Of a stretch of DNA of 64,000 nucleotides, positions 1-64,000 are shown piece by piece (positions within the stretch are counted from its first letter, which is position 1; the number at the start of each line of letters is the position of its first letter). The notes beneath the pieces are model-generated. The model saw nothing but the letters and a program-made list of their open reading frames with translations, was not told where the DNA came from and did no database searches. Made by a program: the position numbers and the translations under genes. Source of the stretch: Malacoraja senta (taxonomy: Eukaryota); contig CM075992.1 of the NCBI GenBank assembly GCA_038087875.1, positions 9,178,001 to 9,242,000 of the forward strand, read 5' to 3'.

Positions 1-2012
1 ACATACACATACGAGATGTGCAGTGAAATGAAAAGTGGCAATGCTCGCGAATTGTGCAAAAAACAAACAAACAAACTACAAACAGAATCACATATTCACA
101 TATTACATATTTGTGGGAAAAAACTGCAATTTAAAAAAAGACAACAGTAAATTGGTTCAGTAAAGTTAGTCCCTGGTGAGATAGGAGTGTACAGTCCTAA
201 TGGCCTCTGGGAAGAAACTCCTTCTCATCCTCTCCGTTTTCACAGCATGGCGACGGAGGTGTTTGCCTGACCGTAGCAGATGAAACAGTCTGTTGCTGGG
301 GTGGAAGGGGTCTCCCATGATCTTGTTGGCTCTGGATTTGCACCTTCTGATGTATAGTTCCTGCAGGGGGGCGAGTGTAGTTCCCATAGTGCGTTCGGCC
401 CAAAGCATTACTCTCTGCAGAGCCTTCTTGTCCTGGGCAAAGCAGTTCCCAAACCAAATCGTGATATTTCCGGACAAGATGCTTTCCACAGCTGCTGAGT
501 AGAAGCACTGGAGGATCCTCGGAGACACTCTGAATTTCTTCAATTGCCTGAGGTGGTAAAGGCGCTGCCTTGCCTTACTCACCAGTGCTGCAGCGTGTGA
601 TGTCCATGTCATATCCTCAGAGATGTGGACTCCCAGGTATTTAAAACAGCTCACCCTATCCACAGTATCCCCATTTATCTTCAATGGTGTGTACGTCCTC
701 GGATGTTGTGCCCTCCTAAAGTCCACGATCAGCTCCTTAGTTGTTTTTGATATTCAAGAGGAGGCTGTTGTCCTGACACCAGAGTGCCAGATCAGCCACC
801 TCCTCCCGGTAGGCCTTCTCATCATTATCGGAGATCAGGCCCACCACCACAGTGTCATCAGCAAACTTGATTATAGAGTTGGAGCTGAACCTGGCCACAA
901 AGTCATGTGTTTACAGGGAGTACAGTAGGGGGCTGAGGATGCAACCCTGGGGGGATCCTGTGCTCAGGGTGAGGGACTTTGATGTATTTCCTCCCATCTT
1001 GACTACCTGGGGCCTGGCGGTGAGAAAGTCCAGGACCCAGGCACACAGGGGGGTGTTGAGCCCCAATTCCAGCAGCTTCTCGGCAAGTCTGGTGGGGACT
1101 ATCGTGTTGAAGGCTGAACTGAAGTCTATGAACAGCATCCTCATTTAGCCCCCCTTCTGGCTGTCAAGATGAGAGAGAGCGGTGTGCAGAACCTGGGAGA
1201 CTGCATCGTCCGTGGATCTGTTCGGACGGTATGCGAATTGTAGCGGGTCCATGTTGCGAGGGAGGAAGGCGCAGATGTGTTTCTTGACCAGCCTCTCAAA
1301 GCATTTCATGACTACCGAGGTGAGGGCCACCGGACGGTAGTCATTCAGACAAGCTGGGGAGGCATTTTTAGGTACAGGTACAATGATGGATCTTTTGAAG
1401 CAGACAGGAACCACGGACGTGGCCAGGGAGAGGTTGAATATTGTAGTGAGCACCGGAGCTAGCTGCGTAGCACAGGACTTAAGTACTCGCCCCGAGATGC
1501 CATCGGGGCCTGCAGCTTTCCTCGTGTTCACCCGTGTCAGAGCCCTCCTCGCGTCGTGCTCGGACAATGAGAATGTGTGCACATTCCTCCCTTCAGCTTC
1601 GATAGCCAGCCCGCTGACGGTATTGTCGACAGTCGGCAGACCTGGGGTGATGTTGCCCGTCTCGAAACGAGCGTAGAAGGAGTTCAGGTCATCAGCTAGG
1701 GAGGTGCCGGCACTTCCGGTTGAGGGGGGGGGGGGTGCTCCGGTAGTTGGTTACAGTCCGTAGCCCCTACCACAGGCGTCTGGTGTCCTGCTGCTCCATC
1801 TGTGACTCCATCTTGTCTCTGTACCTCCTTTTTGCGTCCTTCACCGCCCTTTGCAGTCGGTAGGACTCTACCTTGTAGACGTCCATATTTCCGGATGCCA
1901 GGCCCGAGTTGTAGGCAGCGGTGCGAGCATTCAAGGCAACACGAACGGACCTGTCTACCCAGGGTTTTTGATTCGGAAAGGTGCTAACCCTTACCGTGGG
2001 GACGATGTTCCC
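1..2012 (-). mobile_element. Rex1/Babar-type LINE, 3' half of RT ORF (frameshifted and interrupted) plus 3' UTR
   Basis: Consecutive minus ORFs 1145-1582 (KAAGPDGISGRVLK...DYRPVALTSVVMKCFERLV...QFAYRPNRSTDDA), 911-1144 ([13 protein letters not shown]...[15 protein letters not shown]) and 166-726 (FKYLGVHI...ARQRLYHLRQLKKF) are non-LTR RT motifs with the Rex/Babar-type C-terminus. Confidence 0.9.
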
Positions 2013-4875
2013 ACGATGAAACCATCCCTAGACCACAGATCAAGGCATGATCAAGAACATCCACCTGTATTTTCTATTGAAATGTAACTTTCTTACATGA
2101 TCACATCCCACAAGGAAGCTCTGGGTGTACATCATTTGTGTTAATATTTAGTGAGGTGTAAAATTCCATTTCCCCTCGCAATGATGATCACTTCTTTAAA
2201 GTCACTTTCCCCAACTCCTCAGAAGAAAAAATCATACAGGGTTACTAAGCATCTCTGCATATGTCCAGTGCTCTCATGTCAAGCACCACTGTCATCCACA
2301 GAGTCAGTCAGGCTACACATTCCAGCTCCAGTCCAACAGGGAATCCAAGCTGATGCCACAGTGCATTCCCAACGGAGTGTAACAACAACCCGGTGTGGTG
2401 GAATGCTGTGAGAGGGGGTGAAGAACAAAGGGGAATTGACACAAAATGCTGGAGTAACTCAGCGGGACACGTATCTGCAGTTCCTTCCTACACAAGTACA
2501 AAGGGGGGCCCGGCATGAAGGGACCACTGTGAAGGGGGGGGGTGAAGAACAGAGGGGGACCCGGCGTGGGAAGACCGCCGTGAGGGGTGGGGAACAAGGG
2601 TGGACCTGGCGCAGGATACTTTGTTGGCGCCCTTTATGTGGCGACTATTTGCATACCTTGGGTGTGTAAGCAAAGAATTTCACTGTGACTTGTAACATGT
2701 GACCATAAAGTATTCAATTCAATTCAATATTCAATTCAACATCTCATCTTCTTTCTGCTGTTCTTTCGTTATTATTCATGCATTAACAAAGAATAGTCCT
2801 AATCTTTTACCCAACATTGATCCCTTAATCGGAAGATCCATAAAAGATTAACTGGTCATTAATCTCATTGCCCCGTGCAAAGATTTTCTCTGCACAAACG
2901 GTCTTATATAATGAATATCTTCTTTAAAAAAAAATCACATTATGTGCTTTGGAGTATTGAATATGTAAGAGGTGCCAGATGTAAAAGGTAAGTTTTGTCT
3001 TCTCCAAGCAAAAAAGTCCTTCAAATAACAGAAAATAAATGTGGTAAATGAACTATGGCCGATATGAGATTTATTTTAACATGAAAACAGACCAAATTGT
3101 CCTGCAGCTAACCTCATAAAAGTTCAGGTTTAAGGAATACCACTTTTCATCTAGCAGGTTATTGTCCTGAAACTAACTAATTCTCCACTGATGCTGCCTG
3201 ACCTTCTGACAATTTCTGCTTTAATTTTGGATTTCTATACCACCATCGGTATTTTGCTTTTGGGACTTTTGTGAATAGATAACTACTTGGTGGGCAAGTA
3301 TTTGTAAAGATGTGATACTAATTTCAAAGATGGAAGGCGAGGCTTCTTCCTATTACGTAGCATTGTAAGCAACATATTGGTTATACTTTGATTAAAGCAA
3401 GCGACATTCATTCCATTGTTTCCATTCAATAGATTGTATATTTGGACCGAGACAGCAGGCAAGTGAGACTGGAAATGACCTCAAGTGCGTCACTCCTGAA
3501 GCATTCTCATACCCTCTCCAGCATCAGGAGGAAATCCTAATCCCAGCCGAGGAGACCCTGCATCTACCTCAGGAGACGTGACTTCAGACACGGGGATGCG
3601 GGGATGGATTTACCAAAGAGGAAGCTGACAACGAAAGCCTCATTCCATCAGTAGCACCAACCAACCCCATTCAAATGCATCACCTTCACTAACACGCTTC
3701 TGTTTTATTCTAATTGATGATTTGTGAACAAATCTGTCAGAATTACTTATGGCATTTTCAATCCTTGAAACATAAATAATCCTTGATGTATTTGCAGAGC
3801 TAGAAGAACCCAAATAAATAATTAAATGTGCAGACACAAAAATGACAGTAACCATTATACACATATCGTTTGGCCGACCGACTTGCAAATACAATAAGCT
3901 GTGAAGGACAAGAGCAAGTCAACAACCTGCCCTGTTATTTATGAAGCAAAACAAGCAAGGCACTTCACAGGAGGATTATTAGGCTAATGTACTCTCTAAA
4001 ACTTCTCTTTTTCAGTATTGAAACCTTGCCAGACTAGAATACAACCATGTTTGTATTATTACTTTCCTGCCTGTCAGGTTATTCCAGATAGTTACACCTT
4101 TTATTGCCTGTAAAGCTGCAGCAAGTAAGAATTCCATTGTTCAGGTTCATACCCATTGCACATGACAAATAAACTCGACTCTTTTGTATAAAGCTGTTCT
4201 TTCACTCAGATATTGCATTCAATATTCTGACTTATTTAAAAGTAATACTTGTCTTAACCTCATTAATCTTTGAATATTTTATAAGCTTCAGTAACATTAC
4301 CACTTTGAAAGCCTTCCCTCCATTTTACAAATTAGCATTAATTTATGGTCTCAGTTCATCCTCAGTATCACCGGGTACTGCCGTTGTTTTCTGCATCTAT
4401 ACTTAACACTTAAAAATATAAATGACTGCTAAATTCTGCTTAATTTATACATTTTGATTCTAAAATCAGAACCGTTTTCATGTATGTTGTGGCAGATATT
4501 GTTGGCGAACTTCAATGCAATTCCACCAGTTGTCTACATACCCTCAATATTTTGTAAAGAAAATAAACATTTATGTAATTATCGAGTCCCGAGCAGTCGT
4601 GCTTTGATTTTAACCATTTTAACCATGTTCTTCTAATTGCAGCAAGGCTGCACCCTCTAAACATGTACCAGCCCATCTGATACCACAGATGAAGGGTTGT
4701 CCATTGATCCAAGCATTGGTGGGTGACCATGAAAGGTTGGGACTGCAGATGTTTAATTGACTAATTGTTTAACACTCATGGTAAGGCATGTGAAAAGGTA
4801 CACAAATAACACGTCTCTGTTAGAAATTGAATCACAAAACACTTGTGCGACAGCTTCAAATTGCCTGTCCCAAGA

Positions 4876-5150
4876 GGGCGGCACAATGGTGCAGCTGGTA
4901 AAGCTGCTGCCTCTCAGCACCGTAGACGCTGGTTCGATCCTGACCTCGGATGTTGTCTGTGTGTGAGATGTTTGCACATTCTCTCTGCCACCCTGGTGCT
5001 CTGGTTTCATCCCACATCCCAAAGTTTGTATGATAGTTGGCCCCTCTGTAAATTGCTCCTGGTGTGCAAGGAGTGGATGAGAAAATGGGATAACATAGAA
5101 CTAGTGTGAATGGGTGATCGAAGGTCAGTGTGGACTCAAGTGCCTGTTTC
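4876..5150 (+). mobile_element. tRNA-derived HE1/V-SINE-like element
   Basis: Head GGGCGGCACAATGGTGCAGCTGGTAAAGCTGCTGCC...GGTTCGATCC (A/B boxes); body shared with many copies in the window. Confidence 0.75.
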
Positions 5151-5431
5151 GAAAGAGCCAGCTTGCAATGGATCCCTAATATGCCAACCACCAACAAATG
5201 TCTAAGTGCTATTGCTCAGCATGCGAGAGTTGGTTGAATCTGATGCCTTTTAGCACATGCACAAGGCTGATCATATTACGGCTACCCTGGGCTTCAAGAT
5301 TTGGCACATGATTTGGTAAGTGTACTAATTACTTTAATTATGCAGATGTTACCCTGAATGGGTCTATTTGGGGATAGCAGGTTTGCGAGGGCATTAAAAG
5401 GATACTATAATTGACTACAATAACCGTGGGC

Positions 5432-5692
5432 TAGGTGAGTACAGCGGTAGAGTTGCTGCCTTTCAGCGCCATAGATCCGGGTTCGATCCTGACCACAGGT
5501 GCTGTCTGTACAGAGTTTTGTACGTTCTCCCTCTGGCTGCGTGGGTTTTCCCCGGGATCTCCGGTTTCCTCCCACACTCCAAAGATGCACAGGTTTGTAG
5601 GTTAATTGGCGTCGGTAAAGTTGTAAATTATCCCCAGTGTGTAGGATAGTGCAAGTGTACGAGAATCTCTGGTCAGTGGGACTTGGTGGGCT
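5432..5692 (+). mobile_element. HE1/V-SINE-like element
   Basis: CAGCGGTAGAGTTGCTGCC...GGGTTCGATCCTGAC...CCGGTTTCCTCCCACACTCCAAAGA core. Confidence 0.75.
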
Positions 5693-5784
5693 GATGTGAC
5701 ATGTTTGAAGTAGTAGAGGAGCCTACACTCATTCCATCACTCGAATATAAACAAACCTTCTATAGAAGGAATGACTGTGGTTGA

Positions 5785-5914
5785 GGTGGGAGATTGCAAC
5801 CTTCACGTGGTCCGCATTGTTTCGACTAATGCAATCAACTCGACGTGCACAAACGGAAGATCAAATAGAACAAGTTGTCCAACAACTTTAGGCTGTGCAC
5901 GCCACACGAAAGAA
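5785..5914 (+). mobile_element. Short 5'-truncated retroposon insertion with 12-bp TSD
   Basis: GACTGTGGTTGA at 5773-5784 and 5915-5926 flanks a 130-bp insert ending in an AAGAA-type tail. Confidence 0.55.
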
Positions 5915-6954
5915 GACTGTGGTTGACAGATAAAAGCACCATGGAATACACCAGATTTGCTCCTTTTATTGCATTAGATTTACAATTTCCAATTTCTGAA
6001 ATAAGACATGTCGTAAGCTGACTCCTTGGAAACCAAGGTATGTTAAGGCGTGACAATGACGCGGGTGCTACAGCCACAGCCTTCCAATGTAATCAACAAG
6101 GCAGGCTCGACTGACTAAAACCACCATCTCGCCTCCTTCAAAGGTTTCATTACTTCATACCGAGATTTATTTCCTTTTCATTTAGCAGCTGGGAAATAAT
6201 AGTTCCAGAACAATGATCCCTATTGACACTAATCAGTGGAGTTTAGATTATAGTTGGTAACTTTTAGGTAACGTGCTCCATTTAACCTGCAAGGTAAAAC
6301 ACAAATTACTGGAAGGACTCAGTGGGTCAGGCAGCATCTGTGGTCGGAACAGACAGACGACATTTCGGGTCCGGATCTTTCTTCAGACTCTAGACCCGAA
6401 ACACTGTCTGTCCATTCCCTACACAGATGCTGCCTGACCCCACGAGTTCCTTCAGCACTTTGTGTTTTGTTCAAGATTCCAGCCTCTGCAGTTCCTCGTG
6501 TCTCTGACCTGCTAGATAACTTTAGCTTCCTTTTCTGTTTCAAGCACACATTTTCAGCTGTGCAAACTTGTCAGGCTTTTGGAACCATCAAATATGAATA
6601 TATAACAAGAGAACAAGAGGCCACGATATTTTGCAGGGAATCAGTGGGTCAAGCAGGATTCGCAACTGTAGTGGACCATCCCTCTGTCTCCTAAGATGCT
6701 GCTTGGCCCCACTGAGTTAATGCAGCACTTTTTATTGCTCCAGATTTAGGCATGTGCGATGACTTGCGTTAACATTTTGCAGGAGTGCTCGAGGCAGTGA
6801 GAATGACATGCCTGACAATATGCCCCGAGCTCCAAAGCCAAACGTTTTGATTCTTCTCCCCACAGTCCCTGAATTGAATTAAAGTGAAACCTTGCTGAGG
6901 CTAGTGTCAAGCACACACTTCAAGTGTCTTGCTGTGCGTGTCTGAGGCTGAATG

Positions 6955-7060
6955 CTAGGAGGTCAGGCGGCACACTGGGCTGTCGTACACCATCTGCAAG
7001 TTCACCTTGTGCCCCACAAGCTCACGGATGTTGTTGATTCCGTACTTGATCATGGTTGGT
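6955..7060 (-). CDS. FARSA: Phenylalanine-tRNA ligase alpha subunit, terminal coding exon only
   Basis: Translates (R)[34 protein letters not shown], matching the vertebrate FARSA C-terminus; preceded on minus by a pyrimidine tract and acceptor (TTTTATTTCCTCCTAG, AG at 7062-7061). Confidence 0.9.
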
Positions 7061-7149
7061 CTAGGAGGAAATAAAACAAAGATTTTGCATCTTACATTCA
7101 TAGTTGGCAAACAAAATGATCTAATCAAACAAACAGTAGATTTCGTGTT

Positions 7150-8262
7150 AAAGAAGGAACTGCAGATGCTGGAAAATCGAAGGTAGACAAAAATGCTGGA
7201 GAAACTCAGCGGGTGCAGCAGCATCTATGGAGCGAAGGAAATAGGCAACGTTTCGGGCCGAAACCGTTCTTCAGGCTGATAGGGGGTGGGGAGAAGAAAG
7301 GAAAAAAGGCGGAGGAGGAGCCCGAGGGCTGGGGGAGGGGAGGAGACAACCAGAGGGCTGATGAAGGGGAGGGGACAGCAAGGGCTAGCAGAATTGGAGA
7401 ATTCAATGTTCAAGCCCCCAGGATGTAGACTGCCCAAGCGCAATATGAGGTGCATTTCCTCCAATTTCCGGTGTTGCTCGCTGTGGCCATGGAGGAGACC
7501 CAGTACAGAGAGGTCAGATACGGAATGGGAGGGGGAGTTGAAGTGCTGAGCCACAGGGAGGTCAGGTTGGTTATTGCGGACCGACCGGAGGTGTTCGGCG
7601 AAACAATCGCCAAGCCTCCGCTTGGTCTCACCGATGTAGATCAGCTGGCATCTAGAGCAGCGGATGCAATAGATGAGGTTGGAGGAGATGCAGGTGAACC
7701 TCTGTCGCACCTGGAACGACTGCTTAGGTCCTTGAATGGAGTCGAGGGGGGAGGTGAAGGGACAAGTGTTGCATCTCTTGCAGTTGCAAGGGAAAGTACC
7801 CGGGGAGGGGGTGGTACGGGAGGGAAGGGAAGAATTGACAAGGGAGTTACGGAGGGAGCGGTCTTTGCGGAAGGCAGACATGGGGGAGATGGGAAGATGT
7901 GGCGAGTGGTGGGGTCACGTTGGAGGTGGCGAAACTGACGGAGGATCACTTCTTGTATGTGACGGCTGGTGGGGTGAAAGGTGAGGACTAGGGGGACTCT
8001 GCCCTTGTTGTGAATGGGGGGATGGGGAGAGAGAGCAGTGTTGCGGGGTATGGCAGAGACCCTGGTGCGAGCCTCATCTATGGTGGAGGAGGGGAACCCC
8101 CGTTCCCTGAAGAATGAGGACATTTCGGATGCCCTGGTGTGGAACACCTCATCCTGGGAGCAGATGCGGCGTAGACGGAGGAATTGGGAGTGGGGGATGG
8201 AGTCCTTACAGGAAGCAGGGTGGGAAGAAGTGTAGTCCAGATAGCCATGGGAGTCGGTAGGT
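7150..8262 (-). mobile_element. Penelope-like element, 3' part (end of RT region, GIY-YIG endonuclease, terminal repeat)
   Basis: ORFs 7641-8147 and 7225-7881 contain CxxCxxC and NLIYCIRCSRCQLIYIGETKRRLGDCFAEHLR...VAQHFN (GIY-YIG); the terminal repeat recurs throughout the window. Confidence 0.9.
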
Positions 8263-8736
8263 TTAAACCAACATGGTTTAGTTCAAACACAAAAAGCTGG
8301 AGTAACTCAGCGGGTCAGACAGCATCTCTGGAGAAAATAGTTGACGTTTCGGGTCGAGACCCTTCTTCACCCAAACGCCACCTATTCCTTTTCTCCAGAG
8401 ATGCTGTGTGATCTGCTGAGTTACTCCAGCTTTTTGTGTCTATCTTCAGTTTAAACCAGCATCTGTAGTTCCTTCCTACAACATGGCTTAAACATGGTCA
8501 TGGGATTGATGTTTTAAAGGCTAATGTTAATGAGCATTACATATAAGTCTTTAGGGTAGAATAAAAAAATGTTGAACACTTAATTGAGGACTGGTGACAA
8601 TTGCACCAGTGAAATCCTAAACATGAATACCATGGAGTTAACTTGCAGATTCCAAGCCAGAGATTGCTCAGCTTTAGAGATACAGCGTGGAAACAGGCCC
8701 TTTGACCCACCGAGTCCGCACTGACCACTGATCACC

Positions 8737-8936
8737 NNNNNNNNNNNNNNNNNNNNNNNNNNNNNNNNNNNNNNNNNNNNNNNNNNNNNNNNNNNNNNNN
8801 NNNNNNNNNNNNNNNNNNNNNNNNNNNNNNNNNNNNNNNNNNNNNNNNNNNNNNNNNNNNNNNNNNNNNNNNNNNNNNNNNNNNNNNNNNNNNNNNNNNN
8901 NNNNNNNNNNNNNNNNNNNNNNNNNNNNNNNNNNNN
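8737..8936. other. Assembly gap (200 N)
   Basis: Run of exactly 200 N. Confidence 1.
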
Positions 8937-9866
8937 GAGGAAATTGCATTAATCCTTCCTCCTCCTCCAACCCCCAAATCCCTTCAACATGAATTACTTT
9001 TGTTTGGAATTAAATTTGAAGATGTTCTTGTTAACCCAGATTGATTCACTATTGGAATGTGGAAGGGCAGGTTTTTTTCCTGGGTGTGGATGCAGCTGCC
9101 AGATCCATTCTATTGGCACAAGGAACTGCAGATACTGGTTCACAAAACCCCCCCACATGAAATGCTGAAGTAACTCAGCAGGTCAGGCCACATTTCTGGA
9201 GAACGTGAATAGGTGACATTTCAGTTCAGGGCTCCTCTTCAGTCTGAAGATGGGTCCTGACCTGAAACGTCACCATGATCATTATATGTTGTCTATCAAT
9301 AACTGTCCTTGATGATAGTGGCGAGCAACCTTCTTAAAATGCTTCCGTCTATCTGGTGAAGGTGCAGCCACAATGCTGTTGTGCAAGAAGCTCTGGAATT
9401 TACCTCAGTTCCCATCCTTTACAAAGTTGTTAAGTCACTCTTGTTAAATGACTGTCTCAAAATGTTAGACAGACCAAGACTGCCCTGTGGAATAATGGTA
9501 GTTTTTGACTTGGAGATTGCGAAACATGACACGGGGTGTTTTGTTATAGACGCCCCCAGCTGATCAAAGTGACCTGCACACAGAATGCTTATGAATAGAC
9601 TGCCTTACCAACAAGACTCCTACCTTCTAGAGATTTGAGAATCTTGGCTCAATAACAATTTATTATAAGGTAAAGAAAACCTTAAGAATCTGAAGAAGGG
9701 TCTCGGCCCGAAACGTCAGCCATTCCTTCTCTCCAGAGATGCTGCCTGTCCCGCTGAGTTACTCCAGCTTTTTGTGTCTGTCTTCAAAGAAAACCTTTCT
9801 CTGCGGTTATTCACAAACCAATTAAGTTTATTCTTGCCAACCTGCTGTAAAGTCTTTCTGCCCTAA

Positions 9867-10172
9867 AGGGGCTGTCCCACTGTACGAGGTAATTCAAGAG
9901 TTCTCCCGAGAGTCCCCTGATTCGAACTCGGAGAATTACGGTAATAGCCGTTCGTAGGTACTCGGGGCTCTCGTGGACATTTTTCACAATGCTGAAAAAA
10001 CTTCACGAGTTACCGCGTTTCCCGAGTACCTGCCGTTAGCATTACGAGCCGCTACGAGACATCCACGAGCTCCGACGTAGCCGCTACGTACATTCTACGT
10101 AATTACCACGAGTTTGATTTTTTTTAAACTCGGGAGAGCTCTTGAATTACCTCGTACAGTGGGACAGGCCCT
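9867..10172. mobile_element. PIF/Harbinger-like MITE, copy 1
   Basis: Long TIRs AGGGGCTGTCCCACTGTACGAGGTAATTCAAGAG / CTCTTGAATTACCTCGTACAGTGGGACAGGCCCT with TAA on both sides. Confidence 0.8.
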
Positions 10173-10605
10173 TAAGACTTCCCTGCAAACTACTTCTTCC
10201 AACAAGCCACGCTGACCCGTTTGTTCTTAAACCTTTTTCCTTCTGTGTAAAAATGCTTGCCTCCAACAGCCACTCCCATCCTTGGATTAAGTGTGCTCTA
10301 AACTGACTGAATGTATAAAACTGCCCTGCAGCATGTTGAAGCTTGAGCTCCTGTTCAAGAAAAATGCTGACATCTTCCTTCCAACACGTTGATTGTAAAG
10401 TTAGCATTGTTTTCAGAGCAACAAAAATACAAGCCGAATAAATATAGTGATAAAATGCGGATTGACTTGTGACTTTGAAGAAAATGTTCTTTTGTAAATC
10501 CTGCGCACATAATAGATTTGGGCACAATTTTAAAGATTTATGAATAATAAAGATTTATTTCGTAAAAATGTTGTGTTCACTGAGCTACAATGGTCTAATG
10601 TTTAA

Positions 10606-10935
10606 AAGCCCTGTCCCACGGTACGAGTTCATTCCAAGAGCTCTCCCGAGTTTGCCCTGATTCGAACTGGGAGATTTACGGTAATGGCCACTCGTCGGTA
10701 CTCGGGGCTCTCGTGGACATTTTTCAAAATGTTCAAAACTCTTCACTAGTCTTCCCGTGCTTACCTGCCGTTAGCGAGTCTTCCCGAGTACCTGCCGTTA
10801 GCGTTACGAGCCGCTCAGAGACGTCCCCGAGCTCTGACGTACCCGCTACGTTCATTCTCCGTGCTTACCACGAGCTTGATTTTTTTTAAACTCGGGAGAG
10901 CTCTTGGAATGAACTCGTACCGTGGGACAGGGCTT
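10606..10935. mobile_element. PIF/Harbinger-like MITE, copy 2 (different subfamily)
   Basis: TIRs AAGCCCTGTCCCACGGTACGAGTTCATTCCAAGAG and its complement; flanks TAA/TTA; interior homologous to copy 1. Confidence 0.8.
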
Positions 10936-10968
10936 TTAGAAGGAACTGCAGATGCTGGAAAGATTGAA

Positions 10969-11135
10969 GGTAGATAAAAATGCTGGAGAAACTCAGCGGG
11001 TGAGGCAGCAATCTATGGAGCGAAGGAATAGGTGACATTTCGGGTCGAGACGGTCTCGACCCGAAACGTCACCTATTCCTTCGCTCCATAGATTGCTGCC
11101 TCACCCGCTGAGTTTCTCCAGCATTTTTATCTACC
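10969..11135. repeat. Near-perfect inverted repeat of Penelope terminal-repeat sequence
   Basis: Two ~82-nt arms centred on GAGACGGTCTC; related fold-backs at about 8285-8440, 17960-18140 and 33075-33215. Confidence 0.85.
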
Positions 11136-12231
11136 CACAATGGTCTAATGAATGTTTTCATCCACCATGCCTTCCATGCTCTTTCTCCTATTAATTTGTC
11201 AATTTATTAATCATCATTTTTGCCCTGAAATTAATATATTGCACTACATAACCTTGAATTCAAAAACTCGGTGTGGGACCTATCCCCATGGAAGCAGGAG
11301 ACCTGCCTACTGCCAGGACACCTACCTACTGCCAGGACACCTGCCTACTGCCAGGACAGCTGCCTACTGCTAGGACAGGTCAGAGATCCATGTGGACAGT
11401 AAGATCAGGGTCCAAATTGCTTCTCTGAGCTGCCTGCATTTGGAGAGCATGGATAACAGAAATTAGGAAACTTGGATCAACAGGAGAATCTGGGGAGCTT
11501 TTCCTTGAATCAGGAAGATGAGAAGGGATCTACATTGATAGGACAGGTTTGGAGGGATATGGACCAAATGCAGGCAGGTGGGACTGGTGTAGCTGGGACA
11601 TGTTGGCCAGTGGGCAAGTTGGGCCAAAGGGCCTGTTCCCACAGTGTATCACTCTATGAATCTGATATGTATTTAAGCTATCGGACATTTGTCCCATTGG
11701 TGGAAGGATCAACAATCAGAATGATCAAAATGAAGGTGGTTGCTGTAAAAAGTGACATGATGAAAGCTCTCTATGCAGCAACTAGTTAGAATCCAGAATA
11801 CACCGCTCCATGTGGTAGAGAAAGCAGATTTAATTGTCATTAAGGATATCATTAAGCTGGAAGGAGTGCAGAGTAGATTTATGAGGATATTGCCGGGACG
11901 AGGGTCTAAGCTATAGGGAAAGGTTGGGCAAGCTGGGGTTAATTCTTCGGAGCGCAGGAGGCCAAGGAGGTGATTTTTATGGTGGCGTATAAAATCATGA
12001 GGGAATAGACAGGGTGAATGCACCGGGGGTGGGGGCGGGGGTGCAGGGCGTTAGGAAGAGTGTAAGTGGCATCAATTTGCCAGCATGAATTTGATAAATC
12101 AAATGACCTTTTTCCGAGCTGTAATTTTTCAATGATTCTGTTTGGGGATTGCTGTCATGGATAAAGCTGACAAGAGAACTGAACTCCATGGCATTCAACC
12201 AGGAAAATCGTGATACAAGGTACAAACAGCA

Positions 12232-12758
12232 TTAGAAACATAGACAATAGGTGCAGGAGGAGGCCATTCGGCCCTTCGAGCCAGCACCACCATTCATTGT
12301 GATCATGGCTGATCATCCCCAATCAATAACCCGTGCCTGCCTTCTCCCCATATCCCTTGATTCCACTAGCCCCCAGAGCTCTATCTAACTCTCTTAAATC
12401 CATCCAGTGATTTGGCCTCCACTGCCCTCTGTGGCAGGGAATTACACAAATTCACAACTCTCTGGGTGAAAACGTTTTTTCTCACCTCAGTCTTAAATGG
12501 CCTCCCCTTTATTCTAAGACTGTGGCCCCTGGTTCTGGACTCGCCCAACATTGGGAACATTTTTCCTGCATCTAACTTGTCCAGTCCTTTTTATAATTGT
12601 ATATGTTTCTATAAGATCTCCCCTCATCCTTCTAAACTCCAGTGAATACAAGCCTAGTCTTTTCAATCTTTCCTCATATGACAGTCCCGCCATCCCAGGG
12701 ATCAATCTTGTGAACCTACGCTACACTGCCTCAATCACAAGGATGTCCTTCCTCAAAT
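12232..12758 (-). mobile_element. CR1/HER1-type LINE 3' fragment
   Basis: ORF 12514-12705 (IPGMAGLSYEERLKRLGLYSLEFRRMRGDLIETY) and the family 3' UTR. Confidence 0.85.
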
Positions 12759-12957
12759 TACACTGTAAAGCACTACCACAGACTTATGCAAAAGTTTACC
12801 TGTTAAACAAATAGCACATGTGAAAGGGGAACATTCTGCAGTTAAGGTTGATTCTGATTTTCTGAACATGACACTTCCCACTTTAACTATTTTGCACTGT
12901 AAATATTGGTCGGATTTGTGTAATAGTTTACACTTTTTGCAGGAACGAGGAGGATAT

Positions 12958-13702
12958 GCCGATTAGGAAAAGGGGAGATGCAACGAGACCTGGGTGTCAT
13001 GGTACACCAGTCATTGAAAGTAGGAATGCAGGTGCAGCAGGCAGTGAAGAAAGCGAATGGTATGTCAGCATTCATAGCAAAAGGATTTGAGTATAAGAGC
13101 AGGGAGGTTCTACTGCAGTTGTACAGGGTCTTGGTGAGACCACACCTGGAGTATTGTGTACAGTTTTGGTCTCCTAATCTGAGGAAAGACATTCTTGCCA
13201 TAGAGGGAGTACAGAGAAGGTTCACCAGACTGATTCCTGGGATGGCAGGACTTTCATATGAGGAAAGACTGGATAGACTCGGCTTGTACTCGTTGGAATT
13301 CAGAAGACTGAGGGGGGATCTTATAGAAACTTACAAAATTCTTAAGGGGTTGGACAGGCTAGATGCAGGAAGATTATTCCCGATGTTGGGGAAGTCCAGA
13401 ACTAGATGTCACAGTTTAAGGATAAGAGGGAAGACTTTTAGGACCGAGATGAGGAAATCATTTTTTACACAGAGAGTGGTGAATATGTGGAATTCTCTGC
13501 CACAGAAGGTAGTTGAGGCCAGTTCATTGGCTATATTTAAGAGGGAGTTAGATGTGGCCCTTGTGGCTAAAGGGATCAGGGGGTAAGGAGAGAAGGCAGG
13601 GATGGGATACTGAGTTGGATGATCAGCCATGATCATATCAAATGGCGGTGCAGGCTCGAAGGGCCGAATGGCCTACTCCTGCACCTATTTTCTATGTTTC
13701 TA
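12958..13702 (+). mobile_element. CR1/HER1-type LINE 3' fragment (young)
   Basis: ORF 12978-13586 nearly identical to the C-terminal part of ORF 46196-47134; TTCTATGT tail. Confidence 0.9.
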
Positions 13703-15461
13703 TATACCAAGGCTCAGGGTCTTAAATTCTACCCAGATGCAAACAATGAATAAGGGTGCAGCTTTTGGATGTGTAGGAAGGAACTGCAGATGTTGGTTTA
13801 AACCGAAGATAGACACAAAATGCTGGAGTAACTCAGCGGGACAGGCAGCATCTCTGGAGAGAAGGAACGGGTGACGTTTCGAGTCGAGACTCTTCTTTGT
13901 GCAGCTTTTGGATATCAGGTAGAGTTAATGTGTTCACTTTTTGTTGAATGTGCTCCTGCAGTCAGCTGAGTGTCATGTGCGGCCAAATTAATTTAAATTT
14001 ACTAAGCCGAGACGTAGCCAGAATTAATGTGCAGAGTAAATTATTACAGAAAATTGTATATTTTACGAAGATTAGACAGAATAGTGGTGGAAGAGGTTTG
14101 CGTGGAGCTTAACAGAGGCAATGATCATTGGAAGGTGGCCTATTTCTGAGCAATATTCTATGTTAAATAACCATACTGTTTCTGTATTATCCAACCATTG
14201 CCACTGGATGATGCGAGCAACAGGTTTACTGACGAAACCATGCGTGAATTTACATTACAACGTGACAATAAATCTGTCACACAGCTTACAATTGTCATGC
14301 TGTCAAATGCACAGCTGAACTGCTGGAGGACGCAGAATGATCAACTGATAATCTCATCACTTTTCTCATCCGGATCTCACCCTCTTTTCCCCTCGGGCAA
14401 GAGGTACAGAAGTGTGAAAGCGCACATCTCCAGATTCGGGGACAGTTTCCACCAGCTGTTATCAGGCAACTGAATCACCCTATTAACAGCTAGAGACCCT
14501 CGGACTATCTTTAATTGGACTTTACCTTGCACTAAACATTATTCCCTAATATCCAGTATCTGTACACTGCGGATGGCTCGATTGCTTTGCCACCCCCTCT
14601 CCTCATTGGAACATGACGTTCCTGAACTTTGATCAAATGGCCTTTAAACAACTCCCACGTCAGATGTAAACTTACCCAATAACAACGGCTCCCAGTGCAA
14701 GGGGCCCTATAGTAAATCCCATTAGCGAGTGTTGAGTTCTACGCATGTGGCCTCAACAGACATTCTCTCCAGTATATCCACTTGGAGTGCTGCTGTGACA
14801 GACACCCTAGTTAGCAATGCAACTTCTCCACTTATTTCCCCCCCTCTATCACGGCTGAAACATCGATACTCTGGAACATTGAGCTGCCAGTCCTGTCCCT
14901 CTCGCAAGTACGTTTCCACAATGTCCTGCCTCTAAATTCATCTGCTTTCTCCACAATAGTTGCATTGAAGTAAATACACTTCAACCCATCAGCCTCACCA
15001 TGTTCCTTCACCTCTCCCTGGCTATCCTTCCTTTGAGGCTTACTGGTCCTAACCTCTTCCTTTCCATCGCTCCTTCCAATTTCGGTTCCCAGCTGCACCA
15101 ACCTTTCTAGTTTAGACCCTCCTTGGTAGCACTGATCTTTAGAACAGTTGATTACAAACCACTATCAAAGCTCTCAGGAGTATCTCATGAAAATCAGTTA
15201 TTTAGAGCATCCATATTTCTTCCCTTCAATGATCCAAGTTAAGATCCTCATTACAGAATTCACTATTTTCTCAGCAAGAAAGAGTAAATACAGAGGCTGA
15301 TGTGTGTGAATATCCATCCACCTGTCCATTGCAGAATTAAGGCATTAATGAATACTCTTACCGTCATGAACTTTTTAAGTTAAATACACACCAGAATTTA
15401 CATTAAAATGAGTTATCTCCCATGTAATCCATGTTTATACCATAATGTGGGTGTTCTTTAG

Positions 15462-16502
15462 TAGGTATGTTACAAAACTTACCTTCAGTCGCGCTGTAAT
15501 TCTGCCACTGGCCGTTTGCGCGATTATGGTGCCTTTAGGGGGGGGCGGGGTTAAAACGCGGGTTTCTCCTCCCTTGTCCTGGGAATATTTTGTTGGAGTA
15601 CAAGCCTTGGCTGACAAAATCGTTCCTACCGGCGTTTTGTGAATTTTTTATTTTTATTAAATCGTCAATGTCAGCGCTACAGTAATTTTAAAAGCAGCTC
15701 CTGAAGCGTCAACGCCGATAACGGGGACGGATTTCACACACGGGACAGGTAAACGAAAGTGCTTTCTTTAAATGTATAAAAGTGCTTCTTAAGAAGCCTT
15801 TAATTCACATTTTGTCATGCGACACGGTGATTTTATTCCCCGAATTAACGGCAGTATTTTTCATGCCAATATGGGGTTAAATTCACCGCAAATCAACGTT
15901 CCAAAAGATCGCGTTCCAGTAATCCTCACTCGCAAGATGAATTAAATCCCCATTAATTTACAGGTATTAAACATTCATTTCCTTCCATTTGGCCTGTAAA
16001 TTCATGAAAATTAGATTTAAAAATTATGTTATATTGTGAATTATTGTGTGAATGTTATTTGGACACTTAGGCTATTTAAAAATGTTAATCTATTCTTAAG
16101 AAATTGATAGATGTTTAGATCTAGTAATTGAATTTTGTAATTATCTACAATTAGGTAACTAACTAATTATATGCTTTACTTTCATGTCTTCGAAGTAAGA
16201 TTGTTTCATATTTGTTTCAGAATGCTTCAATCTATAATACCTGAAAATTTCTTTCAGTTATCATAATTTTTAAGAAAGTTATGGGCTTTTAACTGTCCTC
16301 GATCACAGCTTTTGTGTTAAGTCAATGGAAAAGCAATAGGGAACTAGATGCTAATTTCTGAGTATGATAATGGCCATAACTTTTTTAATACTGAAGATAT
16401 GAAAGTGAATTAAGTGTCAAATTAAACTTCTTTTTATCCTTTATCTGATGGGATAAATTACAGACTTTATTTTTAAAATCTCAAAATTTTGTAACATTGC
16501 TA
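15462..16502. mobile_element. Non-autonomous DNA transposon, ~1.04 kb, 7-bp TSD (copy 1, opposite orientation to copies 2 and 3)
   Basis: Imperfect 14-bp TIRs TAGGTATGTTACAA / TTGTAACATTGCTA; TSD TCTTTAG at 15455-15461 and 16503-16509. Confidence 0.85.
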
Positions 16503-16965
16503 TCTTTAGGGGAGTAAATAAATAATCTATACATTATTTGTGACTGGAAATGGGTAGTGCAGGAAGCCATTTTACTATGCACTATGCTAAAACAATACAA
16601 CTGCCCCACCTTTGTTTTCTCTTTTTTAATATTGCAAACTCTAATCTGAAGCAATTTCCAAAGCTACAATTTATTTTACAAATGTTAGAAGAGGCAAACC
16701 TGCCAACACAATGTCCATCATATAAATTCATGTTGAGTATTAATTAAATATAGCTGTAAGATTGAGAAACTAGATCACAGAAGAGTGCACGTTCTTCCAT
16801 TTTATGGTCCAAAGCAGAACTACTGGTTTGCAGAAAAAACTGTAAAGTCACAGCAAACCAAGTGGCCACAAAGGAATTTACTTACTACACCAAGCTCTTC
16901 AAAAAAAGGAGAAAATACAAGATGAATACTGACTTTGCACAGCATCTTCTGCTGTAAGATATGAC

Positions 16966-17160
16966 TTAGACTTCTGGCTGTGAACACATGTCCTTGTAGA
17001 CTGTAGCCATGGCATTGCATGTCTGTTTAAGTTCAGACTCTAAACATCTGATTCTATCCAGGATAGTCAACAGCTCCTGCAGTGTGTCCTCAATCAACTT
17101 ATTCTCACTGCTGTAGATTTCAAACAAGCCTTCTTCTAGCTTCGTGGAGAATTCTGAAAC
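16966..17160 (-). CDS. SYCE2: Synaptonemal complex central element protein 2, last coding exon
   Basis: VSEFSTKLEEGLFEIYSSENKLIEDTLQELLTILDRIRCLESELKQTCNAMATVYKDMCSQPEV* resembles mammalian SYCE2 (VSDLTEKLEERIYQIY...LETELKQVCHSVETVYKDLCLQPE); acceptor TTTTAAG, phase 0. Confidence 0.85.
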   Translation of the reverse strand, partial: VSEFSTKLEEGLFEIYSSENKLIEDTLQELLTILDRIRCLESELKQTCNAMATVYKDMCSQPEV

Positions 17161-17202
17161 CTTAAAAGTCACAAAAGATTAAATGGCTTTGTCCCAATTT
17201 TA

Positions 17203-17596
17203 AGTAAGTAAGTAAGTTTATTGGCCAAGTATTCACATACAAGGAATTTGCCTTGGTGCTCCACCCACAAGTAACAACATGACATACAGTGACAGTTACG
17301 AATGACTCGGAAAACACTAAACATTAATAATAATAAAACATTAATGTTAAAACACCATTTATCAAGCATGTGAACCAACAAAATACCAGATCAAAGGGAG
17401 GCTACAGATTTTTGGCTGTTGAGTAGAGCAACTACTCTTGGATAAAAAACATTTTTATGTCTGGCTGTGGCAGCTTTGACAATCCGGAGTCGCCTTCCAG
17501 AGGGAAGTGATTCAAAGAGTTTGTGGCCAGGGTGAGAGGGGTCAGAGATGATCTTGCCCGCTCGCTTCCTGGCCCTTGCAGTGTACAGTTCATCAA
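17203..17596 (-). mobile_element. Rex/Babar-type LINE 3' end with (CTTA)n tail, intronic in SYCE2
   Basis: ORF 17391-17609 (LYTARARKRAGKIISDPSHPGHKLFESLPSGRRLR); TAAG repeats at the left end. Confidence 0.8.
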
Positions 17597-18857
17597 TCTC
17601 TGTTCTCACATCGCTTGCCCTTTCTAGGCTATCGTGTGCATGGTGCTTGCAGTCAGTCCCCAGTTCTCCTTACCCAAGTGGTCCATTGCCCACCTTGTTA
17701 GAGAGTGAACACACATCATCAAGACTCATTCAAATTGCGTTTTAAGATGCGGGATTGAAACACTTGACAACCATCAGAATACAGTCTGAATAGAATAGAG
17801 TCTGAAGAAGGGTTCGGCCCGAAACGTTGCCTATTTCCTTCGCTCCATAGATGCTGCTGCACCCGCTGAGTTTCTCCAGCATTTTTGTGTACCTTCGATT
17901 TTCCAGCATCTGCAGTTCCTTCTTAAACACAAACATCAGATGCTGGTTTAAAGCGGAGATACACACACACAAAGCTGGAGTAACTCAGCAGGTCAGACAG
18001 CATCTCTGGAGAAAAGGAATAGGTGACGTTTCGGGACGAGGCAGTCTGAAGGCGGGTCTCGATCCGAAATGTCACCTATTCCTTTTCTCCAGAGATGCTG
18101 TCTGACCTGCTGAGTTACTCCAGCTTTATGTGCCTATCTACAGATTAAGGTGATATTTATTTCCCTTGCAGCACTGAGAAATACCGAGTCCAACTGTGGC
18201 ATGTCACCAAATTCTGCATCCTCTGGAAACGAGATGAATGTATAAAATCATGAGGGGGGATAGGGTAAATGGTGTATTAAATCATTTGGGTGAATGTGCA
18301 GTCTTTTATCCAAGGTAGGGGAAATCGAGAACTAGAGGACTTAGGTTAAAGGTGACAGTGGCAGGTTTAGTAGGAACCCGAGAGGCAATTTTTTACACTC
18401 AGAGGGTCGTGGGTTTATGGAATGAGCTGCCAGAGGAGGTAGTTGAGGCAGATACTATGGTAGCATTTAAAAGACAGTTGGACTAGTATATGGATACGAT
18501 AGGTTTGGAGGGATATGGGCCAAACGTGGGCAAATGGGACTAGCTTAGCTGGGGCATCTTGCATGGGATGGACAAGTTGGGCCAAAGGGCTATTTCTCTG
18601 CTGTATGACACTATGAAAGAAGAATGCTCCCTCCACACATCCAATTAGGTAAGTGATTGTGTATGAGATTTCATTTGTCAAACCTTTGTTGAACTTGACA
18701 CTCACAAGGAACAGCTAAAGATTTCCATGAAGAAAGTCCTGTGAATGAGATAATTCCCTCGACTCACAAACACTTAAACACTTTCACACAAAAACCTGCT
18801 ATACATAAATTATAGGTTTTCAACATTCAGTTGTTTATAGGAAAGATGCATAATTAC

Positions 18858-19077
18858 CTTCATAACGAGAGTGTCCTTAAAGTTGCTCATCAACTTATGA
18901 TCTTTTATTCTACTTTTATTTATTTCGTTCACTAGCTGTTTTGTTCTTTCACATATCCCGTCTACACTAGAATCAGGTCCCACAAAACAGTTTGAGGGCT
19001 TGCCATTGAAGTCAAGTGTGGAATCTTCAATATCAGAGGTTGTCATGGCATCATCCATTAAGCTGCTAGATTCCTCT
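18858..19077 (-). CDS. SYCE2: SYCE2 internal coding exon (220 nt, phase 2 to phase 0)
   Basis: ...DSSVDGICERTKQLVNEINKSRIKDHKLMSNFKDTLVMK resembles SYCE2 (DSSIDILQKRAQELIENINKSRQKDHALMTNFRNSLKTK); acceptor TTTTTTCATTCCCTTGCAACAG, donor AAG|GTAATT. Confidence 0.85.
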
Positions 19078-20140
19078 CTGTTGCAAGGGAATGAAAAAAC
19101 AGAATCAATAGACAATAGACGCAGGAGTAGGCCATTTGGCCCTTCGAGCCAGCACCGCCATTCAATGTGATCATGGCTGATCATCCCCACTCAGTTCCCC
19201 GTTCCTGCCTTCTCCCCATATTCCCTGACCGCTATTTTTAAGAGCCCTATCTAGTTCTCTCTTGAAAGCATCCAGAGAACCTGCCTCCACCGCCCTGAGG
19301 CAGAGAATTCCACAGAATCAGACCGTTGGGAGACCATAGATAGACACAAAAAGCTGGAGTAACTCAGCGGGTCAGGCAGCATCTCTGGAGAAAAGGAATA
19401 GGTGACGTTTCGGGTCGAGACCCTTCTTCAGGTGACCATGGTATCATAGGTGACCATGATACTGATAGTCAAGTCATTTCTTAAACAGAGGTGCAGTGCC
19501 ACAACTAGATACACTGACAGATCTAGATCTTTTAAAGGAAGAAACACAACCTTCTTTATTTCTTGTTCACCGTCGGTGCAAGAAATAAACCAGAGAGAAC
19601 CCTGTAAAATGTAACGAGAACCCCATATAGGTTGTAGTACACTTTCAAGGGTGAGCGTAAGCAACAGAGATTGTTGTGCACATTGGTACCCATGACATGG
19701 AAACAAAAGGGATGACATTCTGAGGAATGAATATAGGTTGAATATATGGGTTATGAATGTATTTAATTTTCTTGTTTATTATATGTTATCTCTAAGTATT
19801 GTGTTTACAGGCCTGTTCTGCTGCTGCTAGTAAGAATTTCATTCGTGTATATATGGCAGTTCAACACTCTTGAGTTTGGAAAGAAGTTAGAAAGCAGGAC
19901 CTGGAGGGCGGTAATCTCTGGATTACTTCCATTGCCGTGTGCTAGTGAAGGCAGAAATACAAGGATAAGGCAGAGGAATGTGTGGCTGAGAAGCTGGTGT
20001 GGGGGAGCAGCGGTTATTGTTCTTAGATCATTGGCATCTCTTACAGGGCAGAAGTAATCTACAGGAGGCATGTGTTGAATCTGAACTGGAAGGGGCACCA
20101 ATATTTTAGGAGGAAGATTTGTAGCGCTCCTCAGGAGAGT

Positions 20141-20441
20141 TTAGTTTAGAGATACATCACGGAACCAGGCCCTTCGGCCCGCCAAGTCTGTGCCGACCAG
20201 CGATCACCTGTCCACTAGGACTATCCTACACCCTAGGGACAATTTACGGTTTACATCTTACAGTTTTTACCAAAGCCAATTAAACTAAAATCCTGTGCGT
20301 CTTTGTGGAGTGTGGGAGAAACCCCATGCGGTCACAGTGGAAACATATAAACTCCGTACACACAGCACCTGTAGTCAGGATCGAACCCGGGTCTCTGGTG
20401 TTGTAAGGTGGCAACTCTCCCGCTGAGCCACTGTGCCGCCC
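20141..20441 (-). mobile_element. HE1/V-SINE-like element
   Basis: Reverse complement of the SINE head and body, with (CTAAA)n tail. Confidence 0.75.
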
Positions 20442-20574
20442 TAAACTAGATTGGTAGGGGGATGGGTCCAAGGACAGAAAAGGGGAAGGTGAAAAGTTGT
20501 GGACAAGTACTGTAGTTAAAGAGAGCAAGTTTAGTACACAGGACAGCCAGGAGAAGGGCGAAGAGAAAGAGAAG

Positions 20575-22440
20575 ACTGGAGGTTTAAACTGCATGTGTTT
20601 CAAGGCAAGAGACTTAACAGTTCAAGCAGACAAACTCAGGGTGTGGATTAGCTCAGGAGACTGAGATATTACAGCCATTACAGAAACATGGCTGCAAGAA
20701 GGGCAGATCTGACAGCTCAATGTTCCAGGGTATTTCAGAGGGAACTTAGTTCCAGGGGGAACTTACAGAATAATGAATGGCATAGATAGAGTGGATGTGG
20801 AAAGGGTGTTTCCACTGGTAGGAGAGTCTAGGACCAGAGGTCACAGCCTCAGAATTAAAGGACGCTCTTTTAGAAAGGAGGTGAGGAGGAACTTTAGTCA
20901 GAGGGTAGTTAATCTGTGGAACTCATTGCCACATAGGTCTGTGGAGGCCAAGTCAATAGATATTTTTAAGGCAGAGATAGCCAAATTCTTGATTGGAACG
21001 TGTGTCAAGGGTTATGGGGAGAAGGGATTAGGAGGCAGAGATCAGTCATGATTGAATGGCAGAATAGACTCGATGGGCCGAATGGCCTAATTCTACTCCT
21101 ATAACTTGTGAACTTGGTATAGACAAAAGTACAAGTAAAGGGTATGAGTTTTTTTGATGAGGGGGAAACTTAACAACGGTGCTTAGAGAGGATATTCTTG
21201 GGGGTTCGTCCAGTTAGTATAGATAGCATTTTGAAACAAGAAGGGGATGATCACTGCGATAGGACTATTATGTGCCTCCCTATATTCAGTGAGAATTAGT
21301 GGAGTTGATGTGCCAAGAGATCGCAGAGAGTTGCAACAATAATAGGGTAGTGTTAAGGGGAGATTTTAACTTCCCTAATATTGACTGGGTCACCCCCCCC
21401 CCCCCCCCCACGCGAAGGGTTTGGATGGGGAGGAATTAGTCAAATATGTTTAAGAAAGCTTCCTTGATAAATATATGGTGGCCCCCACTAGAGAGGGGCC
21501 CATCATGTATTGTGGACCTTTCCTCAGGTGGACAGTGGGCCTTCTCTCAGGGAAAGAGGTAGGGCAAGTGACTGAAGTGTCAGTGGGGGGATCACTTTGG
21601 GACCAGTGCCAATCATTTTTGTTTACTATAAGAAAGACATCGTTAAGCTGGAAAGAGTGCAAAGATTTGCAGGAATGTTGCCAGCACACAAGGACATGAG
21701 TTATAGGGCGAGTTTGAGCTGGCTAAGGCTTTATTCACTGGAGCATAGGAGACTGAGGCATGATCCTAGAGAGGTGTATAGAATCATGTGGGGCAGAGAT
21801 AATGTGAATGTAGTCTTTTTCCTGGAGTAGGGGAATCAAGAACTAGAGGGTCATAAGGTTATACGGAATAGGAGTAGAATTAGACCATTCGGCCCATCAA
21901 GTCTACTCCGCCATTCAATCATGGCTGATCTATCCCTCCCTCCTAACTCCATTCTCCTGCCTTCTCACCATAACCTCAAACACCTGTACTAATCAAGAAT
22001 CTATCTATCTCTGCCTTAAAAATATCCACTCACTTGACCTCCACAGCCTTCTGTGGCAAAGAATTCCACAGATTCACCACCCACTGACTAAAGAAATGTT
22101 TCCTCATCTCCTTCCTAAAAGAACGTCCTTTAATTTTGAGGGCATAGGTTTCAGGTGAAGGCGGAAAGATTTAATAGGGAACTGAGGGGCAACTTTTTCA
22201 CACAGAGGATAGTGGTATATGGAAGGAACCAGCAGCGGAATTGGTTGAGACAGGTACAATAACAACATTTAAAAGACTTGGACAAGTACATGGATAGGAT
22301 AGGTATATGGATAGAAAAGGGTTGGAGGGATATCAGCCTAATGCAAGCAAATGGGACTATCTTAGATGGGCATCTAGGTCAGTATGCATGAGTGGGGCTG
22401 AAGAGCCTGATTCTGTACTGTATTTCTCCATGACTCTATA
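20575..22440 (+). mobile_element. Cluster of degraded, nested CR1-type LINE fragments
   Basis: Endonuclease-like (AITETWLQEGQ, GDFNFPNIDW) and RT C-terminal pieces (ORFs 20773-21051, 21597-21830); an inverted piece at about 21855-22135. Confidence 0.7.
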
Positions 22441-24962
22441 GCCAACTATAAATACAGTGAGGGGATTACATGTGATAGCAAGAGCTGCATTGTGAGTGAG
22501 AGTGTATGAACTGGTTCTGTTTGGTTGATGCTATCTCAATATATACTATCTATATATTACCTGGATAATTCTATCCATATAAAGGATTTTTTAACATGTT
22601 TTCAACACAGATGACATTCCATTCAGGGGAATTGCTGAATGCCTTGAACAAATAATACGAATGGGTGTTTCACATGCTATTGTGTTGCTGAGATTGGATA
22701 AATCAACAACATGCTAATCTGTGATGGAGAACCACAAAGATGATCATACTATCAAGAGGCAAGAGCATTTTATTGTCATATGTCCCGGATGGGACAATGA
22801 AATTCTTACTTGCTGCAACACAACAGAATATGTGAATATGTAAACATAGTACATAACAGGGGAAGAGATTTAAAAAAAAAGAAAAAGTTCAATAAATATC
22901 AAATATAGTGCAATAATAATAGTCTAATATGGATACCGTTTCTTGAATTTCTACAATTTGTCTTCTGCTCGCAAGAGATTTTCTGGATTGATTAAAATTG
23001 GCACTTTCCCTTCTTCACATAAAAGACCAGCTGGGTGCGAGACTGAAGAATAAAACAGGTCAGCTTTCGACTGATTCCAGCAGGTTCTTGGCAGAAGCCA
23101 GCTGGTGATGTTAGAGTAGGCACATGATGTAAAGGCTGCACACTGGAATTTAAGGAATAGCTCTCTCTGGGATGGTGCATTATCCTGGCAAGATAGAATT
23201 TTGCAGCACAATAAAACATTTAGCCCAAGTGCTCTAAGCCAGCGTTTATGCTCCTCACAAGCAGTCTCACTTTGGTTCATTTAGATTTGTCAGCACAGCC
23301 TTTCTCTCTTTTTCTCTCTTTAATGCAAGGTTACGACCTCCATTAAGGTAGTAATGGAATTCCTTATCAAACATGTTAAGCATTACTATAATAATTGTCA
23401 GGAAGCATTTATTTTGCCAGAATATTGTTTATTTATCAGAATTCTAGGTCGTACTAGTTAAAGAAAATAAATACCTTGTACATAAATCATACCTAGGTAC
23501 GAAGTGCTTCAAACTTCAAATGACCTGGGGGCAAAAATATCCAGCACTTTGCCAAACTTTAAAAGTAAGTGCTATCTTTTTTTAAAATCCAGTGTGCAGG
23601 GGGATGGAAGATGAATGTGTGAATGCAAAAGGAAAGAACAGGGGCCAGATGCTGCAAAGCCACAGGGAGGTTCTGCTATACCGAAGACTAGCATAGATGG
23701 GCTTATGGTTCATTTCACCTCACTTGCCATGACCTGCGTGGGTTTTCTCCGAGATCTTCGGTTTCCTCCCACATTCCAGTCATACAGGTTTGCTGGTTAA
23801 TTGGCTTGGTATGCAAAACAATTTAAATTGTCCGTAGTATGGGTAGGATAGTGTTAATGTGCGGGGATCGGACTAGGTGGGCTGTATCTCAAAGCAAAAT
23901 TCAAAAGGGCACCTTGTTCAAAAAATAATCTAAATGAAAATCTAATCCAGAGTTGCAAGAAGCCAAACAATGAATAAATAATTGTCAATTTGATAAATAC
24001 TCCCCCATGAAAGTGCCGGACCTAGAATGGGTCAGAGCAAGGACAGAATGAGTGGAAGATTTGAAACCAAGAGGCCCACTTGGATTGGAATTAGGAGCAC
24101 GCTATGCGAGTCATGAAGATGTGGTCTGGGATTTCAGCTGGGAACTAGATGGAAGTGGAGAGGGGCAATTGTGTAAGAGGAAGCAATCTGACCTTGGGAT
24201 TGAGCAGTGAAAGTACCTTCTCATCCCCAAGTTTAATAGAAAATATTTCACCAGGAGCATGAGATGAATGGGAACTGGTTAGTTTCAAATAGTGGGATGA
24301 ACATTTTACAATAGAACAGGACAACACAGGAACAGGCCCTTCGCCACACAATGTCTGTGTCAAAAGTGATGCCAATTTAAAAAACTAATTTCCTCTATCT
24401 GCATGTGATCCTTCCTCCATTCCCTGTATATCCATGTGCCTATCTAAAAGCCTCTTCAACACCACTATCATTCACCACCTCTGACAATGGGATCCAAGCA
24501 CCCACTACTCTCTGTGTAAAAACGAGCCCAACAAACCACCTTTAAACTTTCCCCTCTCTCACCGTAAAACTATGTCTCCAGTCTTTGATGAAAGGATTAA
24601 AGACAAAAAAATCATTATGCTGAGCCAATTGAGCGCTTTTGGTTATTTACTGAAAATAAAGGATGCTTCTCTTATTAAAATTTAGATTATATTTGAACAA
24701 TACAAGTTGAATCAATTAATTAATACAATGAATTCATCTATGTTGTTCCTTGCAAGCTAGGAAAAATGGCCACTTCCCAAATTGAGAACTGAGGTTACAA
24801 TGCAGGAATATGCAATATGCTAAAATCCTTTGGAGCTAGTATTGTATTTCTCTATAACTAACTATAAATACAGTGAGGGGATTACATGTGATAGTAAGAG
24901 CTGCATTGTGAATGAAAGTGTATGAACTGGTTCTGTTTGGTTGATACCATCTCAAAACATTG

Positions 24963-25280
24963 TCAGCCACAGTGGCACAGCGGTAGAGTTACTGCCTTAC
25001 AGCGAATGCAGTGCCAGAGACCCGGGTTTGATCCCGACTACGGGTGCTCTCTGTACGGAGTTTGTACGTTCTCCCCGTGACCTGCGTGGATTTTCTTCAA
25101 GATCTTCGGTTTCCTCCCACACTCCAAAGACGTACAGGTATGTAGGTTAATTGGCTTGGTAAATGTAAAAATTGTCCCCAGTGGGTATCGGATAGTGTTA
25201 ATGTGCGGGGATCGCTGTTCGGCACGGACCCGGTGGGCCGAAGGGCCTGTTTCCGCGCTGTATCTCTAAACTAAACTAAA
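24963..25280 (+). mobile_element. HE1/V-SINE-like element, full length
   Basis: tRNA-like head, conserved core, CR1-like tail ending CTAAACTAAACTAAA. Confidence 0.8.
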
Positions 25281-27423
25281 CAATATGTTACCTGGTTAAT
25301 TCTATCCATCAGTAGTGACAAACTGCAGAGAAAGGATTTTTTAACATGTATTCAAACACAGATGACATTCCATACAGGAATGATGCATAGGTTTTGGAGA
25401 GGGTAGAGAAGAGCTTTACCAGACTGGGGCCTGGATTAGAGGGTATTAGCTCAAAAGAGAGCTTGGACAAATTTGGATTATTTTCTCTGGAGCGTCGGAA
25501 GTTGAGGGGAGACCTGATAGAAGTCTATAAAATTTTGAGAGGCAAAGATAGGGTACAGTCAGAACCTTTCTCCAAGGGTGGAAATGTTAATACCTAAAGG
25601 GCATAACTTTAAGGTAAGAGGGGCAACCTTTAAAGGACGTGCAGCCCAAGTTTTTGTTTTACACAGGTGGGTGTCTGGAACGTGCTGCCAGGTCTGGTGG
25701 TGGAGGCAGCTATGTTGGTGACGTTTAAGAAGCTTTTAGCTAGGCACAAAGAAGAAATATGGATCATGTGCAGGCAGAGATTAGTTTAACCTGGCATCAA
25801 GTTCAGCACGGATGCTGTGGGCCAAAGGGCCTGCTCCTGTGCTGTACTGTTCCAGCGATGGATAGCTGCAGTTGAAGGAGCTGCTGTGTGTTAGAAAATG
25901 GTGCTGCTGAAACATGAAGCATGACATACGCAGAAAATGTTAAATCTCCAAATATCAGTAATATCTGTGTTCAATATTTAAATCATTGCCAAAGTCACAC
26001 CAGCTTTTTCAATAGCGACATGAATTGCATTTGGCTTAGTCTCCCAGACCTAAAACACCAATGGACATTTCCCCCATTACTGCCCTTATTTATCTTTTAT
26101 AACTAAATTGTCCATCCATCCTTTTTGGCCTTGCGTGCTTGAATACAAGATGTTTTGCTTTAACAAAATAATCTAATGTTCAGTTACTCCCAGCTGGCAT
26201 TATTACACCCAAGTGCAAAATGTCATTGCTAACAAAATCATCACCAACATGTCATCTACCAACATGCTCCACTCAAAGCAGCAGATAAACCTCTTTAATA
26301 GTTATAACTGACATTAATGCTGAGAAATTCAATTGTCAATGCTGCTTTTTTCAGAATAAGGCAATTGAAAATATGTTTATTTCCCCCAAGTGAAATGCAA
26401 TAACAACCTTTCCTGGAGCCATAACTGCAAATGCCAGAACCTTGAACAAAAACAGTGCTGGCCACGCAGCCACTAGAAGGAATGGATAGACAATGTTTCG
26501 GGTCTCTCTCCTGCATTTGTTTCGAGTCATAAAATAGTGAAAGATCAACAATACAAAAGAAGGCCATTTAACTACCATGTCCGCGCTTTCAATAAAGATC
26601 TAATGGTTCTTAGCTATTAATCCCATCTTCCAACACTGGGTCTGTCGTCTTCCAGGTCACAGCTTTTCAAGTACACATCAATGTATTTTACAAATGGAAT
26701 GAGAGTTTCTTGCCTCAATCCTTTTCAAGCAGTGAGTTTTAGACCACCCACCAACCTCTGGGTGAAAAGCTGTTTCCTTATCTCCCCTGTAATCAATCAT
26801 CTACCAATTACTTTGAAATTCATCACACTCCTGGTGGTTGTCACCTATACTCAGGGGATTGTGGTCCTCTTTTTTACAAGGCATCCTGAGTAACAAATGG
26901 GCTCTGTTTTTACAGACATTGATAACGTAATTTTCTCCATTGATTGGAAAATACACAAACATCACTCAATATTGTACCATATGCTGTAACATTGTAGTGA
27001 ATTGCACCAAAACCAGACGAGACTGACAAGAAAGAACAATTAAGAAACGTGGAGAGAGATAGAAAAGTGGTAATTAAAGATAGACACAAAATGCTGGAGT
27101 AATTCAGCATCCCTGGAGAAAAGGAATACATAACATTTGTAGGAAGGAACTGCAGATGCTTGTTTAAACTGAAGATAGACACAAATGTTGGAGTAACTCA
27201 GCGGGGCAGGCAGCATCTCTGGAGAAAAGGAATGGGTGATGTTTCGGATCGAGACCCTTCTTCAGATTGAAAGTCACAGGAAAGGGAAACGAGAGATATA
27301 GACGATGATGTAGAAAGATATAGAACAAATTAATGAAAGTTTTGCAATAAAGCAACAATGATAAAGGAAACGGCTCATTATTAGCTGTAGAGAGGTGAGA
27401 ACAAGAAGCTGGTGTGACATAGA

Positions 27424-28165
27424 TACATAGAAAATAGGTGCAGGAGTAGGCCATTCGGCCCTTCGAGCCTGCACCGCCATTCAATATGATCATGGCTGAT
27501 CATCCAACTCAGTATCCCGTACCTGCCTTCTCTCCATACCCACTGATCCCTTTAGCCACAAGGGCCACATCTAACTCCCTCTTAAATATAGCCAATGAAC
27601 TGGCCTCAACTACCCTCTGTGGCAGAGAGTTCCAGAGATTCACCACTCTCTGTGTGAAAAATGTTTTTCTCATCTCGGTCTTAAAGGATTTCCCCCTTAT
27701 CCTTAAGCTGTGACCCCTTGTCCTGGACTTCCCCAACATCGGGAACAATCTTCCTGCATCTAGCCTGTCCAACCCCATAAGAATTTTGTAAGTTTCTATA
27801 AGATCCCCTCTCAATCTCCTAAATTCTAGTGAGTATAAGCCGAGTCTATCCAGTCTTTCTTCATATGAAAGTCCTGACATCCCAGGAATCAGTCTGGTGA
27901 ACCTTCTCTGCACTCTATGGCAATAATGTCCTTCCTCAGATTTGGAGACCAAAACTGTATGCAATACTCCAGGTGTGGTCTCACCAAGACCCTGTACAAC
28001 TGCAGTAGAACCTCCCTGCTCCTATACTCAAATCCTTTTGCTATGAAATCTAACATACCATTCGCTTTCTTCACTGCCTGCTGCACCTGCATGCCTACTT
28101 TCAATGACTGGTGTACCATGACACCCAGGTCTCGCTGCATCTCCCCTTTTCCTAATCGGCCACCA
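27424..28165 (-). mobile_element. CR1/HER1-type LINE 3' fragment (young)
   Basis: ORFs 27889-28140 and 27509-27964 nearly identical to the 46.5-47.2 kb copy, with one frameshift. Confidence 0.9.
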
Positions 28166-29494
28166 GGTGGGGGAGGGATGGAGAGAGATGCAGGGGTTAC
28201 TTGAAGTTAGAGAAATCAATATTCATACCCCTGGGTTGGAAACTGCCCAAGCAAAATATGAGATGCTGTTCCTCCAATACGTGAATACGTGACATTTTGG
28301 GTCGAGACCCTTCCTCAGACTGAGATTCAGGAGAGGGAAACTAGCTCTGCCATTTATAGCAACGAATGCATGCATGTGTGTTGGACTTTAGTATTGAATA
28401 ACACGAGTGGGTTGAGTGTTTATAACATAGGGACGGCCTGTACTTTAACTTTAGCACCTCATAATTTTATGCATTTCTAATAAATCTGCCTCCAGTTTAT
28501 CCAATCCTTCCTCATAGCTGAAAACTTCCAAACCTGCAATATTCATAATCTCTGCTGCACTTTCAGCAGTGCAATCACAACTTTCTTGTAATGTAGTAAG
28601 AAAACTATATGCTGTTCTCAAGATGTGGTTTTGGTTGCAGCATAAACTTCCTGCACTTACGTTTATCTGCCGCATCTTTAGACTTTACTGATACAACTTG
28701 GAAACGCCGACCAGTGATCATCTCGTGCACTAACACTATCCTACATGCGAGGGACAATTTACAATTTGAAGCCGATTAACCTATAAACCTGTACGTCTTG
28801 GAAGTATGGGAGGAAACTGGAGCACCCGGTCTCAGGGAATGAACGAGACACCTAATGAAATATCCTCTGCCTTTTGTCAATATGGACACAAAGTGCTGGA
28901 GTAACTCAGCAGGTCAGACAGCATCTTTGGAGAACATGGATAGGTGACATTTCGTGTCAAGATCCTTCTTTGGCTTATCCTCTGCCATATTTGATGGAAC
29001 CCTCAGATGCACTTCCTCCCTCCTGCCCAGACAGAATATAGCCAGTGTTTCCGAAATCCGCATCTTGCACCTTACAGCGTCCACATCCAGCCCGTCACCA
29101 TTTCTACCCTTTGGCCCACTAAGTCCACGCCGACCATCGATCACCCATTCACACTAATTAGGGTCTTAGAAACAGGCCCTTTGGGCCGAATTGTCCATGC
29201 TGACCAAGATGCCCAATCTACGCTAGTCCCAACTGCCCGCCTTTGGCCCATATCCTTCTAAACCTTTCCGATCCATGTACCTGTCTGAATGCCTTTTAAA
29301 TGTTGTAGTACCTGCCTCAACTACCTCCTCTAGCAGCTTATTCCATATAACACCAACTTCGGTGTGAGAAAGTTGCCCCAGGTTCCTATTAAATCTTTTC
29401 CTTCTCACCTTAAACCTCTGCCCTCTGGTTCTTGATTTGTCTACTTTGGGTAAAAAAGTCTGTGGATGCGCTCTATCTATGTCCCTCATGATTT

Positions 29495-32400
29495 CAGGGC
29501 TGCCAACTCTCACGCATTGAGCTTGAGAATCACGCATTTCGCCAAATTCTCATGTTCTCACGCTGATCACAGAATTTCTCACGCTCTGTCATGAGAAATT
29601 CTGTGATCAACAAGAATTTCAAAACAAATATCAACTGCATGGGCCGCGGGTGTTGGAGAGCGGGGCGGAGGGAGGGATGGAAGCAGAAGCAGCGGTGGGG
29701 ACAGATGCGGACGGGGAGCTGGGGCTGGCGAGGGTTTGCCAGGCTGGCGAGTGTTTGCCGGGCTGTCGAGTGTTTGCCGGGATGGCGAGTCGCTCGCTGC
29801 AGCTCCGGCCATGGATCAGCTTCAGTTCAAGAGTCCCGGGCCGTCTGAGGTGTCAGAAGCATTGCGCCGCTGCCGTGAGAGTCTCTGTGCCGAATTCGCC
29901 CTGGTGACCAGCATGGACCAGGCTGCGGCTCGGTGCATCCTGGAGGACAACCAGTGGCTGCTGGAAGTAGGTGCCAAGCACTGGGTAGAAGGGTGGAAGA
30001 TAGTGGCCCTTCAAATGAGGGTGGTTGGAGAAAGCATCCTGCTTGCTTGCTAGATTTTCACTTACTGTAACTGCAGGAAAAATGTTAGGGGGAGTTCAGA
30101 ATCAGGGATCACTCAGCTTAAGAATAAGGGGTTGGCTATTTAGGACTGAGATGAGGACAAACTTTCTTCACCCAGAGAGTTGTGAATCTGTGGAATTCTC
30201 TGCCACAGAAGGCAGTGGAAGTCAATTCACTGGATGTTTTCAGGAGAAAGTTACATTTAGCTCTTGGGGCAAGCGAAATCAAGGGATATGGGGAAAAAAC
30301 AGGAAAGAGGTACTGATTTTAGATGAACAGCCATGATCATATTGAATGGCAGTGCTGGCCCGAAGGGCCGAATGGCCTATTCCTGCACCTATTTTCTATG
30401 TTTCTATGCTTGAGTATATGGCAATAAAACTCGACCACTTGATTTTGAAGCATTCATGCTTGGTGGAGGTATAATGTAGTCATAGAGTGATACAGTGTGA
30501 AAACAGGCCCTTCGGCCCAACTTGCCCACACCCGCCAACATGTCCCAGCTACACTAATTGCTTTTGGTCCATATCCCTCCAAACCTGTCCTATCCATGTA
30601 TCAGTCTAACTGTTTCTTAAATGTTGGGATAGTCCCTGCCTCAACCACCTCCTCTGGCAGCTTATTCCATACACCCACCACCCTTTGTGTGGAAAAGGTT
30701 ACCCCTTAAAAAGTTACCTCTTAAAAATACGTCAAACAAAAACCATTGAAATCATACTTCTACAATGCACTAAAACATGATTTTAATACATCAAATTTCA
30801 AAACGTCCCTACCACCACTCAGTTGCTCCACTCCCTCGCCGGGTACCCCCAATGCCAGTGATCAGTGATCGCTCAGCCTCGCCACTATCAAAAATGCTCC
30901 ACGGCCCCTGGTTCAGACGGAGAGCACTGCCAGATGTGAGTTGAGAACTGAGGCCAGTTGTCTGTGATGTCTGGATCCCAATGCTCAGCGCTTCGTGTTT
31001 CAGAGTTGGCTAATTTTATTGATTTGTTATTAGCCTGATTTGTAATTAATTGACAAAACCTTAATTTATGAATCCAGAATATCCAGGGGAATGGGATAAG
31101 TGTAATATTAAAATGACATGCAAGGTGTCAGGCTGTCTGTCACAACATACAGCCCCGATAACCCATTATTTCCTTCAGTTAAATATTGGGAAGGTGGCAC
31201 TATTGTCATTTGCCACTCAACTATTATGTTTGTTCACCTCACTGACTATTTCTAAACACCCCCCCCCCCAAATTCCTTTGACCGGTTGAATAGAAATGTC
31301 CCCAATCTCATTGTTTTATTAATTGAACACGTAGATGAACATCCTCAAGGAGTGTAATCAGATGGAAACTGATTCAGATGCGATGTTTAAGAGCTTGTTC
31401 AAAGAAGGGGGATATTTTAAAGAAGTGACAGAGATACTTGCTGGGGAATGTGTGAGGAAGTTATTATTTGTCTTTAGTTTTAGCTTGAACCAGGACATCT
31501 GAAGATTCAAAGTTTAATATAGTAATTGTGCTGATACTGACTCCAACCAACCACGTAATGAATATCATCCATTCCGGAGGTTTTATTTTTCTGATGCCAT
31601 TTAAACTTCACTTGGATTTCAATCACTCCAATGTAAAAGTAATTGAGAATGGGGAGCATTGGAACAAAAATTTGCCCTCGGTACATATTAACTGTAATAT
31701 AATAATGTATGCATGTTGGTATGTGCAATCAAAACAAAGATCTTTTTTATGATTGTTGTGATGAATACCACAGAAAATATTATGTACTCTCAAGATCACA
31801 TTTAATAGAATATTATTGCTTAAATATATAGTTATTGGACTTTGCATTTCGGAAATGTCCCAGCTGAGAGGAAGACAGCAAAATACTGAAAATATTGGGG
31901 GTGAAAATGACTTCAGGACAGTTTGTTAGGAAAATTAAGGAAATGGTAACAGAATACTTATACAGCTGAGTGAGTATAATTTTGTGGATGAGAAATTGTG
32001 TTCAACCAATTGATGACTTCTTTGACAAAGTAACTAGCATGTTAGATAACAAGGAAGCCAATGAATGTAGCAAATTTTGTTATACAAAATTTGGTCCGTG
32101 AAGTGCTCCATAAAAGATTACCGCATTAGATAAGCACCTGTGGATGTAATAGGTTAAGTCCAGGGGGTCAGATATGGGGCTTTATATGTGGGCCAGATAT
32201 ATTGTCAGTGCAGAGGGTCTAGGAGCAAGGCCAAGTGTGCATCCAGAGACAAGGTCTGGAATAGTACTAAGTGTGCAGTCAAAGCTGGGACAATGGGAGT
32301 GTTCAGCACTGGGAACCTAAGCAGGTAAGCAGCTATGATCAGGGTAGCATAGGAGGCCAGGTGTAAGGCTGGACTCAGGGTCAGGAATGAGAGATGGTAT

Positions 32401-32824
32401 GCAACTGGAGTCCGGGTCAGGAGCAGTACCAGGTGTGCAGTGAGACCCAGGTTGGTCAACATGGGCCAAGTGCTTGATTATAATCTGATTTCCATACATG
32501 AATACACTAAGATCATTCATGTGCTGCACCTGTTGATCAGAGCCTGGCTCTACTGTGGAATGTAATTAGGAATGTAATTTTATTCATAGCTAATCCAATT
32601 TAAAGCATAAATATTGCATTCAAGTGTAAGTTAAAAGACTCGCGACAGTACACACCAGATTGCACAATCTCAAGCTGAAAAATGCAAAAGCTCCGTACCA
32701 ATGGGAGGAGGGAAACCACCCTCCCACACCCTCTCCCCCTCCCCCCATCCGGTCGCTACGCTCCCTCGGGCTTGGTCTCTCGCAATTTCTCACTCCCAAC
32801 TCTCACCCAATGTTGGCAGCCCTG
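29495..32824. mobile_element. Non-autonomous TIR DNA transposon (Pack-type), 13-bp TIRs, 6-bp TSD, carrying a host gene fragment
   Basis: CAGGGCTGCCAAC (29495-29507) and GTTGGCAGCCCTG (32812-32824); TGATTT on both sides; subterminal TCTCAC(GC) repeats at both ends; removing it rejoins a CR1 fragment (CCCTCATGATTTTATACACC). Confidence 0.8.
29811..29966 (+). pseudogene. TDP2: Captured first exon resembling tyrosyl-DNA phosphodiesterase 2 (N-terminal UBA-like region)
   Basis: GCCATGG start; MDQLQFKSPGPSEVSEALRRCRESLCAEFALVTSMDQAAARCILEDNQWLLE resembles TDP2 (RRLLCVEFASVASCDAAVAQCFLAENDWEME); followed by donor GAA|GTAGGT; no downstream TDP2 exons recognised. Confidence 0.7.
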
Positions 32825-34059
32825 TGATTTTATACACCTATTTAAGATCATTTTCCACCCCCCATTTTGCCAAATGGGGCATCAGACTATAGCTGAGAGA
32901 GGTTGGGGGGAAGGAAGGGGGCAAGTTTGGGTAACCAAATCTTTTTTCAGAAACAATAAACAATAACATTCAATTTCAGATTGTGATAGATTTCCACTAC
33001 ACTGAATATCAGAAATAAACAGGTCATTAATTAGTAGGAAGGGACTGCAGATACTCATTTACACCAAAGATAGATACAAAATGCTGGAGTAACTCCGCGG
33101 GATAGGCAGCATCTCTGGATAGAAGGCATGGGTGACGTTTTGGGTTCCGAAGAAGGGTCTCGACCCGAAACATCACCCATTCCTTCTATCCAAAGATGCT
33201 GCCCGCTGAGTCACTCTCAGGTAATTAATTAATTATTTTTCATTGAGGTTTCACAAGACCACTGATCTTCATTACCTGTAACTCTAGGCTTGGGCAAATA
33301 CATTGTAAATAGGATGAACCAAACAATGTTCTCAGGGAAATTTGCCGCACCGAGGGCCCACCCCTGCCTTCTACAGTGTTTCTGTTATTAGTAGTAAATA
33401 TATAAAATTAGAACCCAGGGATAGCCAAATGTTTAGTGCATGTGCCTTAAGGTTATTTAAAAGTTAAAGCTCCTCTGCCACCAGTTGATGACCACTGTGT
33501 ATCGCTGGCATCAAGGGCTGCCGTCGTGTTAATGACAGAAAATACTTCAGGTGCAACTCAAATGTGGACCAAGAACAAGCACTCATACAACTACTGTACT
33601 GCTAATAACCTACTTGTCAGGTCAACACTATCAGTACATAGAACTTGTGGTGGATAGACACAAAAAGCGGGACAGGCAGCATCTCTGGAGAAAAGGAATG
33701 GGTGACGTTTCGGTCGAGACCCATCTTCAGACTGAGAGTCAGGGGAGAGGGAGACTAGATATATGAAGGAGTAAGGTGTGAAAAGGACAGATCAAAGTAG
33801 ACGATGGTCAAGGAAATGTAGAACGGTTCATTGTTAGCTGAGGGGAAGGTGACAACGGGGCATACAATCAGTAAAATTAATCAAGATGACAGTGAAACAG
33901 GTCGGAGAACGAGGGTGGGGGGGGGGGGGGTATGGAGAGAGAGGGAAAGTAAGGGTTACCTGAAGTTAGAGAAATCAATATTCATACTTATAGTAGTTTA
34001 ATGCTACATCACCCCCCCCCTCCCCTCATAAAAAAGCGAACAATTCCAGGCTCACTCAC

Positions 34060-34166
34060 CTTAAATTGACCTCTTTGTATAGAGTCTTCCTGCAACCACT
34101 GGTTTGTGGCCTGTTTTCATCAATGTTGCCCTTCTTTTGTTCACCATCATAATCTTTTTCAGCCAT
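34060..34166 (-). CDS. SYCE2: Probable first coding exon of SYCE2 (exon 34172-34060)
   Basis: Acceptor CTCTCCTGCTTTCAG, then AAGATGG start, MAEKDYDGEQKKGNIDENRPQTSGCRKTLYKEVNL, strong donor AG|GTGAGT. The phase-2 end joins exon 19077-18858 in frame (107+220+195 = 522 nt, 173 aa). Assigned by splice logic rather than homology. Confidence 0.65.
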
Positions 34167-36479
34167 CTTGATCTGAAAGCAGGAGAGTTTAACAGCTTGC
34201 TTCCAATAAGAACGGGTGATTCATTCGGGTTTCATCTTCACTGGTTTTCTCCTCAGCGCAAAGCACCATCTGATGCTGTGTTACAATACCATGGGATCCG
34301 ACCACAATTTGGTGCGTCGCTCGAGTGCTAACTTTGTGATGTTCGTCAGCAAAGATTCTGTGAATTGCATGAACAGGAAACCCAAGTTCCACCCCCACCT
34401 CACACCCTTTGATGGCAGATAATGAACTGAACATGTGGTTTCCATTGTCACTGTAGTTCAGTTGGATTCTGGTAGTATGTTCTTCCCTCAATATAAATTG
34501 CCACAATATAAATTGAATCCGCAGCACCTCAGATTTTCACACAAAGGGCGATGGGTGTATGGAACAAGCTGCCAGAAATGGTAGTTGAGGCAGGGACTAT
34601 CCCAACGTTTAAGAAACAGTTAGGTACATGGATAGGACAGGCTTGGAGGGATATGGGCTAAACGCGGGCAGCCTCAAGTAATTCTACAACCTGATGCTGC
34701 TACAAGGTTTCCAGACAGGAAAACAAGTCTCTCTCATCCATCAAACAAATGATTATTTTGAAACAGCCTCCCTCAAAGCCCAATGATGCAAATTGAATGT
34801 AGCTGGGGCATATTGGCCGGTGTGGGCAAGTTGGGCCGATGGGCCTGTTTCCACTATGATACAAACTGTTGGCCGTTTACGATGTAGCACCATAGCCATG
34901 GGGAAGGAAAAAGGAAGTGAACATTTTCCTGAATGTATTTCTACAGAACTACAATATAATATGGGTACAGAAGAACTGCAGATTCTGGAACCTTGCGCAA
35001 ACCACAAGGTGCCGGAGGAACTTAGTAGGTCGGGCAGTATCTGCGGAGATTCTAGGAAAGGAATATACAATTTGCATTTGGTTTGTCTGTACAAGTTTGT
35101 AACCAACTCAGCCCTTTATGCAAGCTATCTGCATGCAAATTCCTGAATTATTTGGTATTCCCAAGCATTATTGATATCTGTGCAGCCATCCCTCAAAGCC
35201 CCAATGATGCAAATTGAATACGACAACTGTGCACTTTTACTATTCAACCCCCTCCCCTCTCTCTTTCCTGTGCCCCATCAGCATGTGCACTCCTTTCTCC
35301 TTTACCCCTTCCCAGCCTTTTGTCTTCTTTGCATCACTGGCCTATCCACACATCAACCAGTTGAAAACATTCCTCACTTGTATTCACCTATCACTTGCCA
35401 GAGCTCGTCTTGCCCCAATCTCTCTTCCAGCTTTCTCCTCTCTACTACAATTTGTAGTACAAAAATGCTGAATAACTGAATGAGGTAGAGATGAAAATAT
35501 AAGTAAATGGCAGCATCTCCGGGAAGGAAGTCAAGAGTGTTTTATTGTCATGTGTCCCAGACAGAACAAACAAATTCTTACTTGCTGCAGCACAACAGAA
35601 TATGTAAACATAGCACACTGTAAACAATATGATAAACGAGAGAGAAAAAAAAAGTTCAGTGCATAAAAGAGGTGATTTGTTCAGGAGTCTCTAGCAGTGG
35701 GGAAGAAACTGTTCTTAAGTCTGGATGTCCAGGCTTTCAAGCTCTACTCACAGGTGGAGGAGAGAAGGGGAAATGGCGAGGTCAAATAATCAACAAAGTT
35801 AAAGATTGAATTTGTTAAATCACTGGATTGGAATCTGAACACCTGAGCCAATGATCCGGAGGCAAGAGCTTCAATTACACCACGAAATATTAAATAAATA
35901 TACAATAATAACTCTGATGCTTGATCACCAACCGAAATGCCAAGCATCCTTCTGCCTCCCCAGAGATGTTGCTCAACCCGCTGAGGTTCCTCAGCTGTTG
36001 GCTCTTTGTGCCAGTACCACATCGTGTGTGGAGATCTTCCTTCATTCTCTGCCCCTGATGTGGCTCTAGACCACAGTAAAGTGGTCTGAAGAAGGGTTTC
36101 GGCCCGAAACGTTGCCTATTTCCTTCGCTCCATAGATGCTGCCTCACCCGCTGAGGTTCCTCAGCTGTTGCTCTGTGTGCCAGTACCACATTGTGTGTGG
36201 AGATCTTCCTTCATTCTCTGCCCTTGATGTTGCTCCAGACCACAGTAAAGTGGCAGACTGAACTGCCCTTTGCAGCGGCCCAGAAACGCAGCCACACCCA
36301 GTGGTCAGTGGGCTGAAGGATAAGGCACAGTGGTGGGATATCTGACCCCTCGCCTGCAGACCCTGAGCTCACCCTTTGCTCAGGGCCCTCCCTCACTATG
36401 CCCAAGGCCACCCATCCTTTGCCCAGGGCCGGACCACTCTGATTCTTTGGCCATGGTCGCCCACGCTTTGCCCCAGGCT

Positions 36480-37030
36480 CCCCTCCCTTCGCCCAATGCC
36501 CCCCGGTGTGTGGAGCTCACGTCTTTCCCTGGCACCAGGCCAATGTGGCGTCTCACCGTCGCTCCTGGGCCAAGGCATGGATGGCTCCCACCGCCGGCAC
36601 CTCCCCGCCGCCCCCTCCCCCTTCCCCTTCCCCTCCCCCCCAGGTCCGTTGCTAAGGGCCGCGCCGACGTCAGACGGCCTCTCCCCCCCTCCCCGTGACG
36701 TCGGACAGCCTCTCCTCCCCCCCCCCCCCCATCGCCGTGACGTCAGACGCCGGGCACCCCGCGCTTTTCGCTGCATGCGGGAGGCCGAGGCCCGGACCAG
36801 ACGGAGATGGACGGCAGGTTCCGCACCGCACCGCTCGAAGCCGCAGCCGCACCGGGGCGCTCCCTCAGATGGAGGGATGCTAAGGTACTTCACTGAACCG
36901 AATGACAGTGAGGGGAACACTGGGGGAAAGGGCCGCGTACGGGAACACGCGTCGGGCCGGCAGCGGTTGCCATGGGAACGCGGCGCCGGGCCTTCCCCGT
37001 GGTGGTGGGCTCGAAGGAGCTGCGGGGGGT
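36480..37030. promoter_or_regulatory. CpG island promoter, probably of SYCE2 and possibly bidirectional
   Basis: Dense CpG; CRE-type sites at 36666-36672, 36696-36703 and 36738-36745 (TGACGTCA); X-box-like GTTGCCATGGGAAC at 36966-36979 and GTTGCTAAGG at 36648; minus-strand donor ACG|GTGAGA at 36557; plus-strand donor AAG|GTACTT near 36884. Confidence 0.7.
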
Positions 37031-37368
37031 CTGATGGAGCAGGAGGTGGGCTTCACCGGCTGTGTTGGGATGCCCTGATGTGAAAAGTGTTATTTGCCGA
37101 AAAGCAATCCGTTTAGGTGGCAATATTATGAGTTGACAATCTTCAATATTTCTACGAGCAGAGGCCCCTGATCCTTAGGTTGGGAGAACCATCATGGTTT
37201 AGTTTACTTAGAATAACTGAAATTATTGTACATTTATTTATTTGCTGCTGCCTTTATCTAGACAATCTATGTCTATATGCCTTTACAACTTCACGATGTA
37301 ATAATTTAATTGTTCCTGTCCTTTGCTGTCCTTTGTCTAGACAATCTATCTATTGTCTATTTAATATG

Positions 37369-38400
37369 TAGCAATGTTACAAAATTTTGAGATTTAAAAA
37401 ATAAAGTGCAATTTATCCCATCAGATAAAGCATAAAAAGAAGTTTAATTTGACACTTAATTCACTTTCACATCTACAGTATTAAAAAAGTTATGGCCATT
37501 TTCATACTCGGAAATTAGCAGCTTGTTCCCTATTGCTTTTCCATTGACTTAACACAAAAGCTGTGATCGAGGACAGTCAAAAACCCATAACTTTCTTAAA
37601 AATTAAGAGAACTGAAAGAAATTTTCAGTTATTATAGATTGAAGCATTCTGAAACAAATATGAAACAATCTTACTTAGATGACATGAAATTAAAGCATAT
37701 AATTAGTTAGTTACCTAATTGTAGCTAATTACAAAATTCAATTACTAGATCTAAACATCTATCAATTTCTTAAGAATAGATTAACATTTTTAAATAGCCT
37801 AAGTGTCCAAATAACATTCACACACGAATTCACAATATAACATAATTTTTAAATCTCATTGTCATGGATTTACAGGCCAAATGGAAGGAATTGAATGTTT
37901 AATACCTGTAAATTAATGGGCATTTAAATCATCTTGCGAGTGGAACGCGATCTTTTGGAACGTTGATTTGCGGTGAATTTAACCCCGTAGCGGCATGAAA
38001 AATTCTGCCGTTAGTTCGGGGAAAAGAATCACCGTTTCGCATTTTAAAAAATGAATTAAAGGCTTCTTAAGAAGCACTTTTATACAAAAAAATAAACTGC
38101 TTTCGTTTACCTGTCCCGTGTGTGAAATCCGTCCCCGTTGTCGGCGTTGACGGCTTTCGAAGCTGATTTTAAAATAACTCCAGCGCTGACATTGTCGATT
38201 TAATTATTTTTTTAAATATACAAAACGCCCGTAGGAACGATTTTTCAGCAAACGCTTGTACTCCAACGAAATATAATACAGGACAAGGTAGGAGAAACCC
38301 GCGTTTTAACCCCGCCCCCCCCCTTAAAGGCGCCAAAATCGCGCACACGGCCAGTGGCAGAATTGCAGCGCCGCTGAAGGTAAGTATTGTAACATACCTA
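37369..38400. mobile_element. Non-autonomous DNA transposon, 7-bp TSD (copy 2)
   Basis: TAGCAATGTTACAA...TTGTAACATACCTA; TSD TAATATG at 37362-37368 and 38401-38407. Confidence 0.85.
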
Positions 38401-39504
38401 TAATATGCCTTTACAAGTTCACTAAGTAATAATTTCATTGATCCAGTTCATATTTGGTGCATATGGCAAATAAATACACTTGCCTGTATAGTAGTGCTTA
38501 AGGTGTACAGAATTGTTGAACAGTTTAAGGCAAATGCCCTTGGGGGTCTCTGCAACGATCCTGGCTGTCAATGGAGATCTCATGGCCGAGATGGCAGGCC
38601 ACATTGTCTATGAATGCCCTTGAGATTCTCATCCTCACCAACCTGCCAACTTTCAAACACCCAAAGTCTTGCTGAGGGTGATCATTCTGCTCTCACTGCC
38701 ACACTGGTCCTGATAAGAATGCAGCAATATTCGCTTCATTATCATCACTGCAATACCCCATGAGGCTGTGGCTCTGTGATTTACACATTCCTGTATATTT
38801 CTTAATGTAAAAATCTTTGGTCAGATTCTTCTTCACAAATCAATTTGCAACATTTTATTGCTCTCTGATCGTGTTTTCACGCTTACACCATGAAATGCAT
38901 AATTGATCCAAAAGGTGTTTGTTTTCTCCTCTCTGCCACCAACAATCTGTGAAGATGCCACTGACTGAAAGCTTCGAGAACAATTCTGGCTGAATGATGT
39001 GCTGAGTTCTGAGCCGCGGCAGCAACAAGCCTGTGGTATGAATAATAAGTTATCTGACCATGAACACAATCTAGCCATTGTCTTTCTGCATCAGGCTCAT
39101 CCACCTTGTCCTTTGCACATCTAATTCAAAAGTTATGTATCCTTGTTTTATCCAACTTTCACCTAGCTCCCCCTCCCACCCTAAAACAAAAATAAGAAAC
39201 ACAGACATTGGCCATTTCCATATTCTCAGGATACGTTACATAATTGAAATATATAGATTACATAACATTTCAATTAGATAAAAGATGTGGGCTCCATGTT
39301 ATCCCACATTTACATCCATTTCCTGCAGAGGCCAATTAACCCACAAATCCATGTCTTTGGGATGTGGGAGAAAACTGCAACACCTGGTCACAGAACGTGC
39401 AAACCTCACACCGACAGCACCCGAAGTCAGGATCGTACCCGGGTCTCTTGTCCGGGTCTGATGCATTGTGAGCCATCAGCTCTATCAGCTGTGCTGCTGT
39501 GCTA

Positions 39505-39890
39505 CCCATATATCTACCCATTGAGCTCTGAAGAGAAAGGTCTGTGAAAAGCAGAAAAAGGTGGGGACGAGAAGATTTGATTAGTGTTGGGATTGCGTTA
39601 AGGGAGGCATAAATAGCAGAGCATGATGTATTGGATTTGGTGGCTGGTGGGGTGAACGGCGAGGACAAGGGAACTATATCCCTGTTTTCCAGAGGTAAAT
39701 GGGTGAAAGCAGAACTGTGGGAAACAGGGAAGATGGGGCTCCATCCACAACTGCGAGGAAACCGCATTCACTGAAGAAAGAGAACATCTCAGATGTTCTA
39801 GATTGGAAAGCCTCATCTTTAGGAGACCGGATGCACCACGGACATAGAGACCATGAGAAAGGGATGGTGTCCTTGCAAGAACCTAGGTAG
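39505..39890 (-). mobile_element. Degraded Penelope fragment
   Basis: ORF 39336-39767 and flanks are homologous to the 7.8-8.2 kb Penelope region. Confidence 0.65.
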
Positions 39891-39924
39891 AGTTGGCATC
39901 AATTTGAAGTAGCTGTCAGAAGAA

Positions 39925-40166
39925 GAGGTGGTGCAGCGGTAGAGTTGCTGCCTTACACGGAGACCCGGATTCGATCCTGACTACGGGTGCTGTCTGCACA
40001 GTGTTTGTACATTCTCCCCGTGACCTGCGTGGGTTTTCTCTGAGTCCGAGATCTTCGTTTTTCTCCCACACTCCAAAGACGTACAGGTTAGTAGGTTAAT
40101 TGGGTTGCTATAAATGTAATATTGTCCCCGTGTTAGTGTGGTTGGCGTGGACTCGGTGGGCCGAAG
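39925..40166 (+). mobile_element. HE1/V-SINE-like element
   Basis: GGTGGTGCAGCGGTAGAGTTGCTGCCTTAC...GATTCGATCCTGACTACGGG core. Confidence 0.75.
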
Positions 40167-41929
40167 AGATTCTATCCCCTGAAATTGAGACAGAGTTCAA
40201 GAAAGAACAGAGAGGTGTCAGAGATAGTCCAAGTGAATTTGAAGGCCAGGTGGAAGTTGGCAGTGGTTGATGAAATCATTTATTGCCAGGGAACTGAATA
40301 CAAAAGAAGAATTTATGCTTCAGAAACAAAATAGAGTCATAGAGTCTTACAGCATGAAAACAGGCCCAACTTGCCTTCACCGGTCAACATGTCCCATCCA
40401 CACTAGTCCCACCTGCCTGCGCTTGGTCCATATCCCTCTAAACCTGTCCTATCATGTACCTGTCTAAATGTTTCATAAACGTTGCGATAGTCCCTGCCTC
40501 AACTACCTCCTCTGGCAGCTCGTTCCATACACCTACCACCCTTTGTGTGAAAAAGTTACCTCTCAAGGTCCTATTAAATCTTTCCCCCCTCACTTTAAAC
40601 TATGTTGTTTGATTCTCGATTCCCCTACTCTGGGCAAGAGACTGGAGCTAAAAAAAATAGCTGCTGGAGGAATGCAGCAGGTCAGGCAGCATCTACGGAG
40701 GGAAATGGACTCGGGGCCATGGTGAAAATACAGAGTTGAGATTATACTTAGATTAACCAAGATCTTCACAAGACTTATAGAGCACCCCCAAAAGGCCTGG
40801 TTCTAATAACATTATTCCTCTTCGGGACCCTTGAGAGAAAATAGTTTTCATTTACCCAAACACAATTGGCATATATTGATCTCTGAAGCCACCTGTAAAG
40901 TTATTAATGAAATGAGAGAATCGTTTGTGACGATGATGGGACTAAGGAATTGCATGCAGCAGGCATTTAGTTACTTCTTGGGTCCATCCCTGTGTGAATG
41001 GCATGGGCTATCCTTGGATCAGTCTTAGGATTCATAAAGGTTCATTTTAGATCAAACTGCAAGGCCTCTTTTATTATTGTGAAACCCAAATGAAAGATGA
41101 CAGTCCATCTAGAATACCAGCAAGATTTTAAAGTGTAGTAGAGATGAACTCAATGAAAAACTTTTATTAACACCTTATATAAACATCCTGAAGCATTTTA
41201 TATCTGTTAAGTTTTGCACAATCAGAGATGTGGGACATCTGTTATTTGGAGAGAAGAGGTAAGCTGGGATTGTTGCTCTTAGAGAAGGCTATGGTGAGAT
41301 TTATTAGAGGTGTCAAAATAATCAAGGTTTGAGTAGATACAATAAATTATTTATCCTTGCAGAAGGACGACTAAATAGAAGACACAAAGGGGAATAAAGT
41401 ACGAAGAGGAAAGCTTTTGTGCAACAGATTGTTGACCTGCACAGGCAGACAGACACAAAATGCTGGAGTAACTCAGTGGGACAGGCAACATCTTTGGAGA
41501 GACCTATTCCTTCTCTCTAGAGATGCTGCCTGTCTCGTTGAGATACTCCAGCATTTTGGGCCTATCTTAGCTTCAAACCCGCATCTGCAGTTCCTACACC
41601 TGTACAGGCAGATTCAGTTGTAATTTTTGAACAAAGAATTGGATAAGTACACAAAGAGAAAATGAATGAGTGAGGAGTGGGGCTAATTTAAAAGTTTTCA
41701 AAGAGTGGATTCAGGAACAATGGTGAAAATAGCTTCTTTACCATTGTGTGATTCTGTAATGTGTAAAATAGAACTTTGATAAAGACTTTTTGGTTGGATC
41801 ATAGCACAGTAAACAGCAGGAAATTATTTGTGCCTTTGAGCCTAATGGAAGCTGGATATTTATTACTTCCCATGTCAGTGGCAGCTCCACAACTATAATG
41901 TTATCAGATGGAATCATCTAGCTAGAACT

Positions 41930-43620
41930 GACATAATGGAGCAAATAATATGTTATTTGAGAAATGGCTGGAGGTCTGTGACTAGTGGAGTTCTGCAGGG
42001 ATCTTTGCTAGGATCTCTGTTTGCGATATATTTAAATGACATGAATGGAAATGGAGATGGGCTGTTTAGTAAGTTTCCAGACAATTCCCAAATTGGTGGA
42101 GTCGTGGGCAGCAAGGGAGGCTGTCAAAGTATACAGTGGGATAGCAACAGAAATGGGTATGGAAATGGCAGATGGAGTTTAATCTAAGCGAAAGTGAGGT
42201 GTTGTACTTTGGGAGGTTTTATGTAAGGGACAAATATAAAGGAAAACCACATAACAGCATTGATGTACAGCGGAATCTTGAGCTCCAAGTCCATAGCTCA
42301 TTGAAAGTGGCAACACAAGCATTGAGAGTGGTACAGAAAGCATATAGTATGTTTGCCTCCATCGGTCAGGGCATTGAGTATAACAATCAGGAAGTCATGT
42401 TGCAGTTTTTAGGGCATTGGTTAGGCCACATTACAGGAGTGATGTGGGGCTTTGGAGAGGTTGCAGAAGAGGTTTACCAGAATGCTACCTGGATGAGAAG
42501 GTAATAGCTATAAGAAAAGGTTGGACAAAATGGATTGATTTCTTTGGAGCGTTGGAAGCTGAGGAGAGATCTGATAGAAATATATACAATTCTGGGGCAT
42601 AGATATGGTAGACAGTTGTAATTTTTCCCCCAGGGTGGAAATGTCAAAGACAAGAGGGCATAGCTTTAAGGAGATGGGGCAAAGTTTAAGGGAGATGTGC
42701 GGCACAAGTCTTTTTAAAACTCAAAGCGAGGTGGGTGCCTGGAATGCACAGCCAGGTGTGGTGGTGGAGGCAGTTACAATAGTACCATTTAATAGACGTT
42801 TAGATAGGCACATGAATATTCAAGGAATGTTGGAATATGGATCACGTGCAGACGGAGGATATTAGTTATACTTGGCATCATGTGTAGGAAAGAACTGCAA
42901 ATGCTGGTTTAAATCGAAGGTAGACAGAAAATGCTGGAGTAACTCAGCAGAACAAGCAGAGAAGCAATGGGTGACGTTTCAGGTCGAGACCCTTCTTCAG
43001 ACTGAGAGTCAGGGGAGAGGGAGACTGGAGATATGAAGGGGTAAGGTGTGAAAAGGACAGATCAAAGCAGACAATGTCAAGAACGGCATCATATTCGATG
43101 CAGTCTTTTTGGATAGAAGGGCCTATTCCTGTGCTGCTCTGATCTATGTTCAATGTAAAGGGTGCAAAGAAGATTTACGAGGATGTTGCCAGGACTTGGG
43201 GGCCTGTGCTATAGGGAGAAGTTGAGCAGGCTAGGACTCTATTCCTTGGAGCGCAGGTTGATGAGGGGTGATCTTATAGAGGTGTACAAAATTAAGAGAG
43301 GAATAGATCGGGTAGATGCACATTATCTCTGGCCTAGAGTAGGGGAATCAAGAACCAGAGGACCAGTTTAAGGTGAGGGGGAAAAGATTTAATAGGAACC
43401 AGAGGAGTAACTTTTTCAAAGGGTGGTGGGCATATGGAACAACCTGCCGGAGGAGGCAGGTGCTATACCAATGTTTAGGAAACATTTATACAGATACATG
43501 GATAGGATAAGTTTAGAGGAATATGGACCAAACACAGGTAGGTGAGACTAGTTTAGATGGGACATGTTGGTCGGCATGGGCAAGATAAACCGAAGGACCT
43601 GTTTCCACGTTCTATGACTA
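41930..43620 (+). mobile_element. Two old CR1-type LINE 3' fragments with an intervening Penelope-derived repeat
   Basis: ORFs 41936-42187 (WRSVTSGVLQGSLLGSLFAIYLND), 42172-42504, 42605-42865 and 43162-43371. Confidence 0.75.
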
Positions 43621-44099
43621 TAACCGTATAGTCCCTGCCCCGAATTGCTGCTTCTAGATTGGGTTTCTTGATACTCTAGGGCTATCAGGCTCCAAATCTG
43701 TTCATCACTCACTTTCTCCAACACAGCAGACTGTGGTTGCAGCATGGCAACTTGCCAACGCTGCTTCAGCAGAACCTTCCAAACATCTGACCTCCACTAT
43801 CTAAAAGGGCAAGAAAAACAGACGCAAACATCTATTTTCATCTCCCCATTCCTTTTCAAGTTGCACATCTGGAAATTATTGGTGCCTTTATTGGTGCCAA
43901 TGCTAAATTTTGGTACCCCCGTCCCATCAGTTTTGCAACAATTCATGGAAACTTCCTGCTGCCCTCTCATTAACAATTGGAGCTGTGTCCTAATGTGGAG
44001 CTGTTCGGGCCACTGTAACACTGTAAACTAAGACACTGTAAACTGAATGACTCAAATAGAGAAAGCTATTAGACAGTGTGTGAGGCAGGAGGCAGAGAA

Positions 44100-47000
44100 G
44101 GAAAGCACTCAGACCCAACATGTAGGGGGGAAAGAAGAAAACAATAATAAACAGAGATGGTGGGGTTCTTAAATGGGTGAGCAGAGAAACAGAGGGGTGT
44201 AAAATGTGGGCGGAAGCAATAGTAGCAAGGTGAAAAGTAAAAGTGGCAGGCAGACAAATCCAGGGCAAAAATCAAAAAGGGCCACTTTTCAACATAATTG
44301 TATAAGGGGTAAGAGCGTTGTAAAAACAAGCCTGAAGGCTTTGTGTCTCAATGCAAGGAGCATTCGTAATAAAGTGGATGAGCTGAACGTGCAGATAGCT
44401 ATTAATGATTATGATATAGTTGGGATCACGGAGACATGGCTCCAGGGTGACCAAGGCTGGGAGCTGAACATCCAGGGATATTCAATATTCAGGAGGGATA
44501 GAGAGAAAGGAAAAGGAGGTGGGGTAGCGTTGCTGGTTAGAGAGGAGATTAACGGAAAGGAAGGACATTAGCTTGGAAGATGTGGAATCGATATGGGTAG
44601 AGCTGCGAAACACTAAGGGGCAGAAAACGCTGGTGGGTGTTGTGTACAGGCCACCTAGCAGTAGTAGTGAAGTTGGGGATGGCATCAAACAGGAAATTAG
44701 AAATGCGTGCAACAAAGGCAAAACAGTTATAATGGGTGACTTCAATCTACATATAGATTGGGTGAATCAAATTGGCAGGGGTGCTGAGGAAGAGGATTTC
44801 TTGGAATGTATGCGGGATAGTTATCTAAACCAACATGTAGAGGAACCAACGAGAGAGCAGGCTATTCTAGACTGGGTATTGAGTAATGAGGACGGGTTAG
44901 TTAGCAGTCTTGTTGTGCGTGCCCCCTTGGGCAAGAGTGACCATAATATGGTTGAGTTCTTCATTAGAATGGAGAGTGACATTGTTAATTCAGAAACAAC
45001 GGTTCTGAACTTAAAGAAAGGTAACTTTGAGGGTATGAGACGTGAATTGGCCAAGATTGACTGGCAATTAGTTCTAAAAGGGTTGACGGTGGATATGCAA
45101 TGGAAGGCATTTAAAGACTGCATGGATGAACTACAACAATTGTTCATCCCAGTTTGGCAAAAGAATAAATCAGGGAAGGTAGTGCATCCGTGGATAACAA
45201 GGGAAATCAGGGATAGTATCAAAGCAAAAGATGATGCGTACAAATTAGCCAGAAAAAGCAGCATACCAGAGGACTAGGAGAAATTCAGAGACCAGCAGAG
45301 GAGGACAAAGGGCTTAATTAGGAAAGGGAAAATAGATTATGAAAGAAAACTGGCAGGGAACATAAAAACTGACTGCAAAAGTTTTTATAGATATGTGAAG
45401 AGAAAGAGATTAGTTAAAACAAATGTAGGTCCCTTGCAGTCAGAAACAGGTGAATTGATCATGGGGAACAAGGATATGGCGGACCAATTGAATAACTACT
45501 TTGGTTCCGTCTTCACTAAGGAAGACATAAATAATCTGCCGGAAATAGCAGGGGGCCGCGGGTCAAAGGAGATGGAGGAACTGAGTGAAATCCAGGTTAG
45601 TCGGGAAGTGGTGTTGGGTAAATTGAATGGATTAAAGGCCGATAAATCACCAGGGCCAGATAGGCTGCATCCCAGAGTACTTAAGGAAGTAGCTCCAGAA
45701 ATAGTGGCTGCATTAGTGATAATTTTTCAAAACTCTTTAAATTCTGGAGTAGTTCCTGAGGATTGGAGGGTAGCAAACGTAACCCCACTTTTTAAGAAGG
45801 GAGGGAGAGAGAAAACGGGGAATTACAGACCAGTTAGTCTAACATCGGTAGTGGGGAAACTGCAAGAGTCAGTTATTAAAGATGGGATAGCAGCACATTT
45901 GGAAAGTGGTGAAATCATTGGACAAAGTCAGCATGGATTTACGAAAGGTAAATCGTGTCTGACGAATCTTATAGAATTTTTCGAGGATGTAACTAGTAGA
46001 GTGGATAGGGGAGAACCAGTGGATGTGTTGTATCTGGACTTTCAGAAGGCTTTCGACAAGGTACCACATAAGAGATTAGTATACAAACTTAAAGCACACG
46101 GTATTGGGGGTTCAGTATTGATGTGAATAGAGAACTGGCTGGCAAACAGGTAGCAAAGAGTAGGAGTAAACGGGTCCTTTTCACAATGGCAGGCAGTGAC
46201 TAGTGGGGTACCGCAAGGCTCAGTGCTGGGACCCCAGCTATTTACAATTTATATTAATGAGCTGGATGAGGGAATTGAAGGTAACATCTCCAAGTTTGCG
46301 GATGACACTAAGCTGGGGAGCAGTGTTAGCTGTGAGGAGGATGCGAGGAGACTGCAAGGTGACTTGGATAGGCTGGGTGAGTGGGCAAATGTTTGGCAGA
46401 TGCAGTATAATGTGGATAAATGTGAGGTTATCCACTTTGGTGGCAAAAACAGGAAAGCAGACTATTGTCTAAATGGTGGCCGATTAGGAAATGGGGAGAT
46501 GCAGCGAGACCTGGGTGTCATGGTACACCAGTCATTGAAAGTAGGCATGCAGGTGCAGCAGGCAGTGAAGAAAGCGAATGGTATGTTAGCTTTCATAGCA
46601 AAAGGATTTGAGTATAGGAGCAGGGAGGTTCTACTGCAGTTGTACAGGGTCTTGGTGAGACCACACCTGGAGTATTGCGTACAGTTTTGGTCTCCAAATC
46701 TGAGGAAGGACATTATAGCCATAGAGGGAGTGCAGAGAAGGTTCACCAGACTGATTCCTGGGATGTCAGGACTTTCATATGAAGAAAGACTGGATAGACT
46801 TGGCTTATACTCGCTAGAATTTAGGAGATTGACAGGGGATCTTATAGAAACGTACAAAATTCTTATGGGGTTGGACAGGCTAGATGCAGGAAGATTGTTC
46901 CCGATGTTGGGGAAGTCCAGGACAAGGGGTCACAGCTTAAGGATAAGGGGGAAATCCTTTAAGACCGAGATGAGGAAAAACTTTTTCACACAGAGAGTGG

Positions 47001-47226
47001 TGAATCTCTGGAACTCTCTGCCACAGAGGGTAGTTGAGGCCAGTTCATTGGCTATATTTAAGAGGGAGTTAGATGTGGCCCTTGTGGCTAAAGGGATCAG
47101 GGGGTATGGAGAGAAGGCAGGTATGGGATACTGAGTTGGATGATCAGCCATGATCATATTGAATGCCGGTGCAGGCTCGAAGGGCCGAATGGCCTACTCC
47201 TGCACCTATTTTCTATGTATCTATGT
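44100..47226 (+). mobile_element. Near-complete CR1/HER1-type LINE ORF2 (APE endonuclease + RT), inactivated by stops and a small deletion
   Basis: CLNARSIRNK...GITETWL, VYRPP, MGDFN, SDHNMV (APE); KSPGPD, NYRPVSLTS, YLDFQKAFDKV, GVPQGSVLGP, FADD (RT); stops at 45275, 46124 and 46151; left boundary approximate. Confidence 0.93.
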
Positions 47227-47457
47227 AATATGAAACAGACAAATATGGGAGTTTTCCAAGGTATCCCATCAAAATTTTATCCATAATCAACAAAACCAAA
47301 GATCTGATTAATCCAGTTATTCTCGCCTTGCAGTTTTTTGGTGCTTGTGCCATATTTGCTATAGTTATAACATGAACTTCAGTTCAAAGTGCACTTGAGG
47401 TGGCAGAGGTGCGCAGCTAATGAAACTGTTGCCTCACAGCCCCTGAGACCTGCGTTC

Positions 47458-47997
47458 TCCCTCTCAACCCCCTCCCTCTCTACCCCCTCCCTCTCTACCC
47501 CCTTCCTCTCCAGCCCCCTCCCTCTCCACCCCCCTCCCTCTCTTCCCCCTCCCTCTCTACCCCCTCCCTCTCTACCTCCCTCCCTCTCTACCCCCTCCCT
47601 CTCTACCCCCTCCCTCTCTACCCCCCTCCCTCTCTACCCCCTTCCTCTCCAACCCCCTCCCTCTCCACCCCCTCCCTCTCTCCCCCCTGCCTCTCTCTAC
47701 CCCCCCCTCTCTCTACCCCCTCCCTCTCTACCCCCTCCCTCTCTACCCCCTCCCTCTCTACCCCCTCCCTCTCTACCCCCTCCCTCTCTACCCCCCTCCC
47801 TCTCTATCCCCCTCCCTCTCTACCCCCTCCCTCTATACCCCCCTCCCACTTTACCCGCCCTCCCTCTCAACCCCCCTCCCTCTCTACCACCCCTCCCTCT
47901 CTACCCCCCTCCCTCTCTACCCCCCTCTCTCTTTACACCCTCCCTCACTACCCCCCTCCCTCTCTACCCCACTCCCTCTCTACCACCCCTCCCTCTC
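47458..47997 (+). repeat. Polypyrimidine/polypurine minisatellite, ~(CCCCCTCCCTCTCTA)n
   Basis: About 540 bp of degenerate 15-mer units. Confidence 0.9.
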
Positions 47998-48199
47998 TAG
48001 GGATTGAAGAGGGAGGGTGAAGAGGAGGAGGAGGGAGTGCTGGGGGATGAGGAGAAATGAGCCGCGCCTGCGCAGTTGGGGGCTATGCGTGAGTGGTGCA
48101 AAATTGCGTTGGGGGAACGGGTGAGTGGTGGAATCTTGCATTGGGGAGCAGACCCAATCGGTCTAGTAGGCTTATAAATTGCAGATGGCATTTGCACTG

Positions 48200-48890
48200 T
48201 GAGTGTCAGATAATGACCATCCCCAATAAGGGACAATCTATCCTCCTAGCCTCAACATTCAATGGCATTGTCATTGTTCATTCCACCTCCATCAACATTC
48301 CGGGAGAACTCATCTGGACAAGACAATAAATGTTATGGACACAAGAGCATTTTAGAAATATTGTACCCTGCCTTATCTCCTGGAAGTCCAAACCATTTCT
48401 ACAATCCTACAAGGTACTTCAGCAGTGAGTGGACCACTCTCCACATAACATTTAACACTCTAAGAGCTTGAAACCATCTAGAACAAAGGAGCTCACTGAT
48501 TGTCACCCTAACCACCATCCTAGGCATTAATTTCCTTCACAGCCTTGACTTCCTTGACACAGTGATTGTAGTGTATACTGTCCACAAAATGCGTTCAGTT
48601 ACTCACTTGATATTGTGACTGCACCTCCCAATCCCACAACCTTCACCATCAAGAAAGACATTTACAGCTGATGCATGGGAATACCAACATCGGCAGGGTT
48701 TATGCCAAGTGGCTCACCATCCTCATTATTCCTGGGTCTAAATCTAACTCCCCACATAATACCATTGTAGGAGTATCCTCACCAGAGGGACTGCTGTGGT
48801 TCAAGGCTGGAGCTCACCACCATCTCAAGAGCAACCAGGGATGGGCAATAACTGTTGGTCTTACCACTGATGCCCAGATTCTGAAATAAA
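48200..48890 (+). mobile_element. Ancient degraded CR1/L2-like LINE fragment
   Basis: CQIMTIPNK...TFNGIVIVHSTSINIPG resembles the post-RT region of such LINEs. Confidence 0.5.
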
Positions 48891-49690
48891 TGAATAAGCA
48901 AATCTATATTTTGTATAGGAAAGAACTGCGGATACTGGTTTAAATCTTTATTTTGCATCATCTTTCCAATGTTCTACCATGAACCACTGCATTTTTGCTG
49001 AGATATGAATCCCACATGGTTTCAGAACACCAGTTTGTCACGTGTGAAATGAAACATTACCAAAGTTAACACGACAAAATTAATATTATGAAAGATAATG
49101 CGGCACATAGGATAAGAGTTAATACAAGTCAATTGAGACATTATGACTATTGATGAAAGGTTTGGTGATGTGAGATTTGAAGTGGCATTATAAAGAAGAG
49201 AAGAAGTGAGGTTTGGGAAGGGAACTCCAGTGGTAACAGCATGAACAGTTGAAAACACTGCCACCAATGATGGGGCAAAAGGAAGTGAATGGAACATCGC
49301 TGAAACTCAGAAGATTCTCAGACGAGAATTGTACAGTAGGAAGAAAAAAAATAGAGCCTACCTCTGAGTAATCTGTGCTTGCACCCATTATGCATCCCAT
49401 TTTCTTCATCCATCCAATCTAATGGCAAGACTTAACATTCTTTCCGTCTCATTTGCCACTCCAAGAAATTACTTCCACACCTCTGTTGTTAGTGGAAACA
49501 ATCTTCTACCCAGTCTCTTCTAATCTTTCATAATTATAAATTCTCCAATCATACTGCCTGTAATTCATTATAGTCTATTGAAAAATAACAATTTTTAAAT
49601 TAAAAAAGACACAGTGCTGGAGTAACTCAGAAGTCAGGTAGCATCTCTGGAATACATGGATAGGTGACATTTCCAGTGGGGACCTCTCTT

Positions 49691-50737
49691 TAGCAATGTT
49701 ACAAAATTTTGAGATTTAAAAAATCAAGTCTGCAATTTATCCCATCAGATAAAGCATAAAAATAAGTTTAATTTGACACCTAATTCACTTTCATATCTTC
49801 AGTATTAAAAAAGTTATGGCCATTTTCATACTCTGAAATTAGCATCTTGTTCCCTATTGCTTTTCCATTGACTTAACTCAAAAGCTGTGATCGAGGACAG
49901 TCATAAAGCCCATAACTTTCTTAAAAATTAAGAGAACTGAATGAAATTTTCAGTTATTATAGATTGAAGCATTCTGAAACAAATATGAAACAATCTTACT
50001 TGGATGACCTGAAATTAAAGCATATAATTAGTTAGTTACCTAATTGTAGCTAATTACAAAATTCAATTACTAGATCAAAACACCTATCCATTTCTTAAGA
50101 AAAGGTTAACATTTTTAAATAGCCTAAGTGTCCAAATAACATTCACACAAGAATTCACAATATAACATGATTTTTAAATCTCATTGTCATGAATTTATAG
50201 GCCAAATGGAAGGAATTTAATGTTTAATTCCCATAAACTAATGGGCATTTTAATCATCTTGCGAGTGGGTTTTTGTGGAACGCGATCGATTGGAACGTTG
50301 CGGTTGTGGTGAATTTGAACCCCATATCGGCAGGAAAAACACTGCCGGTTCGTATGGGGCCAAAATCACATTAGCGCCAAGGAAATTTTGATTAAAGTCA
50401 TCCTAAGAAGCAAGTTTATATGTAAAATATACGACTTACCTTATGTTTTGTCCCCTACGTGAGATCCGTCCCGTTGTAGGCGTTGACGGCATTAGAAGTA
50501 GCTTTTTATTTTACTCCCGGGATTAAATTGTTCCACGATTTATTTATTTTTACTTCAGAGAACGGAAGTCGGAACGATTTTTCTGCAGCAGCTTAACAGC
50601 CTGAGAAAGTTCGCCTCCGACAGGCAGGAGAAAACGGCATTTTAATCCCGCCCCCCCCCCTCAAAGGCGGCAAAGTCGCGCACACGGCCAGTGGCAGAAC
50701 TGCAGCGCCGCTGAAGGTAAGTATTGTAACATCGCTA
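49691..50737. mobile_element. Non-autonomous DNA transposon, 7-bp TSD (copy 3), inserted in a Penelope-derived repeat
   Basis: TAGCAATGTTACAA...TTGTAACATCGCTA; TSD CTCTCTT at 49684-49690 and 50738-50744. Confidence 0.85.
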
Positions 50738-51576
50738 CTCTCTTCAGGTAGGTCCCAACCTGAAACATTGCCTACCCGTGTTATCCAGAGATGCTGCCTG
50801 ACTTGCTGAATTACCTGCATCATAACAAATTTTCCTTGCCTCTGAAGGACACAAAGTGCTGGAGTAACTCGGCGGGTCAGGCAGCATCTCTGGAGAACAT
50901 GGATAGGTGGCGTTTCTGGTCGGGACCCTTCTTTAGATTCCTTGCCTTTCTCTAATCCTTTACCATTTAACTTATCTTCAACTGGAAATATTTTCTCCTA
51001 TTTTGCTTATGAAAGCACTTCATGATCCTTATTAAATCTCCCGATGTCCTTTGCGTTCTCAGCATGACGCAATACTGCAGAATCACTTCAAACAACCGTT
51101 AATTTCCGTTTGATTTTTCCTTTTGGGAAGCAATAGAACAAGCAATAGTGGAACCAGAGGAAAAATAATTATAAAAGTCAAACGGAAGTGAGTATTATTA
51201 TTGATCAGTAAAGACATCCCAGAATCAGAGCGTCAAGAGAGAAGGTTGCTAAGGAACTGACAACAAAGTCATGTGTGATGCGGCTCTTTCCTTTGCGCAT
51301 CAGCAGATACCTTGGGTAGATTCTAATTTTGAGTCTTTTAGCTGGTGTGATTGGAAGTGGCAGGAAGAGGCGTTAAAACATAATGTTCAGCATCCTGTAA
51401 ACAGGGGAGGTTAAGTCATTTCCTCCCCTCCCCCTCTTCACCCCTGTAGTCCAAACAAGTGACAAAAGGACTAAGCTTCATTGTGATGCCCCTGGTCCAT
51501 CAAGCTGCCAGCACTCACTGTTCAGGTGTGCACATGAAGGTTTGTGTCAACTGTAAGCCAACTATCACCTGTGGCA

Positions 51577-53283
51577 ATGGAGGACGAGACGGCGCCAGCA
51601 CCGGTGGAAGGTGAGGAGGAGACAACAGCACCTGACGAAGGGGCAGCTCCTGAGGAACCAGCAAAGGAGGACGCAGAACCAGAGGCAGAACCAGAGGCCG
51701 AACCAGAGGCCGAAGCAGAGGCCGAACCAGAGGCCGAACCAGAGGCAGAACCAGAGGCAGAACCAGAGGCAGAACCAGAGGCAGCACCAGAGGCAGAACC
51801 AGAGGCAGCACCAGAGGAAGAACCAGAGGAGGCTCCAGCAGAACCAGAGGCAGCACCGGAAGAAACAGCACGCGCAGAATCACCAAAAGATGAGGCAGCA
51901 GCTGTGGAATCACCGAAAGCGGCAACACCTACAGAATCACCAAAAGCGGTGGCAACTCCTCCGGGATCACCCAAGGCAGAATCACCGCAAAAGGAGGCCA
52001 CGCCTGCAGCGTCACCGAAAAAGGCCACGCCAGCAGAGTCACCGAAAAAGGAGGCCACGCCTGCAGAGTCACCGAAAAAGGTGGCCACACCTGCAGCGTC
52101 ACCTAAAGAGACAGGAACACGTGCAGAGTCACCGCAAGAACTAACACGTGCAGAGTCACCAAAAGAAGCAACGCGTGCAGAGACACCAGAGGAAGCGGCG
52201 GCGCGTGCTGAGTCACCAAAAGAGGCACCGACAGAAGAGGCAGCTCGTGCAGGGTCACCAAAAGAGGAGAAAGCGCCAGAGGAAGCAGCAAAAGAGGAGA
52301 AAGCGCCAGAGGAAACAGCAAAAGAGGAGAAAGCGCCAGAGGAAGCAGCAAAAGGGGAAGAGGAGCAAACTTGTCAAAAACCAGACAAGCCACCAGGAGA
52401 GAGCACTGAAGAGAAAGCAAAGGCAGCAGATGAGGCCAAAGAAGATAAAGCAGCAGCAGAAGGAGGCACCTGTGCCAAACCCAAACCGGAAGAGGGCACT
52501 GGTGAAAAAGGAGCCGCTGATGATAAAGCAGCAGCAGCAGCAGCAGCAGAAGGAGGCACCTGTGCCAAACCTAAACCAGAAGAGAGCACTGGTGAAAAAG
52601 GAGGCACAGATGATAAAGCAGCAGCAGCAGCAGCAGGAGGAGGAGGCACCTGTGCCAAACCTAAACCGGAAGAGAGCACCGGTGAAAAAGGAGGCAAAGA
52701 TGATAAAGCAGCAGCAGCAGCAGCAGGAGGCCCCTGCAGAAAATCTAAACCAGAAGAGAGCGCTGGTGAAAAACCAAAACCAGCAGAAGGTATCTGTGGA
52801 AAATCAGCAAAAGATAGCGCTGATACAAAATCAAAGGAGGCAGAAACAAAACAAACAGAAGAGAGTGACAAAGCAAAGCCAACAAAAGTATGCGTTCCTT
52901 GTGCTAAAGCAGCAGCAGCTGTGGGTCCTGGCTGTAAATTCAACCCACCAGTAGATAGCCCCTCCAACAATGCTGAGTTGGCACCAGTCAGCTCCTCTAC
53001 AAACAAAGATGTTACTCCTTGCACAAAACCAAAAGAGGCAGAACCCTGTGGCTGTAAATTCAAATCACCATTAGAAGCCACTAAAACCTCTGAAACATCA
53101 GTTCCAACCTCTGCAAGATCAAAATCGAGCAAATGCTGGGGAAGTGATCAGCGAACAGAGATCTGTGGTTGTGGAAGGCCAAAGCCAGCTGGAGCCAAAA
53201 CCTGTGGAAGTCCACCCAAAGTCATCTGTGGCTGTAAAGACCCCAAAACAGGAGGCAAAACCTCTGGGAAATCAAAGCAATAA
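51577..53283 (+). CDS. Uncharacterised 568-aa low-complexity protein (acidic EPEA repeats, SPK/TP repeats, Cys/Lys-rich C-terminus), single coding exon
   Basis: 1.7-kb stop-free ORF; GCAATGG Kozak; all repeat-length changes preserve frame; upstream acceptor CCCCTGTAG at 51449; AATAAA at 53990. Confidence 0.7.
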   Translation: MEDETAPAPVEGEEETTAPDEGAAPEEPAKEDAEPEAEPEAEPEAEAEAEPEAEPEAEPEAEPEAEPEAAPEAEPEAAPEEEPEEAPAEPEAAPEETARAESPKDEAAAVESPKAATPTESPKAVATPPGSPKAESPQKEATPAASPKKATPAESPKKEATPAESPKKVATPAASPKETGTRAESPQELTRAESPKEATRAETPEEAAARAESPKEAPTEEAARAGSPKEEKAPEEAAKEEKAPEETAKEEKAPEEAAKGEEEQTCQKPDKPPGESTEEKAKAADEAKEDKAAAEGGTCAKPKPEEGTGEKGAADDKAAAAAAAEGGTCAKPKPEESTGEKGGTDDKAAAAAAGGGGTCAKPKPEESTGEKGGKDDKAAAAAAGGPCRKSKPEESAGEKPKPAEGICGKSAKDSADTKSKEAETKQTEESDKAKPTKVCVPCAKAAAAVGPGCKFNPPVDSPSNNAELAPVSSSTNKDVTPCTKPKEAEPCGCKFKSPLEATKTSETSVPTSARSKSSKCWGSDQRTEICGCGRPKPAGAKTCGSPPKVICGCKDPKTGGKTSGKSKQ

Positions 53284-55309
53284 GCAGCAGGATTGTCTTC
53301 CCAATGAACTGGTAAAGTTGCAACCCAGCTTCTTTCTGACATAGACGTACAGCACAAAACAACCCCTAAAGGATGGATAACTGCTATGAAAAACCATTTT
53401 CGCAACATGGGGCTGAGCAGGGATTCTTCTCTTCATTTAACAACTGAGCTGAGAGTATGTGGCACTAATATTAAATCACAGAGATGTTCCTTTCCCCAAA
53501 CCTTGAAATAGAAATAACTTCTTACCAACTCACCAGAACCATAAGCCCACCAAAAATCAACAACAAATGTCCATTGATTAATGGAAGAAAGTCCTGAATG
53601 TTTTAATATTGAGTCTGTAGAAAACTGTGCAGTAAGTGGGGAGAGATGCACCTAAATACCTGAGCACCCGTGATATAGCCTGCATTAGGGTATCTACGGG
53701 AACAAGAGATGTGAGGTTAGGGTGGGCGTAGAATATCATAGATTCTGAAACAGTTACCAGTCCCAAAACCAGAACACACACACATCTTCCTTTACTGAAT
53801 TACACATGATTTCATCTTATCATTAACACAAACCTGCCTCAATACTTCAACAGTATCCACACTAAGAGAATCAATGTCACTGTTTTTATATAAATTCCTT
53901 TTTTTCCACCGAAAGCACTAAACCTGGCTCATATCTCAGATAACCATGGAAAGGAGATGTTAAACGCGAAGGGAAAAGGTAAACATAGGAATAAACAACT
54001 ATCCGTCCATTTTGAAACTTGCTTCATCTCACACACATCCCATTAATTAGTGAATTAATTTGCTTTCATTGCAATTTTAATACTCATCTGATGGAACTGT
54101 GAACTTTCTCCCCTATTCGAGCATTGCAATGTCAGCACCAAGTACTCTCTGGTCAGACATGGTGCACGTGAGCAAAGTAATAGAAAATCTAGAAACAGAA
54201 GTAGGCCAATAAACCAATTGCATTAAGTTCAGCAACTCAATGCAATCCTATTTCATCTGAATCCTCACATCATCTACCTGCACTGGTTCCATATGCATTA
54301 GTATCCTTACAGATTAAGACTTCTTCAGCAACTGCGTTAATCTCAACCTTCCCATCATGTGTGACATTTAATTCTATTGACAGCATCATTATGATTGGAA
54401 AGTCTAGAATGCATCCAGTTCAGGCAGAGGGCTGCCAGATGTAAAGTAAAGCTCCTTTTCTCTGCATCAAATCTACTCAAAATTGTTTCAAATTAAGAAC
54501 ACTCAACCCATTCTCATTGAATACCATTGTCTCGTTTTTACAACTCGATACTTAAATTAGGCTCATTGGCACAATCTCAAAAAATCCTTGTCAAAAAAAC
54601 ATGTCATTTTTCATTTCTTACTGCCATTTTTCTTGGACAGAAACCTTAGACAAACATACATGAACATTGTTAGCACATTTGCAAAGTAAGCAACAGCAAA
54701 ATCAGTTTGGTCGAGCATAAGACTAGAACATAAGACTTCAGTTCCTTCTGGGCACTGTTCCCCATCTCTTAAAGATGTCAGAAACAAGACCATTGTTGCT
54801 AACTGTGATTATGTTTGAAGAGTACCACCGCTGATCATGGTGCATGATAACAACTTCATGGCAAGTAATCATTCAAAACACAGCCTTGAATACGATAGCA
54901 ATAAAGAAATGAGTTTTGGCTCGGACTCTGTGTGTCTTGCTGTACTTTTTTTTAAGGGACTTTTGTCAACTGCTGTAATCAACAAAGCAAGTACAGGTAA
55001 TAAACAACACTATTAAATTAGTTAAGCTTAAGTTAAACCACTGTGGTCAAAAGAACACAAGAAACAGTAGGCCAATCAATCCATCAAGCCTACTTCACCA
55101 TCATTAAGATCATGGGTGATTCAAATCACATTTCCTGCTCTCTTCCCATTCCCCTCACACTCCTCTTTTAACCACATGTCTATTAGATTATACCAGGAGC
55201 CCTCAGCAAGTCTCGCGACTAAAACACACAGGATATTCTCACAAATGTCATTTCCTGTGTCAAAAATTAAGATATGATCAATGAAAGGAAAGAAAACAAC
55301 TTGATTTAC

Positions 55310-55780
55310 TGTTTAGTTTATTGTCAAATGTACCGAGGTACAGTGAAAAGCTTTTGTTGCGTGCTAACCAGTCAGTGGAGAGACAATACATGATTACAAT
55401 CGAGCCATTTACAGTGTATAGATACATGATAAGGGAATAACGCTTAGTGCAAAGTAAAGCCAGCTAACTCCAATCAAGGATAGTCCGTGGTTACCAACGA
55501 GGTAGATAGTAGTTCAGGACTGCTCTGTGGTTGTGGTAGGATGATTCAGTTGCCTGATAACAGCTGGGAAGAAACTCACTGAATTTGGAGGTGTGCGTTT
55601 TCACACTTCTCTCCCTTTTGCCTGATGGGAGAGGGGAGAAGAGGGAGTGGCCAGGGTGCAACTCGTCCTTAATTATGCTACTGGCCTTGTCGAGGCAGCG
55701 TGAGGTATGAATAGAGTCAATGGAAGGAGTTTGGTTTGTGTGATGGTCTGGGCTACATCCACAATTCGCTGCAATTTCTT
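55310..55780 (-). mobile_element. Rex/Babar-type LINE 3' fragment
   Basis: PSIDSIHTSRCLDKASSIIKDELHPGHSLFSPLPSGKR in ORF 55491-55904, plus 3' UTR. Confidence 0.75.
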
Positions 55781-57431
55781 GACAAAAAAATGTCCCTTTA
55801 TGGTAAGTCATAAGAACAGGACAAGTGAAAACAGATTCAAATAGTGAAAGAAGATTTAAGGGAAAAAGCGAGAAGAAATTCTTCACACATAGTGGACCCA
55901 ACACAGAGAATATACTTCTGAGTTGCGCACGGGAGCCAGAAACCAGAGAGACATAAATGGCAGTGTGTATGGCAGGCGGTTACAGGAACTGCAGACCTTT
56001 GCTATGTCGATAAGTCATGAAGGCTGATTTTTCTCTCTTCCTAATCTTGTACTCAGTAAGTCAATGGCCGAGGAAATTGAACATTTTACCTGTTTATCAA
56101 GAATTCCAATATGATAGTGCAACATTGTTATAACTTTTCATTACTATTTTCTTCATGCCTAATCTTTGGTATTTTAACATGTCAGGTGCTACATCCAGCA
56201 TGCATAACTTTGGTCAGGTGCTCTGACTATTTGAATTGAGTTTAGTTTATTGTCACGTGTACCAAGGTACAGTGAAGAGCATTTGTTGTATGCTAACCGG
56301 TCAGCGGAAAGGCAATACATGATTACAATCGATCCATCCTCATTATACAGATACACGAGTAGAGATTTAAAAGAGTGGAGCGATTGTAATAAGTGATTAC
56401 AGATAATTCCTTAGATATACTCAATTATCACCATGATGTAGAAACACAGGAAAAAAGTTCTGGAGCTAAGAGATGTAATTTCTTCTTGGGAAAGAGAAAT
56501 GTAGAGACAATTTAATCATAGGCTCTTAAAATTATGTTTGGGTTGTGCAGCATGGATAGGAAAAGAATGCCATGGAATGTGTTGTGTATTTGGATGCTTG
56601 GAACAGACTTTAATAAGGCTTGGACACGGGAGTAAACTAACAAGCTTCTTTATTCCAGGACGCCACCTTGAGACTCCCCCGCGCATGCGTACTTGCACCA
56701 CATCACAAGACATCACATATACTAATTACATATGCTAATTATATCACATACCTAACACTCCTCCCCCTTTAACTTGGAGGCAGGTAATACCATTTCTATT
56801 ACATACCTAACACTCCTCCCCCTTTAACTTGGAGGCAGGTAACACCATTTCTATTACACCGCACTCCACTTTTAACTCAATTTCACCTGCATGGTATATG
56901 CTCTTTATCTACATATCATTGATAATACACTGTTGCACATTGGTATTATTACTTAAACCAAATACATTACACCATGCTTTATGTGTTATCATTTTCTGGT
57001 TCATGTATTTGCTTTGTTTTCCTCTTTGTAGGTGGGATCTGACCCATGGCTGCAAGTTTTCGTTTTCTAGCAGCTTCCTCTGTTCAATTTCCATTCTCTG
57101 CTTATTTATCTGCTCTTGTTGTTTCATGAGATTCTGCAATGCATACCATTTGTCCATTGCTCAGTGAAGGAGGCTCCATGCTGGACTATAGTGAAGTGTC
57201 CTAATCGCAATCGGTCCTGCATACTTTTGTCTTGACCGACAAGCCTCTCTTCTTTAGACTTTTCTATTAGCAGCTTTCTACTCATTGTCACACATTTGTC
57301 TAACCTTTCTTTGTATCATTTAAGCCTTTTCTGTTGTTCATCTATTTGTCTTCTTAAGTCACCTTTCTGGTCTTCATCAAGAAGTAGGATCTATATTGTC
57401 TTTGCAATACAATACTGGCTTTGATTTGTGC

Positions 57432-58660
57432 TCAGTTTAGTTTTCTTGCTTCATAAGGAAGGTAGTGAGAGTGCACTACAATTGTTGTATAATTCAGTTT
57501 GAGGAAGTCTTTCCTATATCGTTTAAGCCTTTGGTATCGTTTCAGCCTTTTCTGTTGTTCATTTATTGGTCCACTTAAGTCACATCTCTGGTTCTTCATC
57601 ACGAAGTAAGATCTATATTGTCTTTGCAATACAACAGTGGCTTTGATTTGTGCTCTGTATAGTTTTCTTGTTTTATAAGCACGGTAGTGAGATTGCACTA
57701 CAACTGCTGTATAATTCAGTTTGAGGAAGTCTTTCCTATATCGTTTAAGCCTTTTGTATCGTTTCAGCCTTTTCTGTTGTGCCTCTATTTGTCTTCTTAA
57801 GTCTTTCCTATACCAACTCATACGGAGTACTGACTGAACTTTTACAGTAGCTCTCTTTTGCTTAACCCACTGCCTAATCACCATACTCTTGTAGGCAGCC
57901 TGAATGGTAATAGTTGCATCCCTCATTGACTGATATTGCACAAACTGGGAACGCCCTATTTTGCATGCTTTGTACCATCTCTGGATCGAAATGACTGCTT
58001 GTTGCATAGCTCTGTAACGTACCCTTAATCGGTAACCACGGTATGCAGCTTGCAGAATGACTACAGCCACCTTTTGCATCAAGAAATGCTTTCTTGTAAT
58101 GCACATCCTTATGAATGACTTAATATGGCGTGCTGCCTTGATTTTCTCAAACAATACTCTGGTTTTGATCCCGCGGTATAACGCCTGAATACAAACCACT
58201 GCTTTTCTCAAACTATTATAATGTCTCACTTGGACATTTCTTATCTGGCATGCTCTGTATCGTTGCTGTACCGCAATGGCAGACCAGCGTAGTTTCTTGA
58301 AATACTGACGCTGTTTATGCATCTGATAATAAGTCTGTATGACCTTGGCAGATTTGTGCATGCACCGCAATTGCTTTCGAACAAGCATTCCTCGGTAGGC
58401 AGCCTGAAGCAGCACAACGCTGCTGCGTACCTTCATGTAAGTTTTGCGATCACTTTCCATTTGAAGGTGTGCCCTATAATGGGTTTGTACTATTATAGCT
58501 GCCAATCTCATTGCCTTGTATTGACAGTATACTCTGTGCATTCTAAATGCTGCTTGTATTACCATTGCTGCCTTCTGTTTGTTCCGGATCTCTCTCCATA
58601 GCTTCATACCCCTGAATTCAGCTTGAATAGCTAGGGTTGCCCTCTGGATGGCAATGTCCC
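57432..58660 (-). CDS. ASPM: IQ-repeat block derived from abnormal spindle-like microcephaly-associated protein, inside the LTR element
   Basis: About 14 IQ motifs (IQAEFRG, IQAAFRM, VQTHYRA, LQAAYRG, IQTYYQM, VQQRYRA, IQALYRG...) with 23-23-27 residue spacing, the higher-order repeat typical of ASPM; a fragment, not the ASPM locus. Confidence 0.85.
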
Positions 58661-59232
58661 TTTGCATTTGACTTCTGTCCTTTTGCACTTGACCTTTGTC
58701 TCTTTGCACTTGACCTTTTTTCTTTTGCACTTGACCTTTGCACTTGACCTTTGTCCCTTTGCACTTGATATTTGTCCTTTTGCACTTGACCTTTGTCCTT
58801 TTGTACTTGACTTTTGTCCTTTTGCACTTGACCTTTGTCCTTTTGCACTTGACCTTTGTCCTTTTGCACTTGACCTTTGTCCTTTTGCACTTGACTTTTG
58901 TCACTTTGCACTTGACTTTTGTCCTTTGAGGTACTACCTGCACTCTTTAGTTCAGGCTCCTTGCCTCTGGATGCCCTTGGAGGTTTTGGTGAGAAATGAG
59001 CCATTAATGCCTCCTTACACTCCTTGTACATTTTATCCGTGGGCTTTGCTGGCCGCAGCAACATATGTAAGGTGTGATAATCGTCTCTTCCTAAGACTAA
59101 TATGAACCATGCTCTCTTCTTCTCCTCTGCAGTGATATCAATGGAAATGAACGAAACCAAGACTTCAGTCCATTTCTCAAAATTGCACCCAGAATCTAAC
59201 TGGGGCAACTTTCCTACCATTTGAATAGCCAT
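58618..59232 (-). CDS. Gypsy/Mag-type Gag N-terminal domain followed by repeat linker
   Basis: AGCATGG start; MAIQMVGKLPQLD...WTEVL...EEKKRAWFILVLGRDDYHTLHMLLRPAKPTDKMYKECKEALMAHFSPKP follows the typical Mag-clade Gag N-terminal pattern. Confidence 0.75.
   Translation of the reverse strand: MAIQMVGKLPQLDSGCNFEKWTEVLVSFISIDITAEEKKRAWFILVLGRDDYHTLHMLLRPAKPTDKMYKECKEALMAHFSPKPPRASRGKEPELKSAGSTSKDKSQVQSDKSQVQKDKGQVQKDKGQVQKDKGQVQKDKSQVQKDKGQVQKDKYQVQRDKGQVQRSSAKEKRSSAKRQRSSAKGQKSNAKGHCHPEGNPSYSS
58670..58928 (-). repeat. 21-nt tandem repeat (CAAAGGTCAAGTGCAAAAGGA)n encoding (KDKGQVQ)n
   Basis: About 12 units; one unit near 58725-58750 is only 13 nt long. Confidence 0.9.
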
Positions 59233-61056
59233 GCTACCTGTTGCTATTCAGGTGCACTATATTCTGTTCTCTCACTGTGTGAAAAAACCAACTGCGGCAA
59301 TCTCCTGTACAGACAAAACACTGATTACCCCAAGATGAGAAAACACAAATCTCCTGTACAGACAAAACACTGACTTCTCCAGGATAAGAAAATACAGTTC
59401 TGTATTAATTAGCTTTAGAAAAAAATCACTGTCTATTACTTAATCTTATAATAGATTTATACTAATAACCCACATTTCATGTTAATAGCCCAACTAGAAC
59501 ATTTTAAACCATATTCCTTCAGAATGCATTACAGGGCTTTTATTGCGACGGATTTCACCGGTCCAGCTTTTATTCTGATGGATTTCACCGCTCCAGCTTG
59601 TCGGCCTGTGAACTCTGGTGCATCCTCGACCTCTCGAGCTGTCCCCACCGGTACCTTTGCTGCTGCTTTTGCTGGCTCTCCTCGGGCCTCACCGTTACTT
59701 TTAAACTCTGTCTCGGATTCTCCGGACCTCCGATGTTGCTGCTGGCTCAGCCGTTGCTGTTGCCTCCGCTGGCTCGCTGCCAAGTCGACTCCCGCTGCCC
59801 CGCTGACTTGCCTGCTGTCTCCCGTGGACATCCTGTGGAAGGTAAGTTGCTGCTGCCGGTCCCCGCTGCTCCAAGCGTTGGGACTGTGCCCCGCCGTCGG
59901 GGGCTGGCTACGCCCTGTGCCCCGCTTCTCTCTCTCGTGGTCGGCTTTCTCCACTCTCGGCCTTCTCCCACGACCGGGGTTTCTCCACTCTCGGCCGTCT
60001 CCCGCGACCGGGCTTTCTCCACTCTCGACCTTCTCCCGCGACCGGGCTTTCTCCGCTTTCTTCCCCGACCGGGCTGAATCTGCTCCCGACCGGGCTGAAG
60101 TGCTTGAGTGCTGTGTCCTGCTTCTCTTGCGCGGACCCACTCTTCGCTTGGGGCCGGACTTCCTCTCACGTCCGGGCTTTCCCCGCTCTCGACCGTCTCT
60201 TGCGACCGGGCTTTCTCGGCTTCTCTCGCGGGCCTGTCCGCTTTTCCACTCACGGTCGGGCTGACTCTGCTCCCGACCGGGCTTTCTCTGCTTTCTCCCC
60301 CGGGCTGACTGTTCCCGGCCGGGCTGAAGACTCAGCTTCTGTCGGTGGCTTCTCTGGACCTGTCCGTGGCCTTCACGGTACGAGGCCTTCATCCGACGTC
60401 TGTGGCTGCTGCTTGGGCCTGGCTGTGGGCTGCACAGCCCTGGATACATTCCAGGTAAGTTGACACCGTCGCTCCTAGCTTCCAGCTGTGCTCGGTGACC
60501 CTTACTGCCTTGCTTGTCTTCACTGCACTCTTCCCGTTCCGACCTTTTTTTTCTTTTTAGCGCCAATTCAAAACCATTTGCCGCCAAATCTTTTTGCTTG
60601 GTGCTGTTCCACTTTGTTTTCAAATACAACCTCTATTTTTAACTTGTTTTCATTTTTCTTGGCTGTCCTTGTTCTTATCTTCTTCGTTCTTTTATCCTCG
60701 TCGCCAATTGTTGTGTATTTGGATGCTTGGAACAGACTTTAATAAGGCTCGGACACGGGAGTAAACTAACAAGCTTCTTTATTCCAGGACGCCACCTTGA
60801 GACTCCCCCGCACATGCGTACTTGCACCACATCACAAGACATCACATATACTAATTACATATGCTAATTATATCACATACCTAACAGAATGTGTGAAGGT
60901 CCAAAACTCGTATCCTTAAGTACAAGATGGTTAATTGTCATGTAGAACATTAGGCAGCAATGTGTATACTCAAAGTGGTGAGAATAAGGAACTTGTTACC
61001 TAATAAATTGGTTGAGCCAAAAACGTAGATCTTTTCATTATAAAATTATCAAATAC

Positions 61057-64000
61057 ATTTTTTTTTTAATTTTTTAATTTTTATTTATTAGAAGTACATT
61101 ACATTAGAACTACATACATTAGTACTCGTCACATATATCTTCGTACAATTAATGTACTCCGTTTGTTTTTTACACTAGTAAAGGGAAAGGATGAAATTGA
61201 GAGAAAGAAGAAAGTGAAGGAAAAAGTGAATGTGTAGAAAACATGACAACAAGAAAGAACGAAGACCCTATAAGAACAAAATTAAAAACAAAAGAAAAAG
61301 AGTTAAGAAATAGACCCTAGAAAAGAAGAAGAAAGAGAAAGAGGGAAAAGAGAAAAACAAATAGTTTTTGTAAGCATCACGCAAATGGGACATACCAACT
61401 CTCCAACTTTCATCCCCCCTTACCTGACCTCAGTTTGTTTTTTTAAGGTACTTTTGCACCCTATATTTGTAATAATTCTATAAATGCAGACCACGTCAGG
61501 TGGAAGTGATCTGGTTTACCTGCCAGGAGGAGTCTTATCTCTTCTAGGTGTAATGTTTCGAACATATTTGAAATCCACATGTTTATAGCTGGTATTGGAG
61601 CCTGTTTCCAAAATTTTAGGATTAGCTTTTTTCCAGTTATTAACCCATAGTCTATTAGTTTCTTTTGGAACACATTTAGTTCTGGACCATCTTCCGTTAT
61701 TCTGAAGATAATCCATTCTGCTTTGGGTATCAGTTTTATTTTAAATAATTTTGTAAAGATTTCAAAATTTTCAATCCAAAATTTTTGAATTTTTGTACAG
61801 AAAACAAATGAGTGCGCTGTAGTAGCTTCTTGGGATTGACATTTATCACAAATGGATGATACATTGGGGAACATTTTATGGATTTTAGTTTTGGAATAAT
61901 ATAATCTAAGTAAGATTTTAAATTGTATTAAAATGTGTCTTGCATTAATCGAACATTTATGCACGTTTAATAAGTGTTCATTCCACCTTTCCTTTGAGAT
62001 TTTAATAGCTAATTCTTGTTCCCAGTCTCTTCTGATACCCTCCGTAGATGGTATTTCTACATTTAAGATAATATTATACAAATATGATATTAAGTTTGCT
62101 GATTCAGCTTTTATCTGCATTGCATCATCCAATACATCTGCTGGGCTATTATAATGATCTTTTGTATATTTTTTCAAATAGTCGCATATTTGAAAATATT
62201 TAAGATATTGATTATTTACGAGTTTATATTTTATTTGTAATTGTTGAAATGAAAGTAATTTTCCAGTTTCATACAAGTCACCGAACGTTTTAATTCCTAG
62301 TCTATCCCAGTGTGTGAAAGATTTATCTATAATAGAGGGATTAAACGAAGGGTTATTAACTATGGGAGATAAAAAGTGATAGATTTCATAATTTTAAATT
62401 TTGTTTTATTTGTTTCCAAATTCGGATTGTGCTATGTATAATTGGGTTCTTATTATAATTTATGTTATTCAGTTTCATTGGTGAGAGGAGGATCGCTCCA
62501 ATGTTTCCAGAGGAGCAATCCTCTCTCCATTACAATCCAGTCCACTTGCTGGGCAGAGTTATCCATCAGTTGAATCATATTTTTAATATTTACTGACCAA
62601 TAATAATACATGAAATTAGGTAATGCTAAATCCCCTAATACTTTAGGTTTATTCAAGTGAGTTTTTTGTATTCTATGTGATTTATAGTCCCATATAAAAT
62701 TAGTGATTTCTGAGTCCAGTTTTTTTTTAAACTTCTTTGGTAAGTATATAGGAATCAATTGGAATAGGTATAAAATTTGTGGTAGAAAGATCATTTTTAT
62801 TGCATTTATTCGGCCTATTAAAGACATCGGGAGCGTTTTCCAAAATTTAATTAGTGTGTTTAATTTATTAAGGAGGGGATCAAAATTTGCTTTAAACATA
62901 CCTTGATATGTTCTAGTAATTTCGATTCCCAAGTATTTGAATTTTTCTGTAGCTATTTTAAAAGGGAATTTTAAAAGATGTGTTGAATCTTTCGGTTTTA
63001 TTGACATAATTTCACTTTTATTCCAATTTATTCTGTATCCAGAAAAAGATCCAAAGTCTTCAATTAAATTTAATATATTTGGTATAGTAATTTGAGGTTT
63101 TGTAATGTACAGTAATATATCATCCGCGTATAAAGATATTTTATTATTTGAATCTTTAGTATTATACCCATGGATATCAGGGTGTATTCTAATTTTTTCT
63201 GCTAACGGTTCAATAATAAGAGCAAACAACTGTGGTGATAATGAGCATCCTTGTCTATTTCCCCTTGATAGTTGAAATTTCGAGGATAATATGTTATTAG
63301 TTAGTATTCTAGCTGTAGGTTTATTATATAATAATTTAATCCATAGAATAAAATTCTCTCCCAGTTGGAATTTTTGTAATACTTTATCCATATAATTCCA
63401 TTCTACTTGGTCAAATGCTTTTTCAGCATCCAACGAAATAATTGATAATTCTTGTTCTTCAGATTTGTGTGAGTGCATTATGTTGAGTAAACGTCTCATA
63501 TTGTTAGATGAGTATCTCTTAGGGATAAACCCCGTCTGATCTGGGTTTATTAGTTTACTAATATATTTACTTAATCTTCTAGCTAATGTTTTTGCTAATA
63601 TTTTTTGATCTGTGTTTAACAATGCTATAGCTCTATATGAACCCAGTTCTTATATATCTTTGTCTTTCTTAAGTATTAGTGTAATCGTTGATTCCGCTAA
63701 TGTATCAGGTAGTATTTGTTTTTTAAAAGCATATTGGTACATTTTTTGTAATCTTGGTATAATTTTGTCATAGAAGCTTTTATAAAATTCATTAGTAAAT
63801 CCATCAGGACCTGGTGTTTTTCCATTCTTTAGTGAGTTTATTGTATCTTCTAATTCCTTAATTGAGATTTGTGCACCCAATTCCTCTTGTTCCTTCAACT
63901 CTAACTTTGGAAGATTACAATTATCCAAAAACTCTGTGATTTTATTGGAGTCAGTTGTCGTTTTAGATGTATACAAATTCTCATAAAATTGCGCAAATCT
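61057..64000 (-). mobile_element. L1-clade LINE, ORF2 RT and C-terminal region (frameshifted), 3' UTR and A-rich tail; runs off the window
   Basis: GKTPGPDGFTNEFYK, LNTDQKILAK, DQTGFIPKR, SLDAEKAFDQVEW, RGNRQGCSLSP, SLYADD, CDKC...H...C motif; T-rich tract at 61057-61088. Confidence 0.92.

Follow-up and report, generated by a model that had tools for sequence, protein, structure and literature searches.

The described system nearest in behaviour to the family reported here is HelibatN3, a Helitron of the bat genus Myotis that carries the NUBPL promoter, 5' UTR, exon 1 and partial intron 1 in about a thousand copies, and for which a fusion transcript with SGSM3 has been reported (PMC4224331). 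Among elements with terminal inverted repeats (TIRs), Tan et al. (2021) found 370 animal Pack-TIRs, exemplified by Pack-hAT-N8_XT, which holds the CAPSL 5' UTR, and Ssk-FB4; only four cases (1.4%) in 100 reference genomes were multicopy, with an example of three copies (PMC8277862). Plant Pack-MULEs are multicopy and consist of GC-rich 5' gene fragments captured at the DNA level (PMC8277862). The hAT5 and hAT6 groups, which have target-site duplications (TSDs) of 5 and 6 bp, respectively, fall in a lineage with Blackjack (PMC12730594).

Within the 64-kb stretch of DNA analysed here (the window), an outer TIR element, Y, occupies positions 29495-32824 and encloses the 5' end of TDP2. It is a Pack-TIR by definition: host DNA lies between paired TIRs, the parental gene is not flanked by them, an intron has been kept and re-transposed copies have distinct TSDs. 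This agrees with the initial annotation, which had called the locus a Pack-type TIR transposon. As in the animal Pack-TIRs, the cargo is GC-rich 5' sequence and the parent is unlinked, on another contig, but the published multicopy example has three copies and the TDP2 family more than 1,000. The accompanying remark that such elements are little described in vertebrates is contradicted by the 370 animal Pack-TIRs and borne out for multicopy families, of which that survey lists almost none. The word "nested" is absent from its main text (PMC8277862), whereas here one Pack element rides in a second TIR element. HelibatN3 has the same kind of cargo, disperses a first exon and reached the same scale in a vertebrate, but it is a rolling-circle element without TIRs and has a reported fusion transcript, whereas the TDP2 family consists of elements with TIRs and TSDs, unlike a Helitron-type carrier, which has neither. 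MULEs are characterized by long TIRs and by longer TSDs, in contrast to the 13-15-bp TIRs of the TDP2 elements, in which a single cargo expanded into a far larger family. Among the openly accessible papers listed in literature searches, none describes a transposon that carries TDP2. Taken as a whole, the locus very probably represents a high-copy, non-coding TIR family whose cargo is TDP2 exon 1 with the beginning of intron 1, and which has a three-step nested origin.

The 13-mer CAGGGCTGCCAAC occurs once in the 64-kb window, at 29495, and its reverse complement once, at 32812-32824 (all features lie on the forward strand unless stated). Both ends are bordered by TGATTT, at 29489-29494, within a CR1-type host fragment, and at 32825-32830. 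The 143-bp left arm (29495-29637), which is also present in an undeleted form (L218), comprises the TIR (29495-29507), TCTCAC repeats and a hairpin (29564-29609) with 18-bp arms and no mismatch; subterminal TCTCAC words lie at 29508, 29556, 29577, 32788 and 32801. The TIRs, TSD, repeats and hairpin were thus all present as first described. The interior at 30916-32471 is common to family copies, with a mean pairwise difference of 6.0%; its origin was not found, and the frames scanned gave no Pfam match. It is followed by a right block (32472-32824), common to sibling families, that includes the right TIR at 32812-32824. The proposed rejoining of a split CR1 host on removal of Y was seen in 9 of 69 CR1-type matches, which cross the junction with one TGATTT-like word when 12 bases past it are required, and in 0 of 50 when 30 bases are required; the alignment extends only ~20 bases right of the junction, where the host fragment stops.

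Window positions 8937-64000 have a 99.8% duplicate ~80 kb upstream, across a 200-N gap at 8737, which is likely an assembly overlap or a very recent duplication, and the window copy and its twin were therefore counted as one insertion. Elsewhere in the window, a 504-aa open frame on the reverse strand (57435-58946) matches the IQ calmodulin-binding motif (PF00612, E 2.4e-22), and a CpG island at 36500-37000 (71% GC) contains three TGACGTC words and frames without a Pfam match.

The cargo consists of TDP2 exon 1 followed by ~740 bp of intron 1 with its CR1 fragments, and aligns collinearly with both parental genes at 81-88% over window ~29642-30706 (element ~149-1212). Its first part (29640-29970) has 66% GC and a CpG observed/expected ratio of 0.76. 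The TDP2 leader and first coding stretch (29650-29810) contain a GC box at 29662-29670, the first ATG of the parent at 29677 (in the frame of paralog A) and a 19-bp tandem expansion at 29722-29790; because this expansion shifts the frame, the first ATG is out of frame in the window, leaving a second ATG at 29811 in a GCCATGG context. The remainder of exon 1 (29811-29966) provides 52 open codons, including the start of the UBA-like domain, and ends at a GTAGGT splice donor at 29967; the exon is 24 nt shorter than in both parents. The Kozak ATG, the 52 intact codons and the donor had all been read correctly from the sequence, as had the presence of a GC box, although it starts at 29662 instead of about 29661. 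The resemblance of the peptide to the TDP2 UBA-like N-terminus is upheld by a match to the human TDP2 UBA structure (PDB 6q00, E 6.6e-5) and by 78% and 72% matches to skate TDP2 proteins, from which the genome is likely that of a skate; its Pfam UBA_4 match (E 0.0012, 19.1 bits) is slightly below the 21.8 cut-off. Donor and captured intron span 29967-30706. The LINE pieces noted downstream of the exon are indeed present (30082-30706) as two CR1-type fragments (~30082-30408 and ~30479-30706); both parents have them in this order, and they came along with TDP2 intron 1.

A full-protein search (best 113 of 1,701 candidates) found TDP2 exons 2-7 only on contig C19, with exon 1 matches spread genome-wide. 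The search for a parental gene thus led to two tandem, intact 7-exon TDP2 genes, A and B (C19:4603402-4712576), whose exons are all open. Exons 2-7, with the phosphodiesterase domain, are absent from the element, and the possibility that the window holds the true TDP2 locus was rejected because, among the 113 matches scored, these exons lie only on C19. In the 136 kb fetched around the two genes, no Y TIR lies near exon 1 of A or B, and the right arm of the inner element X (described below) has no match. The cargo is also without the private intron insertions of A (273 bp) and B (1,168 bp). Since the intron is collinear with the parents, no exons have been joined and the parents lie elsewhere without Y TIRs, the DNA-level capture of the TDP2 5' end by a TIR element, as originally proposed, is supported. 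In paralog B the first ATG is missing, and exons 2-5 contain numerous amino-acid changes. An intron of paralog A contains a sibling element with Y ends (C19:4687337-4691275; L103:1337-5275), which has three stacked left ends, a TTTAGT TSD and a different CpG-rich, promoter-like cargo with TGACGTC and CCAAT words; its relatives are common among loci anchored on the Y right end.

A search of the genome with the cargo produced 2,022 candidates, of which 40 were scored; each of these was close to full length, and 38 aligned at 88-93%. Genome-wide matching returned 1,048 places for the exon end plus donor, 884 for the left junction and 981 for an exact 24-mer of the Y right end, with no matches to any control. 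These counts are lower bounds because the patterns missed some sampled copies, recovering 13/15, 11/13 and 10/21, respectively. TDP2 exon 1 is therefore present at more than 1,000 places, in the sampled copies inside transposable elements, and the number of exon copies is reasonably put at about 1,200. Some elements hold two junctions. The left junction is bridged by contigs from runs of two other organisms (coded C and H), so the family also occurs outside this assembly. Contigs of four runs cover the element; the RNA nature of these runs is a guess and contigs reveal neither level nor strand, so they are silent on expression.

The left Y TIR begins 34 of 39 fetched copies and 19 of the 39 have both ends. 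All 19, which include two duplicate pairs (one in a TG repeat), have a 6- or 7-bp TSD at no more than one mismatch, and none has an 8-bp TSD. In a separate, right-end-anchored sample of 40 loci, a piece of exon 1 is present in 17 and a TSD in 29, of 6 bp in 15, 7 bp in eight, 5 bp in three and 8 bp in three; two of the latter are one duplicated insertion and the third is in a G run. Paired ends thus recur with distinct, matching TSDs, confirming that the two TIRs belong to one element and rejecting the idea that they derive from unrelated insertions. Such a mixture of TSD lengths within one family (5, 6, 7 and rarely 8 bp; L176-L215) is unusual for a TIR element. Several structural variants were also seen: in seven loci (L189, L191, L194, L205, L210, L211 and L213) the left part is duplicated, giving two partial TDP2 exons with a GA-rich tract between them; three short elements (L195, L215 and L132; ~320-380 bp) have Y ends and a different interior; and C2755 and C6156 contain head-to-tail arrays, the former within a TG microsatellite.

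One copy (L075, C5:40737762) has TDP2 behind a different left end, and a search with this end returned 376 candidates that define the inner element X. This element is ~1.9 kb long, has the ends CATGGGCCGCGGAACC and GCTCCGCGGCCCCTG, and carries a TDP2 segment that starts with ~57 bp of promoter-proximal sequence and reaches ~100 bp deeper into intron 1 than in the window; the full left end is present in L217-L245. Free copies of this X-Pack element were two-ended in 11 of the 20 fetched, with a 5-bp TSD at no more than one mismatch in 7/11 and an 8-bp TSD in 0/11, and L220 and L222 are further free copies with a 5-bp TSD. X without cargo was not found. L075 itself has an 18-nt exon deletion like that of the Leucoraja TDP2 protein instead of the 24-nt deletion of the family, and L228 and L230 represent a third form.

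In the nested form, X with a shortened right arm lies within Y, ~390 bp from the Y left end, and is followed by GTTCAGACGG as in the window. A search with the Y inner left arm gave only nested X-Pack copies among the 30 loci fetched, with X directly behind this arm in 29 and a damaged X end in the other. At four loci the site is free of X and GTTCA is present once, although these loci resemble the element for only ~30 bases right of this word and most have no nearby Y TIR. The left-side GTTCA is kept in L332 and the right-side GTTCA in copies of subfamily G2; no single copy with both was seen. Given the four empty sites and the left GTTCA of L332, this word is the putative TSD of X in Y. Comparison with the nested copies identifies the 12-bp stub CATGGGCCGCGG at 29638-29649 as what is left of the X left TIR, joined to the TDP2 leader through a deletion, and 30719-30910 as a remnant of the X right arm with its TIR at 30896-30910, next to the predicted right TSD (GTTCA, 30911-30915). 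The TIR-like end at 30910, which had been regarded as an orphan, is therefore the right end of X and pairs with the stub at 29638; the existence of free and nested X copies rules out the orphan reading. In comparison with free X-Pack, the window copy has lost ~600 bp of the X right arm and ~100 bp of the intron. Two deletions, each at short matching words, further define the window form: one runs from Y position 143 to the first base of X, the other from the 12th base of X to the TDP2 leader. The pattern of the exact window X end matched only the window and its twin and was too specific.

These forms suggest how the element was probably assembled. X would have acquired ~1.2 kb of TDP2 at the genomic DNA level and moved on its own, before one X-Pack copy whose right arm was already shortened inserted into Y, duplicating GTTCA. 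Deletions at short matching words would then have taken out ~250 bp of Y, the greater part of the X left arm and the promoter-proximal piece, yielding the window form, which would have been spread furthest by the Y ends (mostly with 6-7-bp TSDs). All forms would have expanded in one burst, after which the exon would have decayed neutrally, leaving most copies as passengers, while the transposases were likely supplied from elsewhere and were probably hAT5/hAT6-like. We infer this order of the forms, and transposases acting in trans, from forms that are each seen with their TSDs and from a parent that is identified. In a tree built from 54 cargo sequences, the copies radiate like a star, with tips of ~0.04, and the parents form a clade (100/100); the tree leaves the order of the three forms open (29/51 inner branches), so this order rests on structure.

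The initial annotation had also considered the element probably hAT-related. The canonical 8-bp hAT TSD does not fit, as it was found in 0/19 and 3/40 Y loci and 0/11 X loci, and none of 70 loci examined has a transposase with X or Y ends (150 PF05699 loci were scored of 1,648 candidates), nor was clear hAT homology found inside any of 225 loci. The superfamily is therefore only provisionally assigned. What stands in favour of a relationship is that TSDs of 5 and 6 bp occur in hAT5 and hAT6: X has the hAT5 length (7/11, plus L220 and L222), and 6 bp, the hAT6 length, is the mode for Y (15/29), with 7 bp also common (8/29). Short TIRs and subterminal repeats are further points of likeness, whereas the 5-8-bp range of the Y TSD, with many of 7 bp, and the failure to find a transposase for either element are points of difference. 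As a lead, "hAT5/hAT6-like" fits X and, loosely, Y. One copy of subfamily G3 (L307) lies beside, not around, a hAT domain.

Copies of the cargo are 7-10% apart and 10-13% from the parents. The divergence between A and B is 6.8% over the cargo, with values of 3-10% (mostly 5-8%) for the collinear blocks outside it. As the divergence between A and B is like that among the copies, the TDP2 duplication and the burst appear to be of similar age. Selection on the exon was assessed in 27 unbiased, length-intact copies, leaving out copies with length changes and five near-duplicates: 47 of 152 changes were synonymous against 40.7 expected, a neutral pattern (dN/dS-like ratio 0.82, p 0.27). Protein-ranked copies gave 0.45 (p 0.001), in a set that is biased because it was chosen for protein similarity.

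It is conceivable, if unlikely, that some copies act as the portable first exons proposed in the initial annotation, whose ATG, UBA-like peptide and donor splice into downstream host exons. After removal of duplicate loci (5/82), the GT donor is kept in 32/39 and 13/14 copies of two samples, and the commonest donor, GTAAGT (47/77 copies), is nearer to consensus than the GTAGGT of the parents. An open 52-codon frame with GT persists in 23/39 and 6/14 copies, amid common stops and frameshifts, G1 and G2 copies retain the promoter-proximal piece, and the NUBPL-SGSM3 fusion in bats provides a precedent. Against this, the substitution pattern is neutral, no host coding exon was found near the window copy (142/280 frames scanned) and protein searches returned TDP2 itself and two unspliced read-through predictions with no fusion protein, although the latter is weak evidence. 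The suggestion that the element disperses a promoter is weakened by subfamily G3, that of the window copy, which has lost the ~57-bp upstream piece and retains ~35 bp upstream of the first ATG, and by the GC box, intact in only 1/39 and 1/14 copies. The cargo probably has no function in most copies, which would be inert passengers. More speculative, and improbable, is a host response to this flooding, in which small RNAs or chromatin directed against the exon, or UBA-only peptides, pressed on TDP2, with a contemporaneous tandem duplication of the gene and some copies serving as first exons elsewhere.

Two other origins for the family were considered and have very little to recommend them. Capture of TDP2 in a single step by Y, with the end at 30910 being an unrelated fragment, might be suspected from the window copy, which keeps only 12 bp of the X left end, but it is refuted by free X-Pack copies with the same cargo and their own 5-bp TSDs, and by nested copies in which X is intact within Y. 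Least probable of all is an origin of the copies by segmental duplication, retroposition or assembly artefact. The 99.8% twin across the assembly gap and the arrays on C2755 and C6156 are of this character, and the twin alone may be an artefact, but the family as a whole is spread over no fewer than 15 large contigs, and its copies are 7-8% apart and differ in their flanks and TSDs. The retained intron, the absence of exon 2 and the junction in contigs from other organisms also speak against such an origin. Capture by X, followed by nesting in Y, is the origin that we favour.

As this family shows, a coding exon captured by cut-and-paste-type elements can be multiplied in a vertebrate to the thousand-copy scale of bat Helitrons, two to three orders above published vertebrate Pack-TIR copy numbers. 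Piggy-backing, by which a small Pack element acquires another pair of ends, is one route to such amplification, and its steps are open to study here because all intermediates survive. In skates, the element copies confound TDP2 mapping and annotation, and a thousand cassettes, each combining an ATG, a UBA-like stretch and a splice donor, offer a natural experiment on exon shuffling and on how one DNA-repair gene is affected in trans.

Follow-up and report, generated by a model that had tools for sequence, protein, structure and literature searches.

Positions 56580-60886 of the window (the whole 64,000-nucleotide stretch analysed here) hold, on the minus strand, a copy of a non-autonomous Ty3/Gypsy element from a skate family in which two host cargoes, the first of them about 350 codons of ASPM IQ repeats, stand in place of pol. 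The element is bounded by two 178-bp LTRs of the form TG...CA, the 5' LTR at 60709-60886 and the 3' LTR at 56580-56757, which are 98.9% identical, their two differences (LTR positions 42 and 104) both being CpG transitions. A 5-bp target-site duplication (TSD), GAATG, flanks them at 56575-56579 and 60887-60891. The preliminary description had reported these features together with an intact primer-binding site (PBS), polypurine tract (PPT) and minus-strand AATAAA, and all were located: the PBS TGGCGACGAGGAT, which we take to be complementary to tRNA-Ser(GCT), at 60694-60706, the PPT at 56758-56771, where it is duplicated through a 55-bp tandem repeat (56732-56841), and AATAAA at 56649-56654 and 60778-60783.

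Inside the 5' LTR lies a long 5' leader (59233-60693), alignable in part to the pol-bearing parent, with G+C-rich repeats of 34 bp, 30 bp and 49 bp that folded no better than shuffled sequences (z=-0.9). A truncated gag follows from the ATG at 59232 to 58944. It encodes a capsid N-terminal domain (parent residues ~1-85) fused in frame to the post-capsid linker, the capsid C-terminal domain (parent ~85-165) being deleted. This Gag went unrecognised by Pfam, and no pol match was present between gag and the 3' region, as the preliminary description had it. A 21-bp (7-residue) tandem linker at 58655-58927 takes the place of the two zinc knuckles of older copies. The ASPM cargo (57585-58680) matches Amblyraja ASPM residues ~2800-3141 and is recognised as Pfam IQ (E=2.4e-22), with motifs spaced 23, 23, 27, 23, 23, 27, 22, 23, 23, 27 and 22. 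The stop-free block of ASPM-type periodicity noticed earlier is real: the stop-to-stop frame 57432-58946 has 504 codons, and 58643-57801 aligns to skate ASPM without a gap over 281 residues (78-79% identity), remaining stop-free as far as 57432. The 'rearranged copies' described with it are present, though mostly as junction duplications that include a second cargo from Tousled-like kinase 2 (TLK2). Here the ASPM|TLK2 junction is tandemly duplicated in 222-bp units, and there is a 72-bp in-frame insert with TLK2-derived sequence (57309-57803; TLK2 pieces at 57531-57584 and 57753-57803). The TLK2 cargo proper, three host exons joined without introns, lies at 57025-57362 and is interrupted in this copy. 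Beyond it is a 3' untranslated remnant of the parent (56797-56998), the cargo meeting the parent again at about the pol stop codon.

Gag and the IQ block are in different frames in the window copy because one unit of the 21-bp linker is 13 bp (~58733-58746), and the TLK2 part contains stops and a frameshift. The window copy is a young member but dead on translation. At a distance of 80 kb lies the next copy, with identical flanks and TSD and 4 differences in 7307 bases; it is therefore a regional duplication or an uncollapsed haplotype rather than an independent insertion. An ASPM gene or an ordinary processed pseudogene was likewise rejected, since only IQ repeats are present, within LTRs and behind gag; the ASH and CH domains of ASPM are absent from the cargo.

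Sources of the cargo and the pol-bearing parent

The proposed capture of cellular sequence between LTRs was borne out for both ASPM and TLK2. The ASPM cargo of the window copy is 78-79% identical to Rhinoraja/Amblyraja ASPM, 66-67% to ASPM of rays and sawfish, 62-66% to that of sharks and 59% to that of Narcine, and older copies reach 86-88% to skate ASPM. In the ASPM tree, 10 copies formed a single clade (99), sister to Amblyraja+Leucoraja ASPM (96), and the identity and the tree placement together confirm the suspected ASPM origin. The host ASPM locus was not found in the assembly with queries from the ASH family, a teleost CH region, a long IQ protein, a bird C-terminus and the N-terminal 573 residues of skate ASPM; the host TLK2 locus was found in the same assembly. 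We take this to mean that the ASPM stretch is absent from the assembly rather than that the gene was lost.

The second cargo consists of intron-less coiled-coil exons of TLK2 (PDB 5O0Y, E=2.9e-47). In older copies, five exons of the host gene, bordered by AG/GT on C10, follow directly on one another with 89-100% identity; the four introns are absent, which proves capture via RNA. Three of these exons are present in the window copy (57259-57362, 93% identical to the host exon; 57123-57260, 90%; 57025-57122, 87%), and the other two are absent from it. The TLK2 tail gave no useful match in the ESM Atlas. The preliminary description was right that ASPM had been captured between LTRs; it did not notice TLK2, nor that Gag is fused in frame and has lost the C-terminal domain of its capsid.

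The partner also proposed there was found as a pol-bearing element with the same LTR, PBS and PPT. L045 and L046 (5.3-5.9 kb) contain gag-PR-RT-RH-IN between LTRs 80-89% like those of the window element, with the same PPT and, in L045, an identical PBS. Their pol matched Pfam RVT_1, RT_RNaseH, Integrase_H2C2 (below cut-off) and rve, and the RT is closest to Ty3 (best PDB match Ty3 RT, E=1.7e-52). Two TG...CA LTRs, PBS, PPT, TSD, a parent with gag, PR, RT, RNase H and integrase, and the absence of its own pol place the window element among non-autonomous Ty3/Gypsy elements. The parental integrase stops a few hundred bases short of the PPT, and neither L045 nor L046 has an env-sized ORF, so the class of oncogene-transducing defective retroviruses with an env-bearing infectious helper was rejected. 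Among the 41 best LTR matches, looked through for younger pol-bearing helpers, a hand count tied 21 by position to cargo matches and 1 to pol, with 19 tied to neither.

The cargo spans from after the second zinc knuckle, at the end of gag, to about the pol stop of the parent; it replaces the internal ORFs and has no poly(A) tail or TSD of its own. Microsimilarity at the switch points is possible: about 8-9 letters with one mismatch are common to both partners at TLK2|element, and the two ASPM junctions show similarity at the codon level, Gln-Gln and Cys. A skate Ty3/Gypsy element thus lost pol and gained fragments of ASPM and spliced TLK2, sense and in frame behind gag. Many rounds of copying of the chimera followed, during which it evolved further, a 21-bp repeat replacing the zinc knuckles and the junction being duplicated.

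Spread of the family and selection on the borrowed frame

The family has spread to well over a hundred places. The ASPM|TLK2 junction gave 198 matches on many contigs of the assembly and the reversed control 0; some matches are paired 40-110 kb apart with identical scores, so the counts are inflated. The preliminary description had called for a count of copies with distinct TSDs, and the TSDs are 5 bp and different in 3/3 independent copies with both flanks. It had also allowed for an IQ block closer to another protein and for relatives devoid of cargo; ASPM is the closest, and the cargo is family-wide. LTR lengths in the family are 157-178 bp, and successive subfamilies differ in LTRs, linkers and junction duplications. 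The Leucoraja RefSeq record XP_055489032.1, annotated 'ASPM homolog' with an isoform label, is the same fusion, and 7 organism labels contain 38-48% of sampled words of the element.

The family arrangement is capsid N-terminal domain, ASPM and TLK2 in a single frame. The gag start could be located in 28 of 43 copies; 9 of these 28 read into the IQ block, and none reads through to TLK2. With 0.49% private differences (median 1.16%), the window copy ranks 3rd among 43 sampled copies. 'Recently mobile' therefore holds insofar as it is among the youngest sampled; against this, it is itself frame-broken, and the three pol-bearing copies examined are all broken and older. Four sequencing runs compared as contigs only with copy L034 (three taken for RNA on a guess, one of these 'probably DNA') contained element-type pieces in which DNA, host ASPM mRNA and intronic read-through are inseparable.

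Selection was assessed on 43 copies by comparing non-CpG variants private to one copy with those common to several; several tests were made, and p values are nominal. New stops in the ASPM frame made up 35/466 private variants against 1/193 common to at least two copies (p=9e-5) and 0/107 common to at least three (p=0.001), and none of the other five frames shows such depletion (p=0.06-1). Missense/silent counts were 327/104 private and 70/37 shared for ASPM (p=0.036), and 85/25 and 24/17 for TLK2 polarised on the host (p=0.026). Missense depletion is frame-specific and persisted in the pooled ASPM and TLK2 data after removal of stops (ratio 0.55, p=0.003). ASPM variants in at least five copies, taken alone, showed no significant missense depletion (45/19, p=0.21-0.35), conserved ASPM sites were marginally spared (p=0.07), and the Gag N-terminus, with few variants, gave no missense signal (64/22 vs 11/3, p=1). 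With shared variants free of stops in the ASPM frame only and a modest missense depletion, we conclude that selection acted on the frame as the family spread. In statistical terms, the ASPM frame stayed open, and its amino acids changed less than expected, in lineages with several descendants, which suggests that the captured sequence was of consequence to the parasite.

At three codons, several copies have a CGA-to-TGA stop. Their scatter over the tree leads us to interpret these stops as recurrent CpG decay; if inherited, they would count against a need for the frame.

How the cargo may serve the element

According to excerpts from Dazeniere et al. (PMC9073684), a fall of this kind is to be expected only where the product acts in cis; cis-targeting is difficult to account for in LTR elements, and a cis signal can be imitated by a small number of transcribed source loci. 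Element-level selection on the frame of an LTR element without pol implies some cis advantage. To explain the double mRNA capture behind a truncated gag and its amplification, we lean on balance towards a benefit in cis and a cargo that is mainly a tolerated fusion body. Capture would have occurred by reverse transcriptase template switching onto co-packaged mRNAs, and copying would proceed in trans by Gag-Pol of the parent family. The most likely mechanism would be benefit in cis: a fully translated RNA would yield a long, basic, helical fusion tagged with the capsid N-terminal domain, would escape nonsense-mediated decay, unlike an RNA with a premature stop, and would be passed co-translationally to helper particles more often than the latter. 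The cargo would chiefly be a tolerated, weakly constrained fusion body, not faithful ASPM or TLK2.

Two observations count against the co-assembly step, itself a proposal. The Gag N-terminus, which is its basis, is without a selection signal, and a capsid without its C-terminal domain cannot form a lattice.

Less probably, the cargo is inert as protein, premature stops having been selected against solely through destabilisation of the genomic RNA, and the sense, in-frame capture is simply the survivor. Stops are indeed depleted far more strongly than missense changes, repeats have expanded and the junction has been duplicated frequently, and the ASPM cargo of the younger subfamily is down from 87% to 74-80% identity with host ASPM, conserved sites included. 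IQ core positions were not clearly spared by shared amino-acid changes either (8/100 vs 41/317, p=0.21). What such a passive cargo does not predict is missense depletion that is specific to the frame and outlasts the removal of stops.

We doubt that the cargo is active as protein, an extension of the calmodulin and spindle or germline roles suggested in the preliminary description, with the IQ array binding calmodulin, full-length ASPM or microtubules and the coil binding TLK partners, so that RNA or helper particles are carried to spindle poles or germ-line nuclei, or the cell cycle is perturbed. Two cell-cycle genes as sources in one frame, and selection on that frame, are consistent with it. 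So are excerpts reporting calmodulin binding, association with full-length Asp and weak spindle localisation for the IQ-rich C-terminal half of Drosophila Asp (PMC4674283), and purifying selection on the KIT-ligand and nectin3 that crocodilian ERVs captured and kept (PMC4299795). Against it, the IQ cores are not significantly spared, the microtubule-binding N-terminus and CH domains of ASPM and the TLK2 kinase are missing, and ASPM and TLK2 may merely be abundant mRNAs in dividing germ cells. The TLK2 cargo presumably includes just the end of CC1. It is CC1 that TLK2 dimerisation requires, according to excerpts of PMC6023931, deletions of CC2/CC3 having no clear effect. Equally improbable in our view is a heritable counterpart of gag-myb-ets, in which the element would use the calmodulin-binding IQ rod and the kinase coil of its Gag-ASPM-TLK2 fusion to direct its RNA, or helper particles, in dividing germ cells towards the spindle pole or chromatin, a transmission advantage lasting across skate species.

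Selection at the level of the host is very unlikely. One or a few source loci would be kept, perhaps because they yield small RNAs or restrict by poisoning capsids, the dispersed copies being by-products; helper particles could be poisoned by a capsid N-terminal domain that has a bulky tail in place of the C-terminal one, and the isoform label of the Leucoraja model points the same way, but successive subfamilies went on spreading, the 28 assessed copies include no conserved intact locus, and small RNAs have no need of an open frame. An assembly artefact or one-off post-insertion event, for which the paired identical-score matches and the missing host ASPM might speak, can be set aside given junction matches over many contigs, distinct TSDs, the independent Leucoraja record and the element words under 7 organism labels.

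Comparison with known systems

The literature search returned nothing on the skate family, which may yet have an entry in Repbase/Dfam-type libraries, and the main text of the little skate genome paper contains none of 'ASPM', 'LTR' or 'Gypsy'. Amplification and selection of such a captured-cargo family in a vertebrate were not found in print. Host fragments caught up in LTR elements tend to be rare, low in copy number and in decay. In this case two captures in one element gave rise to a successful family. It comprises about 200 dated copies in an older and a younger subfamily, and because its parent and the host genes are also available, it offers a natural experiment on the origin of new chimeric proteins, and it bears on whether parasites exploit the cell-division machinery. 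Skate annotation is contaminated, one copy being named 'ASPM homolog' in RefSeq (Leucoraja), and ASPM/TLK2 read counts and gene-family estimates in skates will be distorted.

Excerpts on Mag-lineage Ty3/Gypsy elements (PMC3286476) give short LTRs, mostly 5-bp TSDs, a Ser/Leu PBS, 5' leader repeats and one or two ORFs; the skate family is alike in its LTR lengths, 5-bp TSDs and leader repeats, and unlike in its host cargo, none being described in those excerpts. The kind of event is already known from LTR-mediated retrocopies and maize Bs1. The former, reported from zebrafish, chicken and mammals in the consulted sections of Tan et al. 2016 (PMC5131818), likewise have mRNA fragments in place of some internal ORF sequence between their two LTRs, one chimera from two parental genes, and later copying rounds as a non-autonomous element; they also have short common letters at switch points, which the skate family may share. 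Those cases are young (18 insertion sites for nine Drosophila retrocopies), most older ones having lost the frame, whereas the skate family numbers about 200 junctions, is divided into several subfamilies, occurs in more than one species and underwent frame-specific selection as it spread (compare PMC5131818, same sections). It shares with LTR-mediated retrocopies TLK2 intron loss, internal ORF replacement and further copying.

Maize Bs1 has a low copy number, unlike the large spreading skate family. It too is an LTR element with several host gene fragments in a new chimeric ORF, translated there and predicted to be so in skate, but the excerpts (PMC13317346) concern a plant, three metabolic/membrane genes and what is called a host-useful chimeric gene. 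CrocERV29 (KIT-ligand) and CrocERV31 (nectin3) are closer, being vertebrate LTR elements that replicated after host mRNA capture with purifying selection on the cargo; as excerpted (PMC4299795), they are retroviruses with 9 and 6 copies, one gene each, and a whole-protein cargo in a separate ORF beside or instead of env. Set beside these crocodilian cases as excerpted, the skate family is Gypsy, and its Gag is fused to two partial cargoes that replace pol.

E26 (gag-myb-ets) and MC29 (gag-myc) are helper-dependent genomes with a truncated Gag fused in frame to two or one captured cell-growth genes. They are somatic, infectious, short-lived isolates selected through tumour growth; the skate family, by comparison, is without env, lives in the germ line and has persisted over species splits.

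Structure and cargoes of the window copy

The preliminary description had read window positions 56580-60886 (minus strand) as an LTR retrotransposon with intact cis elements, and this holds: the 178-bp LTRs, with an AATAAA inside, differ only by two CpG transitions, a GAATG target-site duplication is present at both flanks, and the PBS (60694-60706) and PPT (56758-56771) lie on the minus strand. The Gag N-terminus (gag start 59232, minus strand) is likewise confirmed, and pol is absent from this copy. A Pfam search confirms the IQ block (IQ, E=2.4e-22), whose motifs follow the ASPM-type spacing 23,23,27,23,23,27,22,23,23,27,22. Extra pieces described as rearranged copies do exist, but they are mostly 72- and 222-bp duplications of the ASPM-TLK2 junction, both lengths divisible by three. 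The frame of this copy is broken by a 13-bp unit in the linker array, with more breaks in the TLK2 part. Elsewhere in the window lie four ordinary LINE remnants (166-1750, 7225-8282 and 61461-62393, minus; 44528-47134, plus), which we take to be L1/Tx1-like, CR1-like and others. An open frame of 581 codons (51538-53283, plus), made up of low-complexity Glu/Pro/Ala/Lys repeats in several tandem arrays, gave no match in a Pfam search and may be a large host-gene exon.

The IQ block is closest to ASPM, with a gapless 281-residue alignment to a specific stretch of skate ASPM (Rhinoraja 79.0%, Amblyraja 77.9%); identity was 66-67% to rays and sawfish (59% to Narcine), 62-66% to sharks and 46% to sturgeon, and older copies reach 86-88% to skate ASPM over ~350 residues. 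A single protein tree, built from 10 copies together with 14 host ASPM sequences, groups the copies in one clade (99), sister to Amblyraja plus Leucoraja ASPM (96), with Rhinoraja outside. Because the copies are monophyletic in this position and identity is highest to skates, the host is a skate and capture was a single event, probably in the rajid line. Two skate ASPM proteins (P0196, P0194) carry recent internal repeats of ~219 residues within the IQ region; the cargo corresponds to the last repeat and the unique sequence following. Five ASPM queries found no host ASPM locus in the 1.94-Gb assembly, in which the window lies on C16 and host TLK2 was found on contig C10; this may reflect an assembly gap, a withheld stretch or gene loss.

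A second cargo, overlooked by the first reading, occupies the frame downstream of ASPM; it aligns to Tousled-like kinase 2 (E=2.9e-47 against PDB 5O0Y, over residues 68-168 and 233-252 of the chain) and lacks the kinase domain. Old copies join five consecutive host TLK2 exons end to end (89-100% identity) that are spread across 8 kb in the host genome, and since four introns are lost, TLK2 was captured from spliced mRNA. The window copy retains three of the five (87-93% identity to host). A TLK2 pattern search of the assembly gave two matches, one old copy and the C10 host exon, which is bounded by splice borders. In one young sub-branch (locus L008 and related copies), the TLK2 tail goes out of frame and comes back into it without a stop through three deletions, of 1, 31 and 1 base, which may be chance or compensation.

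The pol-bearing parent and the spread of the family

The postulated pol-bearing partner was recovered when a related Gag-Pol used as query found pol adjoining one of the best LTR matches. Two parent-type loci, L045 and L046, are 5.3-5.9-kb elements (gag-PR-RT-RH-IN) with LTRs 80-89% like those of the window element and an identical PPT; L045 also has the same PBS. Together with L043, they match the element in the LTR as well as in gag. Neither L045 nor L046 is intact, and the LTR pairs within these two are 94-95% alike; L043 has a stop codon inside the matched part. The parental RT is closest to Ty3, and Mag membership of the family is plausible by comparison with Table 1 of PMC3286476. Retrovirus identity was rejected, the parent being without env. 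Another Ty3/Gypsy family in the assembly, apparently young, has many copies with 1100-1380-codon open frames (e.g. C6:19315208-19317157, C2:177005169-177007118).

Relative to the parent, the cargo family has Gag residues ~85-200 deleted in frame. Residues 85-165 were predicted by AlphaFold (7-sequence alignment, mean pLDDT 71) to form a capsid C-terminal domain, whose fold matches those of PEG10, MLV and MOAP1 (Z 10.4-10.8), and whole capsids, e.g. PNMA2, cover residues 7-164 of the Gag model. Its sequence passes into ASPM where the second zinc knuckle ends and rejoins the parent near the pol stop, a return point at which 8-9 letters are shared. Zinc knuckles are kept in 7 of 43 sampled copies; a 21-bp repeat (1-29 units) replaces them in most of the rest. 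Among the 28 sampled copies with a located gag start (the other 15 fall outside this count), gag reads in frame into the IQ block in nine and through to TLK2 in none.

A 34-base pattern for the ASPM-TLK2 junction (<=2 mismatches) gave 198 matches in the assembly and none when reversed, fairly read as roughly 150-200 or more because certain copies contain the junction twice, certain others are duplicates that include the flanking DNA, and still others have diverged beyond the pattern. In the three independent copies for which both flanks were available, the 5-bp target-site duplications all differ, and the cargo is family-wide. LTR pairs of four copies are 97.5-98.9% alike. In Leucoraja erinacea, XP_055489032.1 (290 residues, 81% to young copies), the sole fused protein among four matches (210-669 residues) in the protein search, is a Gag-linker-IQ retrotransposon fusion mis-annotated in RefSeq as 'ASPM homolog isoform X1'. 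Hits are often paired 40-110 kb apart with near-identical scores (L002, at C16:9153352-9160658, and pairs on C1 and C2), an arrangement that would fit either recent segmental duplications or uncollapsed haplotypes. At L005 and L019, a PPT ahead of the 5' LTR or a PBS beyond the 3' LTR marks tandem elements with a common LTR.

Selection on the cargo frame

In line with the reasoning of Dazeniere et al. (PMC9073684), private variants were taken as neutral post-insertion decay and shared ones as marking transmitting lineages. The 43 distinct cargo copies used are what remained of 62 fetched loci once 9 that were re-fetches or the flanked duplicate, 3 host loci, 6 pol-bearing loci and 1 near-identical neighbour had been set aside. 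Counted per site, not per branch, in copies picked by similarity and with p values uncorrected across tests, new non-CpG stops in the ASPM frame made up 35/466 private variants, against 1/193 shared by at least two copies (p=9e-5) and 0/107 shared by at least three (p=0.001). No such depletion was found in the other five frames (p=0.06-1, 43 copies). CpG stops recur at three codons, which, if they are inherited, would count against a selected frame. Missense/silent counts fell from 327/104 private to 70/37 shared in ASPM (p=0.036) and from 85/25 to 24/17 in TLK2 polarised on host exons (p=0.026), with a pooled ratio of 0.55 (p=0.003); ASPM variants shared by at least five copies alone (45/19) were not significant, and the Gag N-terminus gave no signal (64/22 vs 11/3). 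Sparing of conserved ASPM sites was marginal (p=0.07) and that of IQ cores was not significant (p=0.21). Selection for the open ASPM frame is thus well supported, and amino-acid constraint on the cargo is weak.

Origin, maintenance and known relatives

Following Tan et al. (PMC5131818), and in keeping with the anatomy, we propose that reverse transcription would have switched template onto a co-packaged host mRNA, and that the pol-less copies would be mobilised in trans. A pol-less element under selection needs a benefit in cis. We favour over all rivals, at somewhat better than even chances, that a putative fusion tagged with the capsid NTD would be translated to its end, which would shield the RNA against nonsense decay and ease its entry into helper particles. 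RNA quality control alone, with an otherwise passive cargo, is a less likely second choice. Rather unlikely is an active cargo with a putative calmodulin/spindle or chromatin-targeting role, on whose side the C-half of Drosophila Asp binds calmodulin and Asp (PMC4674283); TLK2 dimerisation depends on CC1 (PMC6023931). Host domestication is improbable. An assembly artefact is scarcely credible, and the stretch is present in 20 of 23 listed sequencing runs (11 studies), where seven coded organism labels, possibly including the source sample, carry 38-48% of its words.

The element is an LTR-mediated two-parent retrocopy turned non-autonomous family. E26 gag-myb-ets is a relative in kind of this skate fusion family. 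The animal LTR-mediated retrocopies of Tan et al. (PMC5131818) are of the same kind, and maize Bs1 (via PMC13317346) and crocodilian ERVs carrying KIT-ligand or nectin3 (PMC4299795) are further relatives in kind. No published description of the skate family was found in the literature searched or the main text of the little skate genome paper. What sets it apart from these known cases is a combination of features in a vertebrate Gypsy element: two cell-cycle genes that share the reading frame of Gag, ~200 junctions, occurrence beyond a single species, and selection specific to one frame.

Follow-up and report, generated by a model that had tools for sequence, protein, structure and literature searches.

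The window, the whole 64,000-nucleotide stretch of DNA analysed here, contains a young 4.3-kb insertion of a non-autonomous Ty3/Gypsy LTR element without pol, in which a truncated Gag is followed by captured pieces of two host genes, ASPM and TLK (tousled-like kinase). On balance (probability about 0.55) we read it as a recent insertion of a high-copy element with two captured pieces, in which selection at the level of the element has favoured an open frame. The element comprises the following features:

56575-56579, left copy of the target-site duplication (GAATG)
56580-56757, minus strand, 3' LTR of 178 bp
56758-56770, minus strand, polypurine tract adjoining the 3' LTR, within a 55-nt local duplication (56742-56858)
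56988-57360, minus strand, captured TLK cDNA from the coiled-coil region, decayed (one stop, two frameshifts)
57309-57803, minus strand, 222-nt tandem unit in 2.2 copies across the ASPM/TLK junction
57361-58677, minus strand, captured ASPM IQ-repeat segment, stop-free down to 57435
57727-57798, minus strand, 72-nt in-frame TLK-derived insert inside the ASPM piece
58655-58927, minus strand, 21-nt tandem linker encoding Q/K/D/G heptads
58734-58746, minus strand, single 13-nt short unit that is the frame break of the window copy
58981-59232, minus strand, N-terminal part of a Ty3/Gypsy Gag, limited to the first capsid lobe and equivalent to residues ~1-85 in related Gag-Pol proteins
59233-60693, minus strand, long GC-rich leader with internal repeats and many indels among copies
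60694-60706, minus strand, primer-binding-site-like tract starting with TGG, 2 nt past the 5' LTR, which we take to match the 3' end of tRNA-Ser
60709-60886, minus strand, 5' LTR
60887-60891, right copy of the target-site duplication (GAATG)

Two LTRs of 178 bp each enclose the region; they have TG...CA ends and differ at two positions (176/178 identical). The LTR pair and the 5-bp target-site duplication are features of the Ty3/Gypsy LTR class, and the primer-binding-site-like and polypurine tracts fit such an element in position and composition. An autonomous Ty3/Gypsy element has complete gag and pol, whereas here Gag similarity stopped near residue 85. With seven Gag or Gag-Pol relatives as queries, no pol match was obtained in the element at E<0.05. 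Pfam detected no reverse transcriptase in the element ORFs scanned, and Rfam gave nothing within 54000-64000. The LTR was also scanned for bacterial promoters, a test irrelevant to such a sequence, with no hits.

A 367-aa stop-free stretch in the leader was rejected as coding, as it had no Pfam match and showed 1-nt indels among copies. The leader (1476 nt) contains 11 upstream ATGs, its last 240 nt being free of them, and a splice-acceptor-like CAG (59233-59245, minus strand) lies 5 nt ahead of the Gag ATG. The fusion mRNA may be spliced within the leader. Two strong splice-donor-like sites were seen by eye on the antisense strand of the leader (59839-59846 and 60452-60459, plus strand) and could supply antisense or host read-through transcripts.

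The Gag-like N-terminus is read from an ATG at 59232 on the minus strand. Its first ~85 residues matched 267 relatives at E<=0.001, including several Gag-Pol proteins with protease, reverse transcriptase, RNase H and integrase in Gypsy order. The N-termini of two Gag-Pol proteins (P0132 and P0145, both PR-RT-RH-IN) matched at E ~1e-4 in the library search, and a pairwise comparison of P0132 with the element gave 1.6e-10. Near 59156 the lobe is one codon shorter than in its relatives. Pfam on the Gag lobe itself gave no match; a PNMA Pfam domain was present in 11 of 67 aligned Gag relatives. Searching the PDB with a Gag profile retrieved PNMA2 alone, at E 0.3, and Foldseek on the lobe returned nothing at E<=0.001. 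When the Gag part was compared with 358-2000-aa proteins, 0 of 46 candidates matched, which is weak evidence. The structure predicted for the lobe has four helices (pLDDT 81), and in a search with this model capsid lobes of retroelements or retroviruses filled all of the top 33 rows of structural neighbours (Copia, Arc, PEG10, PNMA2), with Z scores up to 8.1, a middling value for a helical domain. The element keeps just the first Gag capsid lobe, the remaining gag and all of pol having been replaced by the ASPM and TLK pieces.

According to the original prediction, the Gag frame reads KDKGQVQ-type heptads up to a 13-nt short unit near 58725-58750, after which the same GQVQ reading continues in the frame of the IQ block. 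Both points held. The short unit was located at 58746-58734, and the reading beyond it lies in a frame that crosses the IQ block without a stop until 57432-57434; the 59232-57432 span is 1801 nt, as calculated at the time. The Gag frame itself ends at 58618-58620 after 204 aa. We delimited 11 repeat units, ten of 21 nt and one of 13 nt, and the 21-nt repeat is beyond chance (TRF score 280-371). The linker probably grew by amplification of the junction sequence, as judged from one contig, because the 21 nt at the ASPM edge, the first of the ASPM-side sequence, share 17 of 21 positions with the linker unit.

The single ORF of ~600 aa that had been proposed did not survive as a property of the family: the figure is specific to the window copy, in which the stop at 57432 sits in the degenerate last copy of the 222-nt unit. 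This last unit also contains a 1-nt slip near 57365, and the stop is a lesion, not the natural 3' end. None of the contigs listed ran across the linker. Two of four deletion joints across the linker or IQ block were in frame and two were not, the intervening letters being missing for three of them. In our preferred reading the window copy is a dead end, its slippage-prone linker having undergone a slip of its own.

Outside the window, the predicted Gag-N/linker/ASPM-IQ chimera was borne out for the family by a natural, RefSeq-annotated protein. The top match of 4084 candidates of 238-758 aa was a 290-aa protein of the little skate Leucoraja erinacea (P0001, XP_055489032.1). In this protein the Gag lobe, about 12 whole heptads and the IQ block follow each other in one frame, without the short unit, and the sequence is identical to the window at 82 of 105 positions in the Gag part and at 90 of 100 in the IQ part. 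It has the same layout as the window element and differs by its early end, ~100 residues into the IQ block. One frame for lobe, linker and IQ block is shown for this one relative, and we infer it for the founder. The RefSeq name of the protein is 'ASPM homolog isoform X1', in which the Gag N-terminus goes unrecognised. No full-length (~600-aa) fusion was present among the same 4084 candidates of 238-758 aa, and no fusion longer than 290 aa among 77 IQ-block hits.

The IQ block was recognised by Pfam as IQ (E 2.4e-22). It gave these 77 hits among 2817 candidates, and most of the named ones were ASPM or asp. In the best register it corresponds to residues ~2397-2794 of eel ASPM, with 36% identity and E 5e-94 (next register E 2e-74). 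Cartilaginous-fish ASPM was not among the IQ-block matches, and the assignment of ASPM as the likely source is by best match, not near-identity. The piece is strongly basic (101 K+R vs 15 D+E) and probably lies, we assume, within one large exon. Reading the sequence as an ASPM ortholog fails: only ~400 of 3343 eel residues correspond, and ASH, CH, the full IQ array and the C-terminal region would be expected.

A 2519-nt contig from run X15 follows the block at ~90% identity without the 72-nt insert and continues for 2.2 kb. Because it lacks the insert and runs on beyond the element's remaining length, this contig would represent host ASPM. Two X15 contigs leave the window sequence at 58643 and 58677 and, translated by hand over 30 letters each, then encode IQ-like peptides, not linker. 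One of these loose ends may be host ASPM and the other a linker-less form of the element with a longer ASPM piece.

The original description of the whole block as ASPM-IQ was correct in its IQ and ASPM match and overlooked a second gene, as the block also has in-frame TLK pieces. Positions 57315-57127 matched human TLK2 (residues 83-140 of the PDB 5O0Y chain) at E 2.5e-26, and the next TLK piece matched 5O0Y residues 139-168 at E 0.0022; Pfam gave no match on the TLK pieces. The captured piece lies upstream of the kinase domain and would derive from TLK1 or TLK2. This region of TLK contains coiled coils required for dimerisation (Mortuza et al. 2018, PMC6023931). In the element TLK is joined to ASPM in frame and has decayed distally. 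Intron-containing, vertebrate-type TLK fragments from the metagenome collection (L001 1307-1900 and L002 2658-3290), which are not skate genes, served as intron references. Two introns of these loci are absent from the element, and because the element is continuous where they have introns, the captured TLK mRNA was spliced.

ASPM/TLK junctions were also found in contigs of organisms A, B and C. Copies from the same organisms carry the 72-nt insert, which is absent from eel ASPM and from the 2.5-kb X15 contig. At the edges of this insert 14 letters fit both sides, and a 5-nt word, read by eye, is common to ASPM and TLK at that switch. The supplement of the little-skate genome paper (PMC10115646) contains the labels 'Aspm.1' and 'Tlk2-1.2', whose suffixes may mean several ASPM- and TLK2-like models, a weak lead.

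Three sequenced organisms carry the family in high copy number and at dispersed sites. Between 0.31 and 0.39 of the words sampled from 57800-59500 occurred in 14 runs from eight organisms, a share of which part could be host ASPM. Four of 23 listed runs were compared with 57590-61050, and 2157, 2404, 3010 and 106 contigs were placed. In three DNA-like runs summed depth, which is no copy number, averaged 13,000-23,000 across the IQ block and 9,500-11,400 across the Gag part, compared with 107, 0 and 36 in the flank. At least 16 contigs continued beyond the LTR edge with dissimilar sequence (agreement 0.41). Copies ranged from >99% down to <90% identity, and 313, 203 and 443 contigs of these three runs fell below 90%. 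Thousands of contigs per run and discordant flanks at the LTR edges are signs of further rounds of retroposition, as in the retrocopy class discussed below. Our own reading is of hundreds of dispersed copies. Judged by the nearest named protein, the high-copy family most likely belongs to skates or close kin. None of the listed runs is on record as RNA; X15 is merely a guessed RNA run and does not count as evidence of expression.

Such a family could have arisen as follows. Template switching onto co-packaged mRNAs would have supplied the ASPM and TLK pieces, and an autonomous partner would mobilise the element in trans. Lineages with an open frame would have propagated better, amounting to selection at the level of the element (about 55-60% in our estimate), with the TLK tail freed from the open-frame constraint. 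By the simplest route, a long translated frame would stabilise the RNA. By a bolder one, the capsid lobe would co-assemble with helper Gag and the basic IQ tail would hold the element's own RNA; the basic IQ rod may bind RNA or calmodulin. In its strongest form, which we think unlikely, this proposal is that the element rebuilt its Gag: one capsid lobe was kept, and the lost RNA-binding half was replaced by a basic, calmodulin-binding ASPM rod on a self-amplified linker. Such a protein would either join helper capsids, favouring the packaging of its own RNA, or, in dividing germ cells, anchor particles to calmodulin or to spindle sites, which would account for the hundreds of copies across skates.

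That selection acts for the protein had been suggested from the outset. The frame-level signs favour this; the amino-acid-level test on the IQ block does not, and the sole natural fusion found has 290 aa. Five to six rearrangements were all in frame (the 21-nt period, the Gag-to-ASPM frame, the ASPM-to-TLK junction, an 18-nt duplication, the 222-nt unit and the 72-nt insert), for a naive P of 0.004-0.001; these events cannot be counted as independent, and microhomology in frame at the ASPM/TLK switch makes such an outcome likelier beforehand. In 12 of 68 indel rows, 0 of 8 frameshifting indels fell in the coding 47% (P 0.006), where one 3-nt indel was found; short repeats are more frequent in the leader and LTR, so the indel count there is inflated. 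Five lesions were present in the distal 450 nt vs one in the proximal 1798 nt (P 0.007, boundary stop discounted).

Synonymous differences numbered 2 of 14 in the IQ block vs 3.8 expected (P 0.92) and 5 of 12 in the Gag part vs 2.7 expected (P 0.10), for 26 coding differences among 40 of 480 rows that are enriched for changes private to the window copy. At the non-synonymous IQ differences, other copies agreed with eel ASPM in 6 of 12 cases and the window in none, one row beside the 3-nt indel having been dropped from this polarisation. The listed differences show the window copy decaying and say little on master lineages. We consider selection on the frame more probable than its absence; selection on the amino-acid sequence is unproven.

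Alternatively, the element could be a neutral passenger that captured its host pieces in frame by luck and spread by cis signals alone, its ORF surviving via few masters and low substitution rates. This is possible, and we judge it rather unlikely. An in-frame landing is one chance in three, and more with microhomology, and young LTR-mediated retrocopies are usually in frame from youth alone (Tan et al. 2016, PMC5131818). The missing synonymous excess in the IQ block, the truncation of the little-skate fusion and the decay of the TLK tail in a young insertion fit the same account. The probability of no stop in 414 codons is 0.25 if the lineage is only 2% diverged from its source. However, it falls to 0.03 and 0.004 at 5 and 8% neutral divergence, before frameshifts are considered, and the contigs below 90% identity (313, 203 and 443) show that not all copies are young. 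Moreover, the distal tail decayed and the proximal 1.8 kb of the same element did not.

A different explanation concerns the window copy only and is compatible with selection for an open frame in the family: the short unit could be an assembly or consensus error, the locus being really open. Assemblies often err in tandem repeats, and with LTRs identical at 176/178 positions there has been little time for lesions to arise. Against this, several bases were lost, unlike in a homopolymer slip, the unit adjoining the 13-nt unit is likewise degenerate, and the window copy has other private derived changes. An error at this position seems quite improbable to us.

We give little credence to host co-option. 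Under it, one or a few loci would make a Gag-lobe/IQ protein of use to the fish, which might for instance block the helper retrotransposon in dominant-negative fashion, buffer calmodulin or compete with ASPM in dividing germ cells. One locus is annotated by RefSeq as a gene with isoforms, and the capsid-derived host genes Arc, PEG10 and PNMA2 are among the structural neighbours of the lobe. The IQ motifs of human ASPM mediate calmodulin binding, and its IQ region also binds signalling proteins (PMC10502471). However, the family is dispersed and still recently mobile, and the annotated protein forms a single-member cluster for which the searches turned up no ortholog from another species. The original suggestion of a repeat-length on/off switch gained no support and is most improbable. 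Such a switch would choose between a short product with Gag alone and the long fusion; the repeat is prone to slippage and the break falls inside it, but gain or loss of whole 21-nt units keeps the frame, the linker of the little-skate relative is ~12 whole heptads in frame, and depth dips over the short-unit bin in all three DNA-like runs (5,600-7,300 vs 8,000-42,000 in neighbouring bins), a weak hint that the short unit is not a common form.

The element has counterparts among known systems. Animal LTR-mediated retrocopies are described by Tan et al. 2016 (PMC5131818) as products of template switching onto mRNA that are mobilised by a helper. As in the window element, partial mRNA there replaces internal ORFs between two LTRs (PMC5131818); here the ASPM and TLK pieces replace the internal ORFs, and the TLK introns have been lost. 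Also alike are the combination of two parental genes and further non-autonomous moves (PMC5131818). Short shared sequence at switch points, a trait of those retrocopies (PMC5131818), may apply to the window element too, given the letters that fit both sides of the 72-nt insert. In that study re-mobilisation comes down to two retrocopies of flies, each present at more than one site (18 sites, nine retrocopies; PMC5131818). In contrast, the window family is large and dispersed over at least three organisms, with copies >99% to <90% alike, and it has an amplified linker and a host piece in frame with its own Gag start. Maize Bs1 is likewise an LTR element with several host-gene pieces and a chimeric ORF; it differs in being a plant element with three enzyme or pump fragments that is reported as transcribed and translated (review PMC13317346). 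The window element is from a vertebrate and carries pieces of two cell-cycle genes.

In the gag-onc fusions of acutely transforming retroviruses, a truncated gag is likewise in frame with captured, spliced host mRNA, and the viruses are defective and helper-dependent. Those viruses are selected for tumour growth and are not germline families, and the window element differs from them in being of the env-less Gypsy type. Domesticated Gypsy capsid genes such as Arc, PNMA and PEG10 share the capsid-lobe fold of the window element. They are single-copy host genes with both capsid lobes, whereas the window element has one lobe, both LTRs and retained mobility. A domesticated Gag gene, at a single syntenic locus with LTRs and mobility lost, is ruled out for both the window copy and the family by the LTRs and the dispersal. 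The element is a case of LTR-mediated gene capture, a known kind, and is unusual in its copy number, double capture and retained Gag fusion.

No published description of the element was found in the literature searched, and Repbase or Dfam may already catalogue the family; the terms 'LTR' and 'gypsy' are absent from the main text of the little-skate genome paper (PMC10115646). Here a double capture of cell-cycle genes has multiplied into a family that is large and long-lived, was active recently and has Gag fused in frame. Its many copies of different ages make selection of captured host sequence for the benefit of an element directly testable. In practical terms, copies annotated as 'ASPM homolog' can make the ASPM and TLK genes of skates look more numerous and more highly expressed than they are.

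Other parts of the window contain further repeats. Broken ORF2 pieces of a non-LTR retrotransposon (RVT_1 E 2.8e-39, weak zf-RVT) occupy 61461-64000 on the minus strand, 0.6 kb from the 5' LTR. On the plus strand, 51538-53283 is a 581-codon stop-free frame of low complexity (E/A/K/P) with repeats of 12, 15, 30 and 90 nt and a Cys-rich end, for which the protein collection had no exact record. Between 2436 and 50940 a short interspersed repeat family occurs ~18 times, many of its copies being inverted, and 47457-47999 is a C/T-rich tandem array of ~35 copies of a 15-nt unit.
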